The position numbers and the translations under genes were made by a program. A stretch of 64,000 nt of DNA from Candidatus Uhrbacteria bacterium (lineage in GTDB: Bacteria; Patescibacteriota; Patescibacteriia; JACQRZ01). Under the pieces are notes generated by a model, which made no database searches, was not told where the DNA came from, and saw only the letters and a list, made by a program, of their open reading frames with translations. The stretch lies in contig JACPHV010000002.1 in NCBI GenBank assembly GCA_016188385.1, positions 101,682 through 165,681 on the forward strand. Reading direction: 5' to 3'. Positions 1 through 64,000 of the stretch are shown here, piece after piece. Each line of letters opens with the position of its first letter. Position 1 is the stretch's first letter.

Positions 1-1254
1 CATCGCATCAAATCGGTATCAGCGTATGAAATTCTGGATTCTCGAGGCAATCCGACTGTTCGTGCGCGCGTGGAATTGGATAATGGCGTGAGTGGAGTGG
101 CATCCGTGCCTTCGGGGGCATCAACCGGAATCCATGAGGCGCTTGAATTGCGCGACAATGATCCGAAACGTTTTAACGGCAAAGGTGTAGTAAAAGCCGT
201 CCGTAATGTAAATCGTAAAATCGCACCCTTGTTGCGCGGATATGATGTTCGCGATCAGCGATCAATTGATAGCGCAATGATCGGTCTGGATGGCACTGAA
301 AACAAATCACGTCTGGGAGCAAACTCAATCCTGGGCGTATCACTCGCATGCGCGCACGCGGCTGCATCATCGACTAAAAAACCGCTTTACCGATATTTGC
401 GCTCTCACACAAAGCTCGGAACAAAAACGCCTTATCGGCTGCCTTATCCGACAATGAATATTCTCAATGGCGGCAAACATGCCGACAGTGGGCTCTCCAT
501 CCAAGAGTTCATGATTATACCTCAAAGGCCGTCCCTTCGTGAACGCGTGCGTATCGGCGCTGAAGTATTCAGCGCATTAAAAAGATTGCTAGTAAAAAAG
601 AACTTTTCAACGCTCGTTGGAGACGAGGGCGGATTTGCTCCCCGCATTGGAACAAATGAACGCGCGCTGAAATTGATCATGAACGCAATCACGACGGCCG
701 GATATCTGCCCGGTAAAGATGTCCTCCTTGGGTTGGATCTAGCTGCGTCGGAATTCTATGATTCTACCACAGGACTATACTCGCTCGAACACGATAAAAA
801 GCCGATTTCGTCCGATCGTATGATTGAAATCATCGATGATTGGAAAACCCGCTATCCGTTATACATTATAGAAGATCCCCTTGATCAAGATGACTGGGCC
901 GGTTGGGCGCGTATCACAAAAAAGCTACGTCACAAGGTTAAATTGGTGGGAGATGATCTTTTTGTCACCAATATCAAACGGCTCAAGGCTGGAATTGACA
1001 AGGGAGTCGCAAATGCTATCTTGATAAAACTTAATCAGATTGGCAGCGTGTCAGAAACGCTTGATTGTATATCTCTGGCGCAGAAGCATTCTTATACGGT
1101 AATCGTATCGCATCGATCCGGCGAGACAGGCGATACCACCATCGCTGACCTTGCGGTAGCAACCAATTCCGACTATATCAAAACGGGGAGCTTATCGAGA
1201 TCGGAGCGGGTGGAGAAATATAATCGACTTATCGAGATCGAGCAGGAAATTTGA
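1..1254 (+). CDS. eno: Enolase (phosphopyruvate hydratase), 5' end outside the window
   Basis: Frame-1 translation from base 1 reads HRIKSVSAYEILDSRGNPTVRARVELDNGV, the enolase N-terminal region. The C-terminal SGETGDTTIADLAVA and NQIGSVSE enolase signatures are present. The ORF track starts at an internal Met at 70. Confidence 0.9.
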   Translation, partial: HRIKSVSAYEILDSRGNPTVRARVELDNGVSGVASVPSGASTGIHEALELRDNDPKRFNGKGVVKAVRNVNRKIAPLLRGYDVRDQRSIDSAMIGLDGTENKSRLGANSILGVSLACAHAAASSTKKPLYRYLRSHTKLGTKTPYRLPYPTMNILNGGKHADSGLSIQEFMIIPQRPSLRERVRIGAEVFSALKRLLVKKNFSTLVGDEGGFAPRIGTNERALKLIMNAITTAGYLPGKDVLLGLDLAASEFYDSTTGLYSLEHDKKPISSDRMIEIIDDWKTRYPLYIIEDPLDQDDWAGWARITKKLRHKVKLVGDDLFVTNIKRLKAGIDKGVANAILIKLNQIGSVSETLDCISLAQKHSYTVIVSHRSGETGDTTIADLAVATNSDYIKTGSLSRSERVEKYNRLIEIEQEI

Positions 1255-1335
1255 GACTGATGAAATATAGCTTCCCGGGACAGGAGCTGAAAGACTGGTA
1301 ACCTCAGATATTTTGCTACAGACTCAATTAAGATT

Positions 1336-2931
1336 ATGGCCGAACAATCAGTTCTGAAACATCGCCCCGTCGTTCTGGCAGTACTAGACGGATGGGGAGT
1401 GAGCGTACCGTCGCGCGCAAATGCTATTACGCAGGCCCGAGCGCCCTTTTGGGATTCACTTCTTCGTTCATATCCTGCTACAACGCTTCAAGCTTCAGGC
1501 GAAGCAACAGGACTGCCGTGGGGAGAATCCGGCAACTCGGAAGTCGGGCACATGAATATAGGGGCGGGACGAATCGTATATCAGGAGCTTACGAGGATAC
1601 ATGCGGCGATTCGCACACATACGTTCCAGACAAACAAGGCATTCCAGCAGATTTTTTCACATGTAAAAAAGTCCGGGGGTACTCTGCATATTGTAGGGCT
1701 CGTAAGCACCGGAGGGGTACATTCGCATAGTGATCATCTCTATGCCCTCTTGGAAGCCGCTAAATCCGCGGACATTACACGCCTCGCTTTGCACGCGATT
1801 CTAGATGGCAGGGATACTCCGTATGCCAGCGGTATCCAGCATATTGAGCGACTACAGGAATACCTAAAAGGTACGCATTGGCGGGTGGCAACACTGTCCG
1901 GCAGATTTTATGCCATGGATCGCGACAACCATTGGGACCGCATACAGGCGGCATATCAAGTGATTGCCCGAGGAGAAGGCAAAACGTCCGCAGCCAGTCC
2001 GGTCGCGACAATAAAAAAATCCTATGATTCCGGCATCTACGATGAGAATTTTGTTCCGACCATTCTCGCGGATGACGAACATCCTCCGACGACAGTTCAA
2101 GAAGGGGATGGTCTCCTATTTTTTAACATCCGCGCTGATCGCATGCGGCAGATTGTATCAGCTTTTTGTAATCCCGATTTTGCTAAGTTTGAACATCATC
2201 GCTATGCATCGCTTGCAATCGTCACCGCGACTCAATACGATGCTTACTTCCCCGTATCGGTCGCGTTCCCTCCTCAATCGTTAAAAAATTGTCTTGCGGA
2301 GTATATTAGTGCTCATAAACTCAAGCAACTACATACCGCGGAAACTGAAAAATATGCCCATATCACATACTTTCTCAATGGCGGACGCGAAGAACCCTAT
2401 CCTGGCGAAAAAAGAGTGATGGTGCCTTCTCCGGCGGTCGAATCTTATGCTAAAAAACCCGAGATGTCCGCGCACCGGATTACCGATGTCATACTGTCAT
2501 CGATCCAGGATGACGAATACGATTTTATCGCATGCAATTTTGCAAATGCCGATATGGTCGGGCATACGGGAGACATGAACGCCACTATTCGCGCGATCGA
2601 AACGATGGATGAATGCTTCAAGCGTATCATACCGGCAGTGCTTCAAAAAGGAGGTGCTCTACTCATTACAGCCGACCACGGCAACGCGGAACAACTCCTT
2701 GATCTTCAGACAGGCACAATCAATAAAGAACACAGCAATAATCCGGTTCCGTGTATCATAATCGCAAGGGATCTTGAAGGCAAATCTCTTGATTTTATCG
2801 ATCCAATCGGGAGAGATTTGAGCGTAATCGAACCAAGCGGCTTGCTTTCAGATGTCGCGCCGACCATCTTGGATTTGCTCGGACTCGATAAGCCGAAAGA
2901 AATGACCGGCCGTTCACTCATTGAAAAATGA
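1336..2931 (+). CDS. gpmI: 2,3-bisphosphoglycerate-independent phosphoglycerate mutase
   Basis: VLDGWG and GNSEVGHMNIGAGR motifs and the ADHGNAE metal-binding region are present. The 531-aa length is typical of iPGM. Confidence 0.9.
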   Translation: MAEQSVLKHRPVVLAVLDGWGVSVPSRANAITQARAPFWDSLLRSYPATTLQASGEATGLPWGESGNSEVGHMNIGAGRIVYQELTRIHAAIRTHTFQTNKAFQQIFSHVKKSGGTLHIVGLVSTGGVHSHSDHLYALLEAAKSADITRLALHAILDGRDTPYASGIQHIERLQEYLKGTHWRVATLSGRFYAMDRDNHWDRIQAAYQVIARGEGKTSAASPVATIKKSYDSGIYDENFVPTILADDEHPPTTVQEGDGLLFFNIRADRMRQIVSAFCNPDFAKFEHHRYASLAIVTATQYDAYFPVSVAFPPQSLKNCLAEYISAHKLKQLHTAETEKYAHITYFLNGGREEPYPGEKRVMVPSPAVESYAKKPEMSAHRITDVILSSIQDDEYDFIACNFANADMVGHTGDMNATIRAIETMDECFKRIIPAVLQKGGALLITADHGNAEQLLDLQTGTINKEHSNNPVPCIIIARDLEGKSLDFIDPIGRDLSVIEPSGLLSDVAPTILDLLGLDKPKEMTGRSLIEK

Positions 2932-2935
2932 ATGT

Positions 2936-3997
2936 ATGATTTCATTTCTTGAATCATTTTTCGGGCGATTCGCTCACGATCTTGGCATCGATCTTGGTAC
3001 GGCGAACACGCTCGTTTATACAAAAGAAAAGGGGATAGTAATAAACGAACCTTCAGTAGTGGCGGTAAATATCCGAACCGACCAGATATTAGCTGTCGGA
3101 CAAGAAGCATATCGAATGGTTGGTAGAACGCCTGCTCATATAGTCGCAAATAAACCCTTGGTTGACGGGGTAATCTCTGATTTTGAGGTTTCTGAAAAAA
3201 TGCTTAAATATTTTTTTCGAAAAGTTAATAAAGAGACATTTCTTTTCTCGCCTCGCCCCCGCGTCGTTATCGGAATTCCATTGGATGTCACCGAAGTGGA
3301 GCGCAAAGCGGTTGAAGATGCCGTACACTCCGCCGGCGGCCGCGAAGTGTACCTAATCGAGCAACCCATGGCCGCAGCCATCGGAGCCCGTCTGCCGGTG
3401 CAAGATTCGAGAGGATGGCTCGTCGTGGATATCGGAGGCGGGACTACCGATATCGCTGTCATCTCGCTGGGCGGCATTGTCACTTCCCGTTCATTAAAGA
3501 TTGCCGGCAACGAGCTGAATGATGATATCATTAAATTTTCGCGAGATTATTTTAATGTCTTGCTCGGCGAGCGCACCGGAGAGCACATTAAGATAAAGAT
3601 CGGCACGGCAGAACATCCTACCGAACCACTCTATATGAAAGTGCGCGGACGCGATTTACTCACCGGCCTGCCGAAGGAAATCATTATCGATTCACTGCAA
3701 ATTCGTGATGCGCTTTCAAAAAGCGTGCGTACGATCGTAGACAGTATACGCAGCACCATCGAAAGTACGCCACCGGAGCTTGTTGCCGATATTGCGGAGA
3801 ACGGCATACTTCTTACCGGCGGGGGTGCGCTCTTGAAAGGATTGGATAGATTAATCGCTGAAGCGACCGGCATACCGGTTATCATAGCGGAAGATCCTCT
3901 CACATGCGTCGTGAGAGGTACCGCTATTCTGCTTGATGATATTGATTTGCTCAAACGCGTGGCATCAATGGAGCCGCAACAGCGATATCCTTTATAG
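2936..3997 (+). CDS. mreB: Rod shape-determining protein MreB (actin-like ATPase)
   Basis: The DLGIDLGTANTLVY phosphate-1 motif and VVDIGGGTTDIAVIS are present, with MreB-like sequence throughout. The start is chosen at the MISFLESFF Met; the ORF track uses an upstream Met at 2921. Confidence 0.85.
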   Translation: MISFLESFFGRFAHDLGIDLGTANTLVYTKEKGIVINEPSVVAVNIRTDQILAVGQEAYRMVGRTPAHIVANKPLVDGVISDFEVSEKMLKYFFRKVNKETFLFSPRPRVVIGIPLDVTEVERKAVEDAVHSAGGREVYLIEQPMAAAIGARLPVQDSRGWLVVDIGGGTTDIAVISLGGIVTSRSLKIAGNELNDDIIKFSRDYFNVLLGERTGEHIKIKIGTAEHPTEPLYMKVRGRDLLTGLPKEIIIDSLQIRDALSKSVRTIVDSIRSTIESTPPELVADIAENGILLTGGGALLKGLDRLIAEATGIPVIIAEDPLTCVVRGTAILLDDIDLLKRVASMEPQQRYPL

Positions 3998-4010
3998 ATC
4001 ATGATACTGT

Positions 4011-4799
4011 ATGTGGAAATGGATTTTTTTGATTGGGGCGGCGGCTATAGCAGTATTCATACCGCTCTTTGATACTGGTGAAAGTATCGCGAAAAAATCG
4101 ATTGGTACGGCTGTCCGGCTTGTAGCTGATTCGTTTCCGCCGCTTATCGAGCTGTTGTCATCTGATACTTCCCAAGAGACAGTGGAGTCTTTACGCGAAG
4201 AGCGCAATCGCTGCATTGCTCAATCGATCGAAAGCAAGCTCCTGCATGATGAAAATAATAAACTCAAATCCATGCTCTCGTTCCGAGATACACAGGATCT
4301 GATGATGGTCACTGCCCATATCATTGGAAGAACGACAGATCCTGCTCAAAGCATGATCACGATTGATCGCGGTACACGAGATGGATTGAGAATAGGATTA
4401 CCGGTTGTCGCTCATGACGGTACGTTGATCGGACGAATCGGATATTCGGAACATGCGATAAGCGGAGTGAAACTCTTGAACAGCCCTGGAAATAAGACGC
4501 TTGCTGCCTATGAAAGCGCCTCAAACACTTTTATACAGGGTGTTGTGGAAGGAAAATTCCAGACCGGACTTCAGCTATCATTGATCCCTATTACCGAACC
4601 GGCGGAACGCGGACTGATGGTCTTTACATCAGGGCTCGAGAATGATATTCCTCGCGGACTCCTCATCGGATTCTTGTCTGACGTCACAGCTGCACCGGCA
4701 GATTTATTTTATACGATAACAATTCGACCCGCCATACAAATTTCATCTGTTCGCGATGTCGGCATACTTGTCAAACCTACTCATAAATCCGGGGAATGA
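4011..4799 (+). CDS. mreC: Rod shape-determining protein MreC
   Basis: Sits immediately downstream of mreB. It has an N-terminal TM segment, a coiled-coil stretch (LLHDENNKLKSML), and a C-terminal beta-domain (ITIDRGTRDGLRIGLPVV) typical of MreC. Confidence 0.7.
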   Translation: MWKWIFLIGAAAIAVFIPLFDTGESIAKKSIGTAVRLVADSFPPLIELLSSDTSQETVESLREERNRCIAQSIESKLLHDENNKLKSMLSFRDTQDLMMVTAHIIGRTTDPAQSMITIDRGTRDGLRIGLPVVAHDGTLIGRIGYSEHAISGVKLLNSPGNKTLAAYESASNTFIQGVVEGKFQTGLQLSLIPITEPAERGLMVFTSGLENDIPRGLLIGFLSDVTAAPADLFYTITIRPAIQISSVRDVGILVKPTHKSGE

Positions 4800-6592
4800 A
4801 CCTGCGTAATTTTTGCATTATCGCCCATATAGACCATGGGAAATCAACGTTGGCAGATCGGCTGCTGGAATATACATCAACTGTTTCAAAACGGGAGATG
4901 AAAGAACAGCTGCTTGACCAAATGGATCTCGAGCGTGAGCGCGGCATCACGATCAAATTGCAGCCTGTGCGAATGAAATACATGTCCGCGCATGGTACTA
5001 TGATATTCAATTTGATCGATACGCCCGGCCATGTGGATTTTTCCTATGAGGTCTCCCGCTCCCTCGCGGCTGTTGAGGGCGCGATTCTTCTTGTGGATGC
5101 TACACAAGGAATCCAGGCACAGACGCTTGCGAATCTATATCTTGCCCTTGAGCAAGATATAGCCATCATTCCGGTTCTAAATAAAATCGACCTGCCAAGC
5201 GCAAGACCCGATGAAGTCGCCTCTGAAATCATGACTTTGCTCGGATGCCGCCGCGATGAAATCCTTGAGGTATCAGGGAAGACCGGCCAAGGAGTAGAGC
5301 TATTAATGCAAGAAATCTGCAAACGCATACCCGAGCCGGCACAATCGAAAGAACCGCATCTTCGGGCGCTCATCTTTGATTCTGTCTATGATGAGTATCG
5401 AGGAGTAGTTGCGTATGTGCGTCTCTTTGGCGGTACGGCACGTCGAGGCAGTAGTGTGTATTATAAGGGCACGGGGACGAAAATGGATGTAATCGAGGTC
5501 GGCTATTTCAAACCTCATTATTCGGCGACAGATGTAATTGCGGACGGCGAGATCGGATATATCGTCACGGGATTGAAAAATATATCTGACGCGCGTGTGG
5601 GCGATACGATCATCTCTGCCGAACATCTCATGACGACTGCTCTTCCAGGCTATAAGGAAGCAAAGCCAATGGTATTCGCGGGATTTTTCTCAAAGGATGG
5701 CGATCAGACGCGTGAACTTCGTGAAGCTATCGAAAAATTAAAATTAAATGATGCGGCCTTAGTGTTCGAACCGGAACATTCTCCGGCGTTGGGCTTTGGG
5801 TTCCGCTGCGGATTTTTAGGGTTGCTTCATTTGGAAATTACGCAGGAACGTCTGAAGCGCGAATACGGTATTAATCTTATTGTTACGGTACCGTCAGTGG
5901 CATATCGTATCAGGACGCTCGCGGAAGGAGCTTCTATCATAAGGAGTCCAAGTGAATTGCCGGACGTAATTGAATCCATCGAAGAACCCTGGGTACGCGC
6001 GGATATCATTACACCGGAACAATCGATCGGCGGGATCATGAAGCTGCTGTCGGAGCGCAAAGGAATGTACCGCAATACGGAATATCTGACCACCGCAGAT
6101 GCGGCAGTCGCGCGCAGAGTTATTATTCATGCTGATATACCACTTGCATCGATTCTTGTTGACTTTTATGATATACTTAAAAGCGTGTCTGCCGGATACG
6201 CATCGCTTAACTATGAGCTTTCGGATTATCGGCCCGCAACCGTTGCCAAGCTTGTCATTTCTGTTGCCGGCGATGAGGTTGAGGCTCTTACATCGATCGT
6301 ATACAGGGATCAGGCATATCATATTGGGCGAAAGATCGTTGAATCCCTCAAAGGGTTGTTGACAAGACAACAATTTGAGATACGCATCCAGGCCTCAATA
6401 GGGGGGAAGGTGATCGCTTCCGACCGCATCGCTCCGCTGCGTAAAGACGTGACGGCAAAACTGTATGGAGGGGATGTAACGCGCAAGCAGAAACTTCTCG
6501 AAAAACAAAAAAAGGGGAAAAAGCGTATGCGAGCGGGCGGCCATGTAGATATTCCAACCGAGGCCTATCTTTCAATACTCAAACGTTCATAG
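4796..6592 (+). CDS. lepA: Elongation factor 4 (LepA GTPase)
   Basis: Has the NLRNFCIIAHIDHGKSTLADRLL G1 motif, DTPGHVDF, NKIDL, and the LepA-specific C-terminal domain ending ...GHVDIPTEAYLSIL. Confidence 0.9.
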   Translation: MNLRNFCIIAHIDHGKSTLADRLLEYTSTVSKREMKEQLLDQMDLERERGITIKLQPVRMKYMSAHGTMIFNLIDTPGHVDFSYEVSRSLAAVEGAILLVDATQGIQAQTLANLYLALEQDIAIIPVLNKIDLPSARPDEVASEIMTLLGCRRDEILEVSGKTGQGVELLMQEICKRIPEPAQSKEPHLRALIFDSVYDEYRGVVAYVRLFGGTARRGSSVYYKGTGTKMDVIEVGYFKPHYSATDVIADGEIGYIVTGLKNISDARVGDTIISAEHLMTTALPGYKEAKPMVFAGFFSKDGDQTRELREAIEKLKLNDAALVFEPEHSPALGFGFRCGFLGLLHLEITQERLKREYGINLIVTVPSVAYRIRTLAEGASIIRSPSELPDVIESIEEPWVRADIITPEQSIGGIMKLLSERKGMYRNTEYLTTADAAVARRVIIHADIPLASILVDFYDILKSVSAGYASLNYELSDYRPATVAKLVISVAGDEVEALTSIVYRDQAYHIGRKIVESLKGLLTRQQFEIRIQASIGGKVIASDRIAPLRKDVTAKLYGGDVTRKQKLLEKQKKGKKRMRAGGHVDIPTEAYLSILKRS

Positions 6593-6618
6593 CGTACTTT
6601 CATCTAACCAGTCATAGT

Positions 6619-6714
6619 ATGTCCAAAAAAAAGCAAAAAATTGTGTTTATCATTCTTGCGGTGATTGTCACCGCGAGCATGGTAATTACCTCCCTTACAA
6701 CTCCATTTTTTTAA
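6619..6714 (+). CDS. Putative 31-aa single-TM micropeptide (MSKKKQKIVFIILAVIVTASMVITSLTTPFF)
   Basis: A short ATG-initiated ORF with a Lys-rich N-terminus and one hydrophobic helix, in the lepA-recJ gap. No clear Shine-Dalgarno sequence. Confidence 0.2.
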   Translation: MSKKKQKIVFIILAVIVTASMVITSLTTPFF

Positions 6715-6724
6715 TTTGGCCGCT

Positions 6725-6904
6725 ATGCAGCCGCAAGCACAAGTATCGGCCACAGTTATCAAGCAGCCATGGGATGAAATTAGATCATTCTTTGGACTAT
6801 TCACGGATCCAATAAGCTATTCGAGTATAGCGGTTTTGGTCGGTACCGGTATTGCGCTTATGATAGTTTTTTTCATGATGAGATCGCGACATGGGAACAA
6901 ATGA
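6725..6904 (+). CDS. Putative small membrane protein (about 59 aa)
   Basis: A second small ORF with a C-terminal TM helix (IAVLVGTGIALMIVFFMM). The track calls it from TTG at 6716. It overlaps the recJ start by 14 nt. Confidence 0.2.
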   Translation: MQPQAQVSATVIKQPWDEIRSFFGLFTDPISYSSIAVLVGTGIALMIVFFMMRSRHGNK

Positions 6905-8624
6905 AGTCGTTCTAGCTCAAATCTCGCCGATGCGCTCCCCAGACGAGATTCACAGTCTCGTGTCACGGATTCTTGTTTCGAGAGGGTACGTGAATGAGCA
7001 GCAGCAGCATCGTTTTTTGCATCCCGACTATACGCGTGATATCGGTGACCCGTTTTTATTTGATGATATGCAGCGTGCTATCGATCGAATACGCGCCGCG
7101 ATCGACTCAAATGAATTAATTACGATCTATGGCGACTATGATGTTGATGGCGTATGCGCCACGGCTGTGCTTTTTGATACGCTGCGAATGCTGGATGCGC
7201 GGGTAGATGTTGTAATCAATCATCGCGAACGAGACGGCTACGGGCTGCAAATAAAAATGCTTGAGCTAATCCACCGCGCAGGATCTACTCTTGTAATCAC
7301 TGACGATTCCGGTATTTCCAATGCGGCTGAAGTCGCGTTTGCAGTCGAACGAGGGATCGATGTGATCATAACCGATCATCATCAGATCCCTCCAGTTGAT
7401 ATGCTGCCGCAAGCATACGCGATCATCCATCCGCTTGTGCGGGCGGATCGCTATCCTTGCAAACACCTTGTCGGCGCCGGAGTTGCGTTTAAGGTCGTTC
7501 AGGCGCTCCTAAGATGCCCCTGGGTGCGTGATATATTTTTAAAAAAGGACATTTCGATTGAAGGATTTGAAAAATGGATGCTTGACATTGTAGCTGTTGC
7601 AACCGTTGCGGATTGCATGCCGCTTCTCGATGAAAACCGTGCGATCGTCAAGTACGGGCTCATCGTATTAAATAAAACGAAGCGTCTCGGTCTCCGCCAT
7701 TTGCTTTCTTGCGCTCGACTTTCCGAAAAACAAATCACAACACATTCGATCGGCTTTGGCATTGCTCCGCGACTGAATGCCGCGAGCAGAATGGAACATG
7801 GTAAAATCGCATTTGAATTACTCACGACATCTGATGAAGAGATGGCGCAAGAGCTGGCGCAGACGTTAGAGCATACGAATGTTCGTCGGCAAAAGCTCAC
7901 GGAAACCATTGTGCGCGCCGCTCGCATGGCAGTATCCCGCCAAGTCGAAGAGGGGAAAAAAATATTGATCGGCATAGGGGACTCATGGCCGTTGGGCATA
8001 CTCGGGTTAGTTGCGTCACGCTTAATGAATGAATTCAAACGGCCGGTTATCTTGGTGACGGCGGCAGAAGCAGGAAGGGTCGGCGCGGCGAGGAGTATTG
8101 CTTCGGTTCATATCACCAATATATTTCATCGCTTCGAATATTTCTTCTTACGTTTTGGCGGCCATGCTGCCGCCGGGGGTTTTTCTCTTAAGCCAACTAC
8201 TGATACCGATCTGTTCGTTAATGCAATCCATGATCACGCGGACAAAGAAGTCTCTTTGCAGCCGCATGAATTGGAGGGATCGCCTGACGCGGAGATTCGT
8301 TTGGCTGATATTACTTTAGATCTTGCGGAACAATTGCAGCTTCTTGAGCCACATGGCATCGGCAATCCCAAACCCATTTTTCGTATCTCAAACGTCACAA
8401 TTCAGGCTATGGAACGAGTTGGCTCGCAAAAGCAGCATATAAGACTGCTCCTCTCCGACGGCGTGGCGTCCCGCAAAGCAATAGCGTTCTCGCATGCCTC
8501 TCGAATTGACAAGCTCGAACTGCTTGAAGGTGAGAGCGTAAGCGTCATCGCAGAAATCGATGTTCATGAATGGCGTATGACGAGGGAGACGCAACTCACG
8601 ATTCGCACACTATCAAGGCCCTAG
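6891..8624 (+). CDS. recJ: Single-stranded-DNA-specific exonuclease RecJ
   Basis: Has DHH family motifs YGDYDVDGVCATAVL and ITDHHQIPP, a DHHA1 region, and a C-terminal OB-like domain. 577 aa. Confidence 0.85.
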   Translation: MGTNEVVLAQISPMRSPDEIHSLVSRILVSRGYVNEQQQHRFLHPDYTRDIGDPFLFDDMQRAIDRIRAAIDSNELITIYGDYDVDGVCATAVLFDTLRMLDARVDVVINHRERDGYGLQIKMLELIHRAGSTLVITDDSGISNAAEVAFAVERGIDVIITDHHQIPPVDMLPQAYAIIHPLVRADRYPCKHLVGAGVAFKVVQALLRCPWVRDIFLKKDISIEGFEKWMLDIVAVATVADCMPLLDENRAIVKYGLIVLNKTKRLGLRHLLSCARLSEKQITTHSIGFGIAPRLNAASRMEHGKIAFELLTTSDEEMAQELAQTLEHTNVRRQKLTETIVRAARMAVSRQVEEGKKILIGIGDSWPLGILGLVASRLMNEFKRPVILVTAAEAGRVGAARSIASVHITNIFHRFEYFFLRFGGHAAAGGFSLKPTTDTDLFVNAIHDHADKEVSLQPHELEGSPDAEIRLADITLDLAEQLQLLEPHGIGNPKPIFRISNVTIQAMERVGSQKQHIRLLLSDGVASRKAIAFSHASRIDKLELLEGESVSVIAEIDVHEWRMTRETQLTIRTLSRP

Positions 8625-8631
8625 TACTACT

Positions 8632-9048
8632 ATGAAAGCATTAATCCACACGGATGGCGGAGCGCGAGGAAACCCGGGACCGGCTGGCATCGGGGGGGTT
8701 ATACTCGACTCAACCACCGGCAAAGAGATTGAATATTCTCAATATATAGGCATTGCAACTAATAATCAGGCAGAATATCGATCATTGCTGCACGCGTTGT
8801 TGATCGCGCAAAAGCTCAAAGCGCGATCCGTGATTTGTTATTTGGATAGCGAATTAATCGTTAAGCAGCTTAATGGAGAGTATCGCGTAAAAAATCGCAT
8901 TCTCGGTCAAATCTTTCACCAGGTAAGGGATCTCGCGACACTATTTGAATCTGCTCAATTTATTCACATAAGAAGGGAGTTGAACAAACACGCTGATCGT
9001 CTTGTAAATAGCGCCATTGACAGCCATATTCGCTTGACGGAAGCATAG
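8632..9048 (+). CDS. rnhA: Ribonuclease HI
   Basis: Has the TDGGARGNPGPAGIGGVI catalytic Asp region and ...NNQAEYRSLLHAL..., the RNase H1 fold signature. 138 aa. Confidence 0.8.
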   Translation: MKALIHTDGGARGNPGPAGIGGVILDSTTGKEIEYSQYIGIATNNQAEYRSLLHALLIAQKLKARSVICYLDSELIVKQLNGEYRVKNRILGQIFHQVRDLATLFESAQFIHIRRELNKHADRLVNSAIDSHIRLTEA

Positions 9049-9084
9049 TACTGCCTTATACTTTCTTTCATATTCTTTGACAAC

Positions 9085-9735
9085 ACGAAAATAGGCTGTG
9101 CGATCACCTTCGCTTTATGGCGTGGGAGGAAAGTCCGAACATCCCCTCCGTTTTTGACGGGGGGACAGGGTAGTCGCTAATGGCGACCTAGGCGTAATGC
9201 AGCGGTGCTGATTTGCGGATATGAAGCGTGCTTATTGGCACGTTGCAATTTCGGACAGCAAACTACTGCATGATGCTTACGGGAAAGTGTCCTATCTCCA
9301 AAATCGAGATAGGATTCCCCAGCAATTATATTGATGGGGAGCAACAGAAAAGTCTTTCTGAAACGAAGGACCTCTCGAGGAAGATTCGAGAAGGAAGATA
9401 CCGCCCCGATCCGGGGTAAGGGTGAAATGGTGTGGAAGCTCAATCAAGAGCTGATCATGGAATACGATTATTTGTCAACAAGACATACATGGTTTCGATT
9501 CGCTTTGTTCTTCTGTTCTTTTATATACGATCGGTACCTGATTTGTGTTGACCGTATCTATGGGTAAGAGCGCACCAGAGCCGGAGTGATTCGGCTGCTT
9601 GGCAAACACCTACCTGATGCAAGAGCTCAATACGCTCGCTTGAACCCCCTTGGGGATTACCTGATGACAGTAAAGTCGTCACGCTTTTCCCTAATCGGGC
9701 TAGAGAGATGACCGCAGCATGTATAATTCGGGAAG
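9085..9735 (+). ncRNA. rnpB: RNase P RNA (bacterial type, expanded helices)
   Basis: The universally conserved blocks occur in order: GGGAGGAAAGTCCGAAC (P4 5' strand), AAGGGTGAAATGGTGTGG, GGGTAAGAGCGCACCAG, GGCAAACACCTACCTGATGCAAGAGCTCAATA (compare E. coli GGUAAACUCCACCCGGAGCAAGGCCAAAUA), and AATCGGGCT (P4 3' strand that pairs with AGTCCGA). The ends are approximate. Confidence 0.7.
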
Positions 9736-9946
9736 TAATGAGCGTGATGGAAATTGAGTACCCCGAGTAAATATGATATCATTCCTTGTCATGTTGATTT
9801 GGATACTCAATTTATTACGTATGAACCCTTGAATGAACATGATACAGAATTCGGCTTATAGGCTCTATTTTCGTGTTGTGAGTGAGTAATTATATTTTGG
9901 TTTGAAATAAGCGTAGAGGTCAATAGAAGAAGCGTGGAAGTATTGT

Positions 9947-11362
9947 ATGAAAAAAAACGACCTGCTATTTGCGGCATTATTGGTGCCATTTGATTTTGTA
10001 TTTTTACTGGCAGCGGGATACGCTGCCTATTTTTTACGTTTTCAAGCGCTCACGGATCTTCAACCGGTAATCTATCAGATACCTCCGTCGATCTATACGA
10101 GCTACGCGATCGGCGTAGGCATATTTACAATCCTGATCTACGCACTATCAGGACTTTATCATTTTGGGCACGACCGCGTACAAAACGAAGTGTCAAAAAT
10201 TATTACTGCATGCTCCACGAGCTTCATGCTTGTCATTGTTTTTATTTTCTTTATTCAAGAATTATTCAGTTCGCGATTCATCATACTGGCTGCATGGCTC
10301 CTTGCTATCGCCTTTACGATCACAGGACGCCTTTTGTTGCGGATTTTTCGTCTTATCTTGTTCCGTTATTCAATTGGCTCGCAACGAGTCGCGATCATAG
10401 GATCCGATAAGCGTACGAAAGAATTTATCAGTGAAATAGAGCGACGTCTATGGCTCGGATATCGTCTCGCATTCCATGCGGAACGACTCACTGATGCGGT
10501 CTTTGAACGATTGCGACAAGTGGCCGCGCATGGTTCATTGGATGGGATAATTGTTATCGATGCAAATCTTGAATCGAATCAACTGCGAGCGCTCATCGAA
10601 TTTGCAGACATCCATCATGTAAGCATCAGGTATTCTGCGGATATGATCGGGGAAAAAAATATTGAGATATCAACTGTTCTTGGCGTCCCGCTTATTCATT
10701 TTAAGCGCACGCGGCTCCATGGGTGGGGTAGGATTATGAAGCGTTCTTTTGATATGCTTATCGGCTTAGTGTTGACAGCAGGATTCCTTCCGATTGCGTT
10801 TTTTGTCGCAATTGCCATAAGACTTGATTCTCCCGGGCCTATTATTTATCGAAATGTACGTGTTGGTCAGGATGGAAAGCTCTTTGATACCTATAAATTC
10901 AGATCAATGTTTCAACAGCATTGTACCGGCCCGCAGTACGATAAAGACGGCGCGGCTGAACAGTATCAAAGACGCCTGGTGCAGAATCGGAGCGTGCGTC
11001 ACGGACCTGTTTTCAAGGTATTGGATGATCCTAGAAGGACTCGTGTTGGACGATTTCTGGAGCGGACAAGTCTTGATGAGCTACCGCAATTCATTAACGT
11101 ATTGAAGGGCAATATGAGCCTCGTTGGACCACGGCCCCATATGCCGTCTGAAGTTGAAGGATATCGACGAGCGCATTATCAACTCTTTCGCGTTAAACCC
11201 GGCATAACTGGACTCGCGCAAATCAGCGGACGGAGCGATATTGATTTTGAGGATGAAGCACGTCTTGATATTTATTATCTGGAGCACTGGTCGCTCCTTC
11301 TCGATCTGGCTATACTGTTAAAAACTCCGTATGCGGTGCTCACACGCCGCTCTAACGTATAA
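9947..11362 (+). CDS. Undecaprenyl-phosphate hexose-1-phosphate transferase (bacterial sugar transferase, WbaP/CpsE-like)
   Basis: Five N-terminal TM helices, with the C-terminal bacterial sugar-transferase domain ([14 protein letters not shown]...[30 protein letters not shown]...[19 protein letters not shown]). Confidence 0.8.
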
Positions 11363-11373
11363 GTGCGTATGCA

Positions 11374-12525
11374 GTGTCAATTATGAAGATAGCATTAATA
11401 CATGATCATCTCGTGCAAATAGGCGGCGCTGAGCGCGTCTTGAAGGTATTTTCTGATTTATACCCTGATGCACCTATTTATACACTTATCTATGATGAAA
11501 GCCGGTTTCATGATTTTATCGACAGATCGAGAATACGTACTTCGTTTCTACAAAGCGTGCCTTTCAGCAAGTCTCGTTATCAATGGCTCTTACCTTTGAT
11601 GACAACCGCGACCGAGCTTCATGATCTTAGCAAATTCGATGTTGTACTCTCAAGTTCATCGGCATTTTCAAAAGGAGTGATCACAAAATCAACTACAATG
11701 CACATATGCTATTGCCATACCCCCACTCGGTACTTGTGGACAGACTCGCATGCGTACACAAATGATCTTAAGATACCCGGATTGATTAAAAAAGGGGTTC
11801 CTTTTTTGCTTTCTCAATTACGTTTATGGGATCAATTGGCTGCAAATCGCGTTGATCACTTTATCGCGAATTCAAAAACCGTCCAAGAACGAATTATGAA
11901 ATATTATCGAAGGACAAGCGATTCAATTTATCCGCCTGTTGCGCTTGATAAATTTTATATTTCCGAAAAGGTTGATAATTATTTTTTAGCGGGCGGCCGG
12001 CTTGTCTCATATAAAAAATTTGATATGATATGCGAGGCATTTAACAATCTGGGACTGCCGCTTAAAATATTCGGGATCGGTCCCGAACAACAAAAACTTA
12101 GAAGAATTTCCAGGAAAAAAAATATTGAGTTTCTCGGAGCCGTCACCGATGCACAGCGTGCTGATCTCTATAGTAAATGCATAGCGTATATTCACCCGCA
12201 AGAAGAAGATTTCGGAATTACCGCGATTGAAGCGATGGCTTCCGGCAGGCCGGTAATAGCGCTCGCCGCGGGCGGAGCTTTGGAAACGATTGTCGACGGG
12301 CTAACCGGTACATTTTTTTATGATCAAGATTGGCCCGCCCTCGCTGATGCCGTCATCCGTTTTGATGCCACGAAATATAATCCGGAAAAGATACGCCGCC
12401 ATGCGATGCAATTCAGTGTAGATAGATTTAAGAAAGAAATTACGGGATATGTTGATCGCGCGCTGGAACGCTGGCAGGATGTGCAACACATGAAACGTCT
12501 ACGGGAGACAAAACGGTTATTTTAA
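11374..12525 (+). CDS. Glycosyltransferase family 4 (retaining GT-B)
   Basis: The EX7E motif region EDFGITAIEAMASGRPVIA is typical of GT4/RfaG-like enzymes. It sits directly downstream of the priming sugar transferase. Confidence 0.8.
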   Translation: MSIMKIALIHDHLVQIGGAERVLKVFSDLYPDAPIYTLIYDESRFHDFIDRSRIRTSFLQSVPFSKSRYQWLLPLMTTATELHDLSKFDVVLSSSSAFSKGVITKSTTMHICYCHTPTRYLWTDSHAYTNDLKIPGLIKKGVPFLLSQLRLWDQLAANRVDHFIANSKTVQERIMKYYRRTSDSIYPPVALDKFYISEKVDNYFLAGGRLVSYKKFDMICEAFNNLGLPLKIFGIGPEQQKLRRISRKKNIEFLGAVTDAQRADLYSKCIAYIHPQEEDFGITAIEAMASGRPVIALAAGGALETIVDGLTGTFFYDQDWPALADAVIRFDATKYNPEKIRRHAMQFSVDRFKKEITGYVDRALERWQDVQHMKRLRETKRLF

Positions 12526-12543
12526 TATCCTAATGAAGAATCC

Positions 12544-12948
12544 ATGATTGCAGATCATTTGCTAGCTCATATCGGACAGTATATCTTATTAAAAAACAAA
12601 AGCGGACTACTATTATTGCGTAAGCTCCGCTCTGCCATTGCCTGGGGATTGCCCGGCGGCCGTATCGAAGAAGGGGAGAGCTGGGAGCAGGCTCTAGAAC
12701 GAGAAATAAAAGAAGAAACGGGCCTTACGATTACTGAACCGAAGCCGATCGCGGTGCATCTTATGCGTGAAGGCTCCATGATGAAATATTGCGTATATTT
12801 TAAGGCAGATGTTGTTGATGAAGCGCGGATGCTATTTGACAAAAAAACACATTCCTTGAAATGGGTTTCTTGCCAAGCGGCAGCCAATCTCGATTATGTT
12901 TCTTCTGATATGAAGGATATCATCCTTGGCTTTTTGAAGGAGACATAG
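12544..12948 (+). CDS. NUDIX hydrolase
   Basis: Nudix box GGRIEEGESWEQALEREIKEETGL (GX5EX7REUXEEXGU). Confidence 0.75.
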   Translation: MIADHLLAHIGQYILLKNKSGLLLLRKLRSAIAWGLPGGRIEEGESWEQALEREIKEETGLTITEPKPIAVHLMREGSMMKYCVYFKADVVDEARMLFDKKTHSLKWVSCQAAANLDYVSSDMKDIILGFLKET

Positions 12949-12958
12949 CACCGCTGTT

Positions 12959-13134
12959 ATTGAGACTGTAGAAAAATATCAGACGTAACTTTCTTCCGGC
13001 TCCTTTCGGCGCCGTTTGAGCCAAAAATGGCTTCTCACTCGTCGAAATACTCCAGTATTCCGACGAGTTGCGGCACTATTTTTGATCTCAAACGTCATCC
13101 AAAATGACCGGGAAGCTATTTTTCTACAGCCTCA
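12959..13134. repeat. TIR-bounded element of about 176 bp (MITE/REP-like), copy 1
   Basis: Left end ATTGAGACTGTAGAAAAATATCAG; right end GCTATTTTTCTACAGCCTCATT (17/20 inverted match). Internal conserved blocks are TTCTTCCGGCTCCTTTC and GAAATACTCCAGTATTCC. Homologous to 15222-15393 in inverted orientation. Confidence 0.6.
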
Positions 13135-13268
13135 TTTTGATATAAAAATCGTTCCATCTTGTCAAAGTAATTTCTAGATGCTCATACAAACACATTGATT
13201 GTGCGACACATGAAGGTCTTCATTATTTCATGGAAAACGAAAGGGGATACGATTAGAATGTATTTGAA

Positions 13269-14255
13269 TCAAGTCGTTTTACCTCCATGATGAAATTTTC
13301 TGTGAATATCACGCAAGCGTTTCGATGTAATATGGGTATAGACTTGAGTCGTCGCTATATTGCGATGTCCGAGAAACTCCTGAACAGTACGGAGATCAAC
13401 GCCCTGCGTGAGAAGATCTGTGGCAAAACTATGCCGTAGCGTATGTGGGGTCGCCAAAAAAGGAAGCCCTGCTTTTTTTGCATATTTTTGGACAATACCC
13501 TCAATTGCCCTCGTTGTAAGGCGTTTTGAGTCAGTTTGAGGGCCCTTGAACCTAATAAAGAGCGGTTCATAATCATCATTACGCGAAGATAGGTATGTTC
13601 TCACCCACATCAAAGCCTGCTGTGAAAAATACACTGTTCGCGTATATCCGCCCTTGCCAATAATACTCACTTCAAAATCCGGCGCATGAAGTACGCCCTC
13701 AAATTGCTTACGGTCGAGAGCCGCGAGTTCCGCAACACGAAGACCTGTGGAGAAGAGCGACTCTAGAATTGCTCTGTCACGAAGCCCTGCACTCGTTTTT
13801 GGATTAGCCATTTGGCAAAGTTTATCAACCTGCGTACCGTCAAGAAATTTAATCAGCCGTTCACGCCGCTCCTTTGGTAGTTTAATTTTTTCAGTCGGAA
13901 GCGATTCTATATCCCTTTCATGAAAAAATGCAAAAAACATCCTAAGCGCGATTAAATAACGGCTTTGCGTCGAGCTTGAGAGCGAGGGAGATAACTTTCT
14001 TGTTTTGTTTGGACGTCGCGCAAGCCATAATCGGTATTTCTGTATATGCTCCGCGGTAATTTCTCTTGGGGTAATCGTTGCAAGATTATTTAATTTCAAC
14101 CATGTAATAAATGATTTCAAGAATCTACCGTAATTCTTTATGGTATTTAATGATAATCCTTTTTCAACCTCGCTATATTCAAGAAAGTCAATATAATATG
14201 CGGGTGTTGGTTTTTGCATATATTCTACATATGAGAAAGACCCTATCGCTCTCAA
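13269..14255 (-). CDS. Tyrosine site-specific recombinase (XerC/XerD / phage-integrase family)
   Basis: C-terminal catalytic region HTLRHSFATDLLTQGVDLRTVQEFLGHRNIATTQVYTH (R..H..R..Y). The N-terminal SAM-like core-binding domain reads LSLNTIKNYGRFLKSF. The true start may be the internal Met (MQKPTPAYY) at about 14219. Confidence 0.8.
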   Translation of the reverse strand: MRAIGSFSYVEYMQKPTPAYYIDFLEYSEVEKGLSLNTIKNYGRFLKSFITWLKLNNLATITPREITAEHIQKYRLWLARRPNKTRKLSPSLSSSTQSRYLIALRMFFAFFHERDIESLPTEKIKLPKERRERLIKFLDGTQVDKLCQMANPKTSAGLRDRAILESLFSTGLRVAELAALDRKQFEGVLHAPDFEVSIIGKGGYTRTVYFSQQALMWVRTYLSSRNDDYEPLFIRFKGPQTDSKRLTTRAIEGIVQKYAKKAGLPFLATPHTLRHSFATDLLTQGVDLRTVQEFLGHRNIATTQVYTHITSKRLRDIHRKFHHGGKTT

Positions 14256-14472
14256 GATGCTCGAGTCCTGGTTTGCCTGCCCAGGCGTTCATAGCTAACA
14301 CAAATTCAATTTACCTACATTATACGAAGTATAATACACCATAAAACAACCCCTTCATAGCTCCTTTCTGTGGATAACCGATATCAGATTGCAAAAGAAT
14401 TCCGCCGAACCTATCATTTTTCACCCGCGCGAAGGCGGGTATCCAATAAAATGACATAATCACCAGCCTGAG

Positions 14473-14504
14473 ATAAAAACAAGGGGTGTCATAGACAGCC
14501 CCTT
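14473..14504 (-). terminator. Putative rho-independent terminator
   Basis: On the minus strand this reads AAGGGGCTGTCTATGACACCCCTT followed by GTTTTTAT. It lies 31 nt after the stop of the minus-strand ORF 14535-14981. Confidence 0.4.
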
Positions 14505-14534
14505 ATCACGATAAAATGAAACACGATATGTCCT

Positions 14535-14981
14535 CTATTTGCCGCCTTCGCCCTCCCAGGACTCGAGCATCTTTAGATCGTCCGGGTCCAAGGGACCCGT
14601 GTCCTTGACCGGCTTGTGTTGGTTATACCCTTGCCCTGTGTTGAATCCGTTGGCGTTCTCCTCATTCCTCGCCTCCATGGCGCCCCCTTTCTGGCAGCTC
14701 TTGCGCTGCCGATCGTTGATCCATGCGTCCAGTATCTGTCGCAGCGCAATCGCTGCTGTGAGATACAGCAAAGCCGATGCTGTTAAACCGCTTACTGCCG
14801 CAATAATTGTCCATGTGGCCGAATCAATTGTCGATATCCTGTTTGCTAAGCTTTGCAGTGACTCGCTCGGGTCCCTGCGCGGTATGAATAGGACTGCCGG
14901 TACGACTGTTAGGATCATGGCTGAAATCCAGTATTCTCCGCGAGACATCGAGTATCCTCCTCCACGACCGAATACGGGCAA
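14535..14981 (-). CDS. Hypothetical small membrane protein
   Basis: Two predicted TM helices (ISAMILTVVPAVLFIP and WTIIAAVSGLTASALLYLTAAIAL). A terminator hairpin lies downstream. Preferred over the overlapping plus-strand ORF 14539-15042. Confidence 0.4.
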   Translation of the reverse strand: MPVFGRGGGYSMSRGEYWISAMILTVVPAVLFIPRRDPSESLQSLANRISTIDSATWTIIAAVSGLTASALLYLTAAIALRQILDAWINDRQRKSCQKGGAMEARNEENANGFNTGQGYNQHKPVKDTGPLDPDDLKMLESWEGEGGK

Positions 14982-15221
14982 ACTTGGTTGCGCGATATCG
15001 TTTCCATTGCTTCTTCAACGAACAATGCCTCCTGAAAAGTAAGTATGCAGTGGAAACAACCCACATGTCAACGGATCACTATCCCCCATCATGTATATTG
15101 AATTTATGCGTCGCACAATTTTTGATGTTGCTTTCTCTATAACATTCAATGTATAAACCGCCTTATACATTGAATGTTGCAAATCTTTCTTGAATATCGC
15201 CTACCCGGCAAAGCAGCTTAA

Positions 15222-15393
15222 GAGACTTCTGAAAAAGAGCTTCCAGGTCCTTTGCGATTCAATTTCGTTCCAAAAAGGATGATGAACGCGAAGGAATACT
15301 GGAGTATTCCGACAAGTTCAGCGCCTTTCTTGGAAGGAAATTGGGCGGAAAGGAGCCGGAAGAATTACATAATGAACTTTTGCAGAGGTCTCT
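15222..15393. repeat. TIR-bounded element of about 172 bp (MITE/REP-like), copy 2, inverted relative to copy 1
   Basis: Ends are CTTAAGAGACTTCTGAAAAAG and CTTTTGCAGAGGTCTCTTAAGG (20/22 inverted). The internal blocks GGAATACTGGAGTATTCC and GGAAAGGAGCCGGAAGAAT match copy 1 in reverse complement. It contains the TAA stop of the M23 peptidase gene. Confidence 0.55.
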
Positions 15394-16616
15394 TAAGGAA
15401 GATATTTCAGAGGGTCAACGGGAATACCATTAAGGCGTACTTCAAAATGCAAATGCGGGCCAGTTGTGAGCTTGCCAGCTCCTGCCGTACCTGGCATACC
15501 GCCTGAAAAACCAATAATATCGCCCTTTTTAATATAGGTGTCCTCCGGAACGATAATCCTGCTTACATGCCCATAGACCGTTGCGAGGCCTTGGTCATGG
15601 ACTATCATGATATAGCTATAGCCCATACCGTTGTCTTTCGCGCGCGCGACATAACCGCTTGCCGCGGCCTTCAGTGGTGTTCCTTGATATGCCCTGATAT
15701 CAATTGCGGAATGTTCAAAGATATGTCGGAACGGATAATCGGGATCTCGGAAGTAGGTAGTGATGCCGCGTGAAGGGTCAACCGGCCAAGAAAGTGAAAC
15801 GGGCTTATTGTCAAACAAATCCAATCGCTGGCGTATTGATTTTTCCAACTCTGAAATCTCGCTATCAGCTGCGACTTGTTCGGCTCGAGCTTCTATCAAA
15901 AGCTGCTCATATTTTTCCTTCGAAAGGACTGACTGCAACACGAGTACCTCTTTTGCTTTTTTTTGCTCTTTAAGCAGATCTCCTGAAACTTCAAGCGATT
16001 GTCGCAATTCTTGCAGCCTTACCTTGCTCTGTTCAAGCGTATTTCTCTGTGCAAGCAATTGATCTTTCAAGACTTTAAGCCGCTCAAGCGATTGGAATAC
16101 TTCTCCGTTTACGGTCTCAAGATATTGGATGGTGTCAAAAAAATCAGAAAAGCGTTCATTCGTTAAAAATAGCTCGAGATAATCGCGGCGTTCTTGCTTA
16201 TGGATCTGTCGTACAAAGGCAGCGAGATGCTCTTTATACAACGCGATATCCGTCTCTTTATCTTGAATTTGAACCGTTGCTTGTTCCACCTCGAGTCCAA
16301 GCTGCGCTATCTCCTCTGCTGCTGCTTCGATAGATAACTCCGTCTTTCTGACGCCATCTTCAATGTTAGCGATATCTGATTGCAAGGATGCGGCCTCCTG
16401 AAGTCGCGCGCGAATAGCTCGTTCATAGGTATCAATTTGCGAACGCAAGGATGAGACTCTGCTGCGCTTGTCGCGAATCTGTTCGTTTAATTCCAGTATG
16501 GAAATGTCATGAGATGTCCCCTGCGCACCGACATCGTCGCTCACGATGGCAATTCCGAACAATGTCATGACAAAAGCACATGCGCTCAATACGATGATCC
16601 GTTCTAATACCTTCAT
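15393..16616 (-). CDS. Peptidase M23 family murein endopeptidase with N-terminal coiled-coil (EnvC-like)
   Basis: Signal/TM at the N-terminus, then a long coiled-coil. The C-terminal LytM/M23 domain has HxH (GPHLHFEVRLNGIPVDP). Confidence 0.8.
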   Translation of the reverse strand: MKVLERIIVLSACAFVMTLFGIAIVSDDVGAQGTSHDISILELNEQIRDKRSRVSSLRSQIDTYERAIRARLQEAASLQSDIANIEDGVRKTELSIEAAAEEIAQLGLEVEQATVQIQDKETDIALYKEHLAAFVRQIHKQERRDYLELFLTNERFSDFFDTIQYLETVNGEVFQSLERLKVLKDQLLAQRNTLEQSKVRLQELRQSLEVSGDLLKEQKKAKEVLVLQSVLSKEKYEQLLIEARAEQVAADSEISELEKSIRQRLDLFDNKPVSLSWPVDPSRGITTYFRDPDYPFRHIFEHSAIDIRAYQGTPLKAAASGYVARAKDNGMGYSYIMIVHDQGLATVYGHVSRIIVPEDTYIKKGDIIGFSGGMPGTAGAGKLTTGPHLHFEVRLNGIPVDPLKYLP

Positions 16617-16638
16617 AACAATACATGGTGATCGATAA

Positions 16639-16689
16639 ATTGAGACTGTAGTAAAATATCAGCGGGAAGCTATTTTTCACCAGTCTCAA
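16639..16689. repeat. Solo hairpin derivative of the TIR element (copy 3)
   Basis: TTGAGACTGTAGTAAAATATCAG-CGGGAAGCTATTTTTCACCAGTCTCAA. A perfect 9-bp closing stem (TTGAGACTG/CAGTCTCAA). The gltX stop codon (cta at 16670-16672) and its last about 6 codons lie inside it. Confidence 0.55.
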
Positions 16690-18184
16690 ATTGCAATTTT
16701 TTTTCGGCATCCTTGATGCGTTCCACTGATCGTTTCTTGCCCAGCACTGAAGCGACCTCAAACGGACTCGGGCTTGCCGCCAAACCCGTTAACGCAACCC
16801 GCAACGGCCATAATACAACACCGTTTTTCATGCCCGCACTTTGAATCTCTTTTTTCAGCTGATCTTCAAGATTCTCCGGGCTATATTCATCCGCCGAAAT
16901 TTTTTGAAGTGATGAATATGCGATAAGGAGTCCTTGCTTGATTTCCTCGACTGGGGTTTTTTTCCATATAAGCAACGCGGCGTCATATTCCAGTTCTTGC
17001 GTGAATACATAGGAAAGACGATGAGGTATCTCGCGTAAACGGTGGATACGTTCTTGCTCAAGTCGGACGATCGATTCAAGCTCTGTTTGAGATAACCGTC
17101 GTCCATCTGTCGAAACCGAATAACTCTCCCCTTCTCTTACGATATACCCTTCCTCAATCAAATACGGGATACACCATGAAGTTAATTCGGGAAGACTCAT
17201 CCCGCGAATATACATGGCGTTGAACCACTCTAATTTCTGTAAATCAAAAATGGCGCCCGACTTATTCACGCGTTCCAAAGAAAACTCCTTTTCGAGCTCC
17301 TCCAATGTAAATAGCTCGCGATCGTTGCCGGGATTCCATCCAAGAAGCGCCATAAAATTAACCAGCGCTTGCGGAAGGTATCCTTCGGTGCGATATTCAA
17401 GCAGCGATACCTTATTTTGACGCTTGCTTAATTTTGTCCTGTCAGGATTCAAGATCAATGGCAGATGAGCAAACTCCGGTACGGTAAATCCGAATGCCTC
17501 ATCGAGAAGAATTTGTTTCGGTATATTGGATATGTGTTCCTCTCCCCTGATAATATGGCTTATCTTCATCTGATAATCATCGATTACTACGGCGAAATTA
17601 TAAAGCGGCGCGTCAAAATCCTTCGCAATGATAAAATCATCAAGCGTATTGGTATCAAAGGTGAGTTCCCCACGAATATGATCAACGACGCTTAACACTC
17701 TGTTGCGCGGTATGCGAAAACGAAGCGTAGAAGATTTTCCGCTTGACTTCATTGCGGCACGTTGTGATGCGGATAGGTCTGCGCATGTGCCACTATAGCG
17801 AGGCGGCTGCTTCGAGAGTACTTGCATTTCACGCTCCTGTTCTAACTCCTCTTTGCTGCAATAGCATGGGTACACAAGATCTTTATCCGCCAATTGGCGC
17901 AGAAAGGGAGTGTAGGAGCTCATTCTTTCACTTTGGCGATAGGGCGCGCACTCCCCGCCTGTTCCCGGACCCTCATCCCACTGTATGCCAAGCCATTTCA
18001 AGCCTTCAAGTATATCATCCTCAAATTCCTTTTTTGAACGCTCAATGTCAGTATCTTCGATGCGGACGATAAAAACACCATTATTTTTTTTTGCGAACAA
18101 ATAATTAAAAAGCGCCGTACGCGCGGTACCGATATGAAAATACCCTGTCGGTGATGGTGCGATTCGTGTTCGTATCATGCCCAA
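16670..18184 (-). CDS. gltX: Glutamyl-tRNA synthetase
   Basis: HIGH motif (PSPTGYFHIGTART) and KMSKS-type KLSKR. 504 aa. Confidence 0.9.
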   Translation of the reverse strand: MGMIRTRIAPSPTGYFHIGTARTALFNYLFAKKNNGVFIVRIEDTDIERSKKEFEDDILEGLKWLGIQWDEGPGTGGECAPYRQSERMSSYTPFLRQLADKDLVYPCYCSKEELEQEREMQVLSKQPPRYSGTCADLSASQRAAMKSSGKSSTLRFRIPRNRVLSVVDHIRGELTFDTNTLDDFIIAKDFDAPLYNFAVVIDDYQMKISHIIRGEEHISNIPKQILLDEAFGFTVPEFAHLPLILNPDRTKLSKRQNKVSLLEYRTEGYLPQALVNFMALLGWNPGNDRELFTLEELEKEFSLERVNKSGAIFDLQKLEWFNAMYIRGMSLPELTSWCIPYLIEEGYIVREGESYSVSTDGRRLSQTELESIVRLEQERIHRLREIPHRLSYVFTQELEYDAALLIWKKTPVEEIKQGLLIAYSSLQKISADEYSPENLEDQLKKEIQSAGMKNGVVLWPLRVALTGLAASPSPFEVASVLGKKRSVERIKDAEKKLQFETGEK

Positions 18185-18242
18185 AGAATGCAGACTTACT
18201 TAAAGACGGTAGCAAAATACAGGAAGCTACGGTTCAACAGTC

Positions 18243-19028
18243 TCAACTTTTTGTTATGATAATCTTTGTTCCTATCGGTGTCCAGTCATAAAGCAATTTC
18301 GCTTTATCTGTCCCGAGGCGAATACATCCGCCTGATACCGGCGTTCCGAGATGATCTTCGCCTTCTTTCCTGCCTCCCGGCCATTCCGGAAGCTCATGGA
18401 TCCCGTATTTACCCGCGCGAATACCATTCCCCCCTAGTCCCATCCAGTACGGCATCCATAGCTGCGCCGGTCCTGACCATGCCCTGCCGGATTTATTCAC
18501 AATCTGAAACTCCCCCACCGGGGTCGGCATACCCGGCTTACCCGTTGATACGCGAGCCGAGTCTAACATCATATCTCCTAAATAATAGCGAAGCCGTTGA
18601 TCGTCAAGCGCTACCTCTATTCTCTTTTTCAATTTGATTTTTGATTTGCTTCGAGGATCGTAGCTTGCCTCTATCTCCGTACGGTCGTCAAACCCATCGC
18701 CATCCGTATCATTTTTTGCGGGGTTTGTTCCGATTGAAATCTCATACGCGTCAGTAAGGCCGTCTTGATCAGAGTCGGCTTCTGTCAGCTTGATCGCTTC
18801 CGGCGTAAGAGGTGAATACCCATTGAGCGCCTCAATCCAATCACTGTATCCATCGCCATCCGTGTCTGCGTTAAACGGATCAGTCCCGTAACGCAATTCA
18901 TCATGATCTTGTAATCCGTCGCCGTCGCTATCAATATTCTTTTTTGTATCTGCCTGCGTCTCGGTTGGCGCACAGACATAATAGAGTAACGCTAAAGCCA
19001 ATACAAAACGAGCGGCTATGAGCGCCAT
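18243..19028 (-). CDS. L,D-transpeptidase (YkuD domain) fused to TSP3 calcium-binding repeats
   Basis: N-terminal signal peptide, then five D-x-D-x-D-G-x-x-D repeats (DSDGDGLQDHDE, DTDGDGYSDW, DSDQDGLTDAYE, DTDGDGFDDRTE). The C-terminal YkuD catalytic motif is HGT....GGCIRL. The start is trimmed to the Met that avoids overlap with the upstream gene; the track start is 19088. Confidence 0.75.
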   Translation of the reverse strand: MALIAARFVLALALLYYVCAPTETQADTKKNIDSDGDGLQDHDELRYGTDPFNADTDGDGYSDWIEALNGYSPLTPEAIKLTEADSDQDGLTDAYEISIGTNPAKNDTDGDGFDDRTEIEASYDPRSKSKIKLKKRIEVALDDQRLRYYLGDMMLDSARVSTGKPGMPTPVGEFQIVNKSGRAWSGPAQLWMPYWMGLGGNGIRAGKYGIHELPEWPGGRKEGEDHLGTPVSGGCIRLGTDKAKLLYDWTPIGTKIIITKS

Positions 19029-19032
19029 AGCG

Positions 19033-20088
19033 TTAATAGGGATAATCACCGCCCTGTAATCGATAATCGGGGAATAACTCATCTTCATTCAAATCGCTTG
19101 GCACAGCAGGCGATGTATCGAACTTGTTGAATAACGAATTCAGTTTTTCAAGATTTTCTTCCGTGTTGGCTATGAGCGGCAGTATAAATTTGGCCGATTC
19201 CACAGTGAAGGCGTCAGAAATTCTCTTTTGGGAATCTTGGCTCATCAATCCCCACAGTGTCCCGATTATGATGAGTATAAAACCAAAGATTGACCACGCT
19301 GCGGCGGCGGCTCGTTCAGAGCGAAATGCAATAAATGGCGTCGAACGCTCAACAGCCTCTACATCACGATACTGAAAATATCCGTACGCGATAAAAAAGG
19401 GGAAAGAAAAATATAAGACCACAAGCGAAAGAAACAAAGCAAGTATCCATCCGCCGGGTATTCCCAGAGATAGATAATATATCGCGAGTAAAAAAGTTGT
19501 CATGATAGCCATGGCAGCCGCGTATCTTCCGAACACTTTCATAAAAAGTCCGTGCAATAAATAACGGCTTTTCGCGAGGGTCTCTGTACCGCGCTCCTTT
19601 TCAAACAAGACGATATAGACTGCAAAGTAATACCAGATTGAGAAGAGGATCGGCAAGATTCCGGTAAACGAAGAGCCATACAGCACTAACGCGAGCAGAA
19701 TAGCTATCCAGTAGAGTGACGCAAATCTTTGACGGGCGAGGCCAAACGCCTTCTTGACTGAAATAATCTTGCCGCGCTTGTTATATTCATGCACGAGATA
19801 CGCCGCCGCAGCGAATAGATAACTGTATAGATATCCGAATGCAACCAATATTCCAAGATTGACCAATGAAACGAATGATTGCACAAACTGCGGCTGTTCC
19901 CTCACCAGCGCAGAAAGGATTCCGCTGATAAATAGGTTTGCAAAGCCGCTAGCCGCGATCAATGCGGTAATGCCGGCAAGCTGGCTAAACAACGCTCTGT
20001 AGACGTCGTAGGTGCGCGAAAGAAGCGACCCGACACCGGGTAAATTAACAATCGGTATAAAACCGTTTTGTTTTAATCTCATACGCAT
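19033..20088 (-). CDS. Hypothetical polytopic membrane protein
   Basis: About eight predicted TM helices. No recognisable motif. Confidence 0.5.
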   Translation of the reverse strand: MRMRLKQNGFIPIVNLPGVGSLLSRTYDVYRALFSQLAGITALIAASGFANLFISGILSALVREQPQFVQSFVSLVNLGILVAFGYLYSYLFAAAAYLVHEYNKRGKIISVKKAFGLARQRFASLYWIAILLALVLYGSSFTGILPILFSIWYYFAVYIVLFEKERGTETLAKSRYLLHGLFMKVFGRYAAAMAIMTTFLLAIYYLSLGIPGGWILALFLSLVVLYFSFPFFIAYGYFQYRDVEAVERSTPFIAFRSERAAAAAWSIFGFILIIIGTLWGLMSQDSQKRISDAFTVESAKFILPLIANTEENLEKLNSLFNKFDTSPAVPSDLNEDELFPDYRLQGGDYPY

Positions 20089-20168
20089 GGGTTGTATGAT
20101 TTAATGTTCAAATTGTCGATGTGGAAGGCTGTCGGCTACGCCGCCGTTATTTCTTCAAGTCCTTGACC

Positions 20169-20241
20169 TCCGCCCACCAGGAATCGAACCTGGAACCCCC
20201 AGCTTAAAAGGCTGTTGCTCTGCCGATTGAGCTATGGGCGG
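20169..20241 (-). tRNA. tRNA-Lys (anticodon TTT)
   Basis: The minus-strand sequence CCGCCCATAGCTCAATCGGCAGAGCAACAGCCTTTTAAGCTGGGGGTTCCAGGTTCGATTCCTGGTGGGCGGA folds as a cloverleaf. The 7-bp acceptor is CCGCCCA/TGGGCGG, the D-stem is GCTC/GAGC, the anticodon loop is CTTTTAA, and the T-arm is CCAGG-TTCGATT-CCTGG. Confidence 0.8.
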
Positions 20242-20636
20242 ATAGTGCGGGGCGGAGGTCAAGGACGTGCCGGTTGAGCTATGGACGGAACATGCGCTAG
20301 GCGCCGGATCATGGAGTGTGCCAAATAGCGATATAGGATGAATCCATCCTTGATTACTAGTATATTGCTATTGAAAAAAAACATCAAGGGATTTACTGAA
20401 CTATCCGCACATATGGTAACGAAAAGCCTATGCTTTTGGCCGCCTTCAAAGCCCTTCAGCGAAAAAAATCCTCATCGTATCTACGGATACGTTTGCGGTT
20501 TTTTTCGCCTCCAGGACTTTGATTCCGGCTCAAAATCATACATTTTTCTTGTTAACCCATGTATGGATAGTCAGTAAATGCTGGGGATATAGTGTGGACA
20601 GTTATTGACCTTGTCTTCCTGTGAGAATGGGATACA

Positions 20637-22067
20637 ATGAGCTCGCAGAATAATCATTGTTTTTCTATGGCTATCAATCAAGAATTAGTCGAGCGCATCC
20701 CCCCGCATAACATCGAAGCGGAGCAATCATTGCTTGGCGCTCTTCTTATCGACAAAGACGCGATCAATCGGATTGCGGACGCGATCACGCCCGCGGATTT
20801 TTATAAAAACAGCCATGGGATGATATTTGAAGCTATGGTCGAGCTCTATGAAAAACATGAGCCGATCGATCTGCTAAGCCTTGGCAACAGGCTCGATGAA
20901 CGCAAACAGCTTGAAGATATCGGCGGGAGAAGCTATCTCATCGGGCTCGCGCAAGTTGTCCCTACGTCAAGCAACGTAGCGCATTACGCAGGTATTATCC
21001 AAAAAAAAGCAACGCTGCGGCGTCTTCAGACAGTTGCCGCCGGAATCGCTGAATTGTCTTATACAGATAACGATTTAGAAGATCTCCTTGACAAGGCAGA
21101 AGAGCTGGTTTTTTCTGTTTCGCAAAAAGCGAACAAACAAGCGTTCTCTCCATTGAAAGAGATACTTGATGAGGCTTTCGAGCGCATAGATGCGATTCAT
21201 AAAGAAGGCGGGGGGGTGCGCGGTATTCCTACGGGATTTGCGCAGCTTGATAATCTCTTGGCCGGTCTGCAAAAATCCGATCTCATCGTGATCGCGGCAC
21301 GACCAAGCGTAGGCAAGACAAGCCTGGCGCTTGATTTCGCCCGCCGTATTGGGATGCGCGCCAAGAAATCAATCGGCATCTTCAGTCTCGAGATGTCAAA
21401 GGAGCAGCTTGTTGACCGCCTGATTTGTTCCGAGGCTGGCATTGACCTGTGGAAAATGCGCACGGGCAAGCTACAAGATCGCGAGGGTTCGGATGACTTT
21501 GTTCGCATCGGTCATGCAATGAATTCACTTTCTGAAGCAAAGATCTTCATCGATGATTCAGCTTCCGCTAATATTCTCGAGATTAAATCAAAAGCACGGC
21601 GCCTTCAGAGCGAACACGGACTTGATTGCATCATTCTCGACTATTTGCAGCTTATGGAGGGGAAGATGCGATCAGAGGGAAGAGTACAAGAAATTGCTGA
21701 AATCACCCGCGGCCTCAAAGCTATCGCGCGTGAATTAAACATACCGGTTATCGCTCTCTCCCAGCTCTCTCGCCAAGTTGAAATGATTAAACCAGCCATT
21801 CCCCGTTTATCGCATCTGCGAGAGTCCGGAACGATCGAACAAGACGCTGACGTTGTCATTTTCATTTATCGAAAGGCCGCTGACCGCAATTACCGATTCG
21901 AAGAATTGACTGATGAAGAAAAGCATCTAGCTGAAATCATGATAGCCAAACACCGCAATGGTCCAACGGGCACGGTGAAGCTCTACTGGGATGAGAAGCG
22001 CGTAAGTTTTCGCAACCTTGATCAACAGCATCAAGCTGGCGAACCGCTATTCCAAGTGCCATTTTAA
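20637..22067 (+). CDS. dnaB: Replicative DNA helicase DnaB
   Basis: N-terminal DnaB domain (NIEAEQSLLGALLID), Walker A region (ARPSVGKTSLALDFA), DYLQLM, and the C-terminal HRNGPTGTV. Confidence 0.9.
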   Translation: MSSQNNHCFSMAINQELVERIPPHNIEAEQSLLGALLIDKDAINRIADAITPADFYKNSHGMIFEAMVELYEKHEPIDLLSLGNRLDERKQLEDIGGRSYLIGLAQVVPTSSNVAHYAGIIQKKATLRRLQTVAAGIAELSYTDNDLEDLLDKAEELVFSVSQKANKQAFSPLKEILDEAFERIDAIHKEGGGVRGIPTGFAQLDNLLAGLQKSDLIVIAARPSVGKTSLALDFARRIGMRAKKSIGIFSLEMSKEQLVDRLICSEAGIDLWKMRTGKLQDREGSDDFVRIGHAMNSLSEAKIFIDDSASANILEIKSKARRLQSEHGLDCIILDYLQLMEGKMRSEGRVQEIAEITRGLKAIARELNIPVIALSQLSRQVEMIKPAIPRLSHLRESGTIEQDADVVIFIYRKAADRNYRFEELTDEEKHLAEIMIAKHRNGPTGTVKLYWDEKRVSFRNLDQQHQAGEPLFQVPF

Positions 22068-22118
22068 GGGATTATGAATACCAAAAGCGACCATATCTAT
22101 ACATGAGGACCGCAATCA

Positions 22119-22721
22119 ATGTCATATCCGCATTCAATACAAAATTTGATTGACTATTTTACGAAATTCCCGGGAATAGGAGAAAAGACCGCGCAACGAT
22201 TCGTATTTTTTTTATTGCGCCAACCTCAACAAGAGTTAATCCGGTTCGCAAAACTTATCATGAATCTACCCGACGCGATCACGCTATGCCGCGTATGCTA
22301 TAACTATACGGAAAAAAATCCATGCGCCATCTGCTCGGCCGCAAGAGACAAAAGCATGTTATGCGTAGTCTCGCATAGCCATGATCTAAGCGCGGTGGAA
22401 CGCACAGGAGCATATCACGGATTCTATCACGTGCTTGGGGGTACGCTTAATATTCTCGATGGCATTACGCCGGATAAACTCCGATTCAAGGAGCTTATCG
22501 AACGCATCGCGGCGCCGGATATAAAAATACAGGAATTAATATTAGCATTTAATCCTGACCTTGAAGGAGAAAGCACTGTTCTGTATTTATCCAAACTGTT
22601 AAAGTCGTACAAAGTACGCGTTACCAAATTGGCGCGGGGCTTGCCGCGAGGCGCCGATATCGAATACGCCGATGATGTCACTTTGTCTGAAGCTCTACGA
22701 GCACGAAAAGATGTTTTTTAG
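22119..22721 (+). CDS. recR: Recombination protein RecR
   Basis: N-terminal HhH (LIDYFTKFPGIGEKTAQRFVFFLL), a C4 zinc finger (CRVC...CAIC), and a Toprim domain. 200 aa. Confidence 0.9.
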   Translation: MSYPHSIQNLIDYFTKFPGIGEKTAQRFVFFLLRQPQQELIRFAKLIMNLPDAITLCRVCYNYTEKNPCAICSAARDKSMLCVVSHSHDLSAVERTGAYHGFYHVLGGTLNILDGITPDKLRFKELIERIAAPDIKIQELILAFNPDLEGESTVLYLSKLLKSYKVRVTKLARGLPRGADIEYADDVTLSEALRARKDVF

Positions 22722-22771
22722 CAGATACTTTTGTAATTCGCTCCGTTTCCGAATGTCAATTCCTAACAGGT

Positions 22772-23086
22772 TTAGGAAATCGCGGTAATCCGTACTTTTG
22801 TATATTCTTGACGATGGCCCCTTTTTCTGCGATAACGCACTTTTGGCTTAAACTTCACCACGGTCACTTTTTTTGCCCTGCCTTGTTCAACGATGATCGC
22901 TTTTACCGATGTTCCGGATAGAAATGGCGCGCCAAGCTGGATCTCATTACCGTCTTGGGATGCAATCAAAAGCACTTCTTCGAATGAGACATCTTCTCCG
23001 ACGGCGCCGGAGAGTTTCTCCACTTTAAGATCATCCCCTTCCTTCACGAGATATTGTTTGCCTCCTGTTTTTATTACCGCGTACAT
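22772..23086 (-). CDS. rplU: 50S ribosomal protein L21
   Basis: MYAVIKTGGKQYLVKEGD...KFKPKVRYRRKRGHRQEYTKVRI matches the bL21 signature. 104 aa. Confidence 0.85.
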   Translation of the reverse strand: MYAVIKTGGKQYLVKEGDDLKVEKLSGAVGEDVSFEEVLLIASQDGNEIQLGAPFLSGTSVKAIIVEQGRAKKVTVVKFKPKVRYRRKRGHRQEYTKVRITAIS

Positions 23087-23202
23087 AGATCAATCATATG
23101 TATGATGAGCGCATTATGCCAGATACTTTTTTATCTGTCAACATGCATGACCGCGCTCCTCTTACGCAAAGCTGTTGATATCCGAAAGGATCTTTAGTTG
23201 TA

Positions 23203-23742
23203 CTACGCGGCTTTTTTTTGCTGCTGAATAGGACGAGTCGCCTCGCCCGTTTCTATTGGCAATGATTTCTTCACAAAATCGGTAAGCAATACCTTGACAA
23301 AAATCTCACCTGACGGCATATGCGACAATTGCCTTCTATCAAGTCGCGCGTCCGTCATCATTGACTGGACTACCTCGTTCATGCCTATCTTTCCACTGAT
23401 GATCTTCTCTTGCGCGTTCTTAATCCGCAGATAAAGCATATCCGTTAATAAGGAGCGGACCGTATCATCCTGCACGTTGAATTTCTCCTTAAACCCAGTT
23501 TCAATATTCTGATGCAATTCTTCCTGTCCTTTGTCGGCGCTTCGTGCCTCTGTTACGCTTTCGAGCGCAGAGTGCAAATCAGTTATTTCATCGCGATATT
23601 TCGGAAAAAAAGTCGCCATATCCTTGAGATGTTTGGCGCGAGCGGTAGGATCTTGCTTCTGAAACGCTTCCCCTAATTGTTTTACTGTCTCAAGAAAATA
23701 TGCTGTTGCCTGCTCTTGTTCGACACGTGAAATTTGTTCCAT
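23203..23742 (-). CDS. Hypothetical protein
   Basis: ORF with no recognisable motif. The start is trimmed to the internal Met (MEQISRVEQ) to avoid a 40-nt overlap with the upstream gene. Confidence 0.35.
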   Translation of the reverse strand: MEQISRVEQEQATAYFLETVKQLGEAFQKQDPTARAKHLKDMATFFPKYRDEITDLHSALESVTEARSADKGQEELHQNIETGFKEKFNVQDDTVRSLLTDMLYLRIKNAQEKIISGKIGMNEVVQSMMTDARLDRRQLSHMPSGEIFVKVLLTDFVKKSLPIETGEATRPIQQQKKAA

Positions 23743-23759
23743 ATCCGATTGAATAATAG

Positions 23760-24845
23760 TTAAGCGCTCTGTTGTCTGCGGTAGAGGAGAAATCCGCATA
23801 CCACCATGAGAGCAACGACTACTCCGAGCGCCATCAATTTTTCAGCGCTCTGCAAAAAAAGCCCCGCGATTCCGAAACTCGCTGAAAAAAAATAGAGTGC
23901 CAAAACAGCGGATCGATGGGAAAAACCGGCATCCAACAGCCGAAAATGCAGATGCTTTCGGTCGCCAACAAATGGCGAACGCTTCTCGACTATGACCCTC
24001 CTGGCAAGAACCCATGCGACATCAAGGATCGGAATACCAAGGATCAATAACAGGGTTGCGAATTTCGCTCCGGAGATGATCGCTATCACGCCGAGCATAT
24101 ACCCTGCCAATGTGCTGCCCGCTTCTCCAAGAAAAATCTTCGCGGGATGGAAATTCATAATCAAGAAACCGGCGAATGCTCCCGCGATTATCAGAGAGAG
24201 CACTGCCGTGGGCATATTCACAAAAAATACTATGCTGACAAGAGAGATGATCACGGCTCCGATTACCGTAATTCCGCTTACAAGGCCGTCCAAGCCATCC
24301 AGCAGCTTTGTGGTATACATCATTCCCATGAGCCACATGAATGTAATCAAATCCGCCCAAACCGTAACAAAGCGCGGCAAATCATTCCACCAAAACAACA
24401 GGATATTCCATTGATCAAGACGGATAACTCCTCCAAATGGATTTGTGATCACGTCTACACCGATACCAAAAGAAATTACCACTATCGCGGCGAAGATTGG
24501 CGCGAGGATTTGATACCGCGGACGCAGTGAGTAGATATCGTCCAACATCCCGCCCAGAACAAGGATACCTCCGCCAAGCAGAATACCAAAAAGATGCTTC
24601 CCATGAACATGGGCATCGGTTATAGCGATCCATGAGTCAGGGCTCAAGAGATAATACAGTACGATGCTTACGGTACACGCCGCATAAATAGCAAGACCGC
24701 CAAGCAGCGGGGTAGGTTGTGTATGCAGCTTACGGCCGCCTATCGGCGCATCAACGATCGCGTAGCGAAGGGCTATACGGCGAATGACACCTGTGAACAC
24801 TACACTGATCAATACCACCGCGCCTGCAAGCGCAACAAAGGTCAT
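23760..24845 (-). CDS. Glycosyltransferase family 4 polyprenyl-phosphate HexNAc-1-phosphate transferase (WecA/MraY superfamily; WecA-like)
   Basis: About ten TM helices. Has DDxxS ([10 protein letters not shown]), KLLDGLDGL, and the [12 protein letters not shown] motifs of the MraY/WecA family. It lacks the MraY HHH motif, so it is closer to WecA/TagO. Confidence 0.75.
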
Positions 24846-26290
24846 AGGGGTATTACATTCGTGCCTTCGGAAGTATCCTCAACTCGATATCCCCGCTTCT
24901 CAATCTTGACGCGAAGCATATCGGAACGCTTCCAGTCCTTATGCTCGCGAGCCTCGTTTCTCTGTTTGACGAGCGAGGAGATGCCAGCCGGCAATGCTTT
25001 TGCGCCGTACTTTTCAATCCCAAAACCAAAAACGGCATCCCATTTCAGCAATGTGCGATGAAGCGATTGATAATCCCCTGCTCTGTACGTCTCGCGCATC
25101 CCATGAATACGCTTGAGGAATGTAAAAAGAATCGCAAGTGTTTTCGGCATATTAAGATCATCCGCGAGCGCTGCGTCGAATTTGTCATCATACTCAACGC
25201 GAAATTCAGCCGTTCCTGCACTCTCGGAACCCTTTGGCGCGTTGCGTGCGGCATGAGTGAGTGATTTTATATCGCGTACAAGATTTGACATTCCCTCATG
25301 TGCTTGGGCAAGCGCGTCCCAAGAGAACGACAGCTTCTGCCGGTAGTGTGCGGAATAGCAAAAAAAACGATAATCCATCGGAGAAAATCCCCGATCCTTT
25401 ATATCTCGCATCGTGATAAAATTGCCGGCTGATTTTCCCATGCGCATTTTATCAATGACAAGAAACTCCGCGTGCATCCAATAGCGAGCCATTCTTTTGC
25501 CGGCCGCTGCCTCGCTTTGAGCGATTTCGTTCGTATGGTGGATCGGTATATGATCGATTCCGCCCGTATGAATGTCGAAAGGCTGGCCGAGATATTTCGT
25601 TGACATTGCCGAACATTCAATGTGCCAGCCGGGAAATCCGATTCCCCAAGGACTTTTCCATTCCATTTCTCGTTTTTCTCCCTTATCCGAAGATGGAGAA
25701 AATTTCCATAGAGCAAAATCCCATGGATTGCGTTTTTCTTTATTCTCCTTCACGCGCGCGCCTGCTTTTTGGTCGGAAAGATTCAGACGAGCGAGTTTCG
25801 GGTAATCTTTGAAATGCGAAGTATTAAAATAGATACCATCGCTTATGCGGTATGTATATCCCTTCTTCTCCAATATTTCTATGAGCTGAATCTGCTCCTC
25901 GATATGATCGGTTGCTTTGGACCAAACAGACGGAGGGATAATGTTTAATTCAGTAATTGTCTCCTGAAAAACTTTTGTATAATACGCCGCGATGTCCCAT
26001 ACGCTTTTTTTCTCCTTGAGCGCGGCGAGAAGAAGCTTATCTTCCCCGATATCAGCATCAGAAGTCAAATGTCCGACGTCGGTAATATTCATGACATGCT
26101 TGACGCGGTATCCAAAGTACATGAGAGATCGTTTCAGCGTGTCGACAAACAGATAGGTGCGCAGATTTCCGATATGAGCGTAGTTGTATACGGTCGGACC
26201 GCACGAGTAGAGTCCGACCGCTTTTCCTTTCAACGGACGAAAAACCTCCTTCTTCCGAGTGAGCGTATTGAAAAGCTTCATGCCCTGCAT
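24842..26290 (-). CDS. cysS: Cysteinyl-tRNA synthetase
   Basis: [17 protein letters not shown] (HIGH) and KMGKSAGN (KMSKS), with a zinc-binding Cys near the N-terminus. Confidence 0.9.
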
Positions 26291-26317
26291 ATATGTATCA
26301 TTGCCGTTCCCATACGT

Positions 26318-26932
26318 TCACTTGTACCATTTTGATTTTGGCTTTGCAAGAAACGATTGGTAATCCTCCAATAGATAACGCAATGGACGAGATGCCCATT
26401 CGCGCCCGGCATAGTCAATATTGATTCGCGGCGTGCGGTTGATTCTGCGAGCGAGCTCTCCCTTGCCTGTTTGAATCCAAATTTCTTTTCCCTTTGTGAT
26501 ATCGTATCCATACTGTTCGCCTGACAATCCAAGCCATCTGCATACCTTGCCGGGACCGTTGGTCAATTGTATTCGTTCTCGATTCGAAAGCCGGGTATCA
26601 TGACCGACAGTCGGATTGATTGCGCGTATGAGCACGCATGACGGCCATCCCTCCTTGCCGGTGGAGATATTGCACTGCCAATACATCCCGTACACGAGGT
26701 AAATATAGATATGGCCTCCGATCAAAAATTCTGCTTGATTGCGCGCGGTCCGCTTTCCTTGATAAGCATGCGACGCCTTGTCTTGAGGTCCGGGATAACT
26801 CTCGGTTTCAATTATTACTCCCCCGCGCACCGTACCTTGCGATGTGCAAAAAATCGTCATGCCGAGCAGAAGCCGCGCTACACTGCGTGATTGCAGGAGA
26901 AAAAATGCTCGGTCCGCCGTTCCCGACCCCAT
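26318..26932 (-). CDS. mpg: DNA-3-methyladenine glycosylase (AAG/Mpg family)
   Basis: RLLLG....GGVIIETESYPG..DKASHAYQGKRTARNQAEF..GGHIYIYLVYGMYWQCNI....SCVLIRAINP...LTNGPGKVCRWLGL are all characteristic Mpg blocks. The start is trimmed to the Met at 26932. Confidence 0.75.
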   Translation of the reverse strand: MGSGTADRAFFLLQSRSVARLLLGMTIFCTSQGTVRGGVIIETESYPGPQDKASHAYQGKRTARNQAEFLIGGHIYIYLVYGMYWQCNISTGKEGWPSCVLIRAINPTVGHDTRLSNRERIQLTNGPGKVCRWLGLSGEQYGYDITKGKEIWIQTGKGELARRINRTPRINIDYAGREWASRPLRYLLEDYQSFLAKPKSKWYK

Positions 26933-26939
26933 ACCATTC

Positions 26940-28793
26940 TTATCGATTGACGAGAACTGTGCCGCCCGTAACAGTATCCTTCGCATGAACGATTACGGAA
27001 GGCAAGGCGGACGAAAGATCGCCTTCAACCGTAAAACGGGCGGATACCGCTCTTACGCCCTCCGGCAAACGATTGATTGACCAAACCACCTCCCGCGTAT
27101 CTGGCATATAACGAATTTCTCCCGCTGAAACAAAAGTCTGTGAAGACCACATCGCGGCGGGTGACAGCACTGTTTTTACGGTGATTCCAGAGAGCGCGTG
27201 GCGCGTATTTTCCAAACTCCACTCAAACGTCGTTGCGGTAACGGGATCGCTTCTCACATCGTGCCTCAACGCGAGAGAAGTGTCTGAATCGAATTGAATC
27301 GTTATTGTTTTTTCCGCTACCGTCCTTGAAAGCATTTCCTTTTCGCCCGCCGAAGAAAGTATTCCTCCGATTTCTGCTGAAAATCGAATCGGAATAGTAT
27401 CCGGTACATTGCTCAAAGCACCCTGTTCATAGAGCGATCGATACGTGATCGGATCAAGAGTCCGCACGCGAATACTCACAGCTCCCTTTTCTCCTGGAGC
27501 CAATGCCGCGAGGATAGGCACCGCTTCCGATGTAATATCTGCTGACACGCCATGTTCGGCATCCAAGACAATCTGCCGCGGCTCTTGCATCGGACTGTCA
27601 AAGGGTACCGGCAAAAGATAAGGACTGGCGGGAATCACGATACGCACAGCCGTATCCAAAAAAGTTTTTGTGCCCTTATTCTCGAATTCGATTCCGATCG
27701 TATGCGTGGCATTGTCTCCTGTTTGCGTAAAAGGAAGGGATACGCCATCGGATCCGTCGATCAACAAACGCAATGAGAGATTTTTCTCCTCCGGAGCCAC
27801 AACCTGCGGGACGAACAGTGTCTCGTCAAGTACGATAAATTCAATATCGCTTTCATATCCGATGGACGCGGTAATTCCATTCCCGGCATCTGGTGTCGCG
27901 GAAAAACCGCCGGTGAGCGTGATGATCCTCGTATCCGGATTATTCGAGTCGCGAGAATTCTCCAACTCGCTCAAATCCCATATGAATCCCGCGGATGATG
28001 GTTGCGGGACCGCGCTAACGTTCTGGAGAACAGGCGGTACGATCACGCGGAGTTTTAACGGCCGGACTACGGACAAGTCAGGTACGGTGTAGCGCTCGGC
28101 GCTTTCATGGTATTTGATTTGATACGTTCCTGTCTTGCCTTGTTCCACAGTATGCGGTCCTTCAATACGGAGACGGAACGGCGAGCGCTTCACGAGCACC
28201 GACGCGCTTGCTTGAGCCTTGAATTCCGATGACAGATTCACCGGCTGATAATAGACCAATGCCTCGAATTCTTTTTCTGATTCATCCTCCGATACCATCC
28301 TTCCTTGAATTGCCAGATCTATCTGCTCATTACTTTTCAGCACGCCCAACTCCCAATATGTATGCTGTTCATTTTTCGGCAAGACAGGACTGGCATCAAT
28401 GTAATGGAACCCATCGGGAAATGTCATGGACGCGCTTAGTCGATCAATGGGATTGGCGCCTACATTTTTTATCGTCAGAGTTGCGGTAACAGTGCCGTTG
28501 GCCACCACAGAATCTCGATCCAGATCAAACCGAACATCAATAAATCGATTGTCGCTTGTGCCAAAAGTTTTGATGATATTGATATCTCCGCCGTTCATAT
28601 ATTGGTAGCCGATCCATGCTGCTCCGGCAAGCAATGCAAAAAGCAGGAGCGCGGCTATCGCGAGAAGCGGAGGAATCGTACGCGGAGCGCCCTCAAGGAT
28701 GGTCATGTCGCGATCTGGAGTCGCGTATGACTCATAAAAGGCTCGCAATGGATCATGCGATTGCCGCTTCTTTCTATCAGTCTTGTTGTTCAT
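26940..28793 (-). CDS. Hypothetical membrane-anchored extracellular protein with repeated beta-sandwich-like segments
   Basis: Has an N-terminal TM anchor (TIPPLLAIAALLLFALLAGAAWIGYQY). The body is rich in T/S/V beta-strands, e.g. ANGTVTATLTIKNVGANP (CARDB/DUF11-like). It is translationally coupled to the upstream gene by a 4-nt overlap. Confidence 0.5.
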   Translation of the reverse strand: MNNKTDRKKRQSHDPLRAFYESYATPDRDMTILEGAPRTIPPLLAIAALLLFALLAGAAWIGYQYMNGGDINIIKTFGTSDNRFIDVRFDLDRDSVVANGTVTATLTIKNVGANPIDRLSASMTFPDGFHYIDASPVLPKNEQHTYWELGVLKSNEQIDLAIQGRMVSEDESEKEFEALVYYQPVNLSSEFKAQASASVLVKRSPFRLRIEGPHTVEQGKTGTYQIKYHESAERYTVPDLSVVRPLKLRVIVPPVLQNVSAVPQPSSAGFIWDLSELENSRDSNNPDTRIITLTGGFSATPDAGNGITASIGYESDIEFIVLDETLFVPQVVAPEEKNLSLRLLIDGSDGVSLPFTQTGDNATHTIGIEFENKGTKTFLDTAVRIVIPASPYLLPVPFDSPMQEPRQIVLDAEHGVSADITSEAVPILAALAPGEKGAVSIRVRTLDPITYRSLYEQGALSNVPDTIPIRFSAEIGGILSSAGEKEMLSRTVAEKTITIQFDSDTSLALRHDVRSDPVTATTFEWSLENTRHALSGITVKTVLSPAAMWSSQTFVSAGEIRYMPDTREVVWSINRLPEGVRAVSARFTVEGDLSSALPSVIVHAKDTVTGGTVLVNR

Positions 28794-31258
28794 AGCGATG
28801 AGTATAACAATCCTATCGGGGTGCTGGCAAGAAACGGCGCGACCGTATGCCGGATAATTCCGTCAGTGGACGATTTGCCGAACGGAGCAGTAAACTCAAT
28901 GGTTCCTTGACCAGGAAACCGCGCTTCGAATCCAAAAGATTCTATGCGGGATCCTGACTGCCGATCCACAAATAGATCATAGGGTATCCGATCACCTTTT
29001 TTGAAAGATGACAGCCGGAATGGAAGTCGGTAGGTAATGGTAGCGCGAGTGGTTTGCCCGACTGAAGTCTGCAGCCAATTTGAGAATACGGTTTTGCCAA
29101 ACGAATCATAGATTACCGTGCCGCTGTGCTCATCGATCCTCATATGAGATTCTCTGCCGACAAGGTCTGCGTCCTGTACGGCGTTGGTCGGAGGATTTTC
29201 AAATTCCGTACGCGGGGGCGGAGTAAACCCGGCCGCCGAAAGCAATTCAGCGCCGAATGGAACATAGATGCGCACATGATTGATATTCTTCCTGCCGGTA
29301 AAAAAATCTCCTTTCTTGCCGTGATGCGAGCGCGTAATCGTCAAACTTGCGGTAAGGCTGCCGTTCTCATCAGCGCTGATCACATAGGACGCTTCCGCGT
29401 TGATTGCGGCATCCGTCTTGCCTCCCCCGATGTTCGTATCAACAATCATAAGATAATCGCTCTTTACGTGCGGCAGGCTGTTATCAAGTTGGAGAGAATG
29501 CAGTATCTGCTGGGACTGCTCATCTCTGAAATAGAGTTGGATATCTTTGGACAGCAATGCGTCTATTACAAGCGCAAGCAGTTCTCCTCTATGCTGCTCC
29601 GGATGCGATTCAATTTGTTTCCTCACACCATCAATTAAGGATCCCAAAAATTCCTTCGGCTTGTTTTTTTTTCTGTCATAAGCGAGTTCTGTGTGCATCT
29701 GCGTGATATCAATAACAGTATCGGCAGTGATCGGCTGATCCGAATCTGGATGCTCGATGGGGCCGATGATATCTAGCACGCGCTGAGCGACCGATGCGTT
29801 TATGGTGATGACACCGTCAACGCTTGGGCCTCCCGCGCTTTCATAAAACCACATAATCTTTTGCGCCGACGCCGGAAAATCAGGATACCAATTCGCGTCC
29901 TGAAATTCCCATCGCGGATTAATGATGCGAAGAGGCAATGGCGCTGCAAGAACGGGACGAAGCTGTCCTTGCACGTCATATGTTCCGCCGCCGGGGATTT
30001 CAATGTTTTTTACGGCCCCTTTTTTCACGTCAAGCAGTGCAAAGCTGCCCATAAACCCTCCCGTAGCCCTGATCTCGCGGTCATTTTGCATCACAACGAG
30101 ATAACGGCGATCACTTGAGATGCCGAGCGCGTTGTGCGACAGCTCAAGCACATTACGGAGCATGTTGATCGAGGAAAGAATGTTCGCGCTAGAATTTCGC
30201 GCTTGGGTAAAATCAGTACGGTACTCTTCGGGAAGTGATTCGGAATCAATCAAGGCCAACTTTGATTCGACTGATGATAATGTAATCCCAATATCACTGA
30301 TTGCTTGGTTGGCTGACGCTAGGGTTTCTTCAATCCGATGAGGGGCAAAGGCGTCCGGGGAAGATACAATTGCCATCGCGTCAGCGCTTTGAGCTCCTGC
30401 TGATGCGAGTTGCGCGCCAACCTCAAGGAGAATCTCGGCATCGGAAAGTTTTTTCCCGTAGATCGGGATAAAACGCGCGATCGCAAGCACATGATCCCCT
30501 GCCGCGCGCAAGCTTGATTGCGCTTGGGTAAAATCTTGGAAACTTCTTGCAAAGCCAGACTGTGCCGCTCCCATATCGCTGATCGCAAGCGCGGCTACTC
30601 CCGCGGAAAAATGATTGAATCCGGATTTTCCGTAATAAATAGTCTTATCACGCACATCCTGCAATGATTCCAAAGATCCTAAAACAATAAACGGGGAAGC
30701 GAGAAAAAAAGCAATGATGATAAATGATACTACGTGCACATGCCAACCCGGCGAAAGGGAAAAACGAGGCAATCGAATCGAGGGAAGACGGACATAATCG
30801 GAGTATGCATTGATACGCGGAATTCGTTTCTGTAAAACGCGTGATTCAATCAAGTTTGGAAATGATCTTATGCGTACGCCATCCCACGAATCGATGATTT
30901 CTCGCAGCGCGCATTCAAATCTTTCTGATACCACGCGACAGATAAATCGCAAAAGCAAGAGCGGGATATGAAACGTGAAAGCAAAAAAAAGGGTAATCCC
31001 GACTCTGCACGCTCGAACACATGCTGTAAGCAAATCATAAGCCGCTCTGATAAGTATGTGTGACGCCTGAAGTGTCCTGATCCCTACAATCGCATGACAC
31101 CAAATCAAATCAATAATCGACAAGTGGAAATCAAGTGCATCTCGCAACTTTACTTCCGTGTTCTCTGATGCTGATACGGATTGAGGTGCAAGAAAATTAA
31201 AGCTGATAGCACGCCTTTTCATGGGATAAATTATATCATGCCGTGATAGCGCAATCAA
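28790..31258 (-). CDS. Large membrane-anchored hypothetical protein (DUF4012-like central domain suspected)
   Basis: Two N-terminal TM helices, then an 822-aa mostly extracytoplasmic body. The segment RYLVVMQNDREIRATGGFMGSFALLDV resembles the DUF4012 signature. This assignment is from memory and is not verified. Confidence 0.5.
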   Translation of the reverse strand: MIALSRHDIIYPMKRRAISFNFLAPQSVSASENTEVKLRDALDFHLSIIDLIWCHAIVGIRTLQASHILIRAAYDLLTACVRACRVGITLFFAFTFHIPLLLLRFICRVVSERFECALREIIDSWDGVRIRSFPNLIESRVLQKRIPRINAYSDYVRLPSIRLPRFSLSPGWHVHVVSFIIIAFFLASPFIVLGSLESLQDVRDKTIYYGKSGFNHFSAGVAALAISDMGAAQSGFARSFQDFTQAQSSLRAAGDHVLAIARFIPIYGKKLSDAEILLEVGAQLASAGAQSADAMAIVSSPDAFAPHRIEETLASANQAISDIGITLSSVESKLALIDSESLPEEYRTDFTQARNSSANILSSINMLRNVLELSHNALGISSDRRYLVVMQNDREIRATGGFMGSFALLDVKKGAVKNIEIPGGGTYDVQGQLRPVLAAPLPLRIINPRWEFQDANWYPDFPASAQKIMWFYESAGGPSVDGVITINASVAQRVLDIIGPIEHPDSDQPITADTVIDITQMHTELAYDRKKNKPKEFLGSLIDGVRKQIESHPEQHRGELLALVIDALLSKDIQLYFRDEQSQQILHSLQLDNSLPHVKSDYLMIVDTNIGGGKTDAAINAEASYVISADENGSLTASLTITRSHHGKKGDFFTGRKNINHVRIYVPFGAELLSAAGFTPPPRTEFENPPTNAVQDADLVGRESHMRIDEHSGTVIYDSFGKTVFSNWLQTSVGQTTRATITYRLPFRLSSFKKGDRIPYDLFVDRQSGSRIESFGFEARFPGQGTIEFTAPFGKSSTDGIIRHTVAPFLASTPIGLLYSSL

Positions 31259-31464
31259 TGCGTCTTATTATGGTTGCTATAATTCATGTATTACGTATAA
31301 TACGCCTATTGATTATTGTGGGAGTCTTCCGCAATGTATCACTCGAGGCGGAGCATTGTGGCGGCACATGTATACAGTTCATTGCGGACGCTTAGCCTCT
31401 CTACGCGTAGCTTTCGAGTTGGAGCGTGTCGATAGTACGCACGCTTCGCCCTCGGAGATTTTTT

Positions 31465-31535
31465 CGGGCTGGAGTATGCCGGTAGTACGCACGCTTCGGG
31501 TGCGTGTAGACTGGGTTCAATTCCCAGCAGCCCGA
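31465..31535 (+). tRNA. tRNA-Pro (anticodon CGG)
   Basis: CGGGCTGGAGTATGCCGGTAGTACGCACGCTTCGGGTGCGTGTAGACTGGGTTCAATTCCCAGCAGCCCGA. The 7-bp acceptor is CGGGCTG/CAGCCCG, the D-stem GTAT/GTAC, and the anticodon stem CACGC/GCGTG with loop TTCGGGT (U33, G37). The T-arm is CTGGG-TTCAATT-CCCAG. G8 replaces the usual U8. Confidence 0.65.
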
Positions 31536-31716
31536 AAAAATCCCCGAGACAATTACATACGGACGAAGTCCGTGTAGACTGGGTTCAATTCCCAGCAGCC
31601 CGATGGGCGGCGAGTATTGATGAAAAAATATCCGTAGAACTGCCGAAGGCAATGTTTAGGCGGACAGGGAAACTATGTTTCTGCAGTCTCAACCTATACT
31701 ATACAAGTGATGCCAC

Positions 31717-32616
31717 ATGAAAAGTACCACGAACAAAAAAGCTACCATCGGCCTTGTCCAGATGAGAATGAGCGCGGAACGAGATGCGAATCTTGCTTAT
31801 GCGCTCGAACATGCTCGCGCGCTTGCAATGCGCGGCGCGCAGATCATCTGCCTGCCGGAGCTTTTCTTGAATCCCTATTTTTGCCAGACAAAAGACTCTT
31901 CATTGTTTGATCTTGCAGAATCAATCCCGGGGCCGGCGACGGATGATTTCGCGTTGCTTGCCAGCGAGACAAAGACCGTTATCTTACTGCCATTGTTCGA
32001 GAAATCGGCAGATGGAAGATACTTCAACTCCATAGCGGTCATCGGAACGACCGGAAAGATTCTGGGCGTATACCATAAAATGCATATTCCTTCGCTGCCT
32101 CCTGATTTATACGCGGAAAATTTTTATTTTGAAAAAGGCGACACAGGCTTTATCGTCATAGACACTCCTTACGCCTCAATCGCTCCCCTCATATGCTATG
32201 ATCAGTGGTTCCCTGAATCGGCGCGTATTGCTGCGGCGAACGGCGCGCAGATTCTTTTCTATCCCACCGCGATCGGATGGCCTACAGGTCCGCGCTTGCA
32301 AGCGGAGACATTGGATAGAGCCGAATATGAAGCATGGCAAGTAATCCAGCGAGGTCACGCGATTGCCAACACTGTGTTCGTTGCGGCAGCAAACCGCGTC
32401 GGACACGAGGCGAATCTGAAATTTTGGGGCACTTCATTCGTAAGCAATCCGTACGGTACGCTGATCGCAAAAGCATCGACTGACAAAGCCGAAGATCTCA
32501 TTGTTGAATGCGACCTCTCGATTATCGATCAGATGCGCGCTGATTGGCCTTTCCTTGACGAACGTCGTATCAAATGCGAACAAGCGCCATCAAGCGATCG
32601 AAAGCCTGTATCTTAA
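31717..32616 (+). CDS. aguB: N-carbamoylputrescine amidase (carbon-nitrogen hydrolase family)
   Basis: Nitrilase-superfamily Glu-Lys-Cys blocks (IGLVQM...CLPELF; ICYDQWFPE). It is immediately followed by agmatine deiminase. Confidence 0.75.
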   Translation: MKSTTNKKATIGLVQMRMSAERDANLAYALEHARALAMRGAQIICLPELFLNPYFCQTKDSSLFDLAESIPGPATDDFALLASETKTVILLPLFEKSADGRYFNSIAVIGTTGKILGVYHKMHIPSLPPDLYAENFYFEKGDTGFIVIDTPYASIAPLICYDQWFPESARIAAANGAQILFYPTAIGWPTGPRLQAETLDRAEYEAWQVIQRGHAIANTVFVAAANRVGHEANLKFWGTSFVSNPYGTLIAKASTDKAEDLIVECDLSIIDQMRADWPFLDERRIKCEQAPSSDRKPVS

Positions 32617-32626
32617 GCATGCTCAT

Positions 32627-33637
32627 ATGTACCGAATGCCTGCGGAGTGGGAACAACATGAGGGCACATGGATCGCATGGCCGCATAACGAAGAGCATTG
32701 GCCGGGAAAGTTTAAGTCGATCCCTCCCGTGTATGGTGAATTGGTACGGGCCTTGATTGAAGGCGGTGAAAAAGTCTTTATCCTTGTGAATGATGCGGAG
32801 GCGGCGGATGAGGCGCGGGAATACATCAAAAGCAATTCAGCGGATATCGTGTTTCACCATATCCCTACGAATTCATCGTGGACGCGTGATTTCGGCCCGA
32901 TATTCGTGTACGACGAAGGTGGAAAACTCCATATTACGGATTGGGGCTTCAACATGTGGGGAGACAAATACCAACCTTGGGATCTTGACGCGGGGGTGCC
33001 AAAAAAAATTGCCGCGCTCTTTGAATTTCCTCGACTCGATCCGAACATGATCCTTGAAGGGGGGTCGATCGATGTGAATGGGCAAGGGGTATTACTCACT
33101 ACACGGCAATGCCTCCTGAACAAGAACCGCAACCCATCACTTACGCAACCACAGATCGAAGAACGCCTTAGCATGTATCTCGGAATACGACAGATACTAT
33201 GGCTTGACGAAGGAATCGTAGGAGATGACACCGATGGGCATATTGATGATATCGCGCGATTCACTGACAGCAACACGATCATCTGTCAGATGGAGCGCGA
33301 CACCGGCGATGGAAACGCGGCGATTCTTCAAAAAAACTTTGAGTTTCTCTCTCGCGCGCGAAATCAGAAAGGCGAGCAATTCCATATCGTCGCGCTGGAC
33401 ATGCCGGATCCGGTTTACTGTGATGGGCAACGACTGCCGGCAAGCTATGCAAATTTTTATATCGCAAATACTGCCGTGTTGGTACCGACATTCAATTGCG
33501 CAAAGGATGCGCGGGCGTTGGATACGTTTTCAAGGCTCTTTCCATCACGAAGAATCATAGGTATTGATGCTGTTGATTACGTCTGGGGTTTAGGTACCAT
33601 CCATTGTTCAACGCAACAGCAGCCAAAAGCCCGCTAA
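32627..33637 (+). CDS. aguA: Agmatine deiminase
   Basis: MYRMPAEWEQHEGTWIAWPH..., an agmatine deiminase/PAD-family N-terminus. The C-terminal catalytic Cys region is GLGTIHCSTQQQP. The start is trimmed from 32501 to the ATG at 32627, just after the aguB stop. Confidence 0.8.
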   Translation: MYRMPAEWEQHEGTWIAWPHNEEHWPGKFKSIPPVYGELVRALIEGGEKVFILVNDAEAADEAREYIKSNSADIVFHHIPTNSSWTRDFGPIFVYDEGGKLHITDWGFNMWGDKYQPWDLDAGVPKKIAALFEFPRLDPNMILEGGSIDVNGQGVLLTTRQCLLNKNRNPSLTQPQIEERLSMYLGIRQILWLDEGIVGDDTDGHIDDIARFTDSNTIICQMERDTGDGNAAILQKNFEFLSRARNQKGEQFHIVALDMPDPVYCDGQRLPASYANFYIANTAVLVPTFNCAKDARALDTFSRLFPSRRIIGIDAVDYVWGLGTIHCSTQQQPKAR

Positions 33638-33754
33638 GAACACACGCTGTTCCACTTCTTGGAAATATGGTATACTATACCTGTGTGTATTCATAACTGT
33701 TTTTCGCTCTTTTACATACCATTCCTCTAAAACCTCTCAAAGGAGGTGAATAGC

Positions 33755-34120
33755 ATGACCAAAGAGGAATACCTGGAAAGAGGAGGAGAGCTTTTTTTAA
33801 CACGGCTCGTGCATGCGCTCATGAAATTTCTGCAGTTTCGACCGGATACCTTTGATCTCAAATATCGTAATGGCGTCCTTACCATCGAAGCTCAAGAAAT
33901 CAAATACTCTGCCGCGGCAATCGTAAGATTTGAGACCGCTCTCTCTGCTGAAATCAGATGTGATCTGTTTGCCGATCAACGCCTGCTCGAATTCGCGAAC
34001 GCGAAGATCTACATCACATTTAACGGCGGAAAGATGCTGCGTGTGTTCTCGGCGCGAGACACGCTCTATCGCGGCATCGTACTGTCAGAAGTTCAATTGA
34101 GGCACGGAGGCCGCAAGTAG
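33755..34120 (+). CDS. Hypothetical protein (122 aa)
   Basis: The ATG is preceded by AAAGGAGGTG 8 nt upstream. No recognisable domain. Confidence 0.4.
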   Translation: MTKEEYLERGGELFLTRLVHALMKFLQFRPDTFDLKYRNGVLTIEAQEIKYSAAAIVRFETALSAEIRCDLFADQRLLEFANAKIYITFNGGKMLRVFSARDTLYRGIVLSEVQLRHGGRK

Positions 34121-34122
34121 CA

Positions 34123-34338
34123 ATGTTCCACACTCTCCTTGCCCGGCCCCTGTTGTACGGCATATGCCGCTTGATAGGGGTCGGGATCCACTTCTTGCCC
34201 ACCATCTTGCCAGCGACTAGGGTATCCCGATATCCTGTTCGCTGTTCGGATGCAGCGCACGTTTTTCCGCTTCAGCGGATTATAAGAAGAGGAATCTCAA
34301 AGGAATTCCAAAAGATTCCTCCACGGAGGATTGGGTAA
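34123..34338 (+). CDS. Hypothetical small protein (71 aa)
   Basis: Starts 3 nt after the previous stop. GGAGG lies 12 nt upstream. Weak call. Confidence 0.25.
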   Translation: MFHTLLARPLLYGICRLIGVGIHFLPTILPATRVSRYPVRCSDAAHVFPLQRIIRRGISKEFQKIPPRRIG

Positions 34339-34715
34339 TGCATTATGAGGAGGACCGTTTCTTACGGAGAGAAGCTGAGCACTTTTTCAAAGACTGTGTG
34401 AGTTCGATCTTCGAACATCTCGGATTTCCGCCAAAGGAGTGGAGCTACGACCTGCGATGGTGTCGAGAAAAGGAAACGAACGAAGAGGGGCACGGAGCAT
34501 TTCTGCTCAAAGGAGATGTCTACGGCGGGCCTGTCAGCCTGCCTGTGAATACCGTTGCAACCCTCTTTTACAAGCTTCAAGACCTGTACTTCCAGGTCGG
34601 GCAAATTTCGTTTCACCTTCCCGACGGCCGCGTATGGCCATATGTCTGCTCCAGATTTGAAGGAAAATTCGTCGTCAGTTCTTGCGACCCATGTCAATCT
34701 TCTGACGCAGCCTGA
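34338..34715 (+). CDS. Hypothetical protein (125 aa)
   Basis: GGAGGA lies 6 nt upstream of the ATG. Its stop overlaps the previous ORF (ATGA-like coupling). It competes with the antisense ORF 34362-34907. Confidence 0.35.
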   Translation: MHYEEDRFLRREAEHFFKDCVSSIFEHLGFPPKEWSYDLRWCREKETNEEGHGAFLLKGDVYGGPVSLPVNTVATLFYKLQDLYFQVGQISFHLPDGRVWPYVCSRFEGKFVVSSCDPCQSSDAA

Positions 34716-34805
34716 CTTCTTTCCGCCTGCCCCCTGCCGCGAGGTCGGGGGCAATTTTTTTACCTGTGCAGTTGACGATAGCGCGAGAATGTAATGTAAT
34801 AGAAG

Positions 34806-35750
34806 TTGAAATCGAACCCCGCATGTATGATTAAAATATATTATAAAAGCATTAAGGAAAAGGAAGCGCAGTTGCTCGATGAGTTCAAAATCGGGTCCTG
34901 GGTGCATCTTGAAAACCCGACTCCCGAAGAACTTGAAAAAACCGTCGAGATGCTATCCGTTGAGCATGATCTTCTTAAAGACGCGCTTGATATATACGAG
35001 GTTCCTCGTATGGAGACGGAAAAAGACACCACCTATATCTTCACGCGATTTTGCTTCAGTCCTGATGCTGACCAGATTCACACCGCCCCCATTTTGCTTG
35101 TCATTGGAGAGTACTTCTTTCTTACGGTGACAGACCAACGCTTCCCGCCGCTCGAAAAATTTTTATCAGGCGGGATTCCTTTTTATACAACCCAAAAAAC
35201 AAAATTATTTTTGCAGGTTTTTTATCAGATCAATCTCACATTTAATGTATTTCTGCATACCATCAGCAGGACGATTCGACGCATCAGTATCAAGCTCGAA
35301 CAAATTAACAATAAAGATATCATGCAATTCGTATCCTTCGAGACTGTGTTAAATGATTTCTTGTCCGCGCTCGTACCGACGAACACAATCCTGGAAAATC
35401 TTCTTTCCGGAAAATTCCTGCGCTTGTATGAAGCTGATAAAGACCTTATCGAAGATCTGTTCCTCAATAATGGCCAGCTCATCAAAATCTCCGAGTCGAA
35501 CTTAAAAACGATTGTTAACATCCGCGAGTCATATTCAACTCTTTTGACAAATAATCTTAACAGGGTAATCAAATTTCTTACCGCAGTCACGGTTCTTTTG
35601 ACCGTGCCGACGATGGTAGCGAGCGTGTATGGCATGAACGTGCAGCTGCCATATGCCGATTCTCCTTTTGCATTTTTGTTTATTACGATTGGCGTTCTGA
35701 CCGTATCGCTTGCTCTCATCTTTCTTTTTATAAGAAATCGCTGGCTCTAG
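34806..35750 (+). CDS. corA: CorA-family Mg2+/Co2+ transporter
   Basis: Two C-terminal TM helices with the signature YGMN motif (MVASVYGMNVQLPYADSPFAFLFITIGVL). Confidence 0.75.
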   Translation: MKSNPACMIKIYYKSIKEKEAQLLDEFKIGSWVHLENPTPEELEKTVEMLSVEHDLLKDALDIYEVPRMETEKDTTYIFTRFCFSPDADQIHTAPILLVIGEYFFLTVTDQRFPPLEKFLSGGIPFYTTQKTKLFLQVFYQINLTFNVFLHTISRTIRRISIKLEQINNKDIMQFVSFETVLNDFLSALVPTNTILENLLSGKFLRLYEADKDLIEDLFLNNGQLIKISESNLKTIVNIRESYSTLLTNNLNRVIKFLTAVTVLLTVPTMVASVYGMNVQLPYADSPFAFLFITIGVLTVSLALIFLFIRNRWL

Positions 35751-35774
35751 TATTTATTTTTCGCATACCAAACC

Positions 35775-36728
35775 ATGAAATGCCTAGTCACCGGCGGCGC
35801 GGGATTTATCGGAAGCCATCTCACAGAAGAGCTCATCCGTCTCGGCCATTCTGTAGTTGTTGTGGATAACTTTTCCCTCGGGTCTGCTGATAATCTTGCT
35901 GCGGTCGCGTCTTCGCTTCGCCTGAAGGTATACCAAGCTGATATCAATAGTGATCTTACGGATATTTTTTCTCGTGAGGGATTTGCGGCGGTCTTCCACC
36001 TTGCCGCCATCCCTCGCGCGCGCTATTCCGTGATGCAGCCGCGGGAAACGAATCAATCCAATGTAAGCGGCATGTTTAATGTGCTCGAATCAGCTCGTAT
36101 GTTTGGCGTTAAGCGATTTGTCTTTTCTTCAAGCGCTTCCGTATATGGAGAAACGGAACTCATGCCGCTTGTCGAAAAAACTATTCCATGTCCTGTATCT
36201 CCTTATGCTCTGGAAAAATCGATCGGGGAACAATACTGCAGGCTCTACGCGCAACTCTACGGTATGGAAACCATATCGCTTCGGTATTTTAATGTATACG
36301 GACAAAGACAGAATCCGGCAGGCGACTATTCTTGTCTGATACCTAAGTTTATGAAATTGCTCACGCAAGGGTGTCAGCCGGAAATTTACGGCGATGGGGA
36401 ACAGACAAGGGATTTTGTGCATGTATCTGATGTGGTGCGCGCCAATATCATAGCCGGATTCAAAGCATCCAGGGAATGTTTTGGAGATATGTTCAATATC
36501 GGGACCGGCACGCAGTACTCCGTTCGTGATGTCTATGGCATCATACGCGAGATTACAAAAAGATACGATATTGAAGCACGGCATTGTCCCCCCTATATCG
36601 AACCGCGGGCATCCTGCGCAGATACTGCAAAATCACACCTTGTGCTTGGTTGGCTTCCATGCGTTGAATTCAAAGAGGGGCTTGCGCAGACATACTCAAC
36701 AACGTATGAATCGCATATTACTGTCTGA
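35775..36728 (+). CDS. NAD-dependent epimerase/dehydratase (UDP-sugar 4-epimerase-like SDR)
   Basis: The Rossmann GxxGxxG is TGGAGFIGSHL. The catalytic YxxxK is YALEK, with an S in SSSASVYG. Confidence 0.8.
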   Translation: MKCLVTGGAGFIGSHLTEELIRLGHSVVVVDNFSLGSADNLAAVASSLRLKVYQADINSDLTDIFSREGFAAVFHLAAIPRARYSVMQPRETNQSNVSGMFNVLESARMFGVKRFVFSSSASVYGETELMPLVEKTIPCPVSPYALEKSIGEQYCRLYAQLYGMETISLRYFNVYGQRQNPAGDYSCLIPKFMKLLTQGCQPEIYGDGEQTRDFVHVSDVVRANIIAGFKASRECFGDMFNIGTGTQYSVRDVYGIIREITKRYDIEARHCPPYIEPRASCADTAKSHLVLGWLPCVEFKEGLAQTYSTTYESHITV

Positions 36729-36921
36729 ACGTAATGCTATTTTGTTTCTCGATGCAAGACGTGTTTTTTGCATTTCTTGCAAAACTTCTTTAATTCCAGG
36801 CGTCCCTTTAATTTCTTCTTGTTCTTAAAGGTATGCGGTCCCACAGTTTTACAATCTGTACATTCCAGCTTGATCAATCGATCTTGTGACATACGAATCT
36901 ATTATGTATAAATCCATCCAT

Positions 36922-36994
36922 AGCCACCTCTCGGATTCGAACCGAGGACCTTCACTTTACAAAAGTGTTGCTCTGCCGCTGAGCTAAGGTGGCT
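36922..36994 (-). tRNA. tRNA-Thr (anticodon TGT)
   Basis: The minus-strand sequence GCCACCTTAGCTCAGCGGCAGAGCAACACTTTTGTAAAGTGAAGGTCCTCGGTTCGAATCCGAGAGGTGGCT has acceptor GCCACCT/AGGTGGC and anticodon loop TTTGTAA. Confidence 0.75.
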
Positions 36995-37080
36995 CATGTA
37001 CTCGGCGCTGCGCACCAAAAGCTTCCGTTGTCGCTTTTTCTCGCACCCGTGCAAATCCGCGATCGTTTCAAAGATACTCA

Positions 37081-37163
37081 TTGGGCGGTGAGGGATTTGC
37101 ACCCCCGAAGGCGTAAGCCAGCTGATTTACAGTCAGCCCCGTTTGACTGCTTCGGTAACCGCC
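37081..37163 (-). tRNA. tRNA-Tyr (anticodon GTA), long variable arm
   Basis: The minus-strand sequence GGGCGGTTACCGAAGCAGTCAAACGGGGCTGACTGTAAATCAGCTGGCTTACGCCTTCGGGGGTGCAAATCCCTCACCGCCCA has anticodon stem GCTGA/TCAGC, loop CTGTAAA, and a 14-nt variable arm. Confidence 0.75.
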
Positions 37164-37166
37164 CTA

Positions 37167-37241
37167 TTGGAGCCCACGAGCAGACTTGAACTGCTGACCT
37201 ACTCCTTACCATGGAGTTGCTCTACCACTGAGCTACGTGGG
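37167..37241 (-). tRNA. tRNA-Thr (anticodon GGT), CCA encoded
   Basis: The minus-strand sequence GCCCACGTAGCTCAGTGGTAGAGCAACTCCATGGTAAGGAGTAGGTCAGCAGTTCAAGTCTGCTCGTGGGCTCCA has anticodon stem ACTCC/GGAGT and loop ATGGTAA. Confidence 0.8.
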
Positions 37242-37437
37242 CATTACGTAAGAGACCCATTTATTGACATTCACCAATTGCGTTAACAAGAAAAAATGTT
37301 TGATTTTGAGGCAGATCTGCAGCTCTGGAGGCGTAAAAAACCGCAGACGTACTATTAGTACGATGAGGATTTTTTGCGGCGAAGAGCAAGGAGCTGGTCA
37401 AAATCATAGGCTTTTTCGTTAAGGTAATTGGCGAATG

Positions 37438-38265
37438 TCAATAGGAAAGCTTGCTGATTTGTCCAAAAAATTCAACTATCTTTTTATTCTCCGGATTGGC
37501 GGCGCGTAACCTATCAAGTGCCTGCTCCGCGTATAAACGCCGTCCGAGCGCAATATAGGTAGCTGTCAACGAATCTAAAAATCGCGGATTGTTCGCCTCC
37601 ATCTCAACCGCTTTCAAGATCCACGAAAGGGCTTCTTCTGACCGTCCTTGGAGTATACAAACTTCCCATAAATCATACAAGACCTCCGTCTGGATGGACT
37701 CCGGACTGCTTGGAAAGTTCGAATCAGCTGCGTCGATTCGCCGCGCAAGACGCAGTACATGCTTGAGCGTAGCCTCCGCTTCTTTGAATTCCTTTTGTTC
37801 AAGATACACTCGTGAAAGCCCCATATACGGATCAACGCGCCGAGGGTCAAGTTTGATCGCTTCGATAAAATCTTGTTCAGCGTCGTAATAACTTTCTTTT
37901 TCGATAGATTCAAAACCTCGAGAAATGAGATCGTCTGGAATAACTGTTTTCTTGCCGGCAGCGCCGGAATCTTCACTACTCGGATATGATTCCTTTACAG
38001 CTCGCAATTTTGCGTAGGAACGGTGAAAAAATCGATATAGTATAGCAAATAAAGGAATGGCAAACCTTGATAGAATCTCACGCCACTCATGCATACTACG
38101 CAGTAACCGTTCTCGCAATATGCGTTTGCGTACAGATGCCTCACGCTCTTGGGGCAGCGCATCGATATTAATAGATGCGACAATCCGCAGTCTCCTACCA
38201 ACGAGATAGGCGATGGCGGCGATACATATGATGATGATGAAAATCGAAATAACGTTCAATATCAT
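37438..38265 (-). CDS. TPR-repeat protein with N-terminal TM anchor
   Basis: N-terminal helix ILNVISIFIIIICIAAIAYLV. At least three TPR units (AEQDFIEAIKLDPRRVDPYMGLSRVYLEQKEFKEAEATLKHVLRL...). Confidence 0.6.
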   Translation of the reverse strand: MILNVISIFIIIICIAAIAYLVGRRLRIVASINIDALPQEREASVRKRILRERLLRSMHEWREILSRFAIPLFAILYRFFHRSYAKLRAVKESYPSSEDSGAAGKKTVIPDDLISRGFESIEKESYYDAEQDFIEAIKLDPRRVDPYMGLSRVYLEQKEFKEAEATLKHVLRLARRIDAADSNFPSSPESIQTEVLYDLWEVCILQGRSEEALSWILKAVEMEANNPRFLDSLTATYIALGRRLYAEQALDRLRAANPENKKIVEFFGQISKLSY

Positions 38266-39065
38266 AGCGAATCCATAACGCCATGGACGATACGTGTAAA
38301 CCCCGACGCGGTAAGGCTCGCGCCGCCTATCAGTGCCCCGTCGCTTATATCCTTGGAAACAAAATCAGTAACGGTAGATTCAGAAACACTCCCTCCATAG
38401 ATAATCCTACACAAGCGTCCCACGGCGGCTGCCCCCCATGCGTTTTCCATGAGTCCTCTAATATAGCGATATACTTCCGCGCAGTCAACCGCCGTCGCGG
38501 GAACGCCTGTACCTATCGCCCAGACAGGCTCATACGCTATGACAATTTCACGGGTTAAGCGGCGCTGGAACAATCCTTTAAGAGCAGATAGGAGCTGCTG
38601 TTGCAGTACCGATTTTCGCTTACCCAATACTTTTTGCGAATGATTTTCACCTATACAAAGCACGGGGATCATTGTTGAATCGTTTGAGACGCACTCAATC
38701 TTTTTCCTAATCGCTTCATTCGATTCGTTGACATATTGTCTGCGCTCTGAATGGCCTATGAGCACGAATGAAACGCCAATCTCTCGGAGCGAACATACAG
38801 ACTCCTCGCCGGTATAGGCGCCTCGTTCTTCCCAGAAACAATCTTGCGCTCCGATGGAAAACGCGCCGGAACGCGACCCCACACGGGCTACCGCGTCAAG
38901 AGCGGTAAAGCTGGGAACAAGTACGACCTGCACATTCGCGCGCGTGCTCTTATTCTTCCTTGCATTCAAAACGGACTTTGCGATCGCGCGTGCCAATGAA
39001 CGCGATTCAGAAACGCAGAGATTCATTTTCCAATTTGCCAATAGCAACGGGGGAAGAGATGACAT
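38262..39065 (-). CDS. tpiA: Triosephosphate isomerase
   Basis: LLANWKMN, IGHSERR and YEPVWAIGTG active-site motifs. Confidence 0.9.
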   Translation of the reverse strand: MSSLPPLLLANWKMNLCVSESRSLARAIAKSVLNARKNKSTRANVQVVLVPSFTALDAVARVGSRSGAFSIGAQDCFWEERGAYTGEESVCSLREIGVSFVLIGHSERRQYVNESNEAIRKKIECVSNDSTMIPVLCIGENHSQKVLGKRKSVLQQQLLSALKGLFQRRLTREIVIAYEPVWAIGTGVPATAVDCAEVYRYIRGLMENAWGAAAVGRLCRIIYGGSVSESTVTDFVSKDISDGALIGGASLTASGFTRIVHGVMDSL

Positions 39066-39084
39066 AAAATGACGTTCCTCTAGA

Positions 39085-39624
39085 TCAATCGTTGGGAGTT
39101 GTTAATCCTGCGATACATTCGGAGGAATGGAGTCGTGAATAATCCGGCAACTCTGAAACCTCTGGTATGCCAAGATGCCGCAAGAACTGAAATGACAACC
39201 GATATGACTTTTCATCGCTGTCTTTGGCCGCATCTTCATCAATCAATCCACGAATTAAAAGATTGCGGAGCGCGAGACTGCAATTTACTCCGCGAATCTT
39301 TTCTATTTCCGATTTTACCACAGGGCTACGATAGGCGATTACAGACAGGGTCTCCAGGGAAGGCCTTGTCAGTTCACCGATTGATTCTTCCTGTACATAT
39401 GCTTTGACCACATCAGATGATGAGGGGTGGGAAGCCAGATAGTATTCCGAGCCATTTCGAATGAGCACGATGCCGCGATCGGATGTACGATAAGAATCGT
39501 ACAGCTCATCAAGCGCATCACGAACATCTTTGAGCTGCCTACCGGAAATAGTTGCGAGCCTTTGCGCTGTCAACGGCTTCTGTGAGACAAAAAGTATGCT
39601 TTCGAGCACTGACGATACATTCAT
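39085..39624 (-). CDS. scpB: Segregation and condensation protein B
   Basis: The N-terminal winged-helix SVLESILFVSQKPLTAQRLATISG is typical of ScpB. 179 aa. Confidence 0.8.
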   Translation of the reverse strand: MNVSSVLESILFVSQKPLTAQRLATISGRQLKDVRDALDELYDSYRTSDRGIVLIRNGSEYYLASHPSSSDVVKAYVQEESIGELTRPSLETLSVIAYRSPVVKSEIEKIRGVNCSLALRNLLIRGLIDEDAAKDSDEKSYRLSFQFLRHLGIPEVSELPDYSRLHSSECIAGLTTPND

Positions 39625-39758
39625 ATAAACATCATGAGCTATATAAAAACACCTGATGCAGGTGCAACAGACTCATACTAGCAAATTGTTCATCAAAAGA
39701 AAAGAGCGGTTCCACTGCTCGCGGTGGATCCGCCCGTACCTCACGCATGCGCTAAATG

Positions 39759-40928
39759 TTAGTTCATTTTCTTACGAATAAAGGCAGGGACATCGATCTC
39801 ATCTTCTTCTTGCACTTCTGTATCATCTTCATGTCTCCGAGGAGGGTTCGAGAGGTCTTTGGCGGATTTTAATCCGGCTGTCCTGGTAACAGGCTGGCCG
39901 AAAATTGATGAACTTGAAGGAAACGGCACGCGATCGCCGAATGACTTTTCAAATGGAGCTTTTGATACCACCTTCTCCCGCTCGCTGAACCCTGTTGCAA
40001 TCACCGTGATTCTGATCTCATCACCGATATTTTCGTCGATGACTGCCCCAAAAATTACCTTCGCGTCGGGATCGGTCGCGGATGTGATAATCTTTGCCGC
40101 CTCGTTAATCTCAAGCATCGCAAGATCAGGACCTCCCGTAATCGTAAATAGTACGCCCTTCGCTCCTTCGATTGACAGCTCTAGCAACGGGCTGGAGATT
40201 GCGAGCTTCGCCGCCTCCACTGCTCTATTGTCTCCGCTTGCGACTCCGATGCCCATCAACGCCGAGCCAGCGCCCTTCATGATCGCCTTCACATCTGCAA
40301 AATCAACATTCACGAGACCCGGTACAGTAATTAGTTCGGAAATGCCTCTCACGCCTTGCTGTAATACTTCATCTACGATTTCAAAAGCTTCCATGATTGA
40401 AGTTTTTTTATCTACAATTTGCAGCACCTTATCATTCGGTATTGTGATGATTGCATCAACCTTTGATGCAAGCTCATCCCAACCCTTTTCCGATATCATT
40501 CTGCGGGACGAACCCTCGAAGGAAAAAGGCTTGGTGACGACGGCGATTGTGAGCGCACCAACATCTCTTGCCAAATCGGCAACCACCGGAGCCGCGCCGG
40601 TACCTGTTCCGCCGCCGAGTCCGCATGTAATAAATACCATATCGCTATCAGCTAACGAATCCCGAATTTCATTTTGATTCTCTTCAGCGGATTTTTGCCC
40701 CATTTGCGGATCCATTCCCGCTCCAAGCCCTTTTGTTACGCTTTTTCCGATTTGAATCTTTGTTGCCGCCTGTGAATGGTGTAAAGCCTGAACGTCGGTA
40801 TTAGCGGCCAAAAATTCAACGCCGCGAATCTTCGCTGTAACCATGCGGTTCACCGCTGAACCGCCGCTCCCGCCGACGCCGACTACTTTGATCTTTGCGA
40901 ATGTTTCAATTGACGGTTTCACTTCCAT
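39759..40928 (-). CDS. ftsZ: Cell division GTPase FtsZ
   Basis: Has GVGGSGGSAVNRM (tubulin signature region) and GGGTGTGAAPVVA. The acidic C-terminal tail ends in a conserved peptide (DIPAFIRKK). Confidence 0.9.
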   Translation of the reverse strand: MEVKPSIETFAKIKVVGVGGSGGSAVNRMVTAKIRGVEFLAANTDVQALHHSQAATKIQIGKSVTKGLGAGMDPQMGQKSAEENQNEIRDSLADSDMVFITCGLGGGTGTGAAPVVADLARDVGALTIAVVTKPFSFEGSSRRMISEKGWDELASKVDAIITIPNDKVLQIVDKKTSIMEAFEIVDEVLQQGVRGISELITVPGLVNVDFADVKAIMKGAGSALMGIGVASGDNRAVEAAKLAISSPLLELSIEGAKGVLFTITGGPDLAMLEINEAAKIITSATDPDAKVIFGAVIDENIGDEIRITVIATGFSEREKVVSKAPFEKSFGDRVPFPSSSSIFGQPVTRTAGLKSAKDLSNPPRRHEDDTEVQEEDEIDVPAFIRKKMN

Positions 40929-41020
40929 ATTCGTTTTACGTTAGACATTAAGTTGCTGATAACAAAACGCGATGAATCATCTCATGACTCATCGCGGTCA
41001 ATGATATCACCGTCGCCTGC

Positions 41021-42271
41021 CTAAGGCAAGAGGGACTTGAATAATTTTTTTACTCGGCTTCTGATATCAAAGCTATGCTCCAAGGAAATGAATGAGCGAT
41101 TGCCGCGATTGCGTTGCTGGTGCATGAATAATCCCCAATGCGCGATGCTCATTGCCGTCACAAAAGTCTGATCATGCACGCGATCAATGACATTAACGAC
41201 ATTTTTGAGCATCGCGTAAGCAACAGGCAATTTGAGACGCTTCTTCGCAATTTCCACGATACCGCCTAGTTTTGACCCGCCACCGGTAAGTATAGCGCCG
41301 CCGGGCAATATGCCGCTGCGGCCAATTTTTTTTAACTCGTGCTCAATCTTATCGAATATTTCTTCAACTCTCGCTTCGATGATCTGATGCACATACTTAG
41401 CCGAGACACTGCCTTGCTCCATCGCATCGAATTCCGACAAATGAATTTCACCCTTTTTGGGAGTTTCTCGGACGATAAGATCTCCGTATTCCAATTTTAT
41501 TTTTTCTGCGAGCTCAATCGAGATCCTTAGTCCGATCGCGATGTCGGATGTGATGTGATCTGATCCCATTGGAATGACGGCCGTATGCAATACCTCTCCC
41601 TCTTCATAGACGATCAAACTCGTTGTTGAAGCGCCTATATTGATTAAAACAACGCCGAGTTCTTTTTGCTTATTCGTCAACACAGCCTCGGCAGTGGCAA
41701 GAATTGAAAAAACAAGATCTTCTATTTCAAGATTTGTCCGATAGATGCATTTGGTAAAATTGCGGATTTCCGCCGCAAAACCTTGTATGACAAGCGCATC
41801 CACTTCAAGACGGCTCCCTGTCATTCCTATCGGATCCTTCGTCGAAATCTGTCCGTCAATAATAGAGCTTCTCGGGATTACATGCAAAATCTCATGATTT
41901 GGAGGGGTTGCGATCGTCCGTGCCGAATCCAAAGCGCGATCCACGTCTGATTTTGAAATCTCACCGTTTATTTTGCCAACAGCAATAATCCCACGGCATG
42001 TCTGGGACACAATATGCACTCCGGAAATTCCGACCAATGCGGATTCAATGGGAATCCCGCTCATCCGTTCCGCTTTCTCAATACAAGCGCTGATTGACGC
42101 TGAAGCATCATCAATACTGGTAATGGATCCCCGATTGACACCCTCTGAAGGATGTTCGGCAGCACCGAGGACTTGCAATTTATACTCAGTCCCCTCTTGA
42201 AAAATCTGGCTTACAACGGCACGGATTGCGCTGGACCCAACATCAAGTGCGGTAATAGTGATATCTTTCAT
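41021..42271 (-). CDS. ftsA: Cell division protein FtsA
   Basis: Actin-like ATPase (ITALDVGSSAIRAVV; VINIGASTTSLIVY; GGILPGGAILTGGGSKLGG). Lies upstream of ftsZ on the same strand. Confidence 0.85.
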   Translation of the reverse strand: MKDITITALDVGSSAIRAVVSQIFQEGTEYKLQVLGAAEHPSEGVNRGSITSIDDASASISACIEKAERMSGIPIESALVGISGVHIVSQTCRGIIAVGKINGEISKSDVDRALDSARTIATPPNHEILHVIPRSSIIDGQISTKDPIGMTGSRLEVDALVIQGFAAEIRNFTKCIYRTNLEIEDLVFSILATAEAVLTNKQKELGVVLINIGASTTSLIVYEEGEVLHTAVIPMGSDHITSDIAIGLRISIELAEKIKLEYGDLIVRETPKKGEIHLSEFDAMEQGSVSAKYVHQIIEARVEEIFDKIEHELKKIGRSGILPGGAILTGGGSKLGGIVEIAKKRLKLPVAYAMLKNVVNVIDRVHDQTFVTAMSIAHWGLFMHQQRNRGNRSFISLEHSFDIRSRVKKLFKSLLP

Positions 42272-42310
42272 ATATCGCGAATATCCATGATATCAACAGT
42301 ATACTAAATA

Positions 42311-42682
42311 TCAGTTAAAAGCGAAAGGGATAACGCGGGGTATAAAAAGCATGAGTCCGATAAGAAGCGCGCACAGGGCTAATACGAGCACTGCCGCACT
42401 TGAAAGATCTTTCATGTATCGCACGACCGGGGAAACGCGAGGTTTCATGGCATCAATGACGCGTTCGAGTACGCTATTAAATATTTCCGCCGTAAGAACA
42501 GCGCCGATTGTTAACAGTACTATCGCCCACTCAACCGAGCTGATGCGTAATACGAGAGCGGCAAGAACGATACTAGCAGCGATACCCGTCTGGATTCGAA
42601 AATTCTGTTCCTCTGAAAAAGCTATGCATAATCCGCGTTTTGCAGATTGTATGCTGCGAAAAAGTCGGTTGAAAGCATTCAT
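42311..42682 (-). CDS. dgkA: Diacylglycerol / undecaprenol kinase (DgkA family)
   Basis: Three TM helices. The conserved EQNFRIQ and AEIFNSVLERVIDA blocks are present. Confidence 0.75.
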   Translation of the reverse strand: MNAFNRLFRSIQSAKRGLCIAFSEEQNFRIQTGIAASIVLAALVLRISSVEWAIVLLTIGAVLTAEIFNSVLERVIDAMKPRVSPVVRYMKDLSSAAVLVLALCALLIGLMLFIPRVIPFAFN

Positions 42683-43146
42683 ACGGCCCTCTTTCCACTT
42701 TTTCCTAATAAAGCCAGAATCTTTGACGAAAGCTGATTCATGCGCCGTCGGTCAGGTGATGTAATATGGTCATATCCTTGTATATGTAAGATGCCATGAA
42801 CGATAACGCGTTCATACTCGGAGCCACGCGCTGATCCGTAGCGAACAGATTGCCTGATAATCTGTTCCGGACAGAGGTAGAGCTCTCCGTACGCCGTTTC
42901 ACCAGGCATATCGGCTGGATACAAAAACGAAAGCACATCGGTGATCCGGTCCTGGCCACGATATGTCTTGTTGATCGCACGCATTTTTTTACCATCAACA
43001 AATATGACCGTAATATCGGTTGTATTCCAGATTGAACATACACCTCTCGCCGCTTTAACAGCGATTCTGTACCATTCAATACTCTGAAACGTGCGAGGGA
43101 TCAGCTGTGTGCATGAAAACCCGCACGCAACTCGGACGGCTATCAT
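42679..43146 (-). CDS. ybeY: Endoribonuclease YbeY (rRNA maturation factor)
   Basis: Zinc-binding HGILHIQGYDH (H..HxxGxxH) motif. 155 aa. Confidence 0.8.
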   Translation of the reverse strand: MIAVRVACGFSCTQLIPRTFQSIEWYRIAVKAARGVCSIWNTTDITVIFVDGKKMRAINKTYRGQDRITDVLSFLYPADMPGETAYGELYLCPEQIIRQSVRYGSARGSEYERVIVHGILHIQGYDHITSPDRRRMNQLSSKILALLGKSGKRAV

Positions 43147-44231
43147 CGAACAAAAGAAAGGTCAGTAAACACAAAACTGCGAAGCATCATGCGGAATGTG
43201 GTCTGAAACTGCGGCTGCGCGCTTGTATTTTGATTATAAAGGAAAGAATAGACATAGGGCGCAATCACCCCTCCTGTTTCATCGGTTTTAACAAAATACG
43301 CGGCTAGCCCGTCCGGCGCCATGACTCCTGACCAATTATTAAATGAGAGAGATTGAAGCTGCGAAGTGTCAGCACTCGGATCAACCAGTGCTATGTACCA
43401 GTCAATAGCCCCCAGAGTTTGTGGGTTGTCCTGTACTTTAACGGAAATAAATTCACCGAGAGCGGAACTGATTACTACCTCACGATCAGAATCGTTTACC
43501 GCGCGGGCAGACCATGACGATGGGTAATAAAGCGAGTATGAAAATGTTGGATTTGTATAAGGAGTGACTCTTCCAGAAATCTCCAAACGAGCGCCGTCCG
43601 GACGGATTGGATCAAACAAGTGCTCAACCTCCTCACCATCAGTAAATCCATCACCGTCAGTGTCTTGAATCTGACTATTCGTGTTATACAGCCTCTCCTC
43701 GGTGTCTGTCAGTCCGTCTTGATCGCTATCCACGGCAACAATCGTTGGCAACTGCGGCTGTGTCGCTTCTTCTTGGATTGTCTCTTCCGAAAGAGGCTCG
43801 CTACCGCTGGGCGTCTCTGTTCCGGGTTCAAGCGCCACAGGCGTTTCCGTTTCAGGCAAAGGCGCTGAAGGTTCATCGGAAGGGACCTGTTCCTCCTCTG
43901 TCGGCTGCTGCGAATCCTCTTCTGATAATGGCTTTTCTTGCTGCTCCTCGACTGCTACTGATTGTTCCTCCTCCACCGAGATACTGGATTGCGGCGCATC
44001 ATTTTGAACATAAAACACAAAAAACAATATCCCTCCCGTAACCGCCAAAAGTAGGAATATCACCGCAATGATTAAAATCGGTTTTGCATTTGATTTGGTC
44101 GCACCGCGACGAAATTTCTCCGGCATCGCATATACCACAGCGTCAATCGACGGCGGTGTTTTTCCTGATGCGCGCGAGGATTCTTCTTTTGTGGATAATT
44201 CTTCTTCTAATAAATCAAACATACGAATCAA
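43143..44231 (-). CDS. Membrane-anchored surface protein with Glu/Pro-rich linker and TSP3 calcium-binding repeats
   Basis: N-terminal TM helix (ILIIAVIFLLLAVTGGILFFVFYV), then an acidic E/P/S/T-rich region, then DSDQDGLTDTEE and DTDGDGFTDGEE repeats, then a C-terminal beta-rich domain. Confidence 0.6.
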   Translation of the reverse strand: MIRMFDLLEEELSTKEESSRASGKTPPSIDAVVYAMPEKFRRGATKSNAKPILIIAVIFLLLAVTGGILFFVFYVQNDAPQSSISVEEEQSVAVEEQQEKPLSEEDSQQPTEEEQVPSDEPSAPLPETETPVALEPGTETPSGSEPLSEETIQEEATQPQLPTIVAVDSDQDGLTDTEERLYNTNSQIQDTDGDGFTDGEEVEHLFDPIRPDGARLEISGRVTPYTNPTFSYSLYYPSSWSARAVNDSDREVVISSALGEFISVKVQDNPQTLGAIDWYIALVDPSADTSQLQSLSFNNWSGVMAPDGLAAYFVKTDETGGVIAPYVYSFLYNQNTSAQPQFQTTFRMMLRSFVFTDLSFVR

Positions 44232-44311
44232 TCATACCTGCCATGAATGTATGGCTCGCGTCTTAAACACTTTCATCGGGAGAAATACAAATGGACTTTT
44301 GCAGAAGTACT

Positions 44312-45088
44312 TTATTGTATGGGCAACACGCTTGGGAGTTTGCCGGCGCCATTCGGATCATATCCGTTTTTAATCTCTTCTCCATCCAAAAAACCATCCT
44401 TATCGCTGTCGGCATTGAGCGGATCGGTCCCATACACCATGAGTTCCTCTCGGTCGCTAAGCCCGTCACCATCAGTATCAAACAAGTTCGGGTTGGTCCC
44501 ATACTGGGCCTCTTGCTCATCGGGAAGACCGTCACCGTCTGTGTCAATAATAACAGGCGCGCTTTCATCTCCTTGGATGATCGTATCTGCTTGTCCTATG
44601 ATCGTATCTGCTTGTCCTGTCGGAGGCGATCCCTCGCTTACCGGAGGTTCCTCTTCCACTATCTGATTCTCGCCTATGGGTTGCCCCGCCTGATCTTCAA
44701 CAGGCTGATCTTCAAGCGTTGGTATCCCATTATCGGATACAGGTATTGAAAAAAGATCAACGGTAGGCTGTTCCGCTTGCTTGGGCTTGAATAAAAAAAT
44801 CAAACCGACTCCACCGCCGATGACCAGGACTAGAGCGACTATTGCGATCAATGCGAGGATCATATGCCGCTTGCCGGAACCAGATCCGGAGTCTTCATAT
44901 TCTTCCGTGGATTCTTCTCGTTCAGTTCCAAGTGTGGTGCTCTCCTCGATTTGTTCATCCTGCCCTTGATCGGCTGCTACTCCAGGCGGGGAGTTAGTTC
45001 CGCTTTCTTGCGAAAACATATCAACAGGCTCGCCATTTTTTTGTTCTTCTGGCGGTAGTGCCTCTTCCGGTTTTTTTTCATCAAACAT
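44312..45088 (-). CDS. Membrane-anchored acidic protein with three TSP3 calcium-binding repeats
   Basis: Acidic N-terminus, then a TM helix (ILALIAIVALVLVIGGGVGLIFLF). The C-terminal repeats are DTDGDGLPDEQE, DTDGDGLSDREE and DSDKDGFLDGEE. It contains a 7-aa tandem duplication, GQADTII x2. Confidence 0.6.
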   Translation of the reverse strand: MFDEKKPEEALPPEEQKNGEPVDMFSQESGTNSPPGVAADQGQDEQIEESTTLGTEREESTEEYEDSGSGSGKRHMILALIAIVALVLVIGGGVGLIFLFKPKQAEQPTVDLFSIPVSDNGIPTLEDQPVEDQAGQPIGENQIVEEEPPVSEGSPPTGQADTIIGQADTIIQGDESAPVIIDTDGDGLPDEQEAQYGTNPNLFDTDGDGLSDREELMVYGTDPLNADSDKDGFLDGEEIKNGYDPNGAGKLPSVLPIQ

Positions 45089-45179
45089 ATAAATTCAAAC
45101 TATGAGTGAGAATACGCACCCTTATATATAGTATAGCATAGATATCATAATTTGTCTTGTGAGTATCGCCGGCACACTC

Positions 45180-47744
45180 TTATTTGCTGTAATCTGAATT
45201 TGTATCCGTGCCTGTAAAAGGGTCATCTGCTCCTGACTGCAAAGTACACTGCCGTCGAAGTTTTGATTGAGATAACAAAGGATATTCGTATACTCCGCAG
45301 AGTTCGTACTTATCCAATGAAGTATTTGAAGCAGGCGTATGGAGATACGTATAGGCGGAAAGTTTTTTTGACGCCAACACATTTTTTACATTATCCCCTC
45401 GATCCACGATCGGAGGAGTCGTCGTGCTTTGCGACGGATCAAGCGGCATGGAAGCGCGCAATGCTTTGCCAAGCTCTTGCGCCCACGAAGGCCAGCCGGA
45501 AATGGTCTGTCCCAATGTATAACTCCCCGCGGAAAGAGCCGGATAACAGGTTGGATTACATTTGCCGCGCACTCGATATTGTTCAAGTTGATCATGGATA
45601 AAGCTGATATGCGCTGATCGCTGCGTATCACGGCGCAACGCCGCGCTCGCGTCAGCATCATCTTGCGGTGTTGCCAGACGAATGGTACGCATCAACTCCG
45701 TAAAGACCGCGCGCGACGGTCCGGCAGGATTCGCGCTGGTGGTAAAATTCAAAATCCGATAGGAAGTAATTGATGAGTTAGTATCCAGGACAGGCACGCT
45801 TATATAGTATCCTGTCCCGTCTTGGACCGCTGGGAATCCATTCACTATGGTATTCGAAGGGCGTTGGTTAGGATTGAGCTCATTACGCGCATACCATACG
45901 TCAGGAGAGAACTTGTTCGGATTGCGATAAGCGCGCATAACAATTAAATCAGTTGAGTTGGTAAACCGATAAAAATACTCTTCGAGCGGAGTGGAGCTTC
46001 CTGCCGAGAATCGATCCTTGACTTCGGTCGGATCACTCATTAATGCGGGCAGTGTTAATCCCTTCTTTGCGACACAGTAGGAAAGCCGATATTGATATTT
46101 ACCGGACGGATCGGCTGCCGTACCCGGCGTCTCCCAGAATTGATAACAATCTTTAATAGTGCATTGGTCCGCGTGCCCTGACGCATAACATTGATCGGCT
46201 GTCCACGCCGAAGATGTGGGATCGCATTGCTCCCCGCTATCTACCTGTCCATTGCCGCATGTTTCATCCGGTGTTACGACAGGCGTTGAACCCGTTGGTT
46301 TGATTACATCATTCACGAGAATAATCTGTGCCTGCTGGACAGTGCCGGCAAGAGGCAAAACAAATACGGTAAGTATCGCGCTACCGGGTTGATTTGTATT
46401 TTCTACGATCAAATCTGTTTCCTTGCCTGCGGAACCGATTTTTTGCACTTCACGAAAAGCCGGGCTCTCGCTCAACTCCCATCGGACTTGTCTGATCTTA
46501 TCCGTCCCAATCAAAGAATTGTTTTGCGCGTGCACGCGGAGCGAATACCGATGCTGGTTGCCCGTACGGCTTCCTGATCCCTTGTCGCTATCGTCTTCAC
46601 AGTCATCTGCGGTGCAGGAAAATCTGTCGATATCTATCGGTCGACCGTTGCTGTCTATGATTACGTGTTCAAAGATATTAGGGCTGCCTTGTTTGTCCGG
46701 TCTGCCGACGCATTGTACCGGGTTTGAGCCGGTTATGGTACATGATTGGTATGGGTGTTTATTTCCAATCGAGAGCGAAGCGGATCCCGCTACGCCATCT
46801 ACCCACGCGGTAACGGTTCCTGTGCCCGTGGACGTTGCCGTATCGCCAAGCAGCGTTCGGATGTGAATTCGTTTTGCTCCTGATTCGTCTGACAGTCGGT
46901 ATCTATCCGGCTTGTCGACCTTCCAGCGCACAAGAGAATCCGAAATCGCAACAACATTCCCTTGCAAATCCTTTACTTCCAACTCAAGCGCGTGTTGATT
47001 GTTTTGATCATTACCCGAAGTAAAGGAATCGTCGCGGCACGCATTGCCGATACAGCCAAACATGTCACGAGGCAAGAATTGGCCGTTTGACCGTATCCGC
47101 ATCGAACGAACCTGGAGTATTGACAAGAGATTTTCTACTTTTATCTCCGCGCTGAACGTCTCGGATCCTTCGCCATCAAGATTAGCGGTTGTAACGATTG
47201 CTTTAAGTGTTACGGGCTGCGTGGTATTTACTCCGCTATTTGTCAAATACACTTCCGTAGAACTTGCGCCGAGATTTGTCGAATTATCAGAAGCGCGAGT
47301 GATGATAATCGGTGAATTTGCGGGCGAAAGACTCCACTCAATCTTCTCAATAGGGTGCACTCCCGCGATATCATCCAGAGAAATAAAGCTGTTATCCTTA
47401 TCATGCAGCCGGAGTGAATATATTCTTTGGTTGCCGATAAAACGCGAGCTTTGGTCATTGGCGCAAGTATTGCCAAAACAGCTGAACCTGTCCGTAGTCA
47501 CCGGCTTTCCATTCGCGTCGATCGCCGCTCTTCGCGTTGAGTCCGTAGATACAGCCGCATGCGGCCCTCCTGTACAAGACGAACGGCCGCCGGTCAAGCA
47601 GGTGGCTCGCGGATGCTTGTTGGATACGGTCATTTCTAGCGTTGTCGTACCAGTCGCGTTAGCAACCGAAAGTTTTAGCAGTCCTTCTCCTTCGGAATCG
47701 GCATTCGTAAGCTCAACGCTACGGCCGATCCCGGACAAACGCAT
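45180..47744 (-). CDS. C-terminal module block of the giant repeat protein (separate ORF owing to a frame break at about 47.72-47.78 kb; possible pseudogene fragment or assembly artefact)
   Basis: 854 aa. It has three copies of the FxC.GN.C.DD...GNQH module of about 110 aa and one CGNGQVDSGEQCDP Cys-rich unit. It is colinear with, and about 45% identical to, the region of the upstream giant ORF that follows the duplicated 175-bp patch. The residues just upstream of its Met in the same frame (ISWELTASADA) continue the homology. Confidence 0.55.
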   Translation of the reverse strand: MRLSGIGRSVELTNADSEGEGLLKLSVANATGTTTLEMTVSNKHPRATCLTGGRSSCTGGPHAAVSTDSTRRAAIDANGKPVTTDRFSCFGNTCANDQSSRFIGNQRIYSLRLHDKDNSFISLDDIAGVHPIEKIEWSLSPANSPIIITRASDNSTNLGASSTEVYLTNSGVNTTQPVTLKAIVTTANLDGEGSETFSAEIKVENLLSILQVRSMRIRSNGQFLPRDMFGCIGNACRDDSFTSGNDQNNQHALELEVKDLQGNVVAISDSLVRWKVDKPDRYRLSDESGAKRIHIRTLLGDTATSTGTGTVTAWVDGVAGSASLSIGNKHPYQSCTITGSNPVQCVGRPDKQGSPNIFEHVIIDSNGRPIDIDRFSCTADDCEDDSDKGSGSRTGNQHRYSLRVHAQNNSLIGTDKIRQVRWELSESPAFREVQKIGSAGKETDLIVENTNQPGSAILTVFVLPLAGTVQQAQIILVNDVIKPTGSTPVVTPDETCGNGQVDSGEQCDPTSSAWTADQCYASGHADQCTIKDCYQFWETPGTAADPSGKYQYRLSYCVAKKGLTLPALMSDPTEVKDRFSAGSSTPLEEYFYRFTNSTDLIVMRAYRNPNKFSPDVWYARNELNPNQRPSNTIVNGFPAVQDGTGYYISVPVLDTNSSITSYRILNFTTSANPAGPSRAVFTELMRTIRLATPQDDADASAALRRDTQRSAHISFIHDQLEQYRVRGKCNPTCYPALSAGSYTLGQTISGWPSWAQELGKALRASMPLDPSQSTTTPPIVDRGDNVKNVLASKKLSAYTYLHTPASNTSLDKYELCGVYEYPLLSQSKLRRQCTLQSGADDPFTGTDTNSDYSK

Positions 47745-50700
47745 GGCATCCGCACTCGCCGTAAGTTCCCAGGAAATCAGCTACGATGCGGTGCTGGTTG
47801 CCGGGCATGGCTGAACTCGCGTCATCAGCGCAGGAGTTACCGATACAGCCGAACGCGTCAGAAGGAAGATAGTCGCCGTTGGTGGAGAGTCGGATGGCGG
47901 AAATAGCGCGCGTTACCGGTGTGGGCTCTACCACATCTTGTTCCCCATCATTGTCATCATCGTCATCTTCCTCTCGTATTCTGTCGGCAAGCTCGGTATC
48001 GTTCACGAGCACGATTTCTGTCGTGCGCACCGGCCCTTGGACAGGAAGCACAGTCACCGTTAAAGTCGCGCTGCCGGGTTTATCAGTATTTTCAATCACT
48101 ACTCTTTCTCCCTTCGTGCCCATAACTCGAAGAGGCCGCGGACCAAACGCATTCGATGCGCTCAATGTCCACTCGATCCGCCTGATCTGATCAAGCGGTA
48201 ATAAACGATTGTTCTGCGCGTGCATGCGCGCGTCATACGTATGCTGGTTTGCGGCGCGTGCTTGTTCACGATCATCTTCACAGGAGTCGCCTCTGCATGA
48301 AAAGACATCGCGCGAAATGGGTCTGCCGTTTGAGTCGATTGTAATGGTGTCGAGTATATTCACATTTCCCTGTTTGTCCGGATGTCCAACACATTGCCTG
48401 TCAGTGCCCGTCCCGGTACATCTCTGATAGGGATGTTTGTTGTCCAGCGCGATAGACGCGATGGCGGAAATACCATCGACACGAGCAGTGATAATACCGG
48501 AGCCCGTGCTTGTCGCCGCATCATTGATCAATGCCGAAACGTTCACTCTGCTGGTGCCCTGTTCGCTGGATAGATCAAAGAGGTCTTTACGGTCAAGCGA
48601 CCAATGCACTTTTGCCTGATCAATCGAAAGAACGCGCCTACCATCGGTGACTACGAGCTCAAGCGCATGCTGATTGCCGGCTGATCCGGCGGCTCGGTCA
48701 TCTTCGCAGCTATTCCCGGTGCAGCCGAAAGCGTCTTGATTCAAAAACTGGCCGTTGGATTTGATTAGGATGTCTCTGACAAGAAATGTTTGCACCTGAT
48801 TAATGACCTGAATGGAAGCTGTAATCGGATTCCCTTTACCGGTCACGGGCGTGACAGTCGCTGAAAGGGTCGCGGATCCGTCAACTTCGGTATTGGTGAG
48901 AATAATATCGAAGTCTTTAGTCCCTTCCGGGTTGTTCCGTGACGGGTCAAGATCGCGAAATGCCTTTCGGGAAGATGAGGCGTGAATGAGAGACCATTCA
49001 ATCTTTGCTATGTTTGTCGGATCGGCAAAGCTGCGGTTTTTGTTGTGCAGGCGCAATGAATACACGCGCTGATTGCCGGAAGTACCGGCAACGCGGTCAT
49101 TGAGGCAGTTATTTCCAAAGCAGGTGAATACATCAGTCCCGAGCGGCCGATCATTCGCTTCGATTGCGGCTTCGGCGATTTCATCTGCTCTGCCAGCCTG
49201 ATCGGGCCCGCCGATGCAACCGGCACGATTCGCGGTGAGACATTCCCGACGAGGAAATTTGTTTACGATCGGAATCGCTTTTGTCACTGACGAGCCGGAA
49301 ACGGAGACTGTCAGCGTAGCGCTTCCCTGATCAGCCGTATTTGTGGCAAAAATTGTCTTGCCGGAATCGCGGGACAAGACGACTGTGCTTGTTGCGCCTG
49401 AAAGCGCCCAGGAAATCCGCTCATCGGGTACCGAAAGAGCTTTGCCATTCGCGTCGAAGAAATCAGCTACGATGCGGTGCTGGTTGCCGGGCATGGCTGA
49501 ACTCGCGTCATCAGCGCACGAATTACCGATACAGCCGAACGCGTCAGAAGGAAGATAGTCGCCGTTGGTGGAGAGTCGGATGGCGGAAATAGCGCGCGTT
49601 ACCGGTGTGGGCTCTACCACATCTTGTTCCTCATCATTGATATTCTCGAGTTGTATTGTCACTCGTACATTCTGCTGTACCGTTTCATTTTTCGATCCGG
49701 TCGCTTTAACCGTTACAGTCGAGGTGCCATTTTGATTTTTCGGAGTCACCTGTATTGTGGGGGTGGACAAGGAACTTAAATCAACCAGAGCGGTACTCGT
49801 AGCCGTGGGTCCGGACGCAAACCATTCGATCTTGACAGGAGAGACTTCGCTTCCTTCCGCCGAATACGCCTTGATACGATAGGTATGCTGATTACCGCTT
49901 CTGACGGTATCTTGATCACCGGAACATCCTGTAAGAGCAGCGCAAGTAAACAAATCGGTTGTGGAAGCGTTCAGGGCGGTATTGATGAATATCTCAACAG
50001 TTGCGATTTCGGCAATCTCCGCGACAGGCGTGACTGGACCAGCGGATTTTTGGATCCATACTGATTTCTTGCACTGTTCGCCAAACCAAGAATTGCCTTC
50101 TTTCATTTGTAAAATCAGATTGACACGGCCTTGCGCAAGGGGCGTATAGGGACGGACGCCGAATGTGACGCGTTCCCCGGGTGCGATGGATCGTGATAAC
50201 GGCACAACGTCAAGTTCGGGCACTCTCACGGTGCCTGACGAACGCAGAGCAAAGATATGTGTCGCGGGATTCCATGTCTTGGTGCCCGCATTCTTAAGCG
50301 AAAATTCCAACAGGAAATCTTTATGTTCGTCAGTGATAAGCGGCAGATTTTGAGCTCGGCACGCATTCGTGCACGCATTCGTGTCATCAGTATCTCCGTC
50401 GTCACATTCCTCCGATCCTTCTTTAATCCCATTTCCGCACACTCCTTTGTTCAGACGACAATCGGTGCGGCAACGATCCGTATTGGATCGATTACCATCG
50501 TCGCACTGTTCCCCAGTCTCCAGTTTACCGTTGCCGCAGTACGGCAATGCCGTGTCACGCAGCGTGCAATCGTTGCGACAAAGATTGGCGTCAATGCGGT
50601 CGCCGTCGTCGCACTGTTCCGTTCCTTCCTTGATGCCGTTGCCGCAATAACCGGTATTGAGCTTGCACGCACTCGTACACGCGTCTGTGTTATCGAGATT

Positions 50701-53700
50701 GCCGTCGTCGCATTCTTCGCCGATTTGCGGATCTACGTTTCCATTGCCGCACCATGAACCGCCGAGATTCGTATTGCACGCGTTTGTGCAAGCGTTGATG
50801 GTAACGCGATCGCCGTCGTCGCACTGCTCCCCTGCTTCAATTACGCCGTTGCCGCAGGTGCCGGCATTCGCGCGGCAAGAATTGGAACACGCATCGTCGT
50901 TGTTCGTATTACCATCGTCGCATTGTTCTGTGCGATCGCGGACTCCATTACCGCACGTACTCGTCGGACGCGTACATGTATTTGTACACCCATCGTTAGT
51001 AACGCGGTTGCCGTCGTCGCATTGTTCACCGGCATCAAGGATACCGTTGCCGCAATACCCTGCATCAAGGACGCAGTCCGAGCGACATCGCCCGTTATTG
51101 GGCGTATCGGAACCGTCGCACTCTTCACCAGCCTCTTGTTTACCGTTGCCGCAGTACGGCAGTGCCGTGTCACGCAGCGTGCAATCGTTGCGACAAAGAT
51201 TGGCGTCAATGCGGTCGCCGTCGTCGCATTGTTCATCACCTTCCCGCAAACCGTCGCCGCAGAAAGGCTGCGATGTCCGAATCGTACAGAGCGCGTCATT
51301 GGTAAACTGTGGCGCCAAATTGACGGATGCCATGCACATCTCGCCGATTGGCGTATCACCCTCCATCAATTGCCAATGCAATGGTTTGACCCCTGTCACG
51401 ACAGGCGCGATCAGTGATGTCGTAATTTCAAGAAACTCCCCCGGGGCGATTTTAGGTTTGGAAACAGGAATCGCGATCACGCTTTTTGACCAGAAAGTAT
51501 TATCTAAAGGTGACTGGGATCGGATACGATACGAGGGCGTGCCTGTCGCGTTCCATGTGTTCGTGCCTGTATTTTCCAATCGTATCCGCGCGGTAAATGA
51601 ATGGCCTGAATCAAACTCGCCAGGCGCTATCCGGATAGTCTGGGGAGCATTGATCGTACAGCGCGCATTATGCGCGCTCACTACTCGAAGAGTGCAGTTG
51701 TTTCTGCAAAGATCGGCATCAATGCGGTCGCCGTCGTCGCACTGCTCTCCGGTCTCCTGAATCCCATTGCCGCAAAAACCCGTGTTCGGCTTGCAGTCAT
51801 TGGCGCAAGCATTCGTATTGATCCGATCGCCGTCGTCGCACTGCTCTGTTCCTTCTTTGGCGCCGTTGCCGCAGACAGGCGTTTTTGAACTTCCTGAACA
51901 ATCATTTTTGCATGCGTTGCTGTTATCTGTATCTCCGTCATCGCATTGTTCAGCGGCCTCTACCTTCCCATTACCGCAGTATGGCAGTGCCGCGTCACGC
52001 AGCGTGCAATTGTTTTTGCACAGATTACCATCAATACGGTCGCCGTCGTCGCATTGTTCCGTTCCTTCTTTGGCGCCGTTGCCGCAGAATCCCGCGTTGC
52101 CGGTACAATCATTCTTACAGGCGTTGCTGTTATCAGGATCGCCGTCGTCGCATTGTTCCGTTCCTTCTTTGGCGCCGTTGCCGCAATAACCAGCGTTGCC
52201 GGTACAATCGTTGCGGCACGCATCCGTGTTCACAGCATTGCCGTCATCGCACTGTTCGCTCCCTTCAACGACGGAATTGCCGCACCGCGGACCTGTACGA
52301 TTCAGCGTGCAATCATTTAAGCATTCGTTGGTGTTGAGACGATCTCCGTCATCGCATTGTTCATTCCCTTCTTTCAAGCCGTTGCCGCAGAAACCGGATC
52401 GAGGCGTACAGCTATTCCGACAAGCGTTTGCATCGTTCGTATCCCCGTCATCGCACTGCTCCGTACCATCTTTAATGCCATTGCCGCAGAATCCCGGGTT
52501 GCCGGTACAGTCATTGCGGCAGGCATCGGTATGTGTTGAATTGCCGTCGTCGCACTGCTCCGGATCTTCTCGGACTCCATCGCGGCATACCGGCCCGCCG
52601 GGGGTATTCAACCGACAGTCATTGCGGCAGGCATTCGTATCAATAGTATCGCCGTCATCGCATTGTTCCCCGTCATTTTTAATGCCATTGCCGCAACCGG
52701 TAGGATTTGATGCGCAATCGTTGCGGCACGCGTCAGTATTGATTTGATTTTTGTCATCGCACTGCTCCGTGCCTTGTTTGATGCCGTCACCGCACTGCGG
52801 CGAAGGACCGCCCTTGATCGTACAATCGTTGCGGCACGCGTCAGTGTCATCTTTGTTGCCGTCATCGCATTGTTCCCCGGCATTGATAATCTTATTTCCG
52901 CACCCTTCCGGATTCGCTTTGCAAGAATTCGAGCATGCGTTTGCGTCGTTTGTGTCACCGTCGTCGCACTCCTCCCCCGCTTCCAATGTGCCGTTGCGAC
53001 AAAAACCCGCGTTGCCGGTACAATCGTTGCGGCACGCGTCAGTACTAATAGTGTTGCCGTCATCGCACTGCTCATAGAGGTCGCGAATTCCGTCGGTACA
53101 GATTGGACGATTTGTATTTATCGAACAATTATTATGGCAGGTATCATCATTGACCGCGTTGCCGTCATCGCACTGCTCCGTTCCTTCTTTTTTACCATTG
53201 CCGCATTGGTTCGCGTTTGAGCTGCATACATTACTGCAGCCGTTCTTGTCATCCTTATCACCGTCGTCGCATTGCTCGGCTCCTTCTTTCATTCCATTGC
53301 CGCAGAATCCTGGCTTGCCGGTACAGTCATTGCGGCAGGCATTTTCATTGTCTTTATCACCGTCGTCGCATTGCTCTCCGTAATCAACTTTGCCATTACC
53401 GCAAGTTGGCGGATTTGGATTTACGCTTTGACATTCGGGCCGAGTGGAGCAATCAGAACATGTGCAGGATTCATTTGCTTCGCATCTTCCGTTTGAATTA
53501 CATGACCCGCCGTTGCGCGGCGATATGACACGAATGTTCTTGACGCAACGCTCCCCGAACCAAGTATCTTTGTTACGCATTTGCCAAGCAAATGCGTAGG
53601 TACCTGCCGCGGCGGGCGCGGTTACTTGAGTTGAAACGCTGGAAGAGGTCTTAGCGTTTATTGAGGATGGCAATACAACAGATGTTCTTCCCCAAAGGGA

Positions 53701-56273
53701 GGTGTAGGGCGGCTGTTGGCTCGAAAGCACATAATCAGCCGAACTCCAGTTGGCAGTCCCTGTATTTTCAAGGCGCAATTGAGCTGAAAAAACTTGCCCG
53801 ATGGTAACTTCCGCGGGGACGGTGGCGCTACACCTTGCATTATCGGTCGGCAGCACGGAAATGACTACTTTAGCCTGACAGCTCTTCGTATCCGCGTTGC
53901 ACGCAAATCCTGTCTGGCAAGAACTTTGCTTCCCAAAACAATCAGCGCAGTTGCAGGACTCACTGCTGTCGCATATGCCGTTGGTATTGCATGAAGATGG
54001 CTTGCAGGAGGGATCCAAAGGACTGCGGCACTGCCCATCACCGCATTTCACAAGCCCCTCGGAACACCCGTCTTTAGCGTTCGGGTTCTTTTTCGCATTG
54101 GGGCACGCGGATCCCTCTTCGCATTTTGATGCCACCCCATTGCATGTCGTGCTGCTGCCAGTACATGTTGATTTGGGGCCGCTGCACGTAGATCCGGCCG
54201 TACAATTCGAACCTCCGCCTGTACACTGTGTCGCAATGCCTGAACAGCTCGAATCAATGCCAGTGCACCTCGCTCCGTTGGAACAGCGTGATTCACTGCC
54301 GGTACAGGTAGTGCCGGGATCGGAACACTGCGATTTGCTGCCGGTGCAGGTTGCGCCTTTCACGCACGAGGAACCATTGCCCTCGCATACGGTACCTGCT
54401 CCGGAACATGATGAATCAATTGCTTTGCATTGCGCGGTGTTTGAGCATTGTGAACCGACTGTTGTGCACGTTTGCTTTGCTTTGTCGCACACAGAAGGTT
54501 GTACGGTGCGTTTCGGCGGTTTGCCGACACATGCCGCGCCGGACTTGCATTCCGAGCCATCGCCAAGACATCGTGTCCCAAGCCCATCGCAGCGGGAATT
54601 GATACCCGCGCATTCAGCTCGATCGCGGCATTGGGATCCGCTGTTCGTGCATTGCGTCCCTGTTCCGATACACGTTGAACCGGTTCCCGTGCATGTGGCT
54701 CCATCAAGGCATTTTGAACCTGCTCCCGTACAGACTGTCCCTTTTCCGGAACAGATAGCCGTTCCGCCGATGCAGCGCGCGCCGTTGCTGCAGATATCAC
54801 CCTCTTTTTTACACGTCACGCCACGTGTAGAGCATGTATCTGAAACCGTGAGGGTGCATACCCCAAGCGATCCGTTCCCCGATACTGATTGGATGGAATC
54901 CCCGAGTACCACTCGATACGCCACCCTGGAAGCAAGCGGCTGACTTGGACGATACGCTACCTCTGTCTTTGCTGAATCGCCGCTTCCCACGGTAGCAATT
55001 TCTAAATCACCCGGCACTGCCGGCTCAATGCGAATATTTGGACGGACTGAATCCTCCTTCAACAGCTGATTAAATTTCACCCGGAATACGGAATTGCGAT
55101 ACACTCGCTCTGTTGGCTTGGGGATAATAGATTCTACGGAAACGCAGCGTTTTGATTGTCCGCATGTGCCGCCGACGCAATTGTTTGTTGAACACTCTCG
55201 ATCGTTACGGCAATCATCTCCAATTGATTTGTTTCCCGCAACGCATACGCCATCTTTGCACGTACCGGACGCGCATGCCGAATTGCCAGTGCATGCCTGG
55301 CCGATATCTTTGCCGGAAAGCGAGCACGCGCCCAACTCGCATACAAGACCCGTTCGACACTGCGCGTCAAATTCGCAAAAAGCATCAAGCCCGCCAGTGC
55401 CACGGACGCAAACGCCACCCTCGCACCGATTCGATGAGCACTGATCGTTCACTTCGCATTGTCCGCCAATATCATTTTTTTCTCCGGTAAAAAAATTCCA
55501 TGCGTATCGACACGCCACGACTTCCTGTCCGCATTGCCCGTCAGGACGGCAGGATCCATCAGAGCAGCATTGCTGACCAGCCCCGCAATTCTGCGCGGCG
55601 CAACGGGACGCGGATGTAAGATTGATGGGATTGCTTATCGTTCGAAAAGATGTGATTACTCGCAGCTTTGTCGGTGTCGCTTCGAGTGACGGCATCAATG
55701 CGGTAATTTTGTTCGCAGACCATTCATTTTCTCCGATCGGAATATCAACGGAACCGGCGACGAGCCTGCCCTTTTCATTGCCAAACCCGATTCCGTACAC
55801 GGTAAGCGCAAGTCCAGGCGGTCCGTTATCCGGCTCCATGCCGCAAATGCCCGGATTGGGAGCGGCGCCAGTCACGATAAAGGGGGTTGTGTTGCTTACG
55901 GTACCGTCCGCTGTTTTTACCGCCACCGTATAGCTGCCTTCGGAAATACCGCGTGGGACTTTCACGGCTACATACGAGTCGCGCCAATAGAGTTTTTTGC
56001 ACTCTCCGGAAAAATCAACATCCGCGGGAACTGATTGTCCGCTTTTGGTGAACAAAACTTCTCCGACGGCGTATCCAAAGCCGGAACCGTCGAGTGTGAC
56101 GTACTGCCCCTTTCCGCCTGACGCAGGCCATGCTTTCACGATTGTCGGCGCAGAATTGGCGTTCTGCGTATTCTGCTGTGCTGCGACGAAAGAAAACACC
56201 ACAATAAGAGCTAGCATGCTTGCGATGCCTGTGATACTGCCGATGAGGAGTGATATAATCTTGCGTTTCATAT
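47719..56273 (-). CDS. Giant (about 2,850 aa) secreted/membrane-anchored repeat protein: IPT/TIG-like N-terminal domains, multiple Cys-rich blocks including about 35 tandem Myxococcus-type cysteine-rich repeats, and Ig-like modules
   Basis: The start is set at MKRKIISLLIGSITGIASMLALIVVF (signal/anchor), 56271-56273; the track ORF extends to 56475. The central about 1,100 aa is tandem units of CGNG(I/A)KE(G/A)(T/G)EQCDDGD....N.C(R/K)NDC. The C-terminal third holds the FGC.GNSC.DD...GNQH modules. Confidence 0.7.
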
Positions 56274-56290
56274 CGTCAGGAACACGTGCG

Positions 56291-57967
56291 TTATGGACGC
56301 GGAGACGGACCAACACAGGGATTAAAGCAATTTTGAAAAACGTCTCGCGCTGATGCCCGCACTTCCGGTTGATAAAGGGTGTCCTTTTGCAATGGATCAT
56401 GTCGCAGACGCGCGCGCGTGCGCGTCGATGTCGCTGATTGTTCTGACTCAACCCAATAACTTCCATCAATACCAAGATAGATCGAACCCTGATGAAGAGA
56501 ATTCAGATCCATGTATTTTGAAAAAGTAATATCAATAGGCGTGCTCACGTCCACCTTCGTACTATCGCGCGAAGGACTGACAGATTCGATTGCCGGAGGC
56601 GTTGAATCAAGATTCTGCGTGATCGTGAACGACCAAACAAAATTATCAGCGGGCGGACCGTCTGCCTTATCATTGCGTTCGGATCCATTCCTGCCTCCGC
56701 CATCAAGAGAGTTGCCGGCCGCATCCGCGATTCCGTCATAAGGGTAGGATGCTCGATGCGGATTCTCGGCTGTGCGTTGATCCGCCAATGATGCAGCTCG
56801 TACCGATACTTGATATCTTCCGCCTTTCTCGGGAAAACAATATATGGACTCTCTACAGCTATTCGTTCCGCAGAGCTCGCGCGGTACGAACGTCACCGTA
56901 CGATATTGATTGCCGACAAGGATCGTGCCGGGTACTGATGCTCCGGTTTCAAGATTTTGCACCGATATTTTTTCACCGCTCACAAGCGATGGGTCGAGCG
57001 CTTCGGAAAAAGAAATTTGCACGAGCGCGTTGCGCGCAACAGTTGATTCTTGATCCGCATTCCCAATGGCAGGAAACACATGGGTGACACGCGGCGGATC
57101 ATTGTCAACAACTCCGCTCACCTGAAACTGCCAGGAATACCCGCCCGTGTTGCCAAAAAGTGACTCACCGTTTTTTGATAGGATAGCGCTGGTGAGAGAT
57201 ATGCCGTAAAGCGATTGCGTATCCGGCATCCCCAATAACTGTACTGGCGCGATCACTATTGATTTCTCATCGTCTGTAAGTGACACTTCTGCCAGAACCC
57301 CTTGGCCATCGGGAGTGGGAGTAGGAGAGATTTGATGAATCCGGACGCTTGCGGAAAGCAACGAACCGTCTTCTGAACGGACACTATGCGCACGGATGGA
57401 TTCTCTGAATGTGATAAGAATTTTAGCATTACGAGGAACATTTTTCTCGTCACGCGCCGGATAGTGCGATTCGATGCGGGATTGCCTGCTCTGATATTCA
57501 CCGAAATAGACCGGCTGCGAGATGTCTGTCGGGCTAAAAGTCGAAGGAGGCTGGGCAACATACGATTGCGCAAAACGCGAATAGATAAAGGTGATGGCAC
57601 CGAAAAGCACCAGCCCGATGACTGCGGTAAGCGTGCCAAGAATAAGAAATCGTTTTGCCGATGCCTCCTCGGCGAGATCTTCGTCCTCACGAGCTCTCCG
57701 CAAACGGACAAACCCGAATATGTCGAAAGCGATGCCGATTATCGTTGTGATGACCCATATAATTTGTAGCAAGCGCAAGACGATGAGTCGCGCGTCATTT
57801 GCCGGAAGGCCAAGCGCGCGCGCAAATCCAGTCGCTTCTTGCGCGTGCGCGATAAACGGTACTGCAAAAAAAATCACTGCGATAAGACACCCCTGCAAAA
57901 ATACGCGGGGCCAACGAGATGTGCGTTTTTTAATGCGCATCAGGAGCGCATGAGTGCTCAATGACAC
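56291..57967 (-). CDS. Hypothetical membrane protein with extracellular Ig-like domains
   Basis: N-terminal signal-like helix plus two further TM helices (IVLRLLQIIWVITTIIGIAF; FLILGTLTAVIGLVLFGAITFIY), then a beta-rich body. It ends 18 nt before the giant ORF start. Confidence 0.55.
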   Translation of the reverse strand: MSLSTHALLMRIKKRTSRWPRVFLQGCLIAVIFFAVPFIAHAQEATGFARALGLPANDARLIVLRLLQIIWVITTIIGIAFDIFGFVRLRRAREDEDLAEEASAKRFLILGTLTAVIGLVLFGAITFIYSRFAQSYVAQPPSTFSPTDISQPVYFGEYQSRQSRIESHYPARDEKNVPRNAKILITFRESIRAHSVRSEDGSLLSASVRIHQISPTPTPDGQGVLAEVSLTDDEKSIVIAPVQLLGMPDTQSLYGISLTSAILSKNGESLFGNTGGYSWQFQVSGVVDNDPPRVTHVFPAIGNADQESTVARNALVQISFSEALDPSLVSGEKISVQNLETGASVPGTILVGNQYRTVTFVPRELCGTNSCRESIYCFPEKGGRYQVSVRAASLADQRTAENPHRASYPYDGIADAAGNSLDGGGRNGSERNDKADGPPADNFVWSFTITQNLDSTPPAIESVSPSRDSTKVDVSTPIDITFSKYMDLNSLHQGSIYLGIDGSYWVESEQSATSTRTRARLRHDPLQKDTLYQPEVRASARDVFQNCFNPCVGPSPRP

Positions 57968-58012
57968 GTTCGGTGCTCTTAGAGATGATTAAAGGCGGAA
58001 ACAATTGATCAC

Positions 58013-58264
58013 TTAAAGCTTCATGAGCGCTTTTGTTCCGGGAAATCTGTCTTTGAGCTTTCCAATTTTCTTAAGATATTCCTTTTTTTCTTCGATCATC
58101 CTGCGGCGCAACGCTGTCGTCTGTTTTGCTGCCGCGCTTTTCTTCCGAGAATAAAAACGAATCTTCTTTACTTGCAATATCCTTCCGCTTTGCTGTATCT
58201 GGCGATTGAATCTTCGCAGCAATGCCTCAAACGATTCCTTTTGTTTTCTTCGTACTTCCGGCAT
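58013..58264 (-). CDS. rpsU: 30S ribosomal protein S21
   Basis: MPEVRRKQKESFEALLRRFNRQIQQSGRILQVKKIRFYSRK matches the bS21 pattern (MP.V.V..E.FE.ALRRFKR....G.L.E.R.R.FYEKP). 83 aa. Confidence 0.65.
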   Translation of the reverse strand: MPEVRRKQKESFEALLRRFNRQIQQSGRILQVKKIRFYSRKKSAAAKQTTALRRRMIEEKKEYLKKIGKLKDRFPGTKALMKL

Positions 58265-58267
58265 GTG

Positions 58268-59692
58268 TCACCCTCCTTTCTGTTGTTCACCATGAAGCTT
58301 CTTGCGAAGCGTTGGTATTAATTTTTTTATATCGATGACTTCTTGTTCTCCACCCCCCATATTACGAATGATAATACTCCCGTCAAGCAGTTCTTTTTGA
58401 CCGAGAATAATTGTCAGTGTCGCGTTGCATTTGTTGGCGATCTCGAGCTGTGCTTTAAGACTATCTTTCGCGAATTCCGCCGCTACGGTAAAACCCTCCC
58501 GTAACAAATCTTCATACAAAACCATTGCCCGCCGTTTTGGCTGCTCCCCAAGCTGCGCGACGAAAATCTCCGGTTCCGCGCGCCGCGGGATCAGCTTCGT
58601 GCCGCTTGCTTTCTCAAGCTCCTTTAATTTCATCACGACTCGCTCGATGCCGATACCGAATCCCGCCGCGGGAGTGCTTAGTCCGCCGAACATCTCGATG
58701 AGGTCATCATAGCGCCCTCCACCGCCAAGCGCGGCCATCCGCGCTGATTGGACATCGGATTCGTTTGTATTCATGACCGCATAAAATTCAAAAACCGTGC
58801 GCGTATAGTAATCCAATCCGCGTACAAGATGCGGATTTGGCTGATAAGGAATCTCAAGTTCGTCAAGACATTCAAGTACTGCGATAAAATGGTCGCGGCA
58901 CGCGTCGCAGAGCGAATCCACGATCGGAGGCGCTTTCGAAATAAGGCTTTGGCACGTCTCGACTTTGCAATCAAGGAGTCGAAGCACATTTTTATTCAGC
59001 CGCCTTTTGCAATCATCGCAAAGCGATGCCCGACGGGCACGATAGTATTCAACAAGCGATTCACGGTACGCGATCCGGCATGAACGGCAGCCTATGCTGT
59101 TCACCTGCACAATCGGTTTGATATGCAATGACGTCAGTAATTTGTATCCAAGCAAGATAAGCTGCGCGTCGACAACCGGCTTGCCTTCGCCGATCACTTC
59201 GCAATTCCATTGCGTATGCTGACGATATCTCCCCTCTTGCGGCTTTTCGTGCCGAAAGAGCGGCCCGAAGGCATAGAGCTTTACCGGCTGCGGCAAAGAA
59301 ACCATTCCGTGCTCGATGTAAGCGCGTGCTATGCCAGCAGTAAACTCCGGCCGCAGCGCGAGATTGTCTCCGCCTTGATCCGTAAAACTGTACATCTCTT
59401 TTTCCACGATATCCGTCTGTTTGCCCAATCCAGCCGTATATACATTCAAATGCTCCACTATCGGAGTGTCAATCCGCATAAAAAGATAGTCATCTCCGAT
59501 CTTTTTAACGATTGATCGAATGTGCTCCCAATATATCTGATCGTGCGGCAAAACATCCTTCATTCCTTTGACAAGCTGGGGTTGCTTGCTTAACCGAGTA
59601 ATGCTCGGGTTGGGCTTGTCACTTTGTTTTATCAATTCTTCTGCTTTTTTTATTCGTGGCATGTGTCGTGTACCGTTACATGTTAACCTCAC
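58268..59692 (-). CDS. hisS: Histidyl-tRNA synthetase
   Basis: KGMKDVLP (compare E. coli RGMNDYLP), class II motifs, the GGGGRYDDL HisRS signature, the insertion domain (CDDCKRRLNKNVLRLLD matches E. coli DEDCKRRMYTNPLRVLD), and a C-terminal anticodon-binding domain. Confidence 0.85.
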   Translation of the reverse strand: MRLTCNGTRHMPRIKKAEELIKQSDKPNPSITRLSKQPQLVKGMKDVLPHDQIYWEHIRSIVKKIGDDYLFMRIDTPIVEHLNVYTAGLGKQTDIVEKEMYSFTDQGGDNLALRPEFTAGIARAYIEHGMVSLPQPVKLYAFGPLFRHEKPQEGRYRQHTQWNCEVIGEGKPVVDAQLILLGYKLLTSLHIKPIVQVNSIGCRSCRIAYRESLVEYYRARRASLCDDCKRRLNKNVLRLLDCKVETCQSLISKAPPIVDSLCDACRDHFIAVLECLDELEIPYQPNPHLVRGLDYYTRTVFEFYAVMNTNESDVQSARMAALGGGGRYDDLIEMFGGLSTPAAGFGIGIERVVMKLKELEKASGTKLIPRRAEPEIFVAQLGEQPKRRAMVLYEDLLREGFTVAAEFAKDSLKAQLEIANKCNATLTIILGQKELLDGSIIIRNMGGGEQEVIDIKKLIPTLRKKLHGEQQKGG

Positions 59693-59698
59693 TTGTGA

Positions 59699-60301
59699 TC
59701 ATTGGTAGGCGGGAACGTCAAAAACTCCGAACCGCTGGAATGGAAACCCTCTCACCCATACGCGTCCCACAATGCTCTCTTTGGAAATCGGTCCGAAATT
59801 TTCCGAATCTTCGCTGACGGGCCGATTATCTCCGAGTACATAATATTCATCTTCGCCCAGCTCCCGATCGTCATAAAGCCCGCTCATGGAACGCGGATGA
59901 TATACATCTTCACGCAACACAAGACCCTGCGTATGTTCCTTCGTAAAGATCGTAATGGCACCATCGCTGATTCGTATCCGTTCCCCTGGTAGCGCGATGA
60001 CACGTTTGATGAGGTAGCGGGATTTTTTTGATGTATCAGAAACGCGATATTGGAATACGACAACCTCGCCCCGTTCTATCTTTCTCAAGCGCAAGGTGAT
60101 CTTATCGATGATCAGATAATCAGAATCGTAAAAGGACGGTTCCATGGATTGACCATGGACGTAAAAAGGTTGGATAAGAAATAAACGTATTGGAAGAATG
60201 AGGGCAACCGCTATAATAAAAACACGCAGGAACTCCTGACCTTGTTCTTTGAGCGCTTGCCACTTTGTAGATTTTTTTTCGGTTGCTTCCCCTAACTCCA
60301 T
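59699..60301 (-). CDS. lepB: Signal peptidase I
   Basis: N-terminal TM. Box B GQSMEPSF (catalytic Ser), box D RGEVVVF, box E GDNRPVSEDS. Confidence 0.8.
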   Translation of the reverse strand: MELGEATEKKSTKWQALKEQGQEFLRVFIIAVALILPIRLFLIQPFYVHGQSMEPSFYDSDYLIIDKITLRLRKIERGEVVVFQYRVSDTSKKSRYLIKRVIALPGERIRISDGAITIFTKEHTQGLVLREDVYHPRSMSGLYDDRELGEDEYYVLGDNRPVSEDSENFGPISKESIVGRVWVRGFPFQRFGVFDVPAYQ

Positions 60302-60390
60302 ACGTTATCCACCTCGTGTACAGTATACACAAAATTAAGGATATTGTCACGCGCTTGCCTTTGTCGTGATAGCGCTCGCACCATTCCCAA

Positions 60391-60464
60391 TGGACAATAC
60401 AGGATTCGAACCTGTGACCTCACCGATGTGAACGGTGCGCTCTAACCAGCTGAGCTAATTGTCC
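60391..60464 (-). tRNA. tRNA-Val (anticodon CAC)
   Basis: The minus-strand sequence GGACAATTAGCTCAGCTGGTTAGAGCGCACCGTTCACATCGGTGAGGTCACAGGTTCGAATCCTGTATTGTCCA has anticodon stem CACCG/CGGTG and loop TTCACAT. Confidence 0.75.
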
Positions 60465-60610
60465 ATGGGGAAAAATGCGTCTGCTCGTGCGCCGAGCTGA
60501 TCAGATGCGCGAACCTTGCTTATACGGACATTCTGCTTGAACCTCCATATTCGCACAATTATTACCATCTTGCAAGCAGTTCTCCTCACTGGTATACTAT
60601 TAAATCAATT

Positions 60611-62041
60611 ATGCACAAGATTCAGATCAACCTGCTCCAGTGCCGGACAGGCTTGCCAAAAAACCAAGACTTGCTGGACGCGTCTCCGCTCTTTGAAGGA
60701 GTGCGAGGCATTGTCATAGCTGGATCAATTTTGCTTGCGTGCCTTCTCGGAGCGACAGGAGTCTATTCTTACTATTCTTCGCAAAAAGACGATTCTTATA
60801 TTTCCCGCTCATGGAATTCGTTTGTCACGTTTGCAAGGCTTGACGCGCTGAATCATTTCACGGAGAGTTTTTCCAAAACTCTCCGAGGCGAATCTGATCG
60901 AATTAACATTTTACTCATTGGCATCGGAGGAGATGGCCACGAAGGGCCTGACCTTGCAGATACGATCATGCTTGCAAGCATCAATCCAAAAGGCAAAAAT
61001 GCCGCACTGTTTTCCGTGCCGCGAGATCTTACCGTACCAATGGAAAAATATGGCATCAGAAAAATTAACAATGCTAACGCCTTTGGCGAACAGGAGCAGG
61101 AAGGCTGGGGCGCGGAGTTTACCCGACTCATCCTTGAAAAAACATTTGACATCCCCATTCACTATTATATACGCATCGACTTCCACGGATTCGAACAATT
61201 GATTGATTCTCTGGGAGGAATTACCGTAGATGTCGAGAACAGGTTCACCGACTACAAATACCCAACGCTGGATAAAAAATATCAAGTTCTTTCATTTGCC
61301 GCGGGAGAACAGACTATGGATGGAGAAACAGCGCTCAAATTCGTACGTTCGCGGCACAGCATAATGAATAACGAGGGATCGGATTTTGCCAGAGGCAAAC
61401 GACAACAAAAAGTATTAGTCGCGATCAAGGAAAAAATGGCGTCGTCAGATGTCTTACTCAATCCCGGCAAGGTATCGGACATCATGGCAATACTTAAGGA
61501 CACCGTAACCACGAACATCTCCTCTTGGGAGTTTGCCCGTTTTATTTCATTGTCAAAAAATCTTGACTTCGGCTCAATGAAAACCGTATCGTTTGACGAT
61601 TCACCTGATGGATTATTGGTATCAAGTATCGGCGTCGACGGTGCGTATATTCTCCAACCGCGCGATGGCACATTCCAAGAAGTGCGCGCCCGCATCAGTA
61701 CGGCATTAGCAGATACTCCTGAAGAAACGAACAGCAAGCATGTATCGGAATCTCCGATTGCAAGCATCAAAAACGGCACCCTCATTGAAGGTTTGGCAGC
61801 CCGCACGGCCACGATACTCCAGGAATCAGGATTCACGATTGATTATGTGGGCAATGCTGAAAACCGCGATGCGGATAAGACACTGCTGTTTGATTTTACC
61901 GATGGAGCGAAAAACGAATCTCTGAAATATTTGAAAACAGTATTTCCTACGGCTGTGATTTCGTATGCTGACCGCGAGCAGTTCCAAGCTCTGCCGAGCA
62001 GTGATTTTCTCATCATTGTCGGCGCCGATAGGAGCAGGTAG
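60611..62041 (+). CDS. LytR-CpsA-Psr (LCP) family cell-envelope polymer transferase
   Basis: N-terminal TM. The LCP catalytic domain is RINILLIGIGGDGHEGPDLADTIMLASINPKGKNAALFSVPRDL...; a C-terminal LytR_C-like domain follows. Confidence 0.8.
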   Translation: MHKIQINLLQCRTGLPKNQDLLDASPLFEGVRGIVIAGSILLACLLGATGVYSYYSSQKDDSYISRSWNSFVTFARLDALNHFTESFSKTLRGESDRINILLIGIGGDGHEGPDLADTIMLASINPKGKNAALFSVPRDLTVPMEKYGIRKINNANAFGEQEQEGWGAEFTRLILEKTFDIPIHYYIRIDFHGFEQLIDSLGGITVDVENRFTDYKYPTLDKKYQVLSFAAGEQTMDGETALKFVRSRHSIMNNEGSDFARGKRQQKVLVAIKEKMASSDVLLNPGKVSDIMAILKDTVTTNISSWEFARFISLSKNLDFGSMKTVSFDDSPDGLLVSSIGVDGAYILQPRDGTFQEVRARISTALADTPEETNSKHVSESPIASIKNGTLIEGLAARTATILQESGFTIDYVGNAENRDADKTLLFDFTDGAKNESLKYLKTVFPTAVISYADREQFQALPSSDFLIIVGADRSR

Positions 62042-62061
62042 CTACCAGATCGTCTGTCGAC

Positions 62062-63495
62062 TCACGGAGTCGCGCGCCGAAACAACGACACAGTTCCCCT
62101 ATCAACTTCGGCGACATAGTGAAGAGTACCGTTGGCATCTACAAAAAAATCCCGCACGCGTTGTCCTTCAACGCTTACCTGATACCGATTCCGATCAGGC
62201 CTCTGCGCGGTCTCGAAGACTTCAAGAACGCCTCCGGAGAGCATAATGGCATACGGTATATTTTTTAACATCGCGATCGACTGTATCGGTACCGATTGCC
62301 TGGAAAGAAGTCTTCTTTGAATTGATTTACCTGATGTCTTTTCAAAAATCACAGCTTCAAAACCGGAAGCTACGACGACGATCAATGGCGGTTTGGCAAA
62401 TAATCCTTGGACGTATGCAAACGGCGTCTGCGCTTGAGCGCTATCAGATGTGTCGATAGACGTTATCACACCCTCCGCGTCTTTGCCGATCACGAAGGGC
62501 GGCACCACGGTCTCAAGAGAAGTAATGCGATCGGCGGGAGCAAGTACGCGGCTTCCAATTCTTGTTCCCGTGGCGGCATCAATGAATACGAGAGATGTAT
62601 CCGCGAGCGAAGTTTCGAGCGCATATAAAGTGTTGCGCGACAGCGCCATATCCGTAAAAGACCCTGCGGCGGCAAGTGGTGTCAGAACGCCGTCAGCGTC
62701 TAATCGAATAATGCCTGACGCAGCCAAAACGAATACTGACTTTTCGTCATCGGACCAGAGCACGCGGTTGATCGGACCTGCAAGATCCTTCGAGACCATT
62801 CTTCCTGTATCATGTTCACCCATGAGCACTATGCCAGCAGCGGAAATGACGACGGCGCGCGAACGCGAAGGAGACGGATAACCTGCGAAAGCATCATCAT
62901 TCTTCGACCGATACAGAGACTTAAAGGTATGGGTATCCAACGAATACTCGATCACCTCATTCTTTCCTGCTAAAAAGATGAATTTGTCAGAAGCCGCGAC
63001 GAGTATCTTTTCGAGAGCCGGGTGTGAAAATACCGCTTGCGGTTCCGAGCCGGAGACCAAGACGGGGTCTGTGACGATTGTCACAGTGCCGGACGTTACG
63101 GATATATCTCGGCGATACGGAGAGTATCCATCTCTTAACAATTCCAAATGATAGGTGCCGGGAAGCAGGTATTTCTTATGGATCGGCGTACGTGAGTCAA
63201 TCGCGCCGAATATCAAATCGCGAAACCGAAAAATCGGATCTCCATTGAGCATAACGCGAGCGCCTGGCGGCGTTGATTCTACAATCAATTCGCCTGTGCG
63301 CTCTATCGCGTTTTTCGCGGGATTATATCGATAGCCTAATCCATAAAAAAGGATCGCGGCAGCCGTAAAAAAAAACGCCCCGACGAAAGAATAAAATAAA
63401 ATACCGCGGGTCACTGATCTCATAGACGTTCGGTTTCGCGCAGCTGCGAACGTATCTTCGCGCGAGCAAGCGCGGTCTTTGCGTACGCAAGCCAA
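62062..63495 (-). CDS. Hypothetical membrane-anchored protein with PEGA domain and beta-propeller-like region
   Basis: N-terminal TM (ILFYSFVGAFFFTAAAILFYGL). The PEGA-like segment is PPGARVMLNGDPI...GTYHLELLRDGYSPYRRDISV. It is convergent with the LCP gene. Confidence 0.5.
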   Translation of the reverse strand: MACVRKDRACSREDTFAAARNRTSMRSVTRGILFYSFVGAFFFTAAAILFYGLGYRYNPAKNAIERTGELIVESTPPGARVMLNGDPIFRFRDLIFGAIDSRTPIHKKYLLPGTYHLELLRDGYSPYRRDISVTSGTVTIVTDPVLVSGSEPQAVFSHPALEKILVAASDKFIFLAGKNEVIEYSLDTHTFKSLYRSKNDDAFAGYPSPSRSRAVVISAAGIVLMGEHDTGRMVSKDLAGPINRVLWSDDEKSVFVLAASGIIRLDADGVLTPLAAAGSFTDMALSRNTLYALETSLADTSLVFIDAATGTRIGSRVLAPADRITSLETVVPPFVIGKDAEGVITSIDTSDSAQAQTPFAYVQGLFAKPPLIVVVASGFEAVIFEKTSGKSIQRRLLSRQSVPIQSIAMLKNIPYAIMLSGGVLEVFETAQRPDRNRYQVSVEGQRVRDFFVDANGTLHYVAEVDRGTVSLFRRATP

Positions 63496-64000
63496 TCAGG
63501 GCTGGGACTTCTGCGATTTTTGTCAAAGATTATCTCTACCACGTCTCCGCTTCGCAGCTTTGTATCAATGGATTGAAGCTGGGTATTGATCTTTGCTCCA
63601 GCGCACCTGCGGCCAAGGTCGCTATGGATCGCAAAAGCAAAATCAATCGGTGTGGCATCCTCCGGCAGATTAATGACATCTCCTTTCGGGGTGAATACAA
63701 AAATGCGATGCTTAAAAATATCAAGCGTGAGAACATGCATGGATTCTTCGCCGCCGGGGTTCTCCTCATTCCATAAAGAAACGATATCTTGCAGCCATTC
63801 GATATTTTTCGTAACGGATCGGGAGATTTTACGCGCCTCATCATAATTCCAGTGCGCCGCGATTCCGTATTTCGCTTCGGCATGCATTTCCGCTGTCTGG
63901 ATTTGAAACTCTACCACTTCCCCTTTCTCGCAAAATACGGTCGTATGAAGCGCGCGATAATTATTAGGTTTTGGCTGCGCTATGTAATCTTTCATGCGGC
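63420..64000 (-). CDS. (p)ppGpp synthetase/hydrolase RelA/SpoT family, C-terminal part only (the gene continues beyond the window)
   Basis: The synthetase-domain tail YRALHTTV and the TGS domain (...SGDVVEIIF) are present, followed by the C-terminus. The N-terminal portion lies upstream of base 64000. Confidence 0.7.
   Translation of the reverse strand, partial: RMKDYIAQPKPNNYRALHTTVFCEKGEVVEFQIQTAEMHAEAKYGIAAHWNYDEARKISRSVTKNIEWLQDIVSLWNEENPGGEESMHVLTLDIFKHRIFVFTPKGDVINLPEDATPIDFAFAIHSDLGRRCAGAKINTQLQSIDTKLRSGDVVEIIFDKNRRSPSPDWLAYAKTALARAKIRSQLRETERL

Follow-up and report, generated by a model that had tools for sequence, protein, structure and literature searches.

The 64-kb stretch of a Candidatus Uhrbacteria (Patescibacteria/CPR) chromosome analysed here, hereafter the window, carries only housekeeping genes, among them a gene for an Xer-type tyrosine recombinase (xer, 13269-14219, minus strand) and a small gene for a hypothetical protein (14535-14948, or to 14981, minus strand). 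These two are the sole plausible genes between a pair of inverted, homologous hairpin repeats of about 175 bp lying 2.1 kb apart, copy A (12961-13134, plus strand), placed between the convergent 3′ ends of a NUDIX gene and xer, and copy B (15217-15397, minus strand), which begins at the TAA stop codon of an M23 peptidase gene. Both this gene content and the inverted elements had been described in the initial annotation, which took the arrangement for a composite mobile unit or for a recombinase accompanied by its cognate sites, in the manner of an IMEX or of integron attC, and named as its alternative, here called the fallback, a chromosomal XerC/D gene that REP-like elements flank by chance.

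The likelier start of xer is the ATG at 14219, giving a protein of 316 aa; translation from the TTG further upstream, at 14255, would lengthen it to 328 aa. The protein is an exact match to MBI2483676.1 (P0001) from Ca. Uhrbacteria and has the features of Xer-type recombinases in the broad sense, namely a SAM-like N-terminal domain (SAM_1, PF02899), a Phage_integrase domain (PF00589, 1.8e-37) and the R-K-H-R-H/W-Y residues. Among solved structures it matches E. coli XerD (1a0p) best, and the catalytic-region motifs GLRV(A/S)EL, IGKG, H-LRH-FAT, LGH and YTH align with it, reading GLRVAEL, IGKG, HTLRHSFAT, LGH and YTH in that alignment. It is equally close to the NCBIfam models for XerC (TIGR02224, 229 bits) and XerD (TIGR02225, 227.5 bits), both scores lying below the respective equivalog cut-offs of 335.15 and 329.6. 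Scores against XerS (124 bits) and XerH (E = 8.5e-11) were also recorded, and membership of the integron integrases was rejected, as the match to the IntI model TIGR02249 (cut-off 265) scored 99.6 bits and covered residues 245-313 alone. Homologues number about 8000, the best 120 of which are 62-100% identical, and identity among recombinases of this type across Parcubacteria is 60-85%. No second Xer gene, transposase or RAYT (Y1 transposase) gene was found in the window.

The small gene encodes 137 aa, an exact match to MBI2483677.1, with the two hydrophobic segments that had earlier been called transmembrane, and has no Pfam or NCBIfam match. It is homologous only to proteins L055_91 and L002_85 and unrelated to the 159-aa or 72-104-aa proteins found in the same slot elsewhere, which in other subclades is held by non-homologous small genes. 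A promoter-like site (TTGACA-18-CATACT, 15042-15071, minus strand) is predicted upstream of it. A 12-nt conserved motif occurs downstream of xer (GTGTCGCACAAT, 13198-13209, minus strand) and, inverted relative to that copy, upstream of the small gene's promoter (GCGTCGCACAAT, 15108-15119, plus strand); the same inverted pair also flanks the block of small gene and xer in L002, L055 and L056. Apart from this motif, tblastn found in the window no remnant of the second recombinase of the L002 type, nor of the 180-aa gene downstream of xer. The 3′ end of the small gene recurs at the xer locus as an inverted copy of 33 nt (14239-14271 and 14556-14588), and a palindrome lies at 15141-15178; an alternative C-terminus of the small protein, which would be a sign of inversion at these repeats, was looked for and not seen, its 90% cluster having a single member.

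Copies A and B are both full length. The plus strand of A aligns best with the minus strand of B, the two showing 67.8% identity over 174 nt (blastn), and the three internal blocks said to be shared are all real: TTCTTCCGGCTCCTTTC is exact in A and B and has no other occurrence in the 64 kb, GAATACTCCAGTATTC is limited to the two copies, and GGAAGCTNTTTTTC is found in both. The terminal inverted repeats (TIRs) reported at about 20 bp measure 18 nt in A (94% complementarity) and 21 nt in B (90%). Calling the elements TIR-bounded is correct as far as the TIRs go, but each is a near full-length imperfect palindrome rather than an interval merely bounded by them. They are short (173-181 nt), bear TIRs of 18-21 nt at 90-94%, and are non-coding, with a 53-codon frame within the hairpin as their sole internal ORF. 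Copy A, which was aligned with 11 other copies (nhmmer E = 6.7e-42), has type-1 termini, TGAGACTGTAGAAAAATA...TATTTTTCTACAGCCTCA, and copy B type-2 termini, AGAGACCTCTGCAAAAG...CTTTTTCAGAAGTCTCT; B shares 87% identity with the L009 copy, from another genome, and 68% with A. Because of the low mutual identity, the closer kinship of B to the L009 copy and the differing terminus subtypes, A and B are, as far as their sequences tell, not a pair but independent, diverged copies of a dispersed family.

That family extends well beyond the recombinase. A and B are the sole full-length copies in the window, where at least four shortened copies sit at other gene ends, making six copies or derivatives in all, and the terminal motif GGGAAGCTATTTTTCNNCAGNCTCA has 4 matches against 0.00 expected. 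A 74-nt derivative from which the hairpin apex is deleted (1252-1325, minus strand), recognised by nhmmer and the terminal motif, lies between eno and gpmI, its terminal TGA being the enolase stop codon. A 49-nt minimal derivative, in which the two termini are joined (16640-16688, plus strand; same evidence), is entered for 7 codons by the gltX reading frame, which stops there. Two degenerate derivatives follow: a short one at 18204-18249 (plus strand), between a YkuD-domain gene and gltX, whose terminal TGA is the stop codon of the YkuD gene, and one at 31617-31693 (plus strand; nhmmer) beside a tRNA gene, with a well-preserved right terminus. Full-length copies total 13, from at least four assemblies and four metagenome contigs; besides A and B there are four on three contigs of the Ca. 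Uhrbacteria MAG JACQSA01, two in the Patescibacteria MAG JBBTTG01, one upstream of tuf in CAYJLM01, and others on the four metagenome contigs. The genes next to the other copies are unrelated (HAD/TrmB, PilM, pilin-like, CNNM/TPR, PstS-like/aldehyde dehydrogenase, WecG, FGase and tuf), and among the neighbours of the 11 other full-length copies there is no recombinase. No single length of target-site duplication fits the flanks of 12 copies; these flanks are rich in A and T, and in many cases the palindrome simply runs on into them (AATT...AATT). Searches of plasmid, phage and viral-contig records gave no match to the element, and the literature on MITEs or palindromic repeats in Patescibacteria/Parcubacteria yielded nothing relevant; the family, which no Rfam family, plasmid or phage record matches, appears undescribed. 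A second, unrelated long-hairpin family occurs in the same window, which suggests that long-hairpin repeats are a general feature of this genome, with the genome-wide repeat density extrapolated from the 64 kb of source-genome data.

One contig from another read set (L001) bears on whether A belongs to the recombinase. It is 99.9% identical to the window over 2039 nt, lacks about 172 nt of A, and keeps the recombinase beside NUDIX. Since A is missing there with the cassette still in place, A is dispensable. This is one case of presence/absence between close strains, and its junction is not clean: 4 of the 12 nt beside the right junction differ, and the reading of L001 as a clean empty site, with an excision or insertion footprint, was rejected. 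The contig stops exactly 30 nt beyond the junction, which, for an assumed k-mer size, fits a branch in the assembly graph, i.e., a mixed population. The repeat would be mobile on two grounds, its dispersal and this one presence/absence polymorphism.

Synteny and dispersal had been set beforehand as the two tests of the mobile reading, and the outcome of each speaks against it; as to synteny, the recombinase lies in the same slot in relatives without flanking repeats. Nine of the ten relative loci with flanking context hold the slot M23-small gene-xer, within the order YkuD/murG-gltX-M23-small gene-xer followed by convergent genes (L002, L003, L053, L054, L055, L056, L057 and L059 among them); the exception is a distant relative (L058), whose xer has the opposite orientation with respect to the M23 block. 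Neither blastn nor nhmmer found the repeat element in the ten relative xer loci, and a search among them for the empty site, a NUDIX/GT-M23 junction without xer, returned none. Given the abundant homologues, the 9/10 synteny, the lack of the element in relatives and the housekeeping-only window, xer is, on this comparative evidence, an ordinary core chromosomal gene fixed in place. At 12.8-13.4 kb the cumulative GC skew reaches its peak and genes switch strand, so that xer lies where skew and gene orientation converge, a candidate replication terminus.

Directly upstream of xer lies a 28-bp site, ACTTCGTATAA-TGTAGG-TAAATTGAATT (14303-14330, minus strand), which overlaps the xer -10 box and was recognised by its conservation and dyad. 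It is invariant and found once upstream of xer, both in the window, where it is unique and about 1 kb from the skew peak, and in each of the 11 xer loci, L001 and L056 among them, as against none of 48 other loci (L054 has a variant with 2 mismatches); plasmid, phage and viral-contig records hold no match to it. The site is weakly dyad-symmetric, its right arm weakly matching the left, and symmetry is highest with a 6-nt spacer, scoring 6.1 of 11; most other spacings score about 2.5, with 5.0 for 9 nt and 4.3 for 5 nt. From its sequence and placement it is part of the xer promoter and a candidate Xer-binding or dif-like site, and if Xer has a cognate site here, this 11-6-11 site would be the best candidate. 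Three other resemblances were discarded. The canonical dif consensus ATAANNNNNNTTATGTNAANT matches 19 times against 21 expected, which is chance level, one match falling in the site upstream of xer; ACTTCGTATAATGTA has 15-nt identity to loxP, which we take for a coincidence, as it lacks an inverted second arm and the block holds the -10 box; and a perfect DnaA box, TTATCCACA at 14369-14377, recurs in front of the xer genes of L057 and L058 but varies in orientation and is missing as a conserved feature from close relatives. A partial inverted copy of the 28-bp site is present at 15086-15110.

Taken together, these observations make it probable, with good though not full confidence, that the locus is a conserved chromosomal xer locus flanked by two independent copies of a dispersed REP/MITE-like hairpin repeat; synteny and dispersal both support what had been the fallback. 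In such a scheme, xer would be the last gene of one replichore-like block of the Ca. Uhrbacteria chromosome, and copies of the repeat, spreading in trans via a putative transposase, would settle in what few gaps exist at the 3′ ends of genes, adjoin or provide the stop codon of several genes, and decay by loss of the apex to the 74- and 49-nt forms. The most that inserted copies may do is to terminate or stabilise transcripts as strong hairpins; A and B would not be recombination sites for Xer, nor would the block of xer and the small gene be a transposable unit. Several points weigh against this explanation: the window holds no autonomous partner of the repeat, no clean target-site duplication was seen, the junction in L001 is not clean, and the only two full-length copies in 64 kb lie 2.1 kb apart, inverted, around the only recombinase, a proximity whose chance probability we roughly estimate at a few per cent to about 8%.

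The strongest rival, which we consider unlikely, holds that the hairpins are selected structured RNAs (strand-specific 3′-UTR elements, terminators or stabilisers, or small RNAs), with mobility secondary, and that the flanking of xer reflects regulation of the convergent NUDIX/xer and the M23/small-gene transcripts. The hairpin itself is well supported: A folds as RNA at -66 kcal/mol (z = -8.4) and B at -72 kcal/mol (z = -8.1), and none of 200 shuffles folds as well as either. Sixteen of the 40 stem pairs are changed on both sides, against 7.6 in shuffles (0/500 reaching 16) and 2-5 in slid controls; judged from the aligned copies, compensatory substitutions keep the stem paired, which speaks for the explanation preferred above as well as for this rival. 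In all 12 full-length copies compared, moreover, the same strand folds better, by 9-23 kcal/mol, via G-U pairs; where pairing is broken on the aligned strand, the mismatch is mostly A-C or C-A, which the other strand reads as G-U (16 cells against 5, by our own count). This strand bias hints at an RNA-level or single-strand role, which a plain DNA-transposon model does not need, and the repeat's conservation over several CPR lineages points the same way, as does the better-folding strand being sense with the 3′ end of the upstream gene in about 8 of the 13 copies by our reading. Four or five copies (B, L017b, L049 and L050), however, lie antisense to the genes on either side, the hairpins are followed by no T-tract, and no terminator-like site was called there. 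In Rfam 15 tRNAs alone pass the gathering score in the window, and the best permissive match within 12900-15450 is a microRNA-precursor model, which reaches 23.5 bits where 230 would be needed to pass. The strand asymmetry could be the legacy of a single asymmetric ancestor or point to an intermediate of single-stranded DNA, and presence/absence within a population argues against an essential role. A joint proposal, to which we give somewhat less credence still, is that the hairpin is a strand-specific structured RNA or ssDNA across CPR lineages, not inert selfish DNA, and that the Parcubacteria xer and its site form a single-recombinase xer-dif module at the terminus, with the site doubling as promoter. 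Were that module real, the M23-xer slot would be an Xer-dependent hotspot that captures and inverts small genes and hairpins, with which the inverted GTGTCGCACAAT pair, the 33-nt inverted copy, the copy at 15086-15110 and the xer orientation in L058 are consistent.

Far less probable is that A and B are cognate sites or terminal repeats of a 2.4-kb unit that moves or inverts whole, as a composite transposon, inverton, pdif-type module or IMEX. Such a unit would account for the bracketing of exactly the recombinase and one small gene by the window's only full-length, inverted copies, for the inverted xer of L058, and for the arm-spacer-arm layout of the apex, CTCGTCGAAAT-ACTCCAGT-ATTCCGACGAG, whose central 16 nt are the same in A and B. 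Yet the apex loop varies freely among the aligned copies (TCCA, TTCA, GGGC, CTCG, GGAAA) and so fits a hairpin loop, unlike a crossover region, and no duplication flanks the whole A-B unit. The near-identical flanks of a composite transposon are missing (67.8%), as are its varied contexts or whole-unit empty sites (9/10 loci in the same slot), and sites conserved with the recombinase, as in Hin-like invertons, occur at none of the ten relative xer loci. With the loss of A from L001, the closeness of B to a copy in another genome and the dispersal of repeats to other gene ends in the window and to unrelated loci elsewhere, where the 11 other full-length copies have no recombinase neighbour, the mobile reading first proposed is contradicted, and the claimed new small mobile recombinase unit is not upheld. 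Least credible is the suggestion that the hairpins are ssDNA substrates inserted by Xer, like CTX-phage attP or integron attC, and enriched near xer/dif, since, for all their long folds with strand bias and the position of both full-length copies near xer, the candidate dif-like site and the candidate terminus, their insertion sites are many, unrelated and none like the 28-bp site, the element bears no convincing similarity to ACTTCGTATAATGTAGGTAAAT, which is found only upstream of xer, and hairpins are missing from the locus in relatives that share this Xer and its site.

The closest parallels of the repeat are the MITE-like palindromic repeats, namely the Correia elements of Neisseria, the enterobacterial ERIC/IRU and the RPE of Rickettsia. 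Like these it is non-coding, within 50-200 nt, TIR-bearing and in its entirety an imperfect hairpin, with many dispersed intergenic copies at gene ends, variants in length that arise through deletions or insertions inside the element, presence/absence between strains, and overlap with ORFs or stop codons. It differs in having no clear target-site duplication, whereas Correia elements duplicate TA, in having no known cognate insertion sequence and a sequence unrelated to the described families, and in its host, a CPR bacterium with a tiny genome. The usual description of CPR/Patescibacteria genomes is that they are streamlined and poor in repeats; a long-hairpin repeat family is here documented in them, of use for annotation and as a strain marker. 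REPINs, built of two short (20-40 nt) REP palindromes, are mobilised, like REP elements, by RAYT transposases. The present repeat shares with REPINs long hairpins, conserved ends, the apparent lack of target duplication, an extragenic position after genes and slow decay of copies, but is one conserved asymmetric 175-nt hairpin, and the 64-kb window holds no RAYT.

With composite transposons, pdif modules and IMEX the locus shares the bracketing of a short gene block with a tyrosine recombinase-type gene by inverted repeats; those systems have matching functional sites and varying contexts, whereas here the flanks are 68% identical members of a repeat taken to be genome-wide and the genes are fixed across relatives. 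In the XerS/difSL module of streptococci and the XerH/difH module of Helicobacter, the recombinase gene adjoins dif as one module (PMC5357621). The invariant 28-bp site with its 11-6-11 layout, which directly precedes xer in each of the 11 relative loci, resembles this arrangement and would be a concrete candidate chromosome-dimer resolution site for these uncultured bacteria. Unlike XerS and XerH, the present protein resembles XerC/XerD/XerA, and its site doubles as the promoter -10 region. The evidence makes xer a fixed landmark of Parcubacteria, standing at the convergence of skew and orientation.

The two flanking elements proposed in the initial annotation are real: A (12961-13134) and B (15217-15397) are homologous, lie in opposite orientation (A on the plus strand pairs with B on the minus strand at 67.8% identity over 174 nt), are each bounded by terminal inverted repeats of 18-21 nt, and share the internal blocks named there, which proved specific. 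Between them, both on the minus strand, lie a Phage_integrase-family gene (xer, 13269-14219) and a small gene lacking database matches (14535-14948). Beyond mere bounding by terminal repeats, each element is an imperfect palindrome over almost its full length, and the RNA folds reach -66 kcal/mol for A (z = -8.4) and -72 kcal/mol for B (z = -8.1). A and B are too dissimilar for a matched pair; B is 87% identical to a copy elsewhere (locus L009). What they bracket is best described by the fallback reading of the annotation, a chromosomal Xer gene with REP-like flanking elements, for the gene keeps a fixed slot in relatives and the repeats are dispersed; its other reading, a mobile recombinase cassette, is refuted on the annotation's own terms, by the same synteny in relatives without repeats and by the dispersed copies.

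The recombinase has Pfam Phage_integrase and SAM-like N-terminal domains, and among solved structures E. coli XerD comes closest to it, the catalytic-region motifs of the two aligning. NCBIfam models for XerC and XerD score equally well (229 and 227.5 bits, both under the equivalog cut-offs), XerA reaches 194 bits, and integron integrase and invertase models score far lower; among the subfamilies proposed for comparison, it is an Xer-type enzyme and not an integron integrase, and can be assigned to neither XerC nor XerD. An exact match to the protein is MBI2483676.1, encoded in a Ca. Uhrbacteria MAG; it has about 8000 homologues, the best 120 of which are 62-100% identical, a degree of conservation that core genes show.

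Ten xer loci of relatives with flanking context were compared, in which Xer identity to the window is 73-76% (L002, L003, L053, L054, L055 and L056), or 62-66% (L057, L058 and L059); L052, at 85%, does not reach far enough to reveal how genes are arranged upstream. In nine of the ten, convergent genes come after the series (YkuD or murG)-gltX-M23-small gene-xer, and the repeat element is absent from all ten, with too little room for it in L003, L053 and L054. The slot between M23 and a conserved 28-bp site upstream of xer is filled by small genes that are not homologous from one subclade to the next. Neither a transposase nor a second Xer was found in the window, whose content is otherwise housekeeping only (eno, gpmI, mreBC, lepA, recJ, dnaB, recR, cysS, ftsAZ, tpiA, hisS, lepB). 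The cumulative GC skew has its peak at 12.8-13.4 kb, the plus strand carries the genes as far as 12948 and the minus strand most of those from 13269 on, and in every relative xer directly precedes the point of convergence; skew and strand switch are as expected at a replication terminus, which within 64 kb is a candidate only. In L058, which is a distant Parcubacteria contig, xer together with its upstream site has the reverse orientation to the ftsW-murG-gltX-M23 block (4427-7603), and the inverted xer remains at the convergence point. The close relatives L002 (6770-8073) and L052 (1017-1740) have extra genes after xer that are absent from the window: one encodes a conserved protein of 177-180 aa, and L002 also has a second tyrosine recombinase, broken into ORFs of 50 and 200 aa. 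Elsewhere in the window, a 2918-codon ORF (47719-56475, minus strand) with repeats of about 99 nt rich in cysteine and aspartate, whose adjoining genes have bacterial TSP3 repeats, probably encodes a giant surface protein.

The repeats are dispersed at other gene ends in the window and at unrelated loci elsewhere, a result that the annotation itself had named as telling against a cassette. The terminal motif GGGAAGCTATTTTTCNNCAGNCTCA has four matches in the window against 0.00 expected, and four shorter copies accompany A and B: a 74-nt form at eno/gpmI (1252-1325), a 49-nt form at gltX/M23 that is essentially both termini joined (16640-16688), and degenerate copies at YkuD/gltX (18204-18249) and adjoining a tRNA gene (31617-31693). 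Short forms keep the hairpin base and have lost the apex, and are therefore read as deletion derivatives. In several cases a copy coincides exactly with the end of a gene: eno (1250-1254) and the YkuD gene (18243-18249) have the element's terminal TGA as their stop codon, the M23 stop TAA abuts B at its start point (15393-15397), and the gltX frame enters the 49-nt copy for seven codons (16670-16690), whereas in relatives gltX ends in other C-terminal tails and leaves next to no gap, or none, before the following gene. Scanning one genome per species by pattern revealed full-length copies in unrelated places of the Ca. Uhrbacteria MAG JACQSA01 (L009, two in L017, L041) and the Patescibacteria MAG JBBTTG01 (L013, L025); nhmmer detected another, upstream of tuf, in CAYJLM01, an assembly labelled Gammaproteobacteria whose repeat-bearing contig has a tuf/ribosomal-protein operon, and a gapped scan four more in metagenome contigs, with none in viral contigs, plasmids or phages. 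Neighbors of these copies are HAD/TrmB, PilM, pilin-like, CNNM/TPR, PstS-like/aldehyde dehydrogenase, WecG, FGase and tuf genes, and no Xer homologue was found at their loci (tblastn of fetched loci; L006 by ORF inspection only). Both JBBTTG01 copies (L013 1654-1862, L025 2424-2632) have one and the same GC-rich hairpin of 36 nt nested in the apex, either a nested insertion or the mark of a subfamily that later spread.

In a 12-copy alignment (A2), the two arms are consistently unlike each other, which gives the element a defined orientation. At 16 of 40 consensus pairs both sides have changed with pairing preserved, against 7.6 in column shuffles (0/500 reach 16) and 2-5 in slid registers, so the hairpin is under constraint. 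Two terminus subtypes occur, each internally complementary, type 1 beginning TGAGACTGTAGAAAAATA and type 2, in B and L017b, beginning AGAGACCTCTGCAAAAG. Compared with the aligned strand, its reverse complement gives the better fold, by 9-23 kcal/mol, in 12/12 full-length copies, and unpaired cells are mostly A-C or C-A, that is, G-U on the better-folding strand (16 versus 5, our own count). There is in this a hint of a role as RNA or as a single strand, on which we do not lean because the copies are related and their orientation to neighboring genes is mixed. No target duplication of fixed length was found at the copies, no Rfam family matches the repeat, and no description of it was found in the searchable literature; the family appears to be new, though of a known kind. 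An unrelated second full-length hairpin family of about 185 nt (37261-37443 and 20440-20585; fold -81 kcal/mol, z = -9.2) has two mutually inverted copies, each adjoining a tRNA gene. The tRNA gene at 31465-31535 is surrounded (31412-31603) by duplicated pieces of itself, one pair of 36 nt (97% identity, 68 nt apart) and a 37-nt repeat upstream, which could be an old integration scar or pseudo-tRNA.

Apart from A and B, the xer slot contains further inverted repeats, of different sequence. One is an inverted pair of the 12-nt motif GTGTCGCACAAT (13198-13209, minus; 15108-15119, plus) that flanks the block of small gene plus xer in three lineages, being kept at the same positions in L002 (5041/7828) and L055 (5023/7023)/L056; its right copy in L002 lies within the second, split recombinase gene. 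A 33-nt inverted repeat (14239-14271/14556-14588; 85% complementarity, 18-nt perfect core) brackets the xer promoter in inverton-like geometry, with no alternative orientation found; the arm that lies in the 5' UTR of xer repeats, in inverted form, the final codons of the small gene (DPxxLKMLESW), within an extension of about 80 nt that is lineage-specific and absent from relatives. In addition, part of the 28-bp site recurs in inverted form (15086-15110), and there is a perfect 16-6-16 palindrome (15141-15178; AACATTCAATGTATAA GGCGGT TTATACATTGAATGTT, ATAA-N6-TTAT core), absent from relatives. All four traces may have been left by earlier inversions around xer. One contig, L001 (2071 nt, Logan, read set SRR12113422), matches window 15174-13136 at 99.9% identity and passes straight on to 12961-12932, skipping about 172 nt of A; it ends 30 nt beyond this junction, as fits a branch in a k=31 assembly graph if that k-mer size is assumed, and its other end lies inside the palindrome. 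Alleles with and without A thus likely coexist in the population. The two full-length copies probably occur together as this is one of the few roomy, rearrangement-tolerant intergenic neighborhoods of a compact genome.

Directly upstream of xer lies the 28-bp site, ACTTCGTATAA-TGTAGG-TAAATCnAnGT (14303-14330, minus strand), invariant or with at most three mismatches in 11/11 relative loci, once per locus (L002 5781, L003 5970, L052 35, L053 5176, L054 1750, L055 5966, L057 4951, L058 4956 and L059 4932 among them), and not found in 48 other loci. As it overlaps the xer -10 box, with TTGACA 17 nt upstream in most relatives, it is certainly the xer promoter. Its 22 bases invariant across the compared xer loci, and a dyad symmetry that peaks at a 6-nt spacer (6.1/11, against 5.0 at 9, 4.3 at 5 and 1.3-3.5 at other spacings), suggest that it is also a protein-binding site. 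Just upstream of the promoter is a perfect DnaA-box 9-mer, TTATCCACA (14369-14377), present as well in two distant relatives (L057 4919-4927, L058 4924-4932), its orientation to xer varying. Chances are about even that the 28-bp site serves Xer as dif or auto-operator, and the candidate xer-dif module is a testable lead, not a result. The site's left arm matches 9/11 bases of the left arm of B. subtilis dif, and fifteen of its bases are identical to the loxP arm plus spacer. Single-recombinase Xer systems keep dif beside the gene (PMC5357621).

Follow-up and report, generated by a model that had tools for sequence, protein, structure and literature searches.

In a member of "Candidatus Uhrbacteria" with a tiny genome, we identified a family of small, mobile repeats that form hairpins, belong to the MITE/ERIC-like class, and had not been described before. 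The stretch of DNA analyzed here (hereafter, the window; 64 kb) contains seven matches to the terminal 19-mer TTGAGACTGTAGAAAAATA at ≤3 mismatches, compared to 0.00 expected from 100 shuffles, and the family has six members within it: two copies of ~175 bp, three short copies with internal deletions, and one fragment. All repeat sequences quoted in a first-pass annotation of this DNA are present where it had placed them. The first full-length copy, c1 (175 bp; 12960-13134; sense, i.e., better-folding, strand minus), lies 12 nt past the NUDIX stop and 135 nt past the stop of a gene for an Xer-like tyrosine recombinase, and is flanked by convergent genes. The second, c2 (15217-15397; sense strand plus), has variant termini (TTAAGAGAC...GTCTCTTAA), and its sense strand is antisense to an M23 peptidase gene and the operon of that gene. 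Both had been reported as full copies and both exist as such, but c2 is only 65% identical to c1 and is nearer to copies in other genomes (69-80%). Among the short copies, the one at 16640-16689 (50 bp, minus strand) retains both terminal arms and a 12-nt loop, its interior being deleted; 23 nt separate it from the M23 start codon downstream, and its covariance model score is 66.8 bits on the minus strand vs. 35.1 bits on the plus strand. An internal-deletion derivative of 77 bp (1251-1327, plus strand) lies between enolase and gpmI. The third, at 18203-18250 (minus strand, between the L,D-transpeptidase gene and gltX), had been taken for a right-arm-only relative at 18221-18250; it is actually a complete, although degenerate, copy of 48 bp whose second arm is TTAAAGACGGTAGCAAAATA. 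A second such relative, placed near 31667-31692, does consist of one end only, and its extent is corrected to a fragment of ~31 nt at 31662-31692 (minus strand) from the sense 5' end (TTGAGACTGCAGAAACATAGTTTCCCTGTC). The fragment adjoins a tRNA-Pro gene, which carries partial duplications. Family members range from 48 to 209 bp, have the termini TGAGAC...GTCTCA and, like MITEs, are small and non-coding, with no conserved ORF inside and with terminal inverted arms of 18-19 bp that pair at 97%. The sole gathering-threshold matches to Rfam 15 in the window were tRNAs, c1 and the copy at locus L004 gave only noise at E ≤ 10, and a literature search found no published element that matches the family.

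Homologues of full length (65-88% identical) were found on metagenome contigs and in other Patescibacteria MAGs. The genomes with copies are Ca. Uhrbacteria JACQSA01, Patescibacteria H32-bin131, and a MAG labelled Gammaproteobacteria, and copies of different genomes are 70-88% identical. Virtually identical copies (rounded, 100%) lie at separate loci, L005 and L009, of a single genome. The copies of the window also occur in an independent assembly (L001). Since the genes beside the copies are unrelated to one another, the element is not a cis-regulator of one particular gene. An nhmmer search of syntenic relatives (L020-L025), whose GltX is 74-81% identical, showed no copy, and their gene junctions are short or overlapping at all five sites. 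Operon genes that are separated by copies in the window overlap by 4 nt or lie 6-23 nt apart in the relatives: gltX and the M23 gene overlap by 4 nt in L020 (the site of the 16640-16689 copy), the gap between the L,D-transpeptidase gene and gltX is 10-23 nt, and eno and gpmI are 6 nt (L024) or 13 nt (L025) apart. The c2 site is likewise empty in L020, L021, and L022, and empty sites read ATATGAGAAAT and ATAGAGGCG. Since the five sites lack a copy in syntenic relatives, the copies at these sites are insertions; as in MITEs, multiple dispersed copies are accompanied by presence/absence polymorphism between related genomes. Together, the homologues and empty sites bear out the earlier view of a dispersed MITE/REP-like inverted-repeat family and argue against chance A/T-rich hairpins.

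Termini of the element contain the stop codons of four neighboring genes. Three had been noted before, and their positions were confirmed: the TAG of gltX (glutamate-tRNA ligase; 16670-18178, minus strand) at 16670-16672 within the 16640-16689 copy, the TGA of the L,D-transpeptidase (YkuD) gene (18243-19088, minus strand) at 18243-18245 within the 18203-18250 copy, and the TAA of the M23 peptidase gene (15393-16616, minus strand) at 15393-15395 within c2. The fourth, previously missed, is the TGA of enolase at 1252-1254, within the terminus of the 1251-1327 copy. Enolase, the L,D-transpeptidase (compared to L020 and L021), and the M23 peptidase (ending LKYLP*, as in relatives) all stop at the residue where element-free relatives stop; therefore, the element landed on, or replaced in phase, a pre-existing stop. 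Only the GltX tail changed, reading EKKLQFETGEK vs. NGRIERMV, QLRVAQMI, and IVRIGNIASQNGKI in relatives. Nine terminal residues, KLQFETGEK, had been ascribed to the element; it supplies the last six codons (FETGEK) and the stop, whereas KLQ lies outside. The suggestion that the element creates gene 3' ends accordingly has to be narrowed: element termini overlap four stops, but only the GltX tail is new, and the other three stops have not moved relative to element-free relatives. In 8 of 11 full copies, the sense end has stops in three frames (nt 3, 11, and 19), and the consensus 5' end, T-TGA-GAC-TG-TAG-AAAAA-TAG, provides one in every frame within 19 nt.

The whole element folds as a single long imperfect hairpin. 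Its consensus fold (-57.1 kcal/mol on the sense strand vs. -38.6 kcal/mol on the other) has 61 pairs, with 94.7% of alignment cells paired. Double (compensatory) changes were found at 21 pairs, compared to 9.2 ± 1.8 in shuffles (none of 500 reached the observed number) and just 3-8 in slid controls, and they span the whole interior, beyond the termini; an element-wide imperfect palindrome with compensatory substitutions is also the pattern of ERIC and bcr1. G·U outnumbers A·C on the sense strand (47 vs. 5 cells), and the minimum free energy of that strand is better by 10-21 kcal/mol in all 11 copies. The rod-like folds range from -80 to -112 kcal/mol and include conserved unpaired stretches; the sense RNAs of c1 and c2 reach -80.7 kcal/mol (z = -9.2) and -85.5 kcal/mol (z = -9.8), respectively. 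Among the short copies, the one at 16640-16689 folds at -18.9 kcal/mol (z = -4) and the other two, including 18203-18250, fold no better than shuffled sequence, so any role of the RNA is not universal. The asymmetry between strands persists under DNA energy parameters (-46.1 vs. -36.2 kcal/mol) and is therefore compatible with a hairpin of single-stranded DNA as well. The sense strand parallels the flanking gene or genes at 10 of 11 informative loci (manual count; two-sided binomial p ~0.01); the better-folding strand is usually codirectional with the upstream gene. This bias and the G·U excess of the sense strand would fit a transcribed repeat of the ERIC/bcr1 type with a preferred orientation.

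With moderate confidence, we interpret the family as a non-autonomous, MITE-like palindromic element that is tolerated at stop codons and co-transcribed as a 3' hairpin affecting the mRNA. An imperfect palindrome of ~175 bp, with internal-deletion derivatives of 48-77 bp, would have spread in Candidatus Uhrbacteria and other Patescibacteria, in whose gene-dense genomes the element may be tolerated only at the few A/T-rich bases around stops. An insertion at a gene end, or slightly inside it, would cost a few residues at most, since the consensus 5' end carries a stop for each frame within 19 nt, and such low-cost insertion would explain the overlaps with the enolase, L,D-transpeptidase, and M23 stops as well as the six-residue tail of GltX. 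We infer mobilization in trans by a transposase; searches of the window and of 25 fetched loci found neither a transposase nor an autonomous partner sharing these ends. Once inserted, the element would be transcribed together with the upstream gene, and the modeled structure is probably present as an mRNA 3' hairpin, a long rod of ~60 bp that selection on the transcribed strand would maintain. At the RNA level, its most likely effect would be that of a 3' stem-loop or a processing site for a double-strand RNase (RNase III-type), altering mRNA stability or operon punctuation as for Correia and ERIC elements. Besides the missing transposase and the lack of a consistent target-site duplication, the position of c2, antisense to its operon, speaks against this explanation. 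A bolder version, which we consider doubtful, is that the element, rather than just a decaying transposon remnant, is a mobile structured-RNA module of CPR bacteria that is selected at the RNA level and finds stop codons, perhaps through micro-homology of its TGAGA(C) terminus with stop-codon contexts such as those of the empty sites given above. If true, the module would supply streamlined genomes that have nearly no intergenic DNA with a prefabricated 3' hairpin, or RNase III punctuation, between operon genes.

Alternatively, the hairpin could matter as single-stranded DNA, i.e., as an HUH (Y1) substrate moved like REPINs (by RAYT) or IS200/IS605 derivatives, with the orientation bias arising from replication. 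The whole-element hairpin, its compensatory changes, and the asymmetry that persists under DNA parameters would all agree with this, and REPINs are likewise long hairpins with compensatory evolution (PMC3116915). A consistent target duplication is also missing, as HUH transposition predicts: four copies are flanked by TA/TA and the three short copies of the window by ATT/ATT, ATT/ATT, and possibly AGT/AGT, chance matches being likely in these A/T-only, partly palindromic flanks, and the remaining flanks show no duplication. However, neither the 64-kb window nor the fetched loci revealed a Y1 or RAYT gene (no Y1_Tnp match among the window ORFs scanned), and the arms, unlike the short, G+C-rich stems of REPs, are A/T-rich terminal inverted repeats of 19 bp. 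Moreover, orientation follows that of local genes within 20 kb (plus at 1251, minus at 13-18 kb), which fits transcription better, and we regard this alternative as unlikely. We find it distinctly unlikely that the copies are purely selfish cut-and-paste DDE MITEs, mobilized for instance by a TA-targeting, IS630/Tc1-like enzyme, whose hairpin is a by-product with no RNA role. Terminal inverted repeats, internal-deletion derivatives, TA at both ends of four copies, the decay of short copies, and the 'wrong' orientation of c2 are all consistent with such an origin. A DDE transposase binds duplex ends, however, and this explains neither the compensatory double changes throughout the interior, nor the predominance of G·U relative to A·C (47:5) on a single strand, nor the biased orientation of that strand relative to genes. 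Since c1 and c2 lie in inverted orientation on either side of the recombinase gene (13269-14219, minus strand), they might be thought to be its recombination sites (attC-like, dif-like, or inverton arms) or to form a composite unit that carries it. Integron attC sites, too, are imperfect palindromes of variable length, which are used as one folded strand. Nevertheless, this reading is barely credible: L020 and L021 lack the element but have the recombinase gene at the same syntenic position, so that this gene is context rather than part of the element; the protein scores as Xer-like and not as an integron integrase (99.9 bits against the integron-integrase model TIGR02249, cut-off 265); the termini TGAGAC...GTCTCA do not match the attC core GTTRRRY (R''/R' sites RYYYAAC...GTTRRRY), and the flanking genes are core housekeeping genes in conserved synteny; c1 and c2 share just 65% identity; and no recombinase is encoded near other copies in other genomes.

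A host-functional, rod-like RNA (e.g., 6S-like) encoded by a stand-alone gene family that was duplicated and is not mobile would account for the very stable, covarying rod and its conserved unpaired stretches. A promoter-like TTGACA-17-TATACT directly upstream of the element at locus L003 could also be read in this way, but a promoter scan of the sense strand showed nothing upstream of c1 or c2, and copies abut or overlap coding sequence, leaving no space for a promoter or terminator of their own. In addition, every site lacks a copy in close relatives, truncated and decayed copies occur, and no Rfam family matched even at E ≤ 10, making a small-RNA gene quite improbable. The first-pass annotation had instead proposed a bidirectional terminator hairpin, as hairpins at gene 3' ends and the position of c1 between convergent genes might suggest. 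Intrinsic (Rho-independent) terminators combine a G+C-rich stem with a U tract; here, the stem base is A/T-rich, the sequences just past the stems are ATAACA, ATTTAT, and ATTAAG, no T/U tract follows the stem on either strand, and a terminator scan called nothing at any copy. Copies also occupy tight operons (eno-gpmI, LDT-gltX-M23, and L014, with gaps of 2 and 6 nt), the fold is strand-asymmetric, and two short copies fold no better than shuffles. Intrinsic terminator function is thus unlikely, and its bidirectional form highly improbable.

The interpretation as a co-transcribed, MITE-like element has parallels in several known systems. Neisseria Correia elements (CREE; 100-155 bp) have terminal inverted repeats of ~26 bp and internal-deletion forms, target TA, and are co-transcribed, with RNase III cleavage where the repeats pair (PMC10969869). 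Their interior, in contrast to that of the family here, is not a continuous covarying hairpin, and their promoters and IHF sites are not evident here. The bcr1 repeats of the Bacillus cereus group (~155 bp) are also dispersed, with a distribution that differs between strains; they are transcribed, have short direct repeats at their ends, and keep their RNA structure through compensatory changes, although some copies have lost it (PMC3184786). The bcr1 duplication is a consistent 5 bp, whereas none is consistent here, and sequence and host are unrelated. In REPINs (REP doublets moved by RAYT), two inverted arms form long hairpins that spread within genomes and are maintained by compensation (PMC3116915), as in our family; their REP arms, however, are short, G+C-rich, and RAYT-linked, whereas the A/T-rich arms here belong to one uninterrupted palindrome, and neither the window nor the fetched loci showed a RAYT gene. 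ERIC (IRU; ~127 bp), like this family, forms an imperfect palindrome along its entire length, with size variants due to internal deletion or insertion; it lies in transcribed intergenic regions at gene 3' ends, where it alters transcript levels or mRNA stability, and TA flanks have been reported (PMC3184786; PMC10969869). The element described here is longer (175 bp), resides in Patescibacteria, and, judged by the absence of an Rfam match, has no evident sequence relationship to ERIC. Its strand-specific G·U covariation was computed directly; for ERIC, such covariation is reportedly treated in Wilson & Sharp 2006. Copies that sit on the stop codons of housekeeping genes are of interest, but they are precedented. 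QMITE1 and QMITE2 of Coxiella burnetii are unrelated in sequence, and their host is an intracellular pathogen rich in pseudogenes and IS, whereas the CPR genome here is streamlined and shows no IS in the DNA examined. As in our family, QMITE termini extend into the 3' ends of functional housekeeping genes (by 1-50 bp, with little change in protein length), and it has been proposed that RNase III acts on their stable stem (PMC5896051).

Searching the 64-kb window for the terminal motif TTGAGACTGTAGAAAAATA at ≤3 mismatches returned seven sites, compared with 0.00 expected from shuffles, showing that the repeats described in the first-pass annotation are not a product of chance; its description of the region's sequence also matched the region as we read it. 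Repeat finding, BLAST, a profile HMM, and a covariance model agreed on six members of the family, whose terminal-repeat pair is TGAGACTGTAGAAAAATA...TATTTTTCTACAGTCTCA. Two are full-length copies of the ~175-bp MITE-like element, c1 (12960-13134) and c2 (15217-15397), lying inverted relative to each other. The short copies, of 77 bp between eno and gpmI (1251-1327), 50 bp between gltX and the M23 peptidase gene (16640-16689), and 48 bp between the L,D-transpeptidase (LDT) gene and gltX (18203-18250), retain both terminal arms and are internal-deletion derivatives. The 48-bp copy is degenerate, and its right half (18221-18250) had been taken for a relative consisting of a right terminus only, an assignment that its left arm, TTAAAGACGGTAGCAAAATA, contradicts. 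The remaining member is an end fragment of ~31 nt (31662-31692). The covariance-model scan of the window added a single match (3182-3231), which falls within the coding region of mreB (...DFEVSEKMLKYFF...); we rejected it as a chance A/T-rich match.

The gene order 351aa-LDT-gltX-M23-...-recombinase-...-NUDIX-glycosyltransferases is common to the window and three relatives, whose GltX proteins are 81% (L020), 77% (L023), and 74% (L021/L022) identical to that of the window, and the order gap-eno-gpmI-mreB is common to the window and two relatives (L024 and L025). None of these syntenic relatives (L020-L025) carries a copy of the element. In the relatives, LDT and gltX are 10-23 nt apart, where the window has the 48-bp copy inserted; gltX and M23, parted in the window by the 50-bp copy, overlap by 4 nt or lie 20 nt apart; the eno-gpmI gap, which holds the 77-bp copy in the window, is 6-13 nt; and an unrelated short spacer follows the M23 stop at the place occupied by c2. 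Judged by these comparisons, the window copies are insertions and not ancestral sequence. An independent short-read assembly (L001) shows these copies in identical places. The end of its contig falls inside c2, illustrating that these repeats break short-read assemblies; they can also mislead the annotation of gene 3' ends. At the empty sites in L020 (~3745-3760) and L021 (~9670-9680), the stop-codon contexts are faintly like the element's 5' end, the gltX stop reading ATATGAGAAAT and the M23 stop ATAGAGGCG, with TATGAGAC/TGAGGC in the element, a likeness that could reflect a micro-homology target preference or coincidence.

The three stop codons previously placed inside element termini are indeed there (gltX TAG, 16670-16672; LDT TGA, 18243-18245; M23 TAA, 15393-15395), and we found a fourth, the enolase TGA at 1252-1254. 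The accompanying proposal that the element creates gene 3' ends held for GltX, which has acquired a new tail, but not for the other three proteins. LDT stops after IIITKS in the window and after IIISKT or IIITET in relatives, M23 after LKYLP in the window and all relatives compared, and the 418-aa window enolase after EQEI, with EQEL or EREL in relatives. As read from these termini, the LDT, M23, and enolase stops are at the ancestral position, the element having either landed exactly there or replaced the stop in phase. Truncation of enolase by the insertion, suggested by PDB enolases that are 17-19 residues longer, was ruled out, since CPR enolases, including those of element-free relatives, are natively 416-421 aa with the same end residue. 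Following the conserved ERIKDA, GltX ends in EKKLQFETGEK in the window and in NGRIERMV, QLRVAQMI, or IVRIGNIASQNGKI in relatives; of the KLQFETGEK earlier attributed to the element, the element supplies FETGEK, along with the TAG stop.

The sense end of the consensus, i.e., that of the better-folding strand, has stops at nt 3 (TGA), 11 (TAG), and 19 (TAG), one per frame, in 8 of 11 full copies, so every frame entering there closes within 6 codons. From the antisense side, one frame is open for 76 nt, and at another locus with a homologous copy (L004) an ORF for a HAD-family hydrolase (4864-5511) extends 76 nt into the element from that side; ~25 of its C-terminal residues would be element-encoded. 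In Coxiella, the ends of QMITEs overlap the 3' ends of functional genes with little change in protein size (PMC5896051).

A degenerate pattern for one element terminus was used to search for homologues, and full-length ones were found on two contigs each of Ca. Uhrbacteria JACQSA01, Patescibacteria H32-bin131, and a MAG labelled Gammaproteobacteria, as well as on several metagenome contigs, with copies 70-88% identical between genomes. Two copies at different loci of one Patescibacteria genome (L005, 1653-1862; L009, 2423-2632) are virtually identical (rounding to 100%) and have in common an extra 36-nt G+C-rich hairpin in the apical region; their virtual identity at two loci points to recent duplication to a new site. 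In the MAG labelled Gammaproteobacteria, whose contigs look CPR and may be mis-binned, a full-length copy (L003, 318-515) precedes the start codon of tuf (EF-Tu) by 23 nt, and a promoter-like site, TTGACA-17-TATACT, is directly upstream of the element. Viral contigs gave 0 matches and no Rfam family matched the element, so a phage origin and a known RNA family were both rejected. In our literature search, no publication contained the terminal sequence or dealt with MITEs or REPs of CPR/Patescibacteria. The behavior of the element is already known from ERIC, Correia, bcr1, QMITE, and REPIN; the family itself is new. CPR/Patescibacteria genomes are ~1 Mb, extremely gene-dense, and usually said to contain little mobile DNA. 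In the window, a MITE-like family is actively colonizing the short gaps that separate core genes (eno-gpmI, LDT-gltX-M23) and rewrites the end of an aminoacyl-tRNA synthetase, and the colonized junctions show how such gene-dense genomes tolerate selfish DNA.

Eleven full copies, aligned on the sense strand (starting 5'-TGAGACTGTAGAAAAATAGCTTCC), are predicted to form a single continuous imperfect hairpin with a consensus energy of -57.1 kcal/mol, compared with -38.6 kcal/mol for the complement. Pairing extends to 94.7% of sense-strand cells, though the structure is favored by having been predicted from the very sequences in the alignment. Changes on both sides of a pair occurred at 21 of 61 pairs, compared with 9.2 ± 1.8 in shuffles (0/500 reached 21) and 3-8 in slid controls, and G·U cells outnumbered A·C cells 47 to 5. 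The sense strand folded better by 10-21 kcal/mol in every one of the 11 copies. The full copies fold strongly as sense RNA (c1, -80.7 kcal/mol; c2, -85.5 kcal/mol; z ~ -9 to -10). The short copies are weaker; that at 16640-16689 reaches -18.9 kcal/mol (z = -4), and the folds of those at 18203 and 1251 do not surpass shuffles. At 11 loci whose flanking genes all point one way, the sense strand was co-directional with those genes in 10 (two-sided binomial p ~0.01), the sole exception being c2, and within the window the orientation of the element switches together with the genes, from plus at 1.2 kb to minus at 13-18 kb. With its clear strand-specific covariation, the family offers a clean test of whether an RNA function keeps palindromic repeats in place.

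A bidirectional terminator had been suggested as the element's role. Since no T-run follows any copy, a terminator scan found nothing at the copies, and several copies sit within tight operons, an intrinsic terminator is not supported, bidirectional least of all. The neighboring genes (eno, gltX, LDT, M23, NUDIX, TrmB, CNNM, VirD4-like, DoxX, CMAS, PurL-like, and tuf) are mutually unrelated, so that a cis-regulator specific to one gene is ruled out. In the best-supported model, which comprises four steps, the element would be a mobile MITE-like palindrome, its survival would be limited to A/T-rich bases around stop codons, it would be co-transcribed with the upstream gene, and it would be kept as an RNA hairpin whose near-continuous ~60-bp duplex is the kind of substrate that RNase III cuts. 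We infer the mobilization, transcription, and RNA effect; the model agrees with reports on Correia and ERIC elements (PMC10969869, PMC3184786). A REPIN-like ssDNA/HUH mechanism is a real rival to the RNA reading: the asymmetry of the fold appears with DNA as well as RNA energy parameters and so fits both, and the folding strand could in principle be single-stranded DNA. No transposase was found in the window or near copies in other loci, and neither the window nor those loci held an autonomous partner. As candidate target-site duplications, TA/TA flanks four copies, ATT/ATT, ATT/ATT, and possibly AGT/AGT flank the short copies of the window, and other copies show none; the flanking sequence is A/T-only throughout and in part palindromic.

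GltX and enolase of the window match NCBI proteins of a Candidatus Uhrbacteria MAG, encoded on a 184-kb contig, with 100% identity. The window otherwise holds only housekeeping genes and one Xer-like recombinase gene (13269-14219), situated between c1 and c2. Since this gene occupies the same position in element-free relatives and its scores place it among Xer-like recombinases rather than integron integrases, the recombinase is a neighbor, not a partner, of the element. Its synteny in those relatives, together with an identity of only 65% between c1 and c2, also led us to reject a composite transposon or inverton made of the two copies and the recombinase; integron attC sites were rejected on the absence of the core motif and the Xer-like score.

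Several other features were observed around the recombinase gene. Directly upstream, a 33-nt inverted repeat (14239-14271/14556-14588; 85% complementary), absent from L020 and L021, encloses 284 bp. Its right arm codes for the C-terminus of a 148-aa ORF (...DPDDLKMLESWEGEGGK, then stop) and its left arm, on the plus strand, for a similar alternative tail (DPIALKMLESWFACPGVHS, then stop); inversion between the arms would swap the tail, shufflon-like. Also upstream, 23 nt (14309-14331) containing the palindrome ATTATAC-GAA-GTATAAT are 100% identical to L020 5780-5802 amid otherwise diverged DNA and might serve as a dif-like site or as a promoter/operator. The palindromic motif (A)TTGTGCGACACA(T), at 12480-12494, 13198-13214, and 15103-15119, is conserved at equivalent places in L020 and L021, flanking the recombinase region on either side, and may bind a regulator. 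Between the 148-aa ORF and c2, at 15141-15178, is a perfect palindrome whose arms (AACATTCAATGTATAA ... TTATACATTGAATGTT) are 16 nt long. Elsewhere, a very large minus-strand ORF (47719-56475; 2918 aa) with many overlapping alternative-frame ORFs suggests a repetitive coding sequence. Parts of the tRNA-Pro(CGG) gene (31464-31536) recur nearby, the 3' 36 nt at 31568-31603 (97% identical) and the 5' 37 nt at 31412-31448 (84%); these partial duplications (31412-31603), which adjoin the end fragment at 31662-31692, may be a scar left when an element integrated into that gene.

Follow-up and report, generated by a model that had tools for sequence, protein, structure and literature searches.

Members of the CPR/Patescibacteria are mostly uncultivated and are thought to be attached to other cells, and their surface machinery is largely unannotated. 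VirB2-like pilin systems are essential for epibiotic growth. Pilin proteins of this kind (PF18895, T4SS_pilin) have been described from Patescibacteria (bioRxiv 10.1101/2025.01.22.634366), and large Cys-rich extracellular CPR proteins with Myxococcus-repeat similarity, found in Peregrinibacteria, have been proposed to function in attachment (Anantharaman et al. 2016, PMC4736985). The latter exceed 1,600 aa, contain about 7% Cys, possess a signal peptide and resemble the Myxococcus repeat weakly; they belong to another phylum, form a multi-gene cluster and were reported with no domain dissection (PMC4736985). In the fibrillar adhesins, such as SiiE, BAP and the 7,651-aa adhesin of Mobiluncus, a long stalk of tandem Ig-like or other repeats is exposed at the surface, and its length varies between strains and species.

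The gene considered here is a single giant gene on the minus strand in Candidatus Uhrbacteria (CPR/Patescibacteria), located in a window (the whole stretch of DNA analysed) of 64 kb. The assembly splits it into two frames:

47719..56271, minus strand: ORF1, 2,850 aa and a stop codon, covering three-quarters of the giant gene from its 5' end
45180..47744, minus strand: ORF2, 854 aa and a stop codon, covering the remaining 3' quarter in the other frame

The very long ORF of about 2,850 aa that the first-pass annotation had reported is indeed present on the minus strand, but the 5' boundary given for it, 56273, is out of frame; the ATG is at 56271 and the stop at 47719-47721. The 854-aa ORF had been taken for a separate, following one, and the frame break that splits the gene had been overlooked. 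ORF2, whose product is 100% identical to NCBI HYV71_00800 (named hypothetical protein, Candidatus Uhrbacteria), belongs to the giant gene as its 3' portion. Namely, the frame of ORF2 continues a repeat module that begins in ORF1 (GNQH module M6, see below), and when 47 nt are added back, one ORF results, giving an intact form of ca 3,712 aa. In addition, in the orthologs P0003 and P0006 one protein combines the N-terminal region with the modules and the C-terminal domain, and in 9/9 relatives the Big_5 and TSP3 genes flank a single ORF. The two ORFs should therefore be merged in the annotation or flagged as a frameshifted gene.

The order of the CPR locus is lepB-hisS-rpsU-Big_5 protein-GIANT-TSP3 proteins-ybeY-(dgkA)-ftsA-ftsZ, the signal peptidase I gene lying a few genes upstream of the giant gene. 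The immediate neighbours are conserved together with it:

56291..57967, minus strand: upstream co-conserved gene, 558 aa, with a signal peptide, two TM helices and three Big_5 domains
43143..45088, minus strand: two downstream co-conserved genes, 258 and 362 aa, membrane-anchored, with bacterial TSP3 (Ca-binding type) repeats

The giant gene was found at the same locus in all nine relatives, which belong to the Uhrbacteria, the Kerfeldbacteria and the Parcubacteria group, and the slot between the Big_5 and TSP3 genes is there occupied by one ORF of 1,846-4,255 aa. These orthologs vary ca 2.3-fold in length and domain content. The gene had been described as an oddity in a streamlined gene set, but it is a positional ortholog at a housekeeping locus shared by 9/9 CPR relatives.

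Regarding the pilin-like domain, the N-terminus of the 558-aa upstream protein gives a weak match (22 bits) to a profile of VirB2-like (PF18895) N-termini, and in Parcubacteria-type relatives a PF18895 domain stands at the start of the giant protein, of the Big_5 protein upstream, or of both. A profile search for the VirB2-like domain gave no match in the present giant protein. No virB4 or other T4SS gene was found in the conserved locus, and the PF18895 domain there may be only a two-helix membrane anchor. Two further scenarios were considered and rejected. Horizontal acquisition, raised by the higher GC content (51-55%), is at odds with the synteny of the locus in the relatives and with a composition that tracks the Gly/Cys/Asp-rich repeats. 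For a DGR target, no template/variable repeats were found; all repeats of at least 70 nt in the window lie inside the gene, and there are no inverted repeats.

Up to the GNQH modules, and apart from the DUF4215 arrays, the protein was found to contain the following features:

56179..56271, minus strand: signal peptide or signal anchor, aa 1-31, with the sole hydrophobic segment of the protein (aa 4-30)
55603..56151, minus strand: two IPT/TIG domains, aa 41-138 and 139-223
55147..55611, minus strand: Cys-knot cluster of the C..G.C...G.C type, aa 221-375, with a weak, sub-cut-off DUF7107 match
54871..55140, minus strand: Big_5 Ig-like domain, aa 378-467, borderline at 23.5 bits against a cut-off of 23.6
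53872..54858, minus strand: Cys ladder, aa 472-800, in which the Cys spacing 7,7,7,6 gives a 27-aa unit that occurs about nine times
53518..53868, minus strand: NBR1-type Ig domain a (PF16158)
51310..51669, minus strand: NBR1-type Ig domain b, which splits the DUF4215 array in two
50047..50340, minus strand: NBR1-type Ig domain c

The N-terminal signal/anchor, the IPT/TIG domains and the upstream Cys-rich blocks had all been noted before and are confirmed here. Judged by hydropathy, the N-terminal segment could be either a cleaved signal peptide or an anchor, and no second hydrophobic segment occurs in the protein. The protein has no LPXTG motif and no C-terminal hydrophobic tail of the kind expected for a sortase anchor. 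Scanned one at a time, the TIG domains (PF01833) reach 24.1 and 21.5 bits (cut-off 20.9); they are not listed in the whole-protein Pfam scan at E<=0.01. The borderline Big_5 domain has counterparts at the same position in P0003 and P0006. N_BRCA1_IG (PF16158) is matched in three stretches with 69.8 bits against a cut-off of 28 (Pfam), and a family search including Pfam gave no match for the Cys ladder.

Between the NBR1-type Ig domains, and once more near the end of the protein, are the repeats that had been likened to the Myxococcus cysteine-rich repeat:

51694..53403, minus strand: DUF4215/TIGR02232 array 1, 17 units, each 33-36 aa long and containing four Cys
50359..51261, minus strand: DUF4215/TIGR02232 array 2, 9 units
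46179..46259, minus strand: lone degenerate DUF4215-like unit (CGNGQVDSGEQCDP...) in ORF2, just before the C-terminal domain

The HMM search bears out this identity, with scores far above the cut-offs: TIGR02232 (myxo_disulf_rpt) reaches E=1.2e-110 and 361 bits against a cut-off of 20.8 in 24 stretches, and PF13948 (DUF4215) 135.5 bits against 27 in 11 stretches. The computed span of 50359-53403 agrees with the 50.3-53.6 kb of the first-pass annotation, while its other figures need revision. Instead of ca 35 repeats, ORF1 has 26 and ORF2 a single degenerate one; they recur every 33-36 aa (99-108 nt) rather than every 38-42 aa; and the array is not uninterrupted, as an NBR1-type Ig domain stands between the first 17 units and the other 9 (spacing 171 aa). 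In the 25 standard-length units (27 aa), C1, C12, C23, C27, E10 and D13 are invariant. All 26 (+1) units share with the Myxococcus cysteine-rich repeat proteins the same four Cys and the acidic core CGNG....E.CDDG[DN]......C...C, and they should be labelled DUF4215 in the annotation. It should be pointed out that the TIGR02232/DUF4215 family has no assigned function, so that membership names the repeats without explaining them. Unlike in other proteins of the family, the repeats here make up a single segment of a stalk that also contains several other types of domain. Their expansion is specific to this lineage, the closest orthologs having 0-4 units.

A second type of repeat, characterized by a GNQH motif, spans the frame break:

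47995..50016, minus strand: GNQH modules M1-M5, Big_2-like Ig domains with a Cys loop of the form F.C.GN.C.DD
47613..47922, minus strand: GNQH module M6, disrupted, which begins in the ORF1 frame, goes on in the ORF2 frame and is ca 16 residues short
46305..47555, minus strand: GNQH modules M7-M9, in ORF2

The module proposed earlier is thus real and repeated, but it occurs in nine copies (six in ORF1, the last of them cut off, and three in ORF2) and measures ca 120-140 aa rather than ca 110. M1-M5 are of two alternating subtypes, one of which is trailed by an NKHP..C...C linker. In eight aligned copies D22, F24, C26, C31, D34, N42, Q43, W67 and N116 are invariant.

The module had also been regarded as novel. 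Judging from the structural model, Foldseek, the profiles and hhalign, it is instead a divergent Ig-like domain of the Big_2 superfamily with a short Cys-loop insertion, and the label "novel module" should be replaced by Big_2-like Ig. The AF2 model (pLDDT 81.7) is all-beta with 8 strands, and its top Foldseek matches in the PDB are the SbsC S-layer Ig-like domain, the NUP210 Ig, the lambda gpV Ig, InvE/InvD and LigB. The GNQH profile matches genuine Big_2 arrays (P0007, E=1e-20 in 19 stretches; P0010, E=1e-13), and hhalign aligns it with the Big_2 repeats of P0007/P0010 at 93.6% probability, from the Q-H of GNQH through the module end. Pfam Big_2 (PF02368) itself gave no match in any of 8 modules, even at E<=10; Invasin_D3 reached E=0.004 for two modules, which is under its cut-off, and a PDB sequence search with the module profile gave no match. 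The predicted Ig-like beta-sandwich would be shared with Big_2 domains such as those of intimin/invasin and LigB and the C-terminal domain of lambda gpV. The start of the Big_2 core aligns with the GNQH motif, but the present modules add an invariant D.F.C....C..D loop ahead of that core. Among 1.84 billion cluster representatives, 64 match this subtype, and almost all members with a source name are from Patescibacteria.

The giant protein consists mostly of known repeat and Ig-like domains, and its unannotated part is a C-terminal domain that had been overlooked:

45183..46157, minus strand: conserved C-terminal domain, ca 330 aa, ORF2 aa ~530-854

This is the only part of the protein with no match in Pfam, NCBIfam, PDB or BFVD. 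The core of its AF2 model has a pLDDT of ca 85-94, and the best Foldseek matches, in the PDB (E 0.05, TM 0.15, kinases) and in BFVD (E 0.011, TM 0.25), are not meaningful. A PDB search with the sequence gave no match, and one with the profile returned only GspG (E=1.3, a 29-residue motif). A Type IV pilin or T2SS pseudopilin was considered and rejected on the basis of this marginal GspG hit, the absence of a preceding hydrophobic segment and the absence of any pilin among the Foldseek matches. A word-index homology search with ORF2 and with the domain alignment gave, among the matches listed, only the query or one partial Patescibacteria protein, and a related-locus search with a 4-sequence alignment only the contig of P0004.

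Of 43 representative proteins that match the C-terminal domain strongly, 41 have the GNQH signature upstream of it, at a median distance of 149 aa. The two domains thus form a conserved cassette. Most homologs have the C-terminal domain in an internal position, followed by a median of 695 aa, and homologs carry PA14, Lectin_C, Laminin_G_3 and Toxin_R_bind_N after the cassette. As assembled, the gene is broken: the ORF1 product would be without the cassette, and ORF2 is without the signal peptide.

We now consider the origin of the split, for which the following features are relevant:

47773..47781, minus strand: frame-break junction (GCTGATTTC joined to CTGGG), which lacks 47 nt that the paralogous copy has
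47773..47962, minus strand: near-identical tract, ca 183 nt with 4 mismatches vs 49459-49648
49459..49648, minus strand: counterpart of that tract, within module M2

The missing 47 nt are flanked by GATTTC microhomologies. The two tracts sit within two copies of a 1,686-nt super-repeat that are elsewhere only ca 50% identical, and the 183-nt tract is a gene-conversion-like patch whose end coincides exactly with the frame break. The split would then have arisen by a 47-nt loss at the edge of this patch between the 1,686-nt duplicate copies. The giant gene also holds some repeated exact 30-mers. Exact-match scans of metagenome and genome contigs with the junction-flanking sequence gave no match.

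One possibility, which we regard as real but doubtful, is that the gene is a pseudogene in this genome, with a true 47-nt deletion by microhomology-mediated recombination between internal repeats and with the two ORFs as its remnants. The position of the break, exactly at the end of the near-identical patch and with the GATTTC microhomology, fits such an event, as does the shortened M6, and the 6-11 nt of shared sequence would be too short for a k-mer assembly mis-join. However, away from the junction both ORFs (8.5 and 2.6 kb) are stop-free and keep all conserved motifs, which means that the deletion, if real, is very recent; the gene is intact in 9/9 relatives, and a metagenome consensus may carry a minority or chimeric variant. 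The metagenomic source of the genome is also what speaks for an artefact of assembly or sequencing in so repetitive a gene, affecting the split and possibly the repeat count too, together with the internal duplication, its near-identical tract and the repeated 30-mers. We consider this explanation somewhat unlikely, since the 4 mismatches in the tract do not fit a simple duplicated read path and the microhomology is below any assembler k-mer length. For the array, a collapse or expansion is unlikely because the DNA identity between DUF4215 units averages only 63% (maximum 86%).

As to the role of the protein, we consider it probable that it is a giant modular envelope protein that forms an anchored, disulfide-stiffened surface stalk or adhesin. 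All domains are of extracytoplasmic type and stand behind an N-terminal signal/anchor, which makes an exported surface protein the natural reading. An extracytoplasmic location is also indicated by the Cys content of 7.3%, the single N-terminal hydrophobic segment, the membrane/envelope neighbours and the signal peptidase I gene upstream. We infer that the protein would be exported via the Sec pathway and held at the membrane by its N-terminus. It would form a long stalk in the manner of a fibrillar adhesin (27 DUF4215 units, 9 Big_2-like modules, 3 NBR1-type Ig, 2 TIG and 1 Big_5), stiffened by disulfides and probably by Ca2+, which displays the conserved cassette of GNQH-Ig and C-terminal domain. 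The co-conserved membrane proteins, Big_5 upstream and TSP3-repeat downstream, are its probable partners, and the function would be in surface architecture and/or attachment. The lectin-type domains in homologs and the attachment proposed for similar CPR proteins (PMC4736985) argue for an adhesion-type role, and by analogy the protein may be a host-attachment adhesin. The long, surface-exposed stalk of tandem repeats and its length variation among orthologs would be shared with the fibrillar adhesins. In contrast to these, the predicted anchor is N-terminal with no LPXTG or T1SS signal, the stalk is disulfide-rich, no ligand-binding domain and no known adhesive tip domain was recognised in this protein with Pfam and NCBIfam, and the gene is at a chromosomal, conserved and housekeeping-linked locus. 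The Peregrinibacteria proteins are similar in size, Cys content, signal peptide and repeats, but the present gene is a single positional ortholog in the lepB...ftsZ locus with a defined conserved cassette.

The strictly conserved site by ybeY-dgkA-ftsA-ftsZ and a cassette that is conserved instead of variable fit a housekeeping role in the envelope no less well than host-specific adhesion. The protein could be a structural component such as an S-layer or cell-wall-associated scaffold, forming the core of the CPR envelope with the flanking Big_5 and TSP3 proteins and not acting as a host adhesin. This alternative, which we deem unlikely, would explain the occurrence of the gene among housekeeping and division genes in 9/9 relatives, the conservation of the cassette across Uhrbacteria, Kerfeldbacteria and the Parcubacteria group, and the TSP3 Ca-binding repeats in neighbouring genes. 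SbsC S-layer domains are also the best fold matches of the Ig module; this match is, however, generic Ig-like (TM 0.5-0.65), and no SLH or other known S-layer anchoring or lattice domain was found with Pfam and NCBIfam. The ca 2.3-fold variation in length and domains, together with the lectin-type domains in homologs, is moreover a pattern typical of interaction proteins, and a length of 1,800-4,300 aa is large for a protein that builds an S-layer lattice. A secreted effector, or a protein akin to polymorphic toxins, with the C-terminal domain as its active payload, is highly improbable. While an unannotated domain of ca 330 aa behind long repeats would resemble the layout of such toxins, the domain is conserved across lineages with no swapping between them and is internal in most homologs, its invariant residues (C, Y, W, R, D, P, G, S) form no recognisable catalytic set, and the next genes are the conserved TSP3 proteins, with no small immunity-like gene.

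Returning to the preferred reading of an anchored surface stalk or adhesin, the largest gene of the window is positionally conserved beside cell-division genes and is no random accessory adhesin. The stalk varies by lineage, here with 26 DUF4215 repeats and 9 Ig modules, while the two-domain cassette is conserved and unannotated. One can speculate, with little confidence, that GNQH-Ig and the ca 330-aa domain constitute the core of an undescribed, Patescibacteria-wide surface apparatus, encoded by a fixed four-gene block directly upstream of ybeY-dgkA-ftsA-ftsZ, and that the C-terminal domain is a new fold. The block would, equally tentatively, comprise the VirB2-like/Big_5 membrane protein, the giant protein and the two TSP3 Ca-binding membrane proteins. 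For work in cultivable Patescibacteria, this block and the cassette offer concrete targets. If the proposal is true, the apparatus would be a lineage-defining CPR envelope or attachment structure, possibly related to VirB2-like pilin systems.

The giant gene appears in the assembly as two overlapping reading frames. A mechanical ORF call gives the region's largest ORF as 47719-56475 on the minus strand; past the end of the upstream gene (56291), the earliest ATG is the one at 56271, and this start yields the 2,850-aa product of ORF1 (the first-pass annotation had placed its end at 56273, two bases out of frame). ORF2 (45180-47744, minus strand, 854 aa) overlaps ORF1 by 26 nt, is 100% identical to an NCBI-deposited protein of Candidatus Uhrbacteria, and had been taken as a separate, following ORF. 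This identity makes the source a CPR/Patescibacteria bacterium.

The sequence around the overlap indicates instead that ORF2 is the 3' part of the same gene. A 1,686-nt super-repeat, made up of four GNQH modules (repeated units of ~120-140 aa with an F.C.GN.C.DD...GNQH signature), occurs twice in the gene. The copies share ~50% DNA identity outside one tract of ~183 nt (47773-47962 versus 49459-49648), in which there are four mismatches only. ORF1 leaves the module register exactly at the end of this tract, at the junction of GCTGATTTC with CTGGG (47773-47781), and reaches its stop 20 codons later. The ORF2 frame, open right after a TAG at the break, reads ISWELTAS...TVSNKHPRATC, which is the expected continuation of the module (ISWALSGA...IVNKFPRREC in the other copy). 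Compared with the paralogous copy, 47 nt flanked by two GATTTC microhomologies are absent, and putting them back gives one unbroken 3,712-aa ORF that terminates at the ORF2 stop. In the homologous proteins P0003 (1,901 aa) and P0006 (4,255 aa), a single polypeptide carries the N-terminal region (38% and 31% identical, respectively, to ORF1 beyond residues ~35-40), the GNQH modules and the ORF2 C-terminal domain, and one ORF occupies the giant-gene slot in all nine relatives with contigs retrieved. ORF1 and ORF2 are thus a single gene with a defined break, which is new here.

The break may be a genuine deletion of recent date, or the MAG consensus may carry a chimeric or minority sequence at this point. 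A microhomology of 6-11 nt is not long enough to explain a k-mer mis-join, and we therefore favour template switching or recombination, whether in vivo or in vitro. Scanning for exact matches to the sequence beside the junction retrieved no second assembly for comparison. As assembled, ORF1 would give a stalk lacking the C-terminal cassette described below, and ORF2 a product lacking an export signal.

The repeated and conserved parts of the gene are as follows.

Features of the giant gene (window positions)
53872-54858, minus strand: Cys ladder, the "C.G.GS.C" series, ORF1 aa 472-800
51694-53403, minus strand: DUF4215/TIGR02232 array, 17 units
50359-51261, minus strand: DUF4215/TIGR02232 array, 9 units
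47995-50016 and 46305-47555, minus strand: GNQH modules
45183-46157, minus strand: conserved C-terminal domain, ORF2 aa ~530-854

The central repeats had been assigned to the Myxococcus type, and this is correct: over 24 stretches, ORF1 scores 361 bits (E=1.2e-110, cut-off 20.8 bits) against NCBIfam TIGR02232 (myxo_disulf_rpt, "cysteine-rich acidic repeat"), and against Pfam DUF4215 it scores 135.5 bits. The family is without known function, being a DUF in Pfam, and a diatom adhesive-trail study agrees. The first-pass description of about 35 uninterrupted units of 38-42 aa has to be revised, as matching with a regular expression counts 26 units in ORF1, plus a degenerate one in ORF2, with a start-to-start period of 33-36 aa (99-108 nt) whose single exception is a 171-aa gap, filled by an NBR1-type Ig domain, between the 17-unit and 9-unit arrays. 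Four Cys are invariant throughout the units, which also share an E.CDDG core. The possibility that the array is an assembly collapse or expansion is unlikely, because DNA identity among units is only 63% on average (maximum 86%). P0003 is without any DUF4215 units, and the other relatives have 0-4 E[QE]CD cores; the expansion, together with the NBR1-type Ig domains, is particular to this genome.

Elsewhere in the protein, the Pfam scan yields N_BRCA1_IG three times (69.8 bits) and Big_5 with a borderline score; two N-terminal segments exceed the TIG cut-off when scanned alone. The first Cys block has a sub-threshold match to DUF7107. The Cys ladder has no family match in Pfam or NCBIfam; its very regular spacing (7,7,7,6) defines a 27-residue unit with 4 Cys in ~9 copies, is also seen in the ortholog P0006, and could correspond to a disulfide-laddered solenoid. 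The complement of the repeats is stop-poor, and plus-strand ORFs of 100-367 aa (e.g. 50657-51760 and 53897-54943) run antisense to the arrays; we rejected these as genes, considering them by-products of the repetitive coding strand.

We now consider the GNQH module, of which there are nine copies, six in ORF1 (the last one truncated) and three in ORF2. Two subtypes alternate, one of them followed by an NKHP..C...C linker, and an alignment of eight copies has D22, F24, C26, C31, D34, N42, Q43, W67 and N116 invariant. Pfam gives no family at threshold, with a sub-threshold Invasin_D3 match (E=0.004) in two modules. The AlphaFold2 model from the eight copies is confident and all-beta (pLDDT 81.7, pTM 0.75), its low-confidence stretch being the loop from the Cys pair to GNQH. 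Foldseek against the PDB retrieves Ig-like domains with TM 0.45-0.65 (S-layer SbsC, NUP210, the lambda gpV C-terminal Ig, InvE/InvD, LigB and Rib). When 1.84 billion cluster representatives were searched exhaustively with the module profile, only 64 proteins came up at E<=1e-3. Among these, P0007 (1e-20, 19 stretches) and P0010 (1e-13, 10 stretches) are Big_2 arrays by Pfam (597 and 352 bits) and align to profile positions 45-123, the portion C-terminal to the Cys loop. With hhalign, the module alignment matches their Big_2 repeats with 93.6% probability, and the GNQH motif opens the aligned core. Taken together, the model and the fold and profile comparisons identify the module, previously listed as unrecognised, as a divergent Big_2-superfamily Ig domain with an inserted, invariant D.F.C....C..D loop, and so as no new kind of module.

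It is nevertheless a rare subtype, and a distinct one. The F.C....C..D...GNQH signature is present in ~50 of the 64 representatives, and those with a named source come from Uhrbacteria, Kerfeldbacteria, Parcubacteria-group or "Patescibacteria group" MAGs, except for one entry named just "bacterium" and one 2.5-kb Methanosarcinales-binned contig. The record CAZKXN010000005.1 (L003, encoding P0004) is titled "uncultured Gammaproteobacteria bacterium" yet encodes a close relative of the giant protein, and is probably a mislabelled bin. The loop C.GN.C.DD looks like a compressed CGNG....E.CDDG core of the adjacent DUF4215 units, which could reflect common metal-binding chemistry or coincidence.

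The C-terminal domain of ~330 aa has no sequence match in Pfam, NCBIfam or the PDB and no fold match in the PDB or BFVD. Iterative searching finds it in ~50 of the retrieved representatives; of the 43 that match strongly, 41 have the GNQH signature upstream (median distance from motif to start of the domain match, 149 residues). The GNQH Ig module and this domain therefore form a conserved cassette. A single GNQH module is usual in the family, whereas the protein in the window and the orthologs nearest to it have amplified the module. A 14-sequence alignment of the domain has C49, Y72, W133, Y163, R221, D222, R225, P251, G256 and S265 invariant. The sole match of its profile to PDB sequences is the pseudopilin GspG (R-I-x-D-L-x-x-I-x-x-L-L-x-x-Y-x-x-x-x-G-x-Y-P), which is not significant (E=1.3). 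The conserved helix motif RRD..RI.DL..I..LL..Y....G.YP.L..G (ORF2 aa ~700-740) recalls the alpha1C/'YP' motif of GspG-type pseudopilins, and we regard this likeness as a lead, nothing more. New here are both the GNQH Ig subtype and its constant pairing with this unannotated ~330-aa domain.

The surroundings of the gene are as follows.

Genes flanking the giant gene (window positions)
60611-62041, plus strand: LytR-family gene
59699-60301, minus strand: signal peptidase I (lepB)
58268-59692, minus strand: HisRS (hisS)
58013-58264, minus strand: ribosomal protein S21 (rpsU)
56291-57967, minus strand: 558-aa membrane protein with three Big_5 domains
44312-45088, minus strand: membrane-anchored TSP3-repeat protein 1
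43143-44231, minus strand: membrane-anchored TSP3-repeat protein 2
42679-43146, minus strand: YbeY
41021-42271, minus strand: FtsA
39759-40928, minus strand: 389-aa ORF, candidate FtsZ (the slot that holds FtsZ in relatives)

In both TSP3 proteins (43143-45088), a low-complexity, acidic stretch at the N-terminus is accompanied by one TM helix and by TSP3 repeats of the bacterial, Ca-binding type; the second has an extra C-terminal domain of ~150 aa without family match. When the segment 39759-62041 is compared with the relatives' loci L001, L002 and L004-L010, the order [LytR]-lepB-hisS-(HIT)-rpsU-(YqeY)-Big_5 protein-giant-TSP3 protein(s)-ybeY-dgkA-ftsA-ftsZ is found in all nine CPR relatives, which belong to several lineages, with a giant ORF of 1,846 to 4,255 aa. 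The giant gene, which had been called unusual for a streamlined gene set, is therefore a positional ortholog in a housekeeping locus, and its stalk content is specific to the lineage. The conserved four-gene envelope block adjoining division genes across CPR lineages is likewise new. GC is 51-55% at 46000-56000 compared to 44-50% across most of the window, tracking the Gly/Cys/Asp-rich repeats; as the locus is syntenic in the relatives, we rejected horizontal transfer as its explanation.

In Parcubacteria-type members, the giant and/or the upstream protein starts with a PF18895 T4SS_pilin (VirB2-like, two-TM) domain (L007 5371-7926; L010 5098-7998; N-termini of P0021, P0031, P0040 and P0046). 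A profile of these N-termini weakly matches residues 27-134 of the 558-aa protein (22 bits) and has no match in the window's giant protein; no T4SS genes lie within the giant-gene locus. Pilins of the VirB2-like type occur widely in Patescibacteria, and for one cultivated species an array of such pilins has been reported to be essential (bioRxiv 10.1101/2025.01.22.634366).

As to function, the giant protein would be exported by Sec and retained via its N-terminus or by contact with the flanking membrane proteins, forming an extended stalk to which disulfides and, probably, Ca2+ would lend stiffness; the stalk may display the cassette in the service of surface architecture, attachment or both. 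What the analysis shows directly is the domain identities, the sole hydrophobic segment at the N-terminus (aa 4-30), the Cys content of 7.3%, the envelope-type neighbours, and the conservation of both cassette and locus; at the C-terminus, neither an LPXTG motif nor a hydrophobic tail was found. The main rival is that the protein is a structural envelope component and not an attachment factor, for which the strict positional conservation of the locus speaks. In homologs, the cassette is followed by PA14, Lectin_C, Laminin_G_3 or Toxin_R_bind_N domains, and such lectin-type domains, together with what was proposed earlier for Cys-rich proteins of CPR bacteria (PMC4736985), favour a role in interaction.

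Giant Cys-rich extracellular proteins resembling the Myxococcus repeat have already been described in CPR bacteria, and both the repeats and the Ig-like modules fall within known families. The finding would be of greater interest should the cassette turn out to be a new fold central to a surface structure shared across CPR bacteria.

Follow-up and report, generated by a model that had tools for sequence, protein, structure and literature searches.

Probable intragenic gene conversion and a 47-nt frameshift deletion in a split giant surface-protein gene of a Candidatus Uhrbacteria bacterium

Organization of the locus

The DNA analyzed here belongs to Candidatus Uhrbacteria, an uncultured groundwater bacterium of the CPR, and the window, that is, the whole stretch of DNA under analysis, spans 64 kb. 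Its minus strand carries a giant gene that presents itself as two overlapping open reading frames (ORFs), arranged as follows.

47719..56271, minus strand: upstream ORF of 2,850 aa, annotated by NCBI as MBI2483708.1, 'DUF4215 domain-containing protein'
45180..47744, minus strand: downstream ORF of 854 aa, NCBI MBI2483707.1, HYV71_00800
47719..47772, minus strand: out-of-frame tail of the upstream ORF, LGTYGECGCHAFVRDRP plus TAG, with a 26-nt overlap with the start of the 854-aa ORF

The upstream ORF starts with a signal or anchor sequence, MKRKIISLLIGSITGIASMLALIVVFSFVAA, and comprises cysteine-rich regions, DUF4215 repeats, N_BRCA1_IG-like domains and the Ig-like modules a, b, c, d and e, while its C-terminal end consists of the first half of a further module, b', plus 17 out-of-frame residues. 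Pfam recognized PF13948 (DUF4215) in 11 stretches of the giant protein, with 135.6 bits against a cut-off of 27, together with three N_BRCA1_IG matches and Big_5. The 854-aa ORF comprises the remainder of module b' together with modules c', d' and e', a single DUF4215-like repeat and a conserved C-terminal domain that is uncharacterised; a signal peptide is absent. Right behind a TAG at 47781-47783 the frame opens, at 47780, and it runs without further stops or frameshifts. No family match was found for the antisense ORFs at 47044-47814 and 47879-48190.

The Ig-like modules are organized in two cassettes, in the order b-c-d-e and then b'-c'-d'-e', with a period of 1,686 nt.

47998..49602, minus strand: cassette 1, Ig-like modules b, c, d and e
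46308..47916, minus strand: cassette 2, modules b' (broken), c', d' and e'; orthologue of the single cassette of L002, the related gene described below

The identity between cassettes 1 and 2 was 31-56% aa by module; the sequence-only reading had given about 45% aa identity for the repeats around the patch described below. Outside this patch, the cassettes share about 50% DNA identity with saturated third codon positions, and a codon alignment in 30-codon windows gave 42-64% nt, 23-56% third-position and 29-69% aa identity. Cassette 2 and the cassette of L002 were 59-81% identical in aa per module. In the C-terminal third, a cassette of four Ig-like modules underwent tandem duplication long ago. 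The module itself had no Pfam or NCBIfam match at threshold; its AF2 model was all-beta (pLDDT 83), and Foldseek returned weak matches to SbsC, LigA/LigB and the lambda tail-tube Ig-like domain (E about 1e-3, TM 0.5-0.66).

Two reading frames of one ancestral gene

The 854-aa ORF had been proposed to be the out-of-frame continuation of the upstream one, within a single gene of about 3,700 aa, and several lines of evidence bore this out. Within the gene itself, the internal copy of the patch reads ...NQHRIVADF and then FDANGKALSVPDERISWALSG, and the terminal copy reads ...NQHRIVADF and then LGTYGECGCHAFVRDRP plus a stop, while the +1 frame reads ISWELTASADAMRLSGIG; these translations match exactly the continuations reported from the sequence alone and are internally colinear. 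Moreover, in another Candidatus Uhrbacteria MAG (L002, JACQSB010000019.1) the orthologue is a single ORF (3653-13303, 3,216 aa), colinear in one frame with residues 1-2758 of the upstream ORF (69%) and residues 1-833 of the 854-aa ORF (69%), and it contains the 47 nt missing here. Ten flanking genes, distributed on both sides, are syntenic with L002, and the neighbourhood with YbeY, FtsA, FtsZ, ScpB and TIM downstream is common to L002 and to a second orthologue, L001, which is continuous save for a scaffold gap of Ns. In the distant homologues P0004 (1,901 aa) and P0006 (4,255 aa), the N-terminal region and the C-terminal domain likewise lie in one chain. Judged by these alignments, the 2,850-aa and 854-aa ORFs are two parts of one gene, and putting the 47 nt back between 47773 and 47772 yields a single ORF of 3,712 aa.

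Another relative, P0002, which starts inside a b-type module, was considered as a second independent split and was set aside as a gene-calling effect of a scaffold N run. The 854-aa protein gave no match in exact look-ups in the contig index, and of two homologue searches by word index, neither went beyond the NCBI entry of the query itself, probably due to repetitive words crowding the candidate list. In the JGI metagenome contigs, the exact 27-mer just downstream of the junction had zero matches and a protein-guided scan recovered no relatives.

The 47-nt deletion

Module b' is short by exactly 47 nt relative to both its paralogue b and the L002 orthologue, with the flanks aligned in register on either side.

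49412..49458, minus strand: counterpart in module b of the missing 47 nt, TTCGAC...GAGCGGATTTC, whose final six bases are the second GATTTC
47773..47778, minus strand: junction hexamer, the one GATTTC kept (gctGATTTC followed by CTGGGaa), where the frame switches

At the present junction, ...GTAGCTGATTTC is directly joined to CTGGGAACTTACGG, the junction-spanning string being GCTGATTTCCTGGGAAC; the deletion allele reads GTAGCTGATTTCCTGGGAACTTACGG, with TCCTGGGAACTTACGGCGAGTGCGG as the sequence after the junction. The 47-nt stretch of paralogue b has a GATTTC at either end, one of which survives in b', followed by CTGGG; the corresponding sites in L002 read GAGTTT and GATATT. The pre-deletion b' would have carried the second direct repeat as well, to judge from paralogue b and the retained ATTTCCTGG. 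Since 47 is not a multiple of three, a stop is reached 17 codons on. The sequence-only reading had described this lesion as a loss of about 14 codons plus a frameshift; the frameshifting deletion stands, and its size is refined to 47 nt, that is, 15 codons and 2 nt.

The lesion also removes part of the module core. The NQH-to-W spacing was 20-29 aa in eight other modules and two orthologues, and b' would have a spacing of 6; the lost module residues, 49-64, include the end of the strand at 41-49 and the start of the strand at 63-68 in the pLDDT-83 model. It had also been suggested that a single-base correction might restore one ORF. Removal of one base does so, and 16 module-core residues are still absent afterwards, so that the lesion is more than a one-base consensus error.

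The near-identical patch and the direction of conversion

The strongest repeat anywhere in the window lies at the edge of this junction.

47773..47953, minus strand: terminal patch copy, linker NDGEQDVVEPTP plus the first half of module b'
49459..49639, minus strand: internal patch copy, linker NDEEQDVVEPTP plus the first half of module b; probably the converted copy (recipient)

An ungapped comparison and self-BLAST showed that the copies agree at 178 of 181 nt (98.3%), with a longest exact run of 109 nt, and the repeat finder placed them at 47773-47962 and 49459-49648 (96% over 190 nt) with a spacing of 1686 nt, equal to 562 codons. The duplication reported from the sequence alone, at about 47773-47950 and 49459-49635 with some 3 mismatches, was thus reproduced. 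One mismatch, at 47945, is G/A (Gly/Glu) and falls in the linker, and those at 47836 and 47833 are both synonymous and lie within the GNSC motif. These three differences between the copies speak for two distinct loci and against a single set of reads having been placed in both positions. Third-position identity reached 0.93-0.97 in the patch against 0.23-0.56 outside, and the probability of at least 178 matches in 181 was about 5e-42 at a background identity of about 0.55.

Gene conversion between repeat units had been among the explanations first offered, and the 98.3% identity over 181 nt, set against about 50% elsewhere, favors it: in terms of sequence identity, the patch is a recent intragenic gene conversion. 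Its direction could be addressed with two outgroup sequences in all. The patch sided with L002 at 27 versus 11 nt sites (p = 0.007) and 9 versus 2 aa sites. Elsewhere, cassette 1 was no closer to L002, and later parts of b sided with L001 (4 versus 14 at codons 76-90, and 1 versus 14 at codons 121-135). For the 47-nt stretch of b, the donor-type comparison gave an indecisive 10 versus 5 sites. The patch matches the downstream cassette in type, which most probably makes b' the donor and internal module b the recipient; on these 38 diagnostic sites and two outgroups, the patch is probably native to the downstream, broken copy, and the internal b was overwritten. Microhomology was observed at both tract ends, CAATGATG at one (8 nt shared) and GATTTC at the other.

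A two-step origin of the split gene

These observations are consistent with a sequence of events in which an intragenic gene conversion or template switch would have equalised 181 nt between b and b', the conversion tract running from the end of the linker to the middle of the first module. A deletion would then have struck the donor copy b' and taken out 47 nt between two copies of a short direct repeat, GATTTC/ATTTC. A loss of this kind is a textbook mark of replication slippage or of microhomology-mediated end joining. The product would be a 2,850-aa protein retaining the N-terminal export signal, and the remaining 854 codons would be stranded in the +1 frame without one, so that the C-terminal cassette and the conserved C-terminal domain would most likely be lost from the surface protein.

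The split gene is most likely an ordinary, recent gene-breaking mutation, and the specific reading that conversion and a 47-nt deletion broke one giant secreted or anchored surface-protein gene, as a recent truncating or pseudogenising mutation, is given a probability of about 0.7. We infer from the comparisons above that the deletion is real in the DNA, and likewise the direction of conversion, which event came first, any connection between them and that function was lost. A genuine pseudogenising event, also raised from the sequence alone, is the best supported of the options listed there. The otherwise intact state of the 854-aa ORF would mean that the gene broke very recently, that the ORF remains in use or that the break is unreal. 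The finding matters chiefly for annotation: MBI2483708.1 and MBI2483707.1 are best treated as a single disrupted gene, about 3,712 aa long, and not as two proteins, the 854-aa 'hypothetical protein' being the stranded C-terminal third of the giant gene.

The position of the break at the edge of the duplicated patch, also noted earlier, proved exact: the deletion begins where visible identity ends. This coincidence is partly forced, since no identity can be seen across deleted bases, and it may in addition point to a real connection between the events, for example aberrant resolution at the homology boundary; for independent events, the authors estimate that a 47-nt deletion placed at random would reach across the tract end in just about 0.5-2% of cases, which hints at a linked mechanism. 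The two-step account itself supplies no such mechanism.

Alternative explanations

A linked mechanism is offered by a single event in the opposite direction, in which b' suffered a break or a stalled fork, the internal b served as the template for repair, and synthesis switched back to b' at the ATTTC microhomology but out of register, generating patch and deletion together. It would explain without coincidence the deletion start at the end of the identical tract, microhomology is available at both ends, and cassettes that are about 50% identical give no long homology for classical recombination. Nonetheless, the patch is of the downstream-cassette type by the counts given above while the rest of cassette 1 is not, and a prior conversion in the other direction would be needed, which leaves the single event an improbable, though not negligible, account. 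This one-step scheme, with b as donor, b' as recipient and the deletion as repair scar, was the one first favored and was demoted when comparison with L002 showed the patch to be of the b' type.

It is slightly less probable again that the true genome has an intact b', with the 47 nt present or with one base fewer, and that the 181-nt repeat caused a local assembly or consensus error. The lesion does lie at the edge of the strongest repeat of the window, the ORF behind it is perfectly intact, and deleting one base fuses the frames. The related MAG L002 comes from a study with 150-bp Illumina reads and MEGAHIT, from which we infer the assembly method of the window's genome, and the 181-nt patch exceeds that read length. 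The assembly that holds MBI2483707.1 probably belongs to BioProject PRJNA640378. However, a de Bruijn misjoin requires k-1 of at least 20 shared bases, and junction-spanning k-mers must occur in the reads; the junction shares just 6-11 nt, which makes a repeat-driven shortcut impossible at k of at least 21. The default top k values of MEGAHIT are 119 and 141, and the longest exact run in the patch, 109 nt, falls below both, while the three mismatches keep the copies separable. Illumina indel errors are rare outside homopolymers, and there is no homopolymer at the junction. The one-base fix, moreover, leaves 16 residues missing from a module that keeps its spacing in 10 of 10 relatives, and the window contains zero Ns. 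An assembly artefact is unlikely on these mechanistic grounds, although the deletion allele could still be a minority variant or a rare artefact.

A two-gene arrangement, with the 854-aa ORF expressed alone from the ATG at 47744 as a separate protein, is very improbable. NCBI annotates this ORF as an ordinary CDS, it is intact over 854 codons, and its 26-nt overlap with the upstream stop could permit coupled re-initiation, but it begins in the middle of an Ig-like module, is fused to the upstream part in the orthologue, and lacks a signal peptide although the homologous domains all sit in exported proteins. A promoter-like box was absent, with no near-start -10-like box of the kind that precedes several other genes of the window. 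A promoter and terminator scan gave matches no more numerous than in shuffled sequence, and the Shine-Dalgarno pattern was not seen in this genome, which makes translation start signals uninformative for the 854-aa ORF.

The chances of a phase-variable or programmed switch, in which reversible on/off switching or ribosomal frameshifting would control display of the C-terminal third, are slimmer still. Large surface proteins of a probable episymbiont belong to a gene class that is often variable, the intact internal module b could in principle template repair, and a +1 shift anywhere in the 62-nt overlap at 47719-47780 would fuse the frames. The phase-variable option of the sequence-only reading nevertheless found no support, as there is no simple-sequence tract and slippage cannot reverse a 47-nt deletion; the break is not conserved, the orthologue L002 being one uninterrupted ORF, and b' would miss core residues even with the frame bypassed. 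The interval 47700-47800 showed neither a run of at least 4 identical bases nor an SSR, the search for further repeats at the frame switch found the 181-nt patch alone, direct reading of the 62-nt overlap revealed no +1 slippery site of known type, and Rfam gave no match over 45-51 kb. Contingency loci with SSR phase variation and programmed frameshift genes such as prfB and dnaX similarly have two overlapping ORFs for one protein, whereas a repeat tract, a slippery site and a stimulatory element are all absent here and the break is not conserved.

It is just as doubtful that the two cassettes form a templated variation system, in which recurrent copying between the first modules alters the exposed part of the surface protein. 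There, out-of-register resolution would switch the C-terminal third off, and copy-back from the internal module could restore it. What bears on this reading is the one recent tract, together with fast turnover of linkers among the relatives and a further conversion-like patch that lies in the DUF4215 array; nothing indicates reversibility or dedicated machinery.

Comparison with known systems

Intragenic gene conversion, or concerted evolution, is known between tandem modules of bacterial surface proteins such as the alpha C/Rib family and M proteins. The patch would resemble those cases in its short near-identical tract, synonymous sites included, within diverged modules, as well as in its sharp boundaries and in the phylogenetic discordance between tract and flanks. 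It differs from them in that the repeats are about 50% identical, both ends of the tract lie in microhomologies of 6-8 nt, the host belongs to the CPR and Pfam has no model for the module family. Similarly, the E. coli lacI deletion spectrum is a classical case of spontaneous deletions between short direct repeats, and the deletion in b' would share its small size (47 nt), the 5-6-nt direct-repeat endpoints, the retention of one copy and the frameshift; in contrast, the pre-deletion state of b' is deduced here from paralogue and orthologue, and the deletion abuts a conversion tract. The locus provides a clean, datable CPR example of copying between repeats of about 50% identity with microhomology at the ends, plus a probable short-direct-repeat deletion. 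Its bearing on the evolution of giant repetitive surface genes in reduced genomes is minor, and it opens no new question.

Among giant CPR/Parcubacteria proteins that combine DUF4215 (cysteine-rich acidic repeat) and Ig-like domains, namely the L002 ORF, P0002, P0004, P0005 and P0006, the domain order is the same as in this gene: signal or anchor, IPT-like region, Cys-rich region, DUF4215 array, Ig-like modules and conserved C-terminal domain. Compared with L002 and L001, which have one cassette each, this gene carries two cassettes and is frameshifted.

Two ORFs derived from one gene

A giant surface-protein gene of Candidatus Uhrbacteria has most probably been frameshifted recently by a 47-nt deletion, probably between short direct repeats, and is now read as the following features:

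47719-56475, minus strand: upstream ORF, mechanical extent; real start ATG at 56271, 2,850 aa
45180-47744, minus strand: downstream ORF, 854 aa (MBI2483707.1, HYV71_00800, Candidatus Uhrbacteria bacterium)
within 45183-46307, minus strand: C-terminal domain of the 854-aa ORF, about 300 aa, uncharacterised and conserved

The upstream ORF is identical to NCBI MBI2483708.1, 'DUF4215 domain-containing protein', and presented in Pfam 11 DUF4215 stretches, three N_BRCA1_IG-like domains and one Big_5; no Pfam domain was found in the 854-aa ORF. The two overlap by 26 nt, the latter in the +1 frame relative to the former, and the antisense ORFs at the locus had no family match. The C-terminal third of the gene comprises two tandem cassettes of four modules each, b-c-d-e (cassette 1, internal) and b'-c'-d'-e' (cassette 2), the break lying in b'.

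Three independent lines agree that both ORFs are one gene, as the sequence-only reading had proposed in taking the 854-aa ORF for an out-of-frame continuation. First, the +1 frame past the break reads ISWELTASADAMRLSG..., corresponding to ISWALSGATS... of the internal copy, and modules c', d' and e' follow in order. Second, a protein-guided scan of GTDB species genomes retrieved L002 (JACQSB010000019.1, Candidatus Uhrbacteria MAG 'NC_groundwater_1374_Ag'), in which a single ORF (3653-13303, 3,216 aa) aligns in one frame to both, covering residues 1-2758 of the upstream ORF and 1-833 of the 854-aa ORF at 69% each, with ten neighbouring genes syntenic on both sides at 49-94% identity. In L001 (GCA_964556905.1), which is more distantly related, the orthologue is continuous too. 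Third, an exhaustive HMMER search found the upstream ORF's N-terminal region and the 854-aa ORF's C-terminal domain in one chain in the homologues P0004 (1,901 aa) and P0006 (4,255 aa).

A frame change in the L001 orthologue is only apparent, being due to a stretch of Ns within the PTTGTTT repeat of a linker; because of it, the annotated L001 protein P0002 (1,730 aa) begins within a module. The 5' part of this orthologue (L001 1-4600; frame 3, 12-4316) is uncalled, and short antisense ORFs are called in its place. Before module b the window has an acidic linker and L001 a PTTGTTT repeat, while the L002 linker holds a perfect 99-nt tandem duplication (10352-10553; 33 aa, CSAGQSKPHKEFVNGSCQDVNTCGTNASSCG...); this linker therefore turns over very fast.

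The missing 47 nucleotides

Alignment of the DNA of b', b, L002 and L001 revealed that b' lacks exactly 47 nt present at equal length in the paralogue b and both orthologues, which sharpens the earlier description of a short deletion with a frameshift at the edge of a duplicated patch. In b this stretch reads TTCGAC...GAGCGGATTTC, preceded by GATTTC and ending in GATTTC; b' has one GATTTC only, followed by CTGGG. Putting the 47 nt back yields a single ORF of 11,139 nt (3,712 aa).

A one-base correction had also been considered as the explanation of the break. Deleting one base does restore the frame (3,696 aa), but it leaves 6 residues between the NQH motif and the invariant Trp, a spacing that is 20-29 in each of the eight other modules and in both orthologues. 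Moreover, an AlphaFold model of module b, built from the eight paralogous modules (pLDDT 83), folds as a beta-sandwich; its Ig-like matches, to S-layer SbsC, LigA/LigB and the Ig-like domain of the lambda tail tube, are weak. In this model the missing residues (49-64) comprise the end of strand 41-49, the loop after it and the beginning of strand 63-68. The shrunken spacing and the lost strand residues therefore point to a genuine loss of sequence from the core of the module rather than a mere one-base miscall.

An assembly artefact was weighed as well. In de Bruijn assembly each contig k-mer must be in the reads or earlier contigs, and a repeat can cause a shortcut only if k-1 bases are common to both sites. 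Here the common sequence amounts to no more than 6-11 nt at the deletion junction and 8 nt at the opposite edge of the patch, the patch copies are separable at higher k values owing to three differing sites and no shared run above 109 nt, and there are no Ns in the window and no homopolymer near the junction; an artefact is therefore quite improbable. The read length and assembler documented for the study of the related MAG L002 are 150-bp paired Illumina reads and MEGAHIT 1.2.9 at defaults, with IDBA-UD scaffolding (He et al. 2021, PMC7906910). Judging by accession style and naming, the genome of the window probably belongs to that project too.

Programmed frameshifting is very improbable, since motif and RNA element are absent and the break is not conserved in the orthologue. 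Phase variation, an option of the sequence-only reading, is just as improbable, given the lack of a repeat tract and a change that is irreversible by slippage.

The conversion tract

The near-identical pair noticed beforehand is real: 47773-47953 and 49459-49639 share 181 nt with 3 mismatches (longest exact run 109 nt), are 1,686 nt (562 codons) apart and form the top repeat within the 64-kb window. Of the mismatches, two are synonymous and neighbour each other in the GNSC motif, and the third, Gly/Glu, lies 9 nt from the 5' edge. In the cassette codon alignment, nucleotide identity is 98-99% inside the patch, against 42-64% outside it (per 30-codon window; 23-56% at third positions, 29-69% in amino acids), and the cassettes share 31-56% of amino acids module by module. 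Chance origin of the patch identity (about 5e-42) is excluded, and the contrast with the diverged surroundings indicates an old duplication and a recent patch.

L002 has one cassette, orthologous to cassette 2 (59-81% per module, versus 38-60% to cassette 1). Over the first half of the b module, the patch agrees with L002 at 9 amino acid sites and with L001 at 2, and in nucleotides the split is 27 v 11 (p = 0.007); internal module b later turns L001-type (4 v 14 at codons 76-90, 1 v 14 at codons 121-135). These site patterns mark the patch sequence as native to b', from where it most probably overwrote internal b. The 47-nt stretch of b favours L002 by 10 v 5, a non-significant count that fits a tract once reaching into the part later deleted from b'. 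The core of the original interpretation holds in sharper form: a 47-nt deletion bordering a 181-nt tract of intragenic conversion, the sequence of which most probably originated in the broken copy.

The coincidence of deletion edge and identity edge is partly forced, because visible identity must stop at the b' deletion; even so, by rough estimate, a random 47-nt deletion in the 11-kb gene would overlap the tract end in only about 0.5-2% of cases. The reading ranked first has two steps, the tract having ended within a stretch lost later by simple slippage between the GATTTC/ATTTC repeats. Beside it the link between conversion and deletion is kept open: once the patch existed, repair or template switching between the near-identical copies may have run past the homologous part and re-annealed in the wrong register, or a single b-to-b' event may have produced both, although the patch type must then already have reached b earlier.

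Further near-identical patches occur in the DUF4215 array of the same gene (50499-50619/51114-51234, 121 nt, 94%; 52040-52110/52139-52209, 71 nt, 94%), among neighbouring repeats 60-80% identical, which suggests that copying between repeats is recurrent in it.

Predicted consequences of the break

The upstream product would keep its N-terminal signal/anchor sequence and end in 17 foreign residues. The 854-aa ORF starts inside a module, is devoid of a hydrophobic N-terminus and had no promoter-like box upstream; no secondary damage is seen in it, which points to a recent break. Start signals are uninformative for it because the genome shows no Shine-Dalgarno pattern. No such motif was seen in the 25 nt before the gene starts examined across the window, and several starts present a TATACT/TATAAT-like box near the ATG, suggesting that transcripts in this genome may be short-leader or leaderless.

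The C-terminal domain had no match in Pfam, NCBIfam or PDB sequences. Its relatives number 576 proteins at E <= 1e-3, in most of which the match falls at about residues 530-780 of the query. They place it mostly at the C-termini of 1,500-3,000-aa proteins or just past the N-terminus of shorter ones, and it is a conserved but uncharacterised domain of large surface proteins of CPR type. The break itself is of an ordinary kind, in an unusual organism, and its chief use is for annotation.

Other elements in the window

A non-coding element of about 165 nt, for which no Rfam match was found, occurs in two inverted copies (77% identity; 20417-20580, plus strand, and 37258-37421, minus strand), each adjoining a tRNA gene and holding a conserved AAAAAATCCTCATCGTA...TACGT.TGCGGTTTTTT hairpin-plus-T-run. 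In addition, 32 nt beyond tRNA-Pro(CGG) (31464-31536) lies a 36-nt copy of its 3' end with 35 of 36 positions matching (31568-31603), a pattern typical of the attachment-site remnant of an integrated or excised element.
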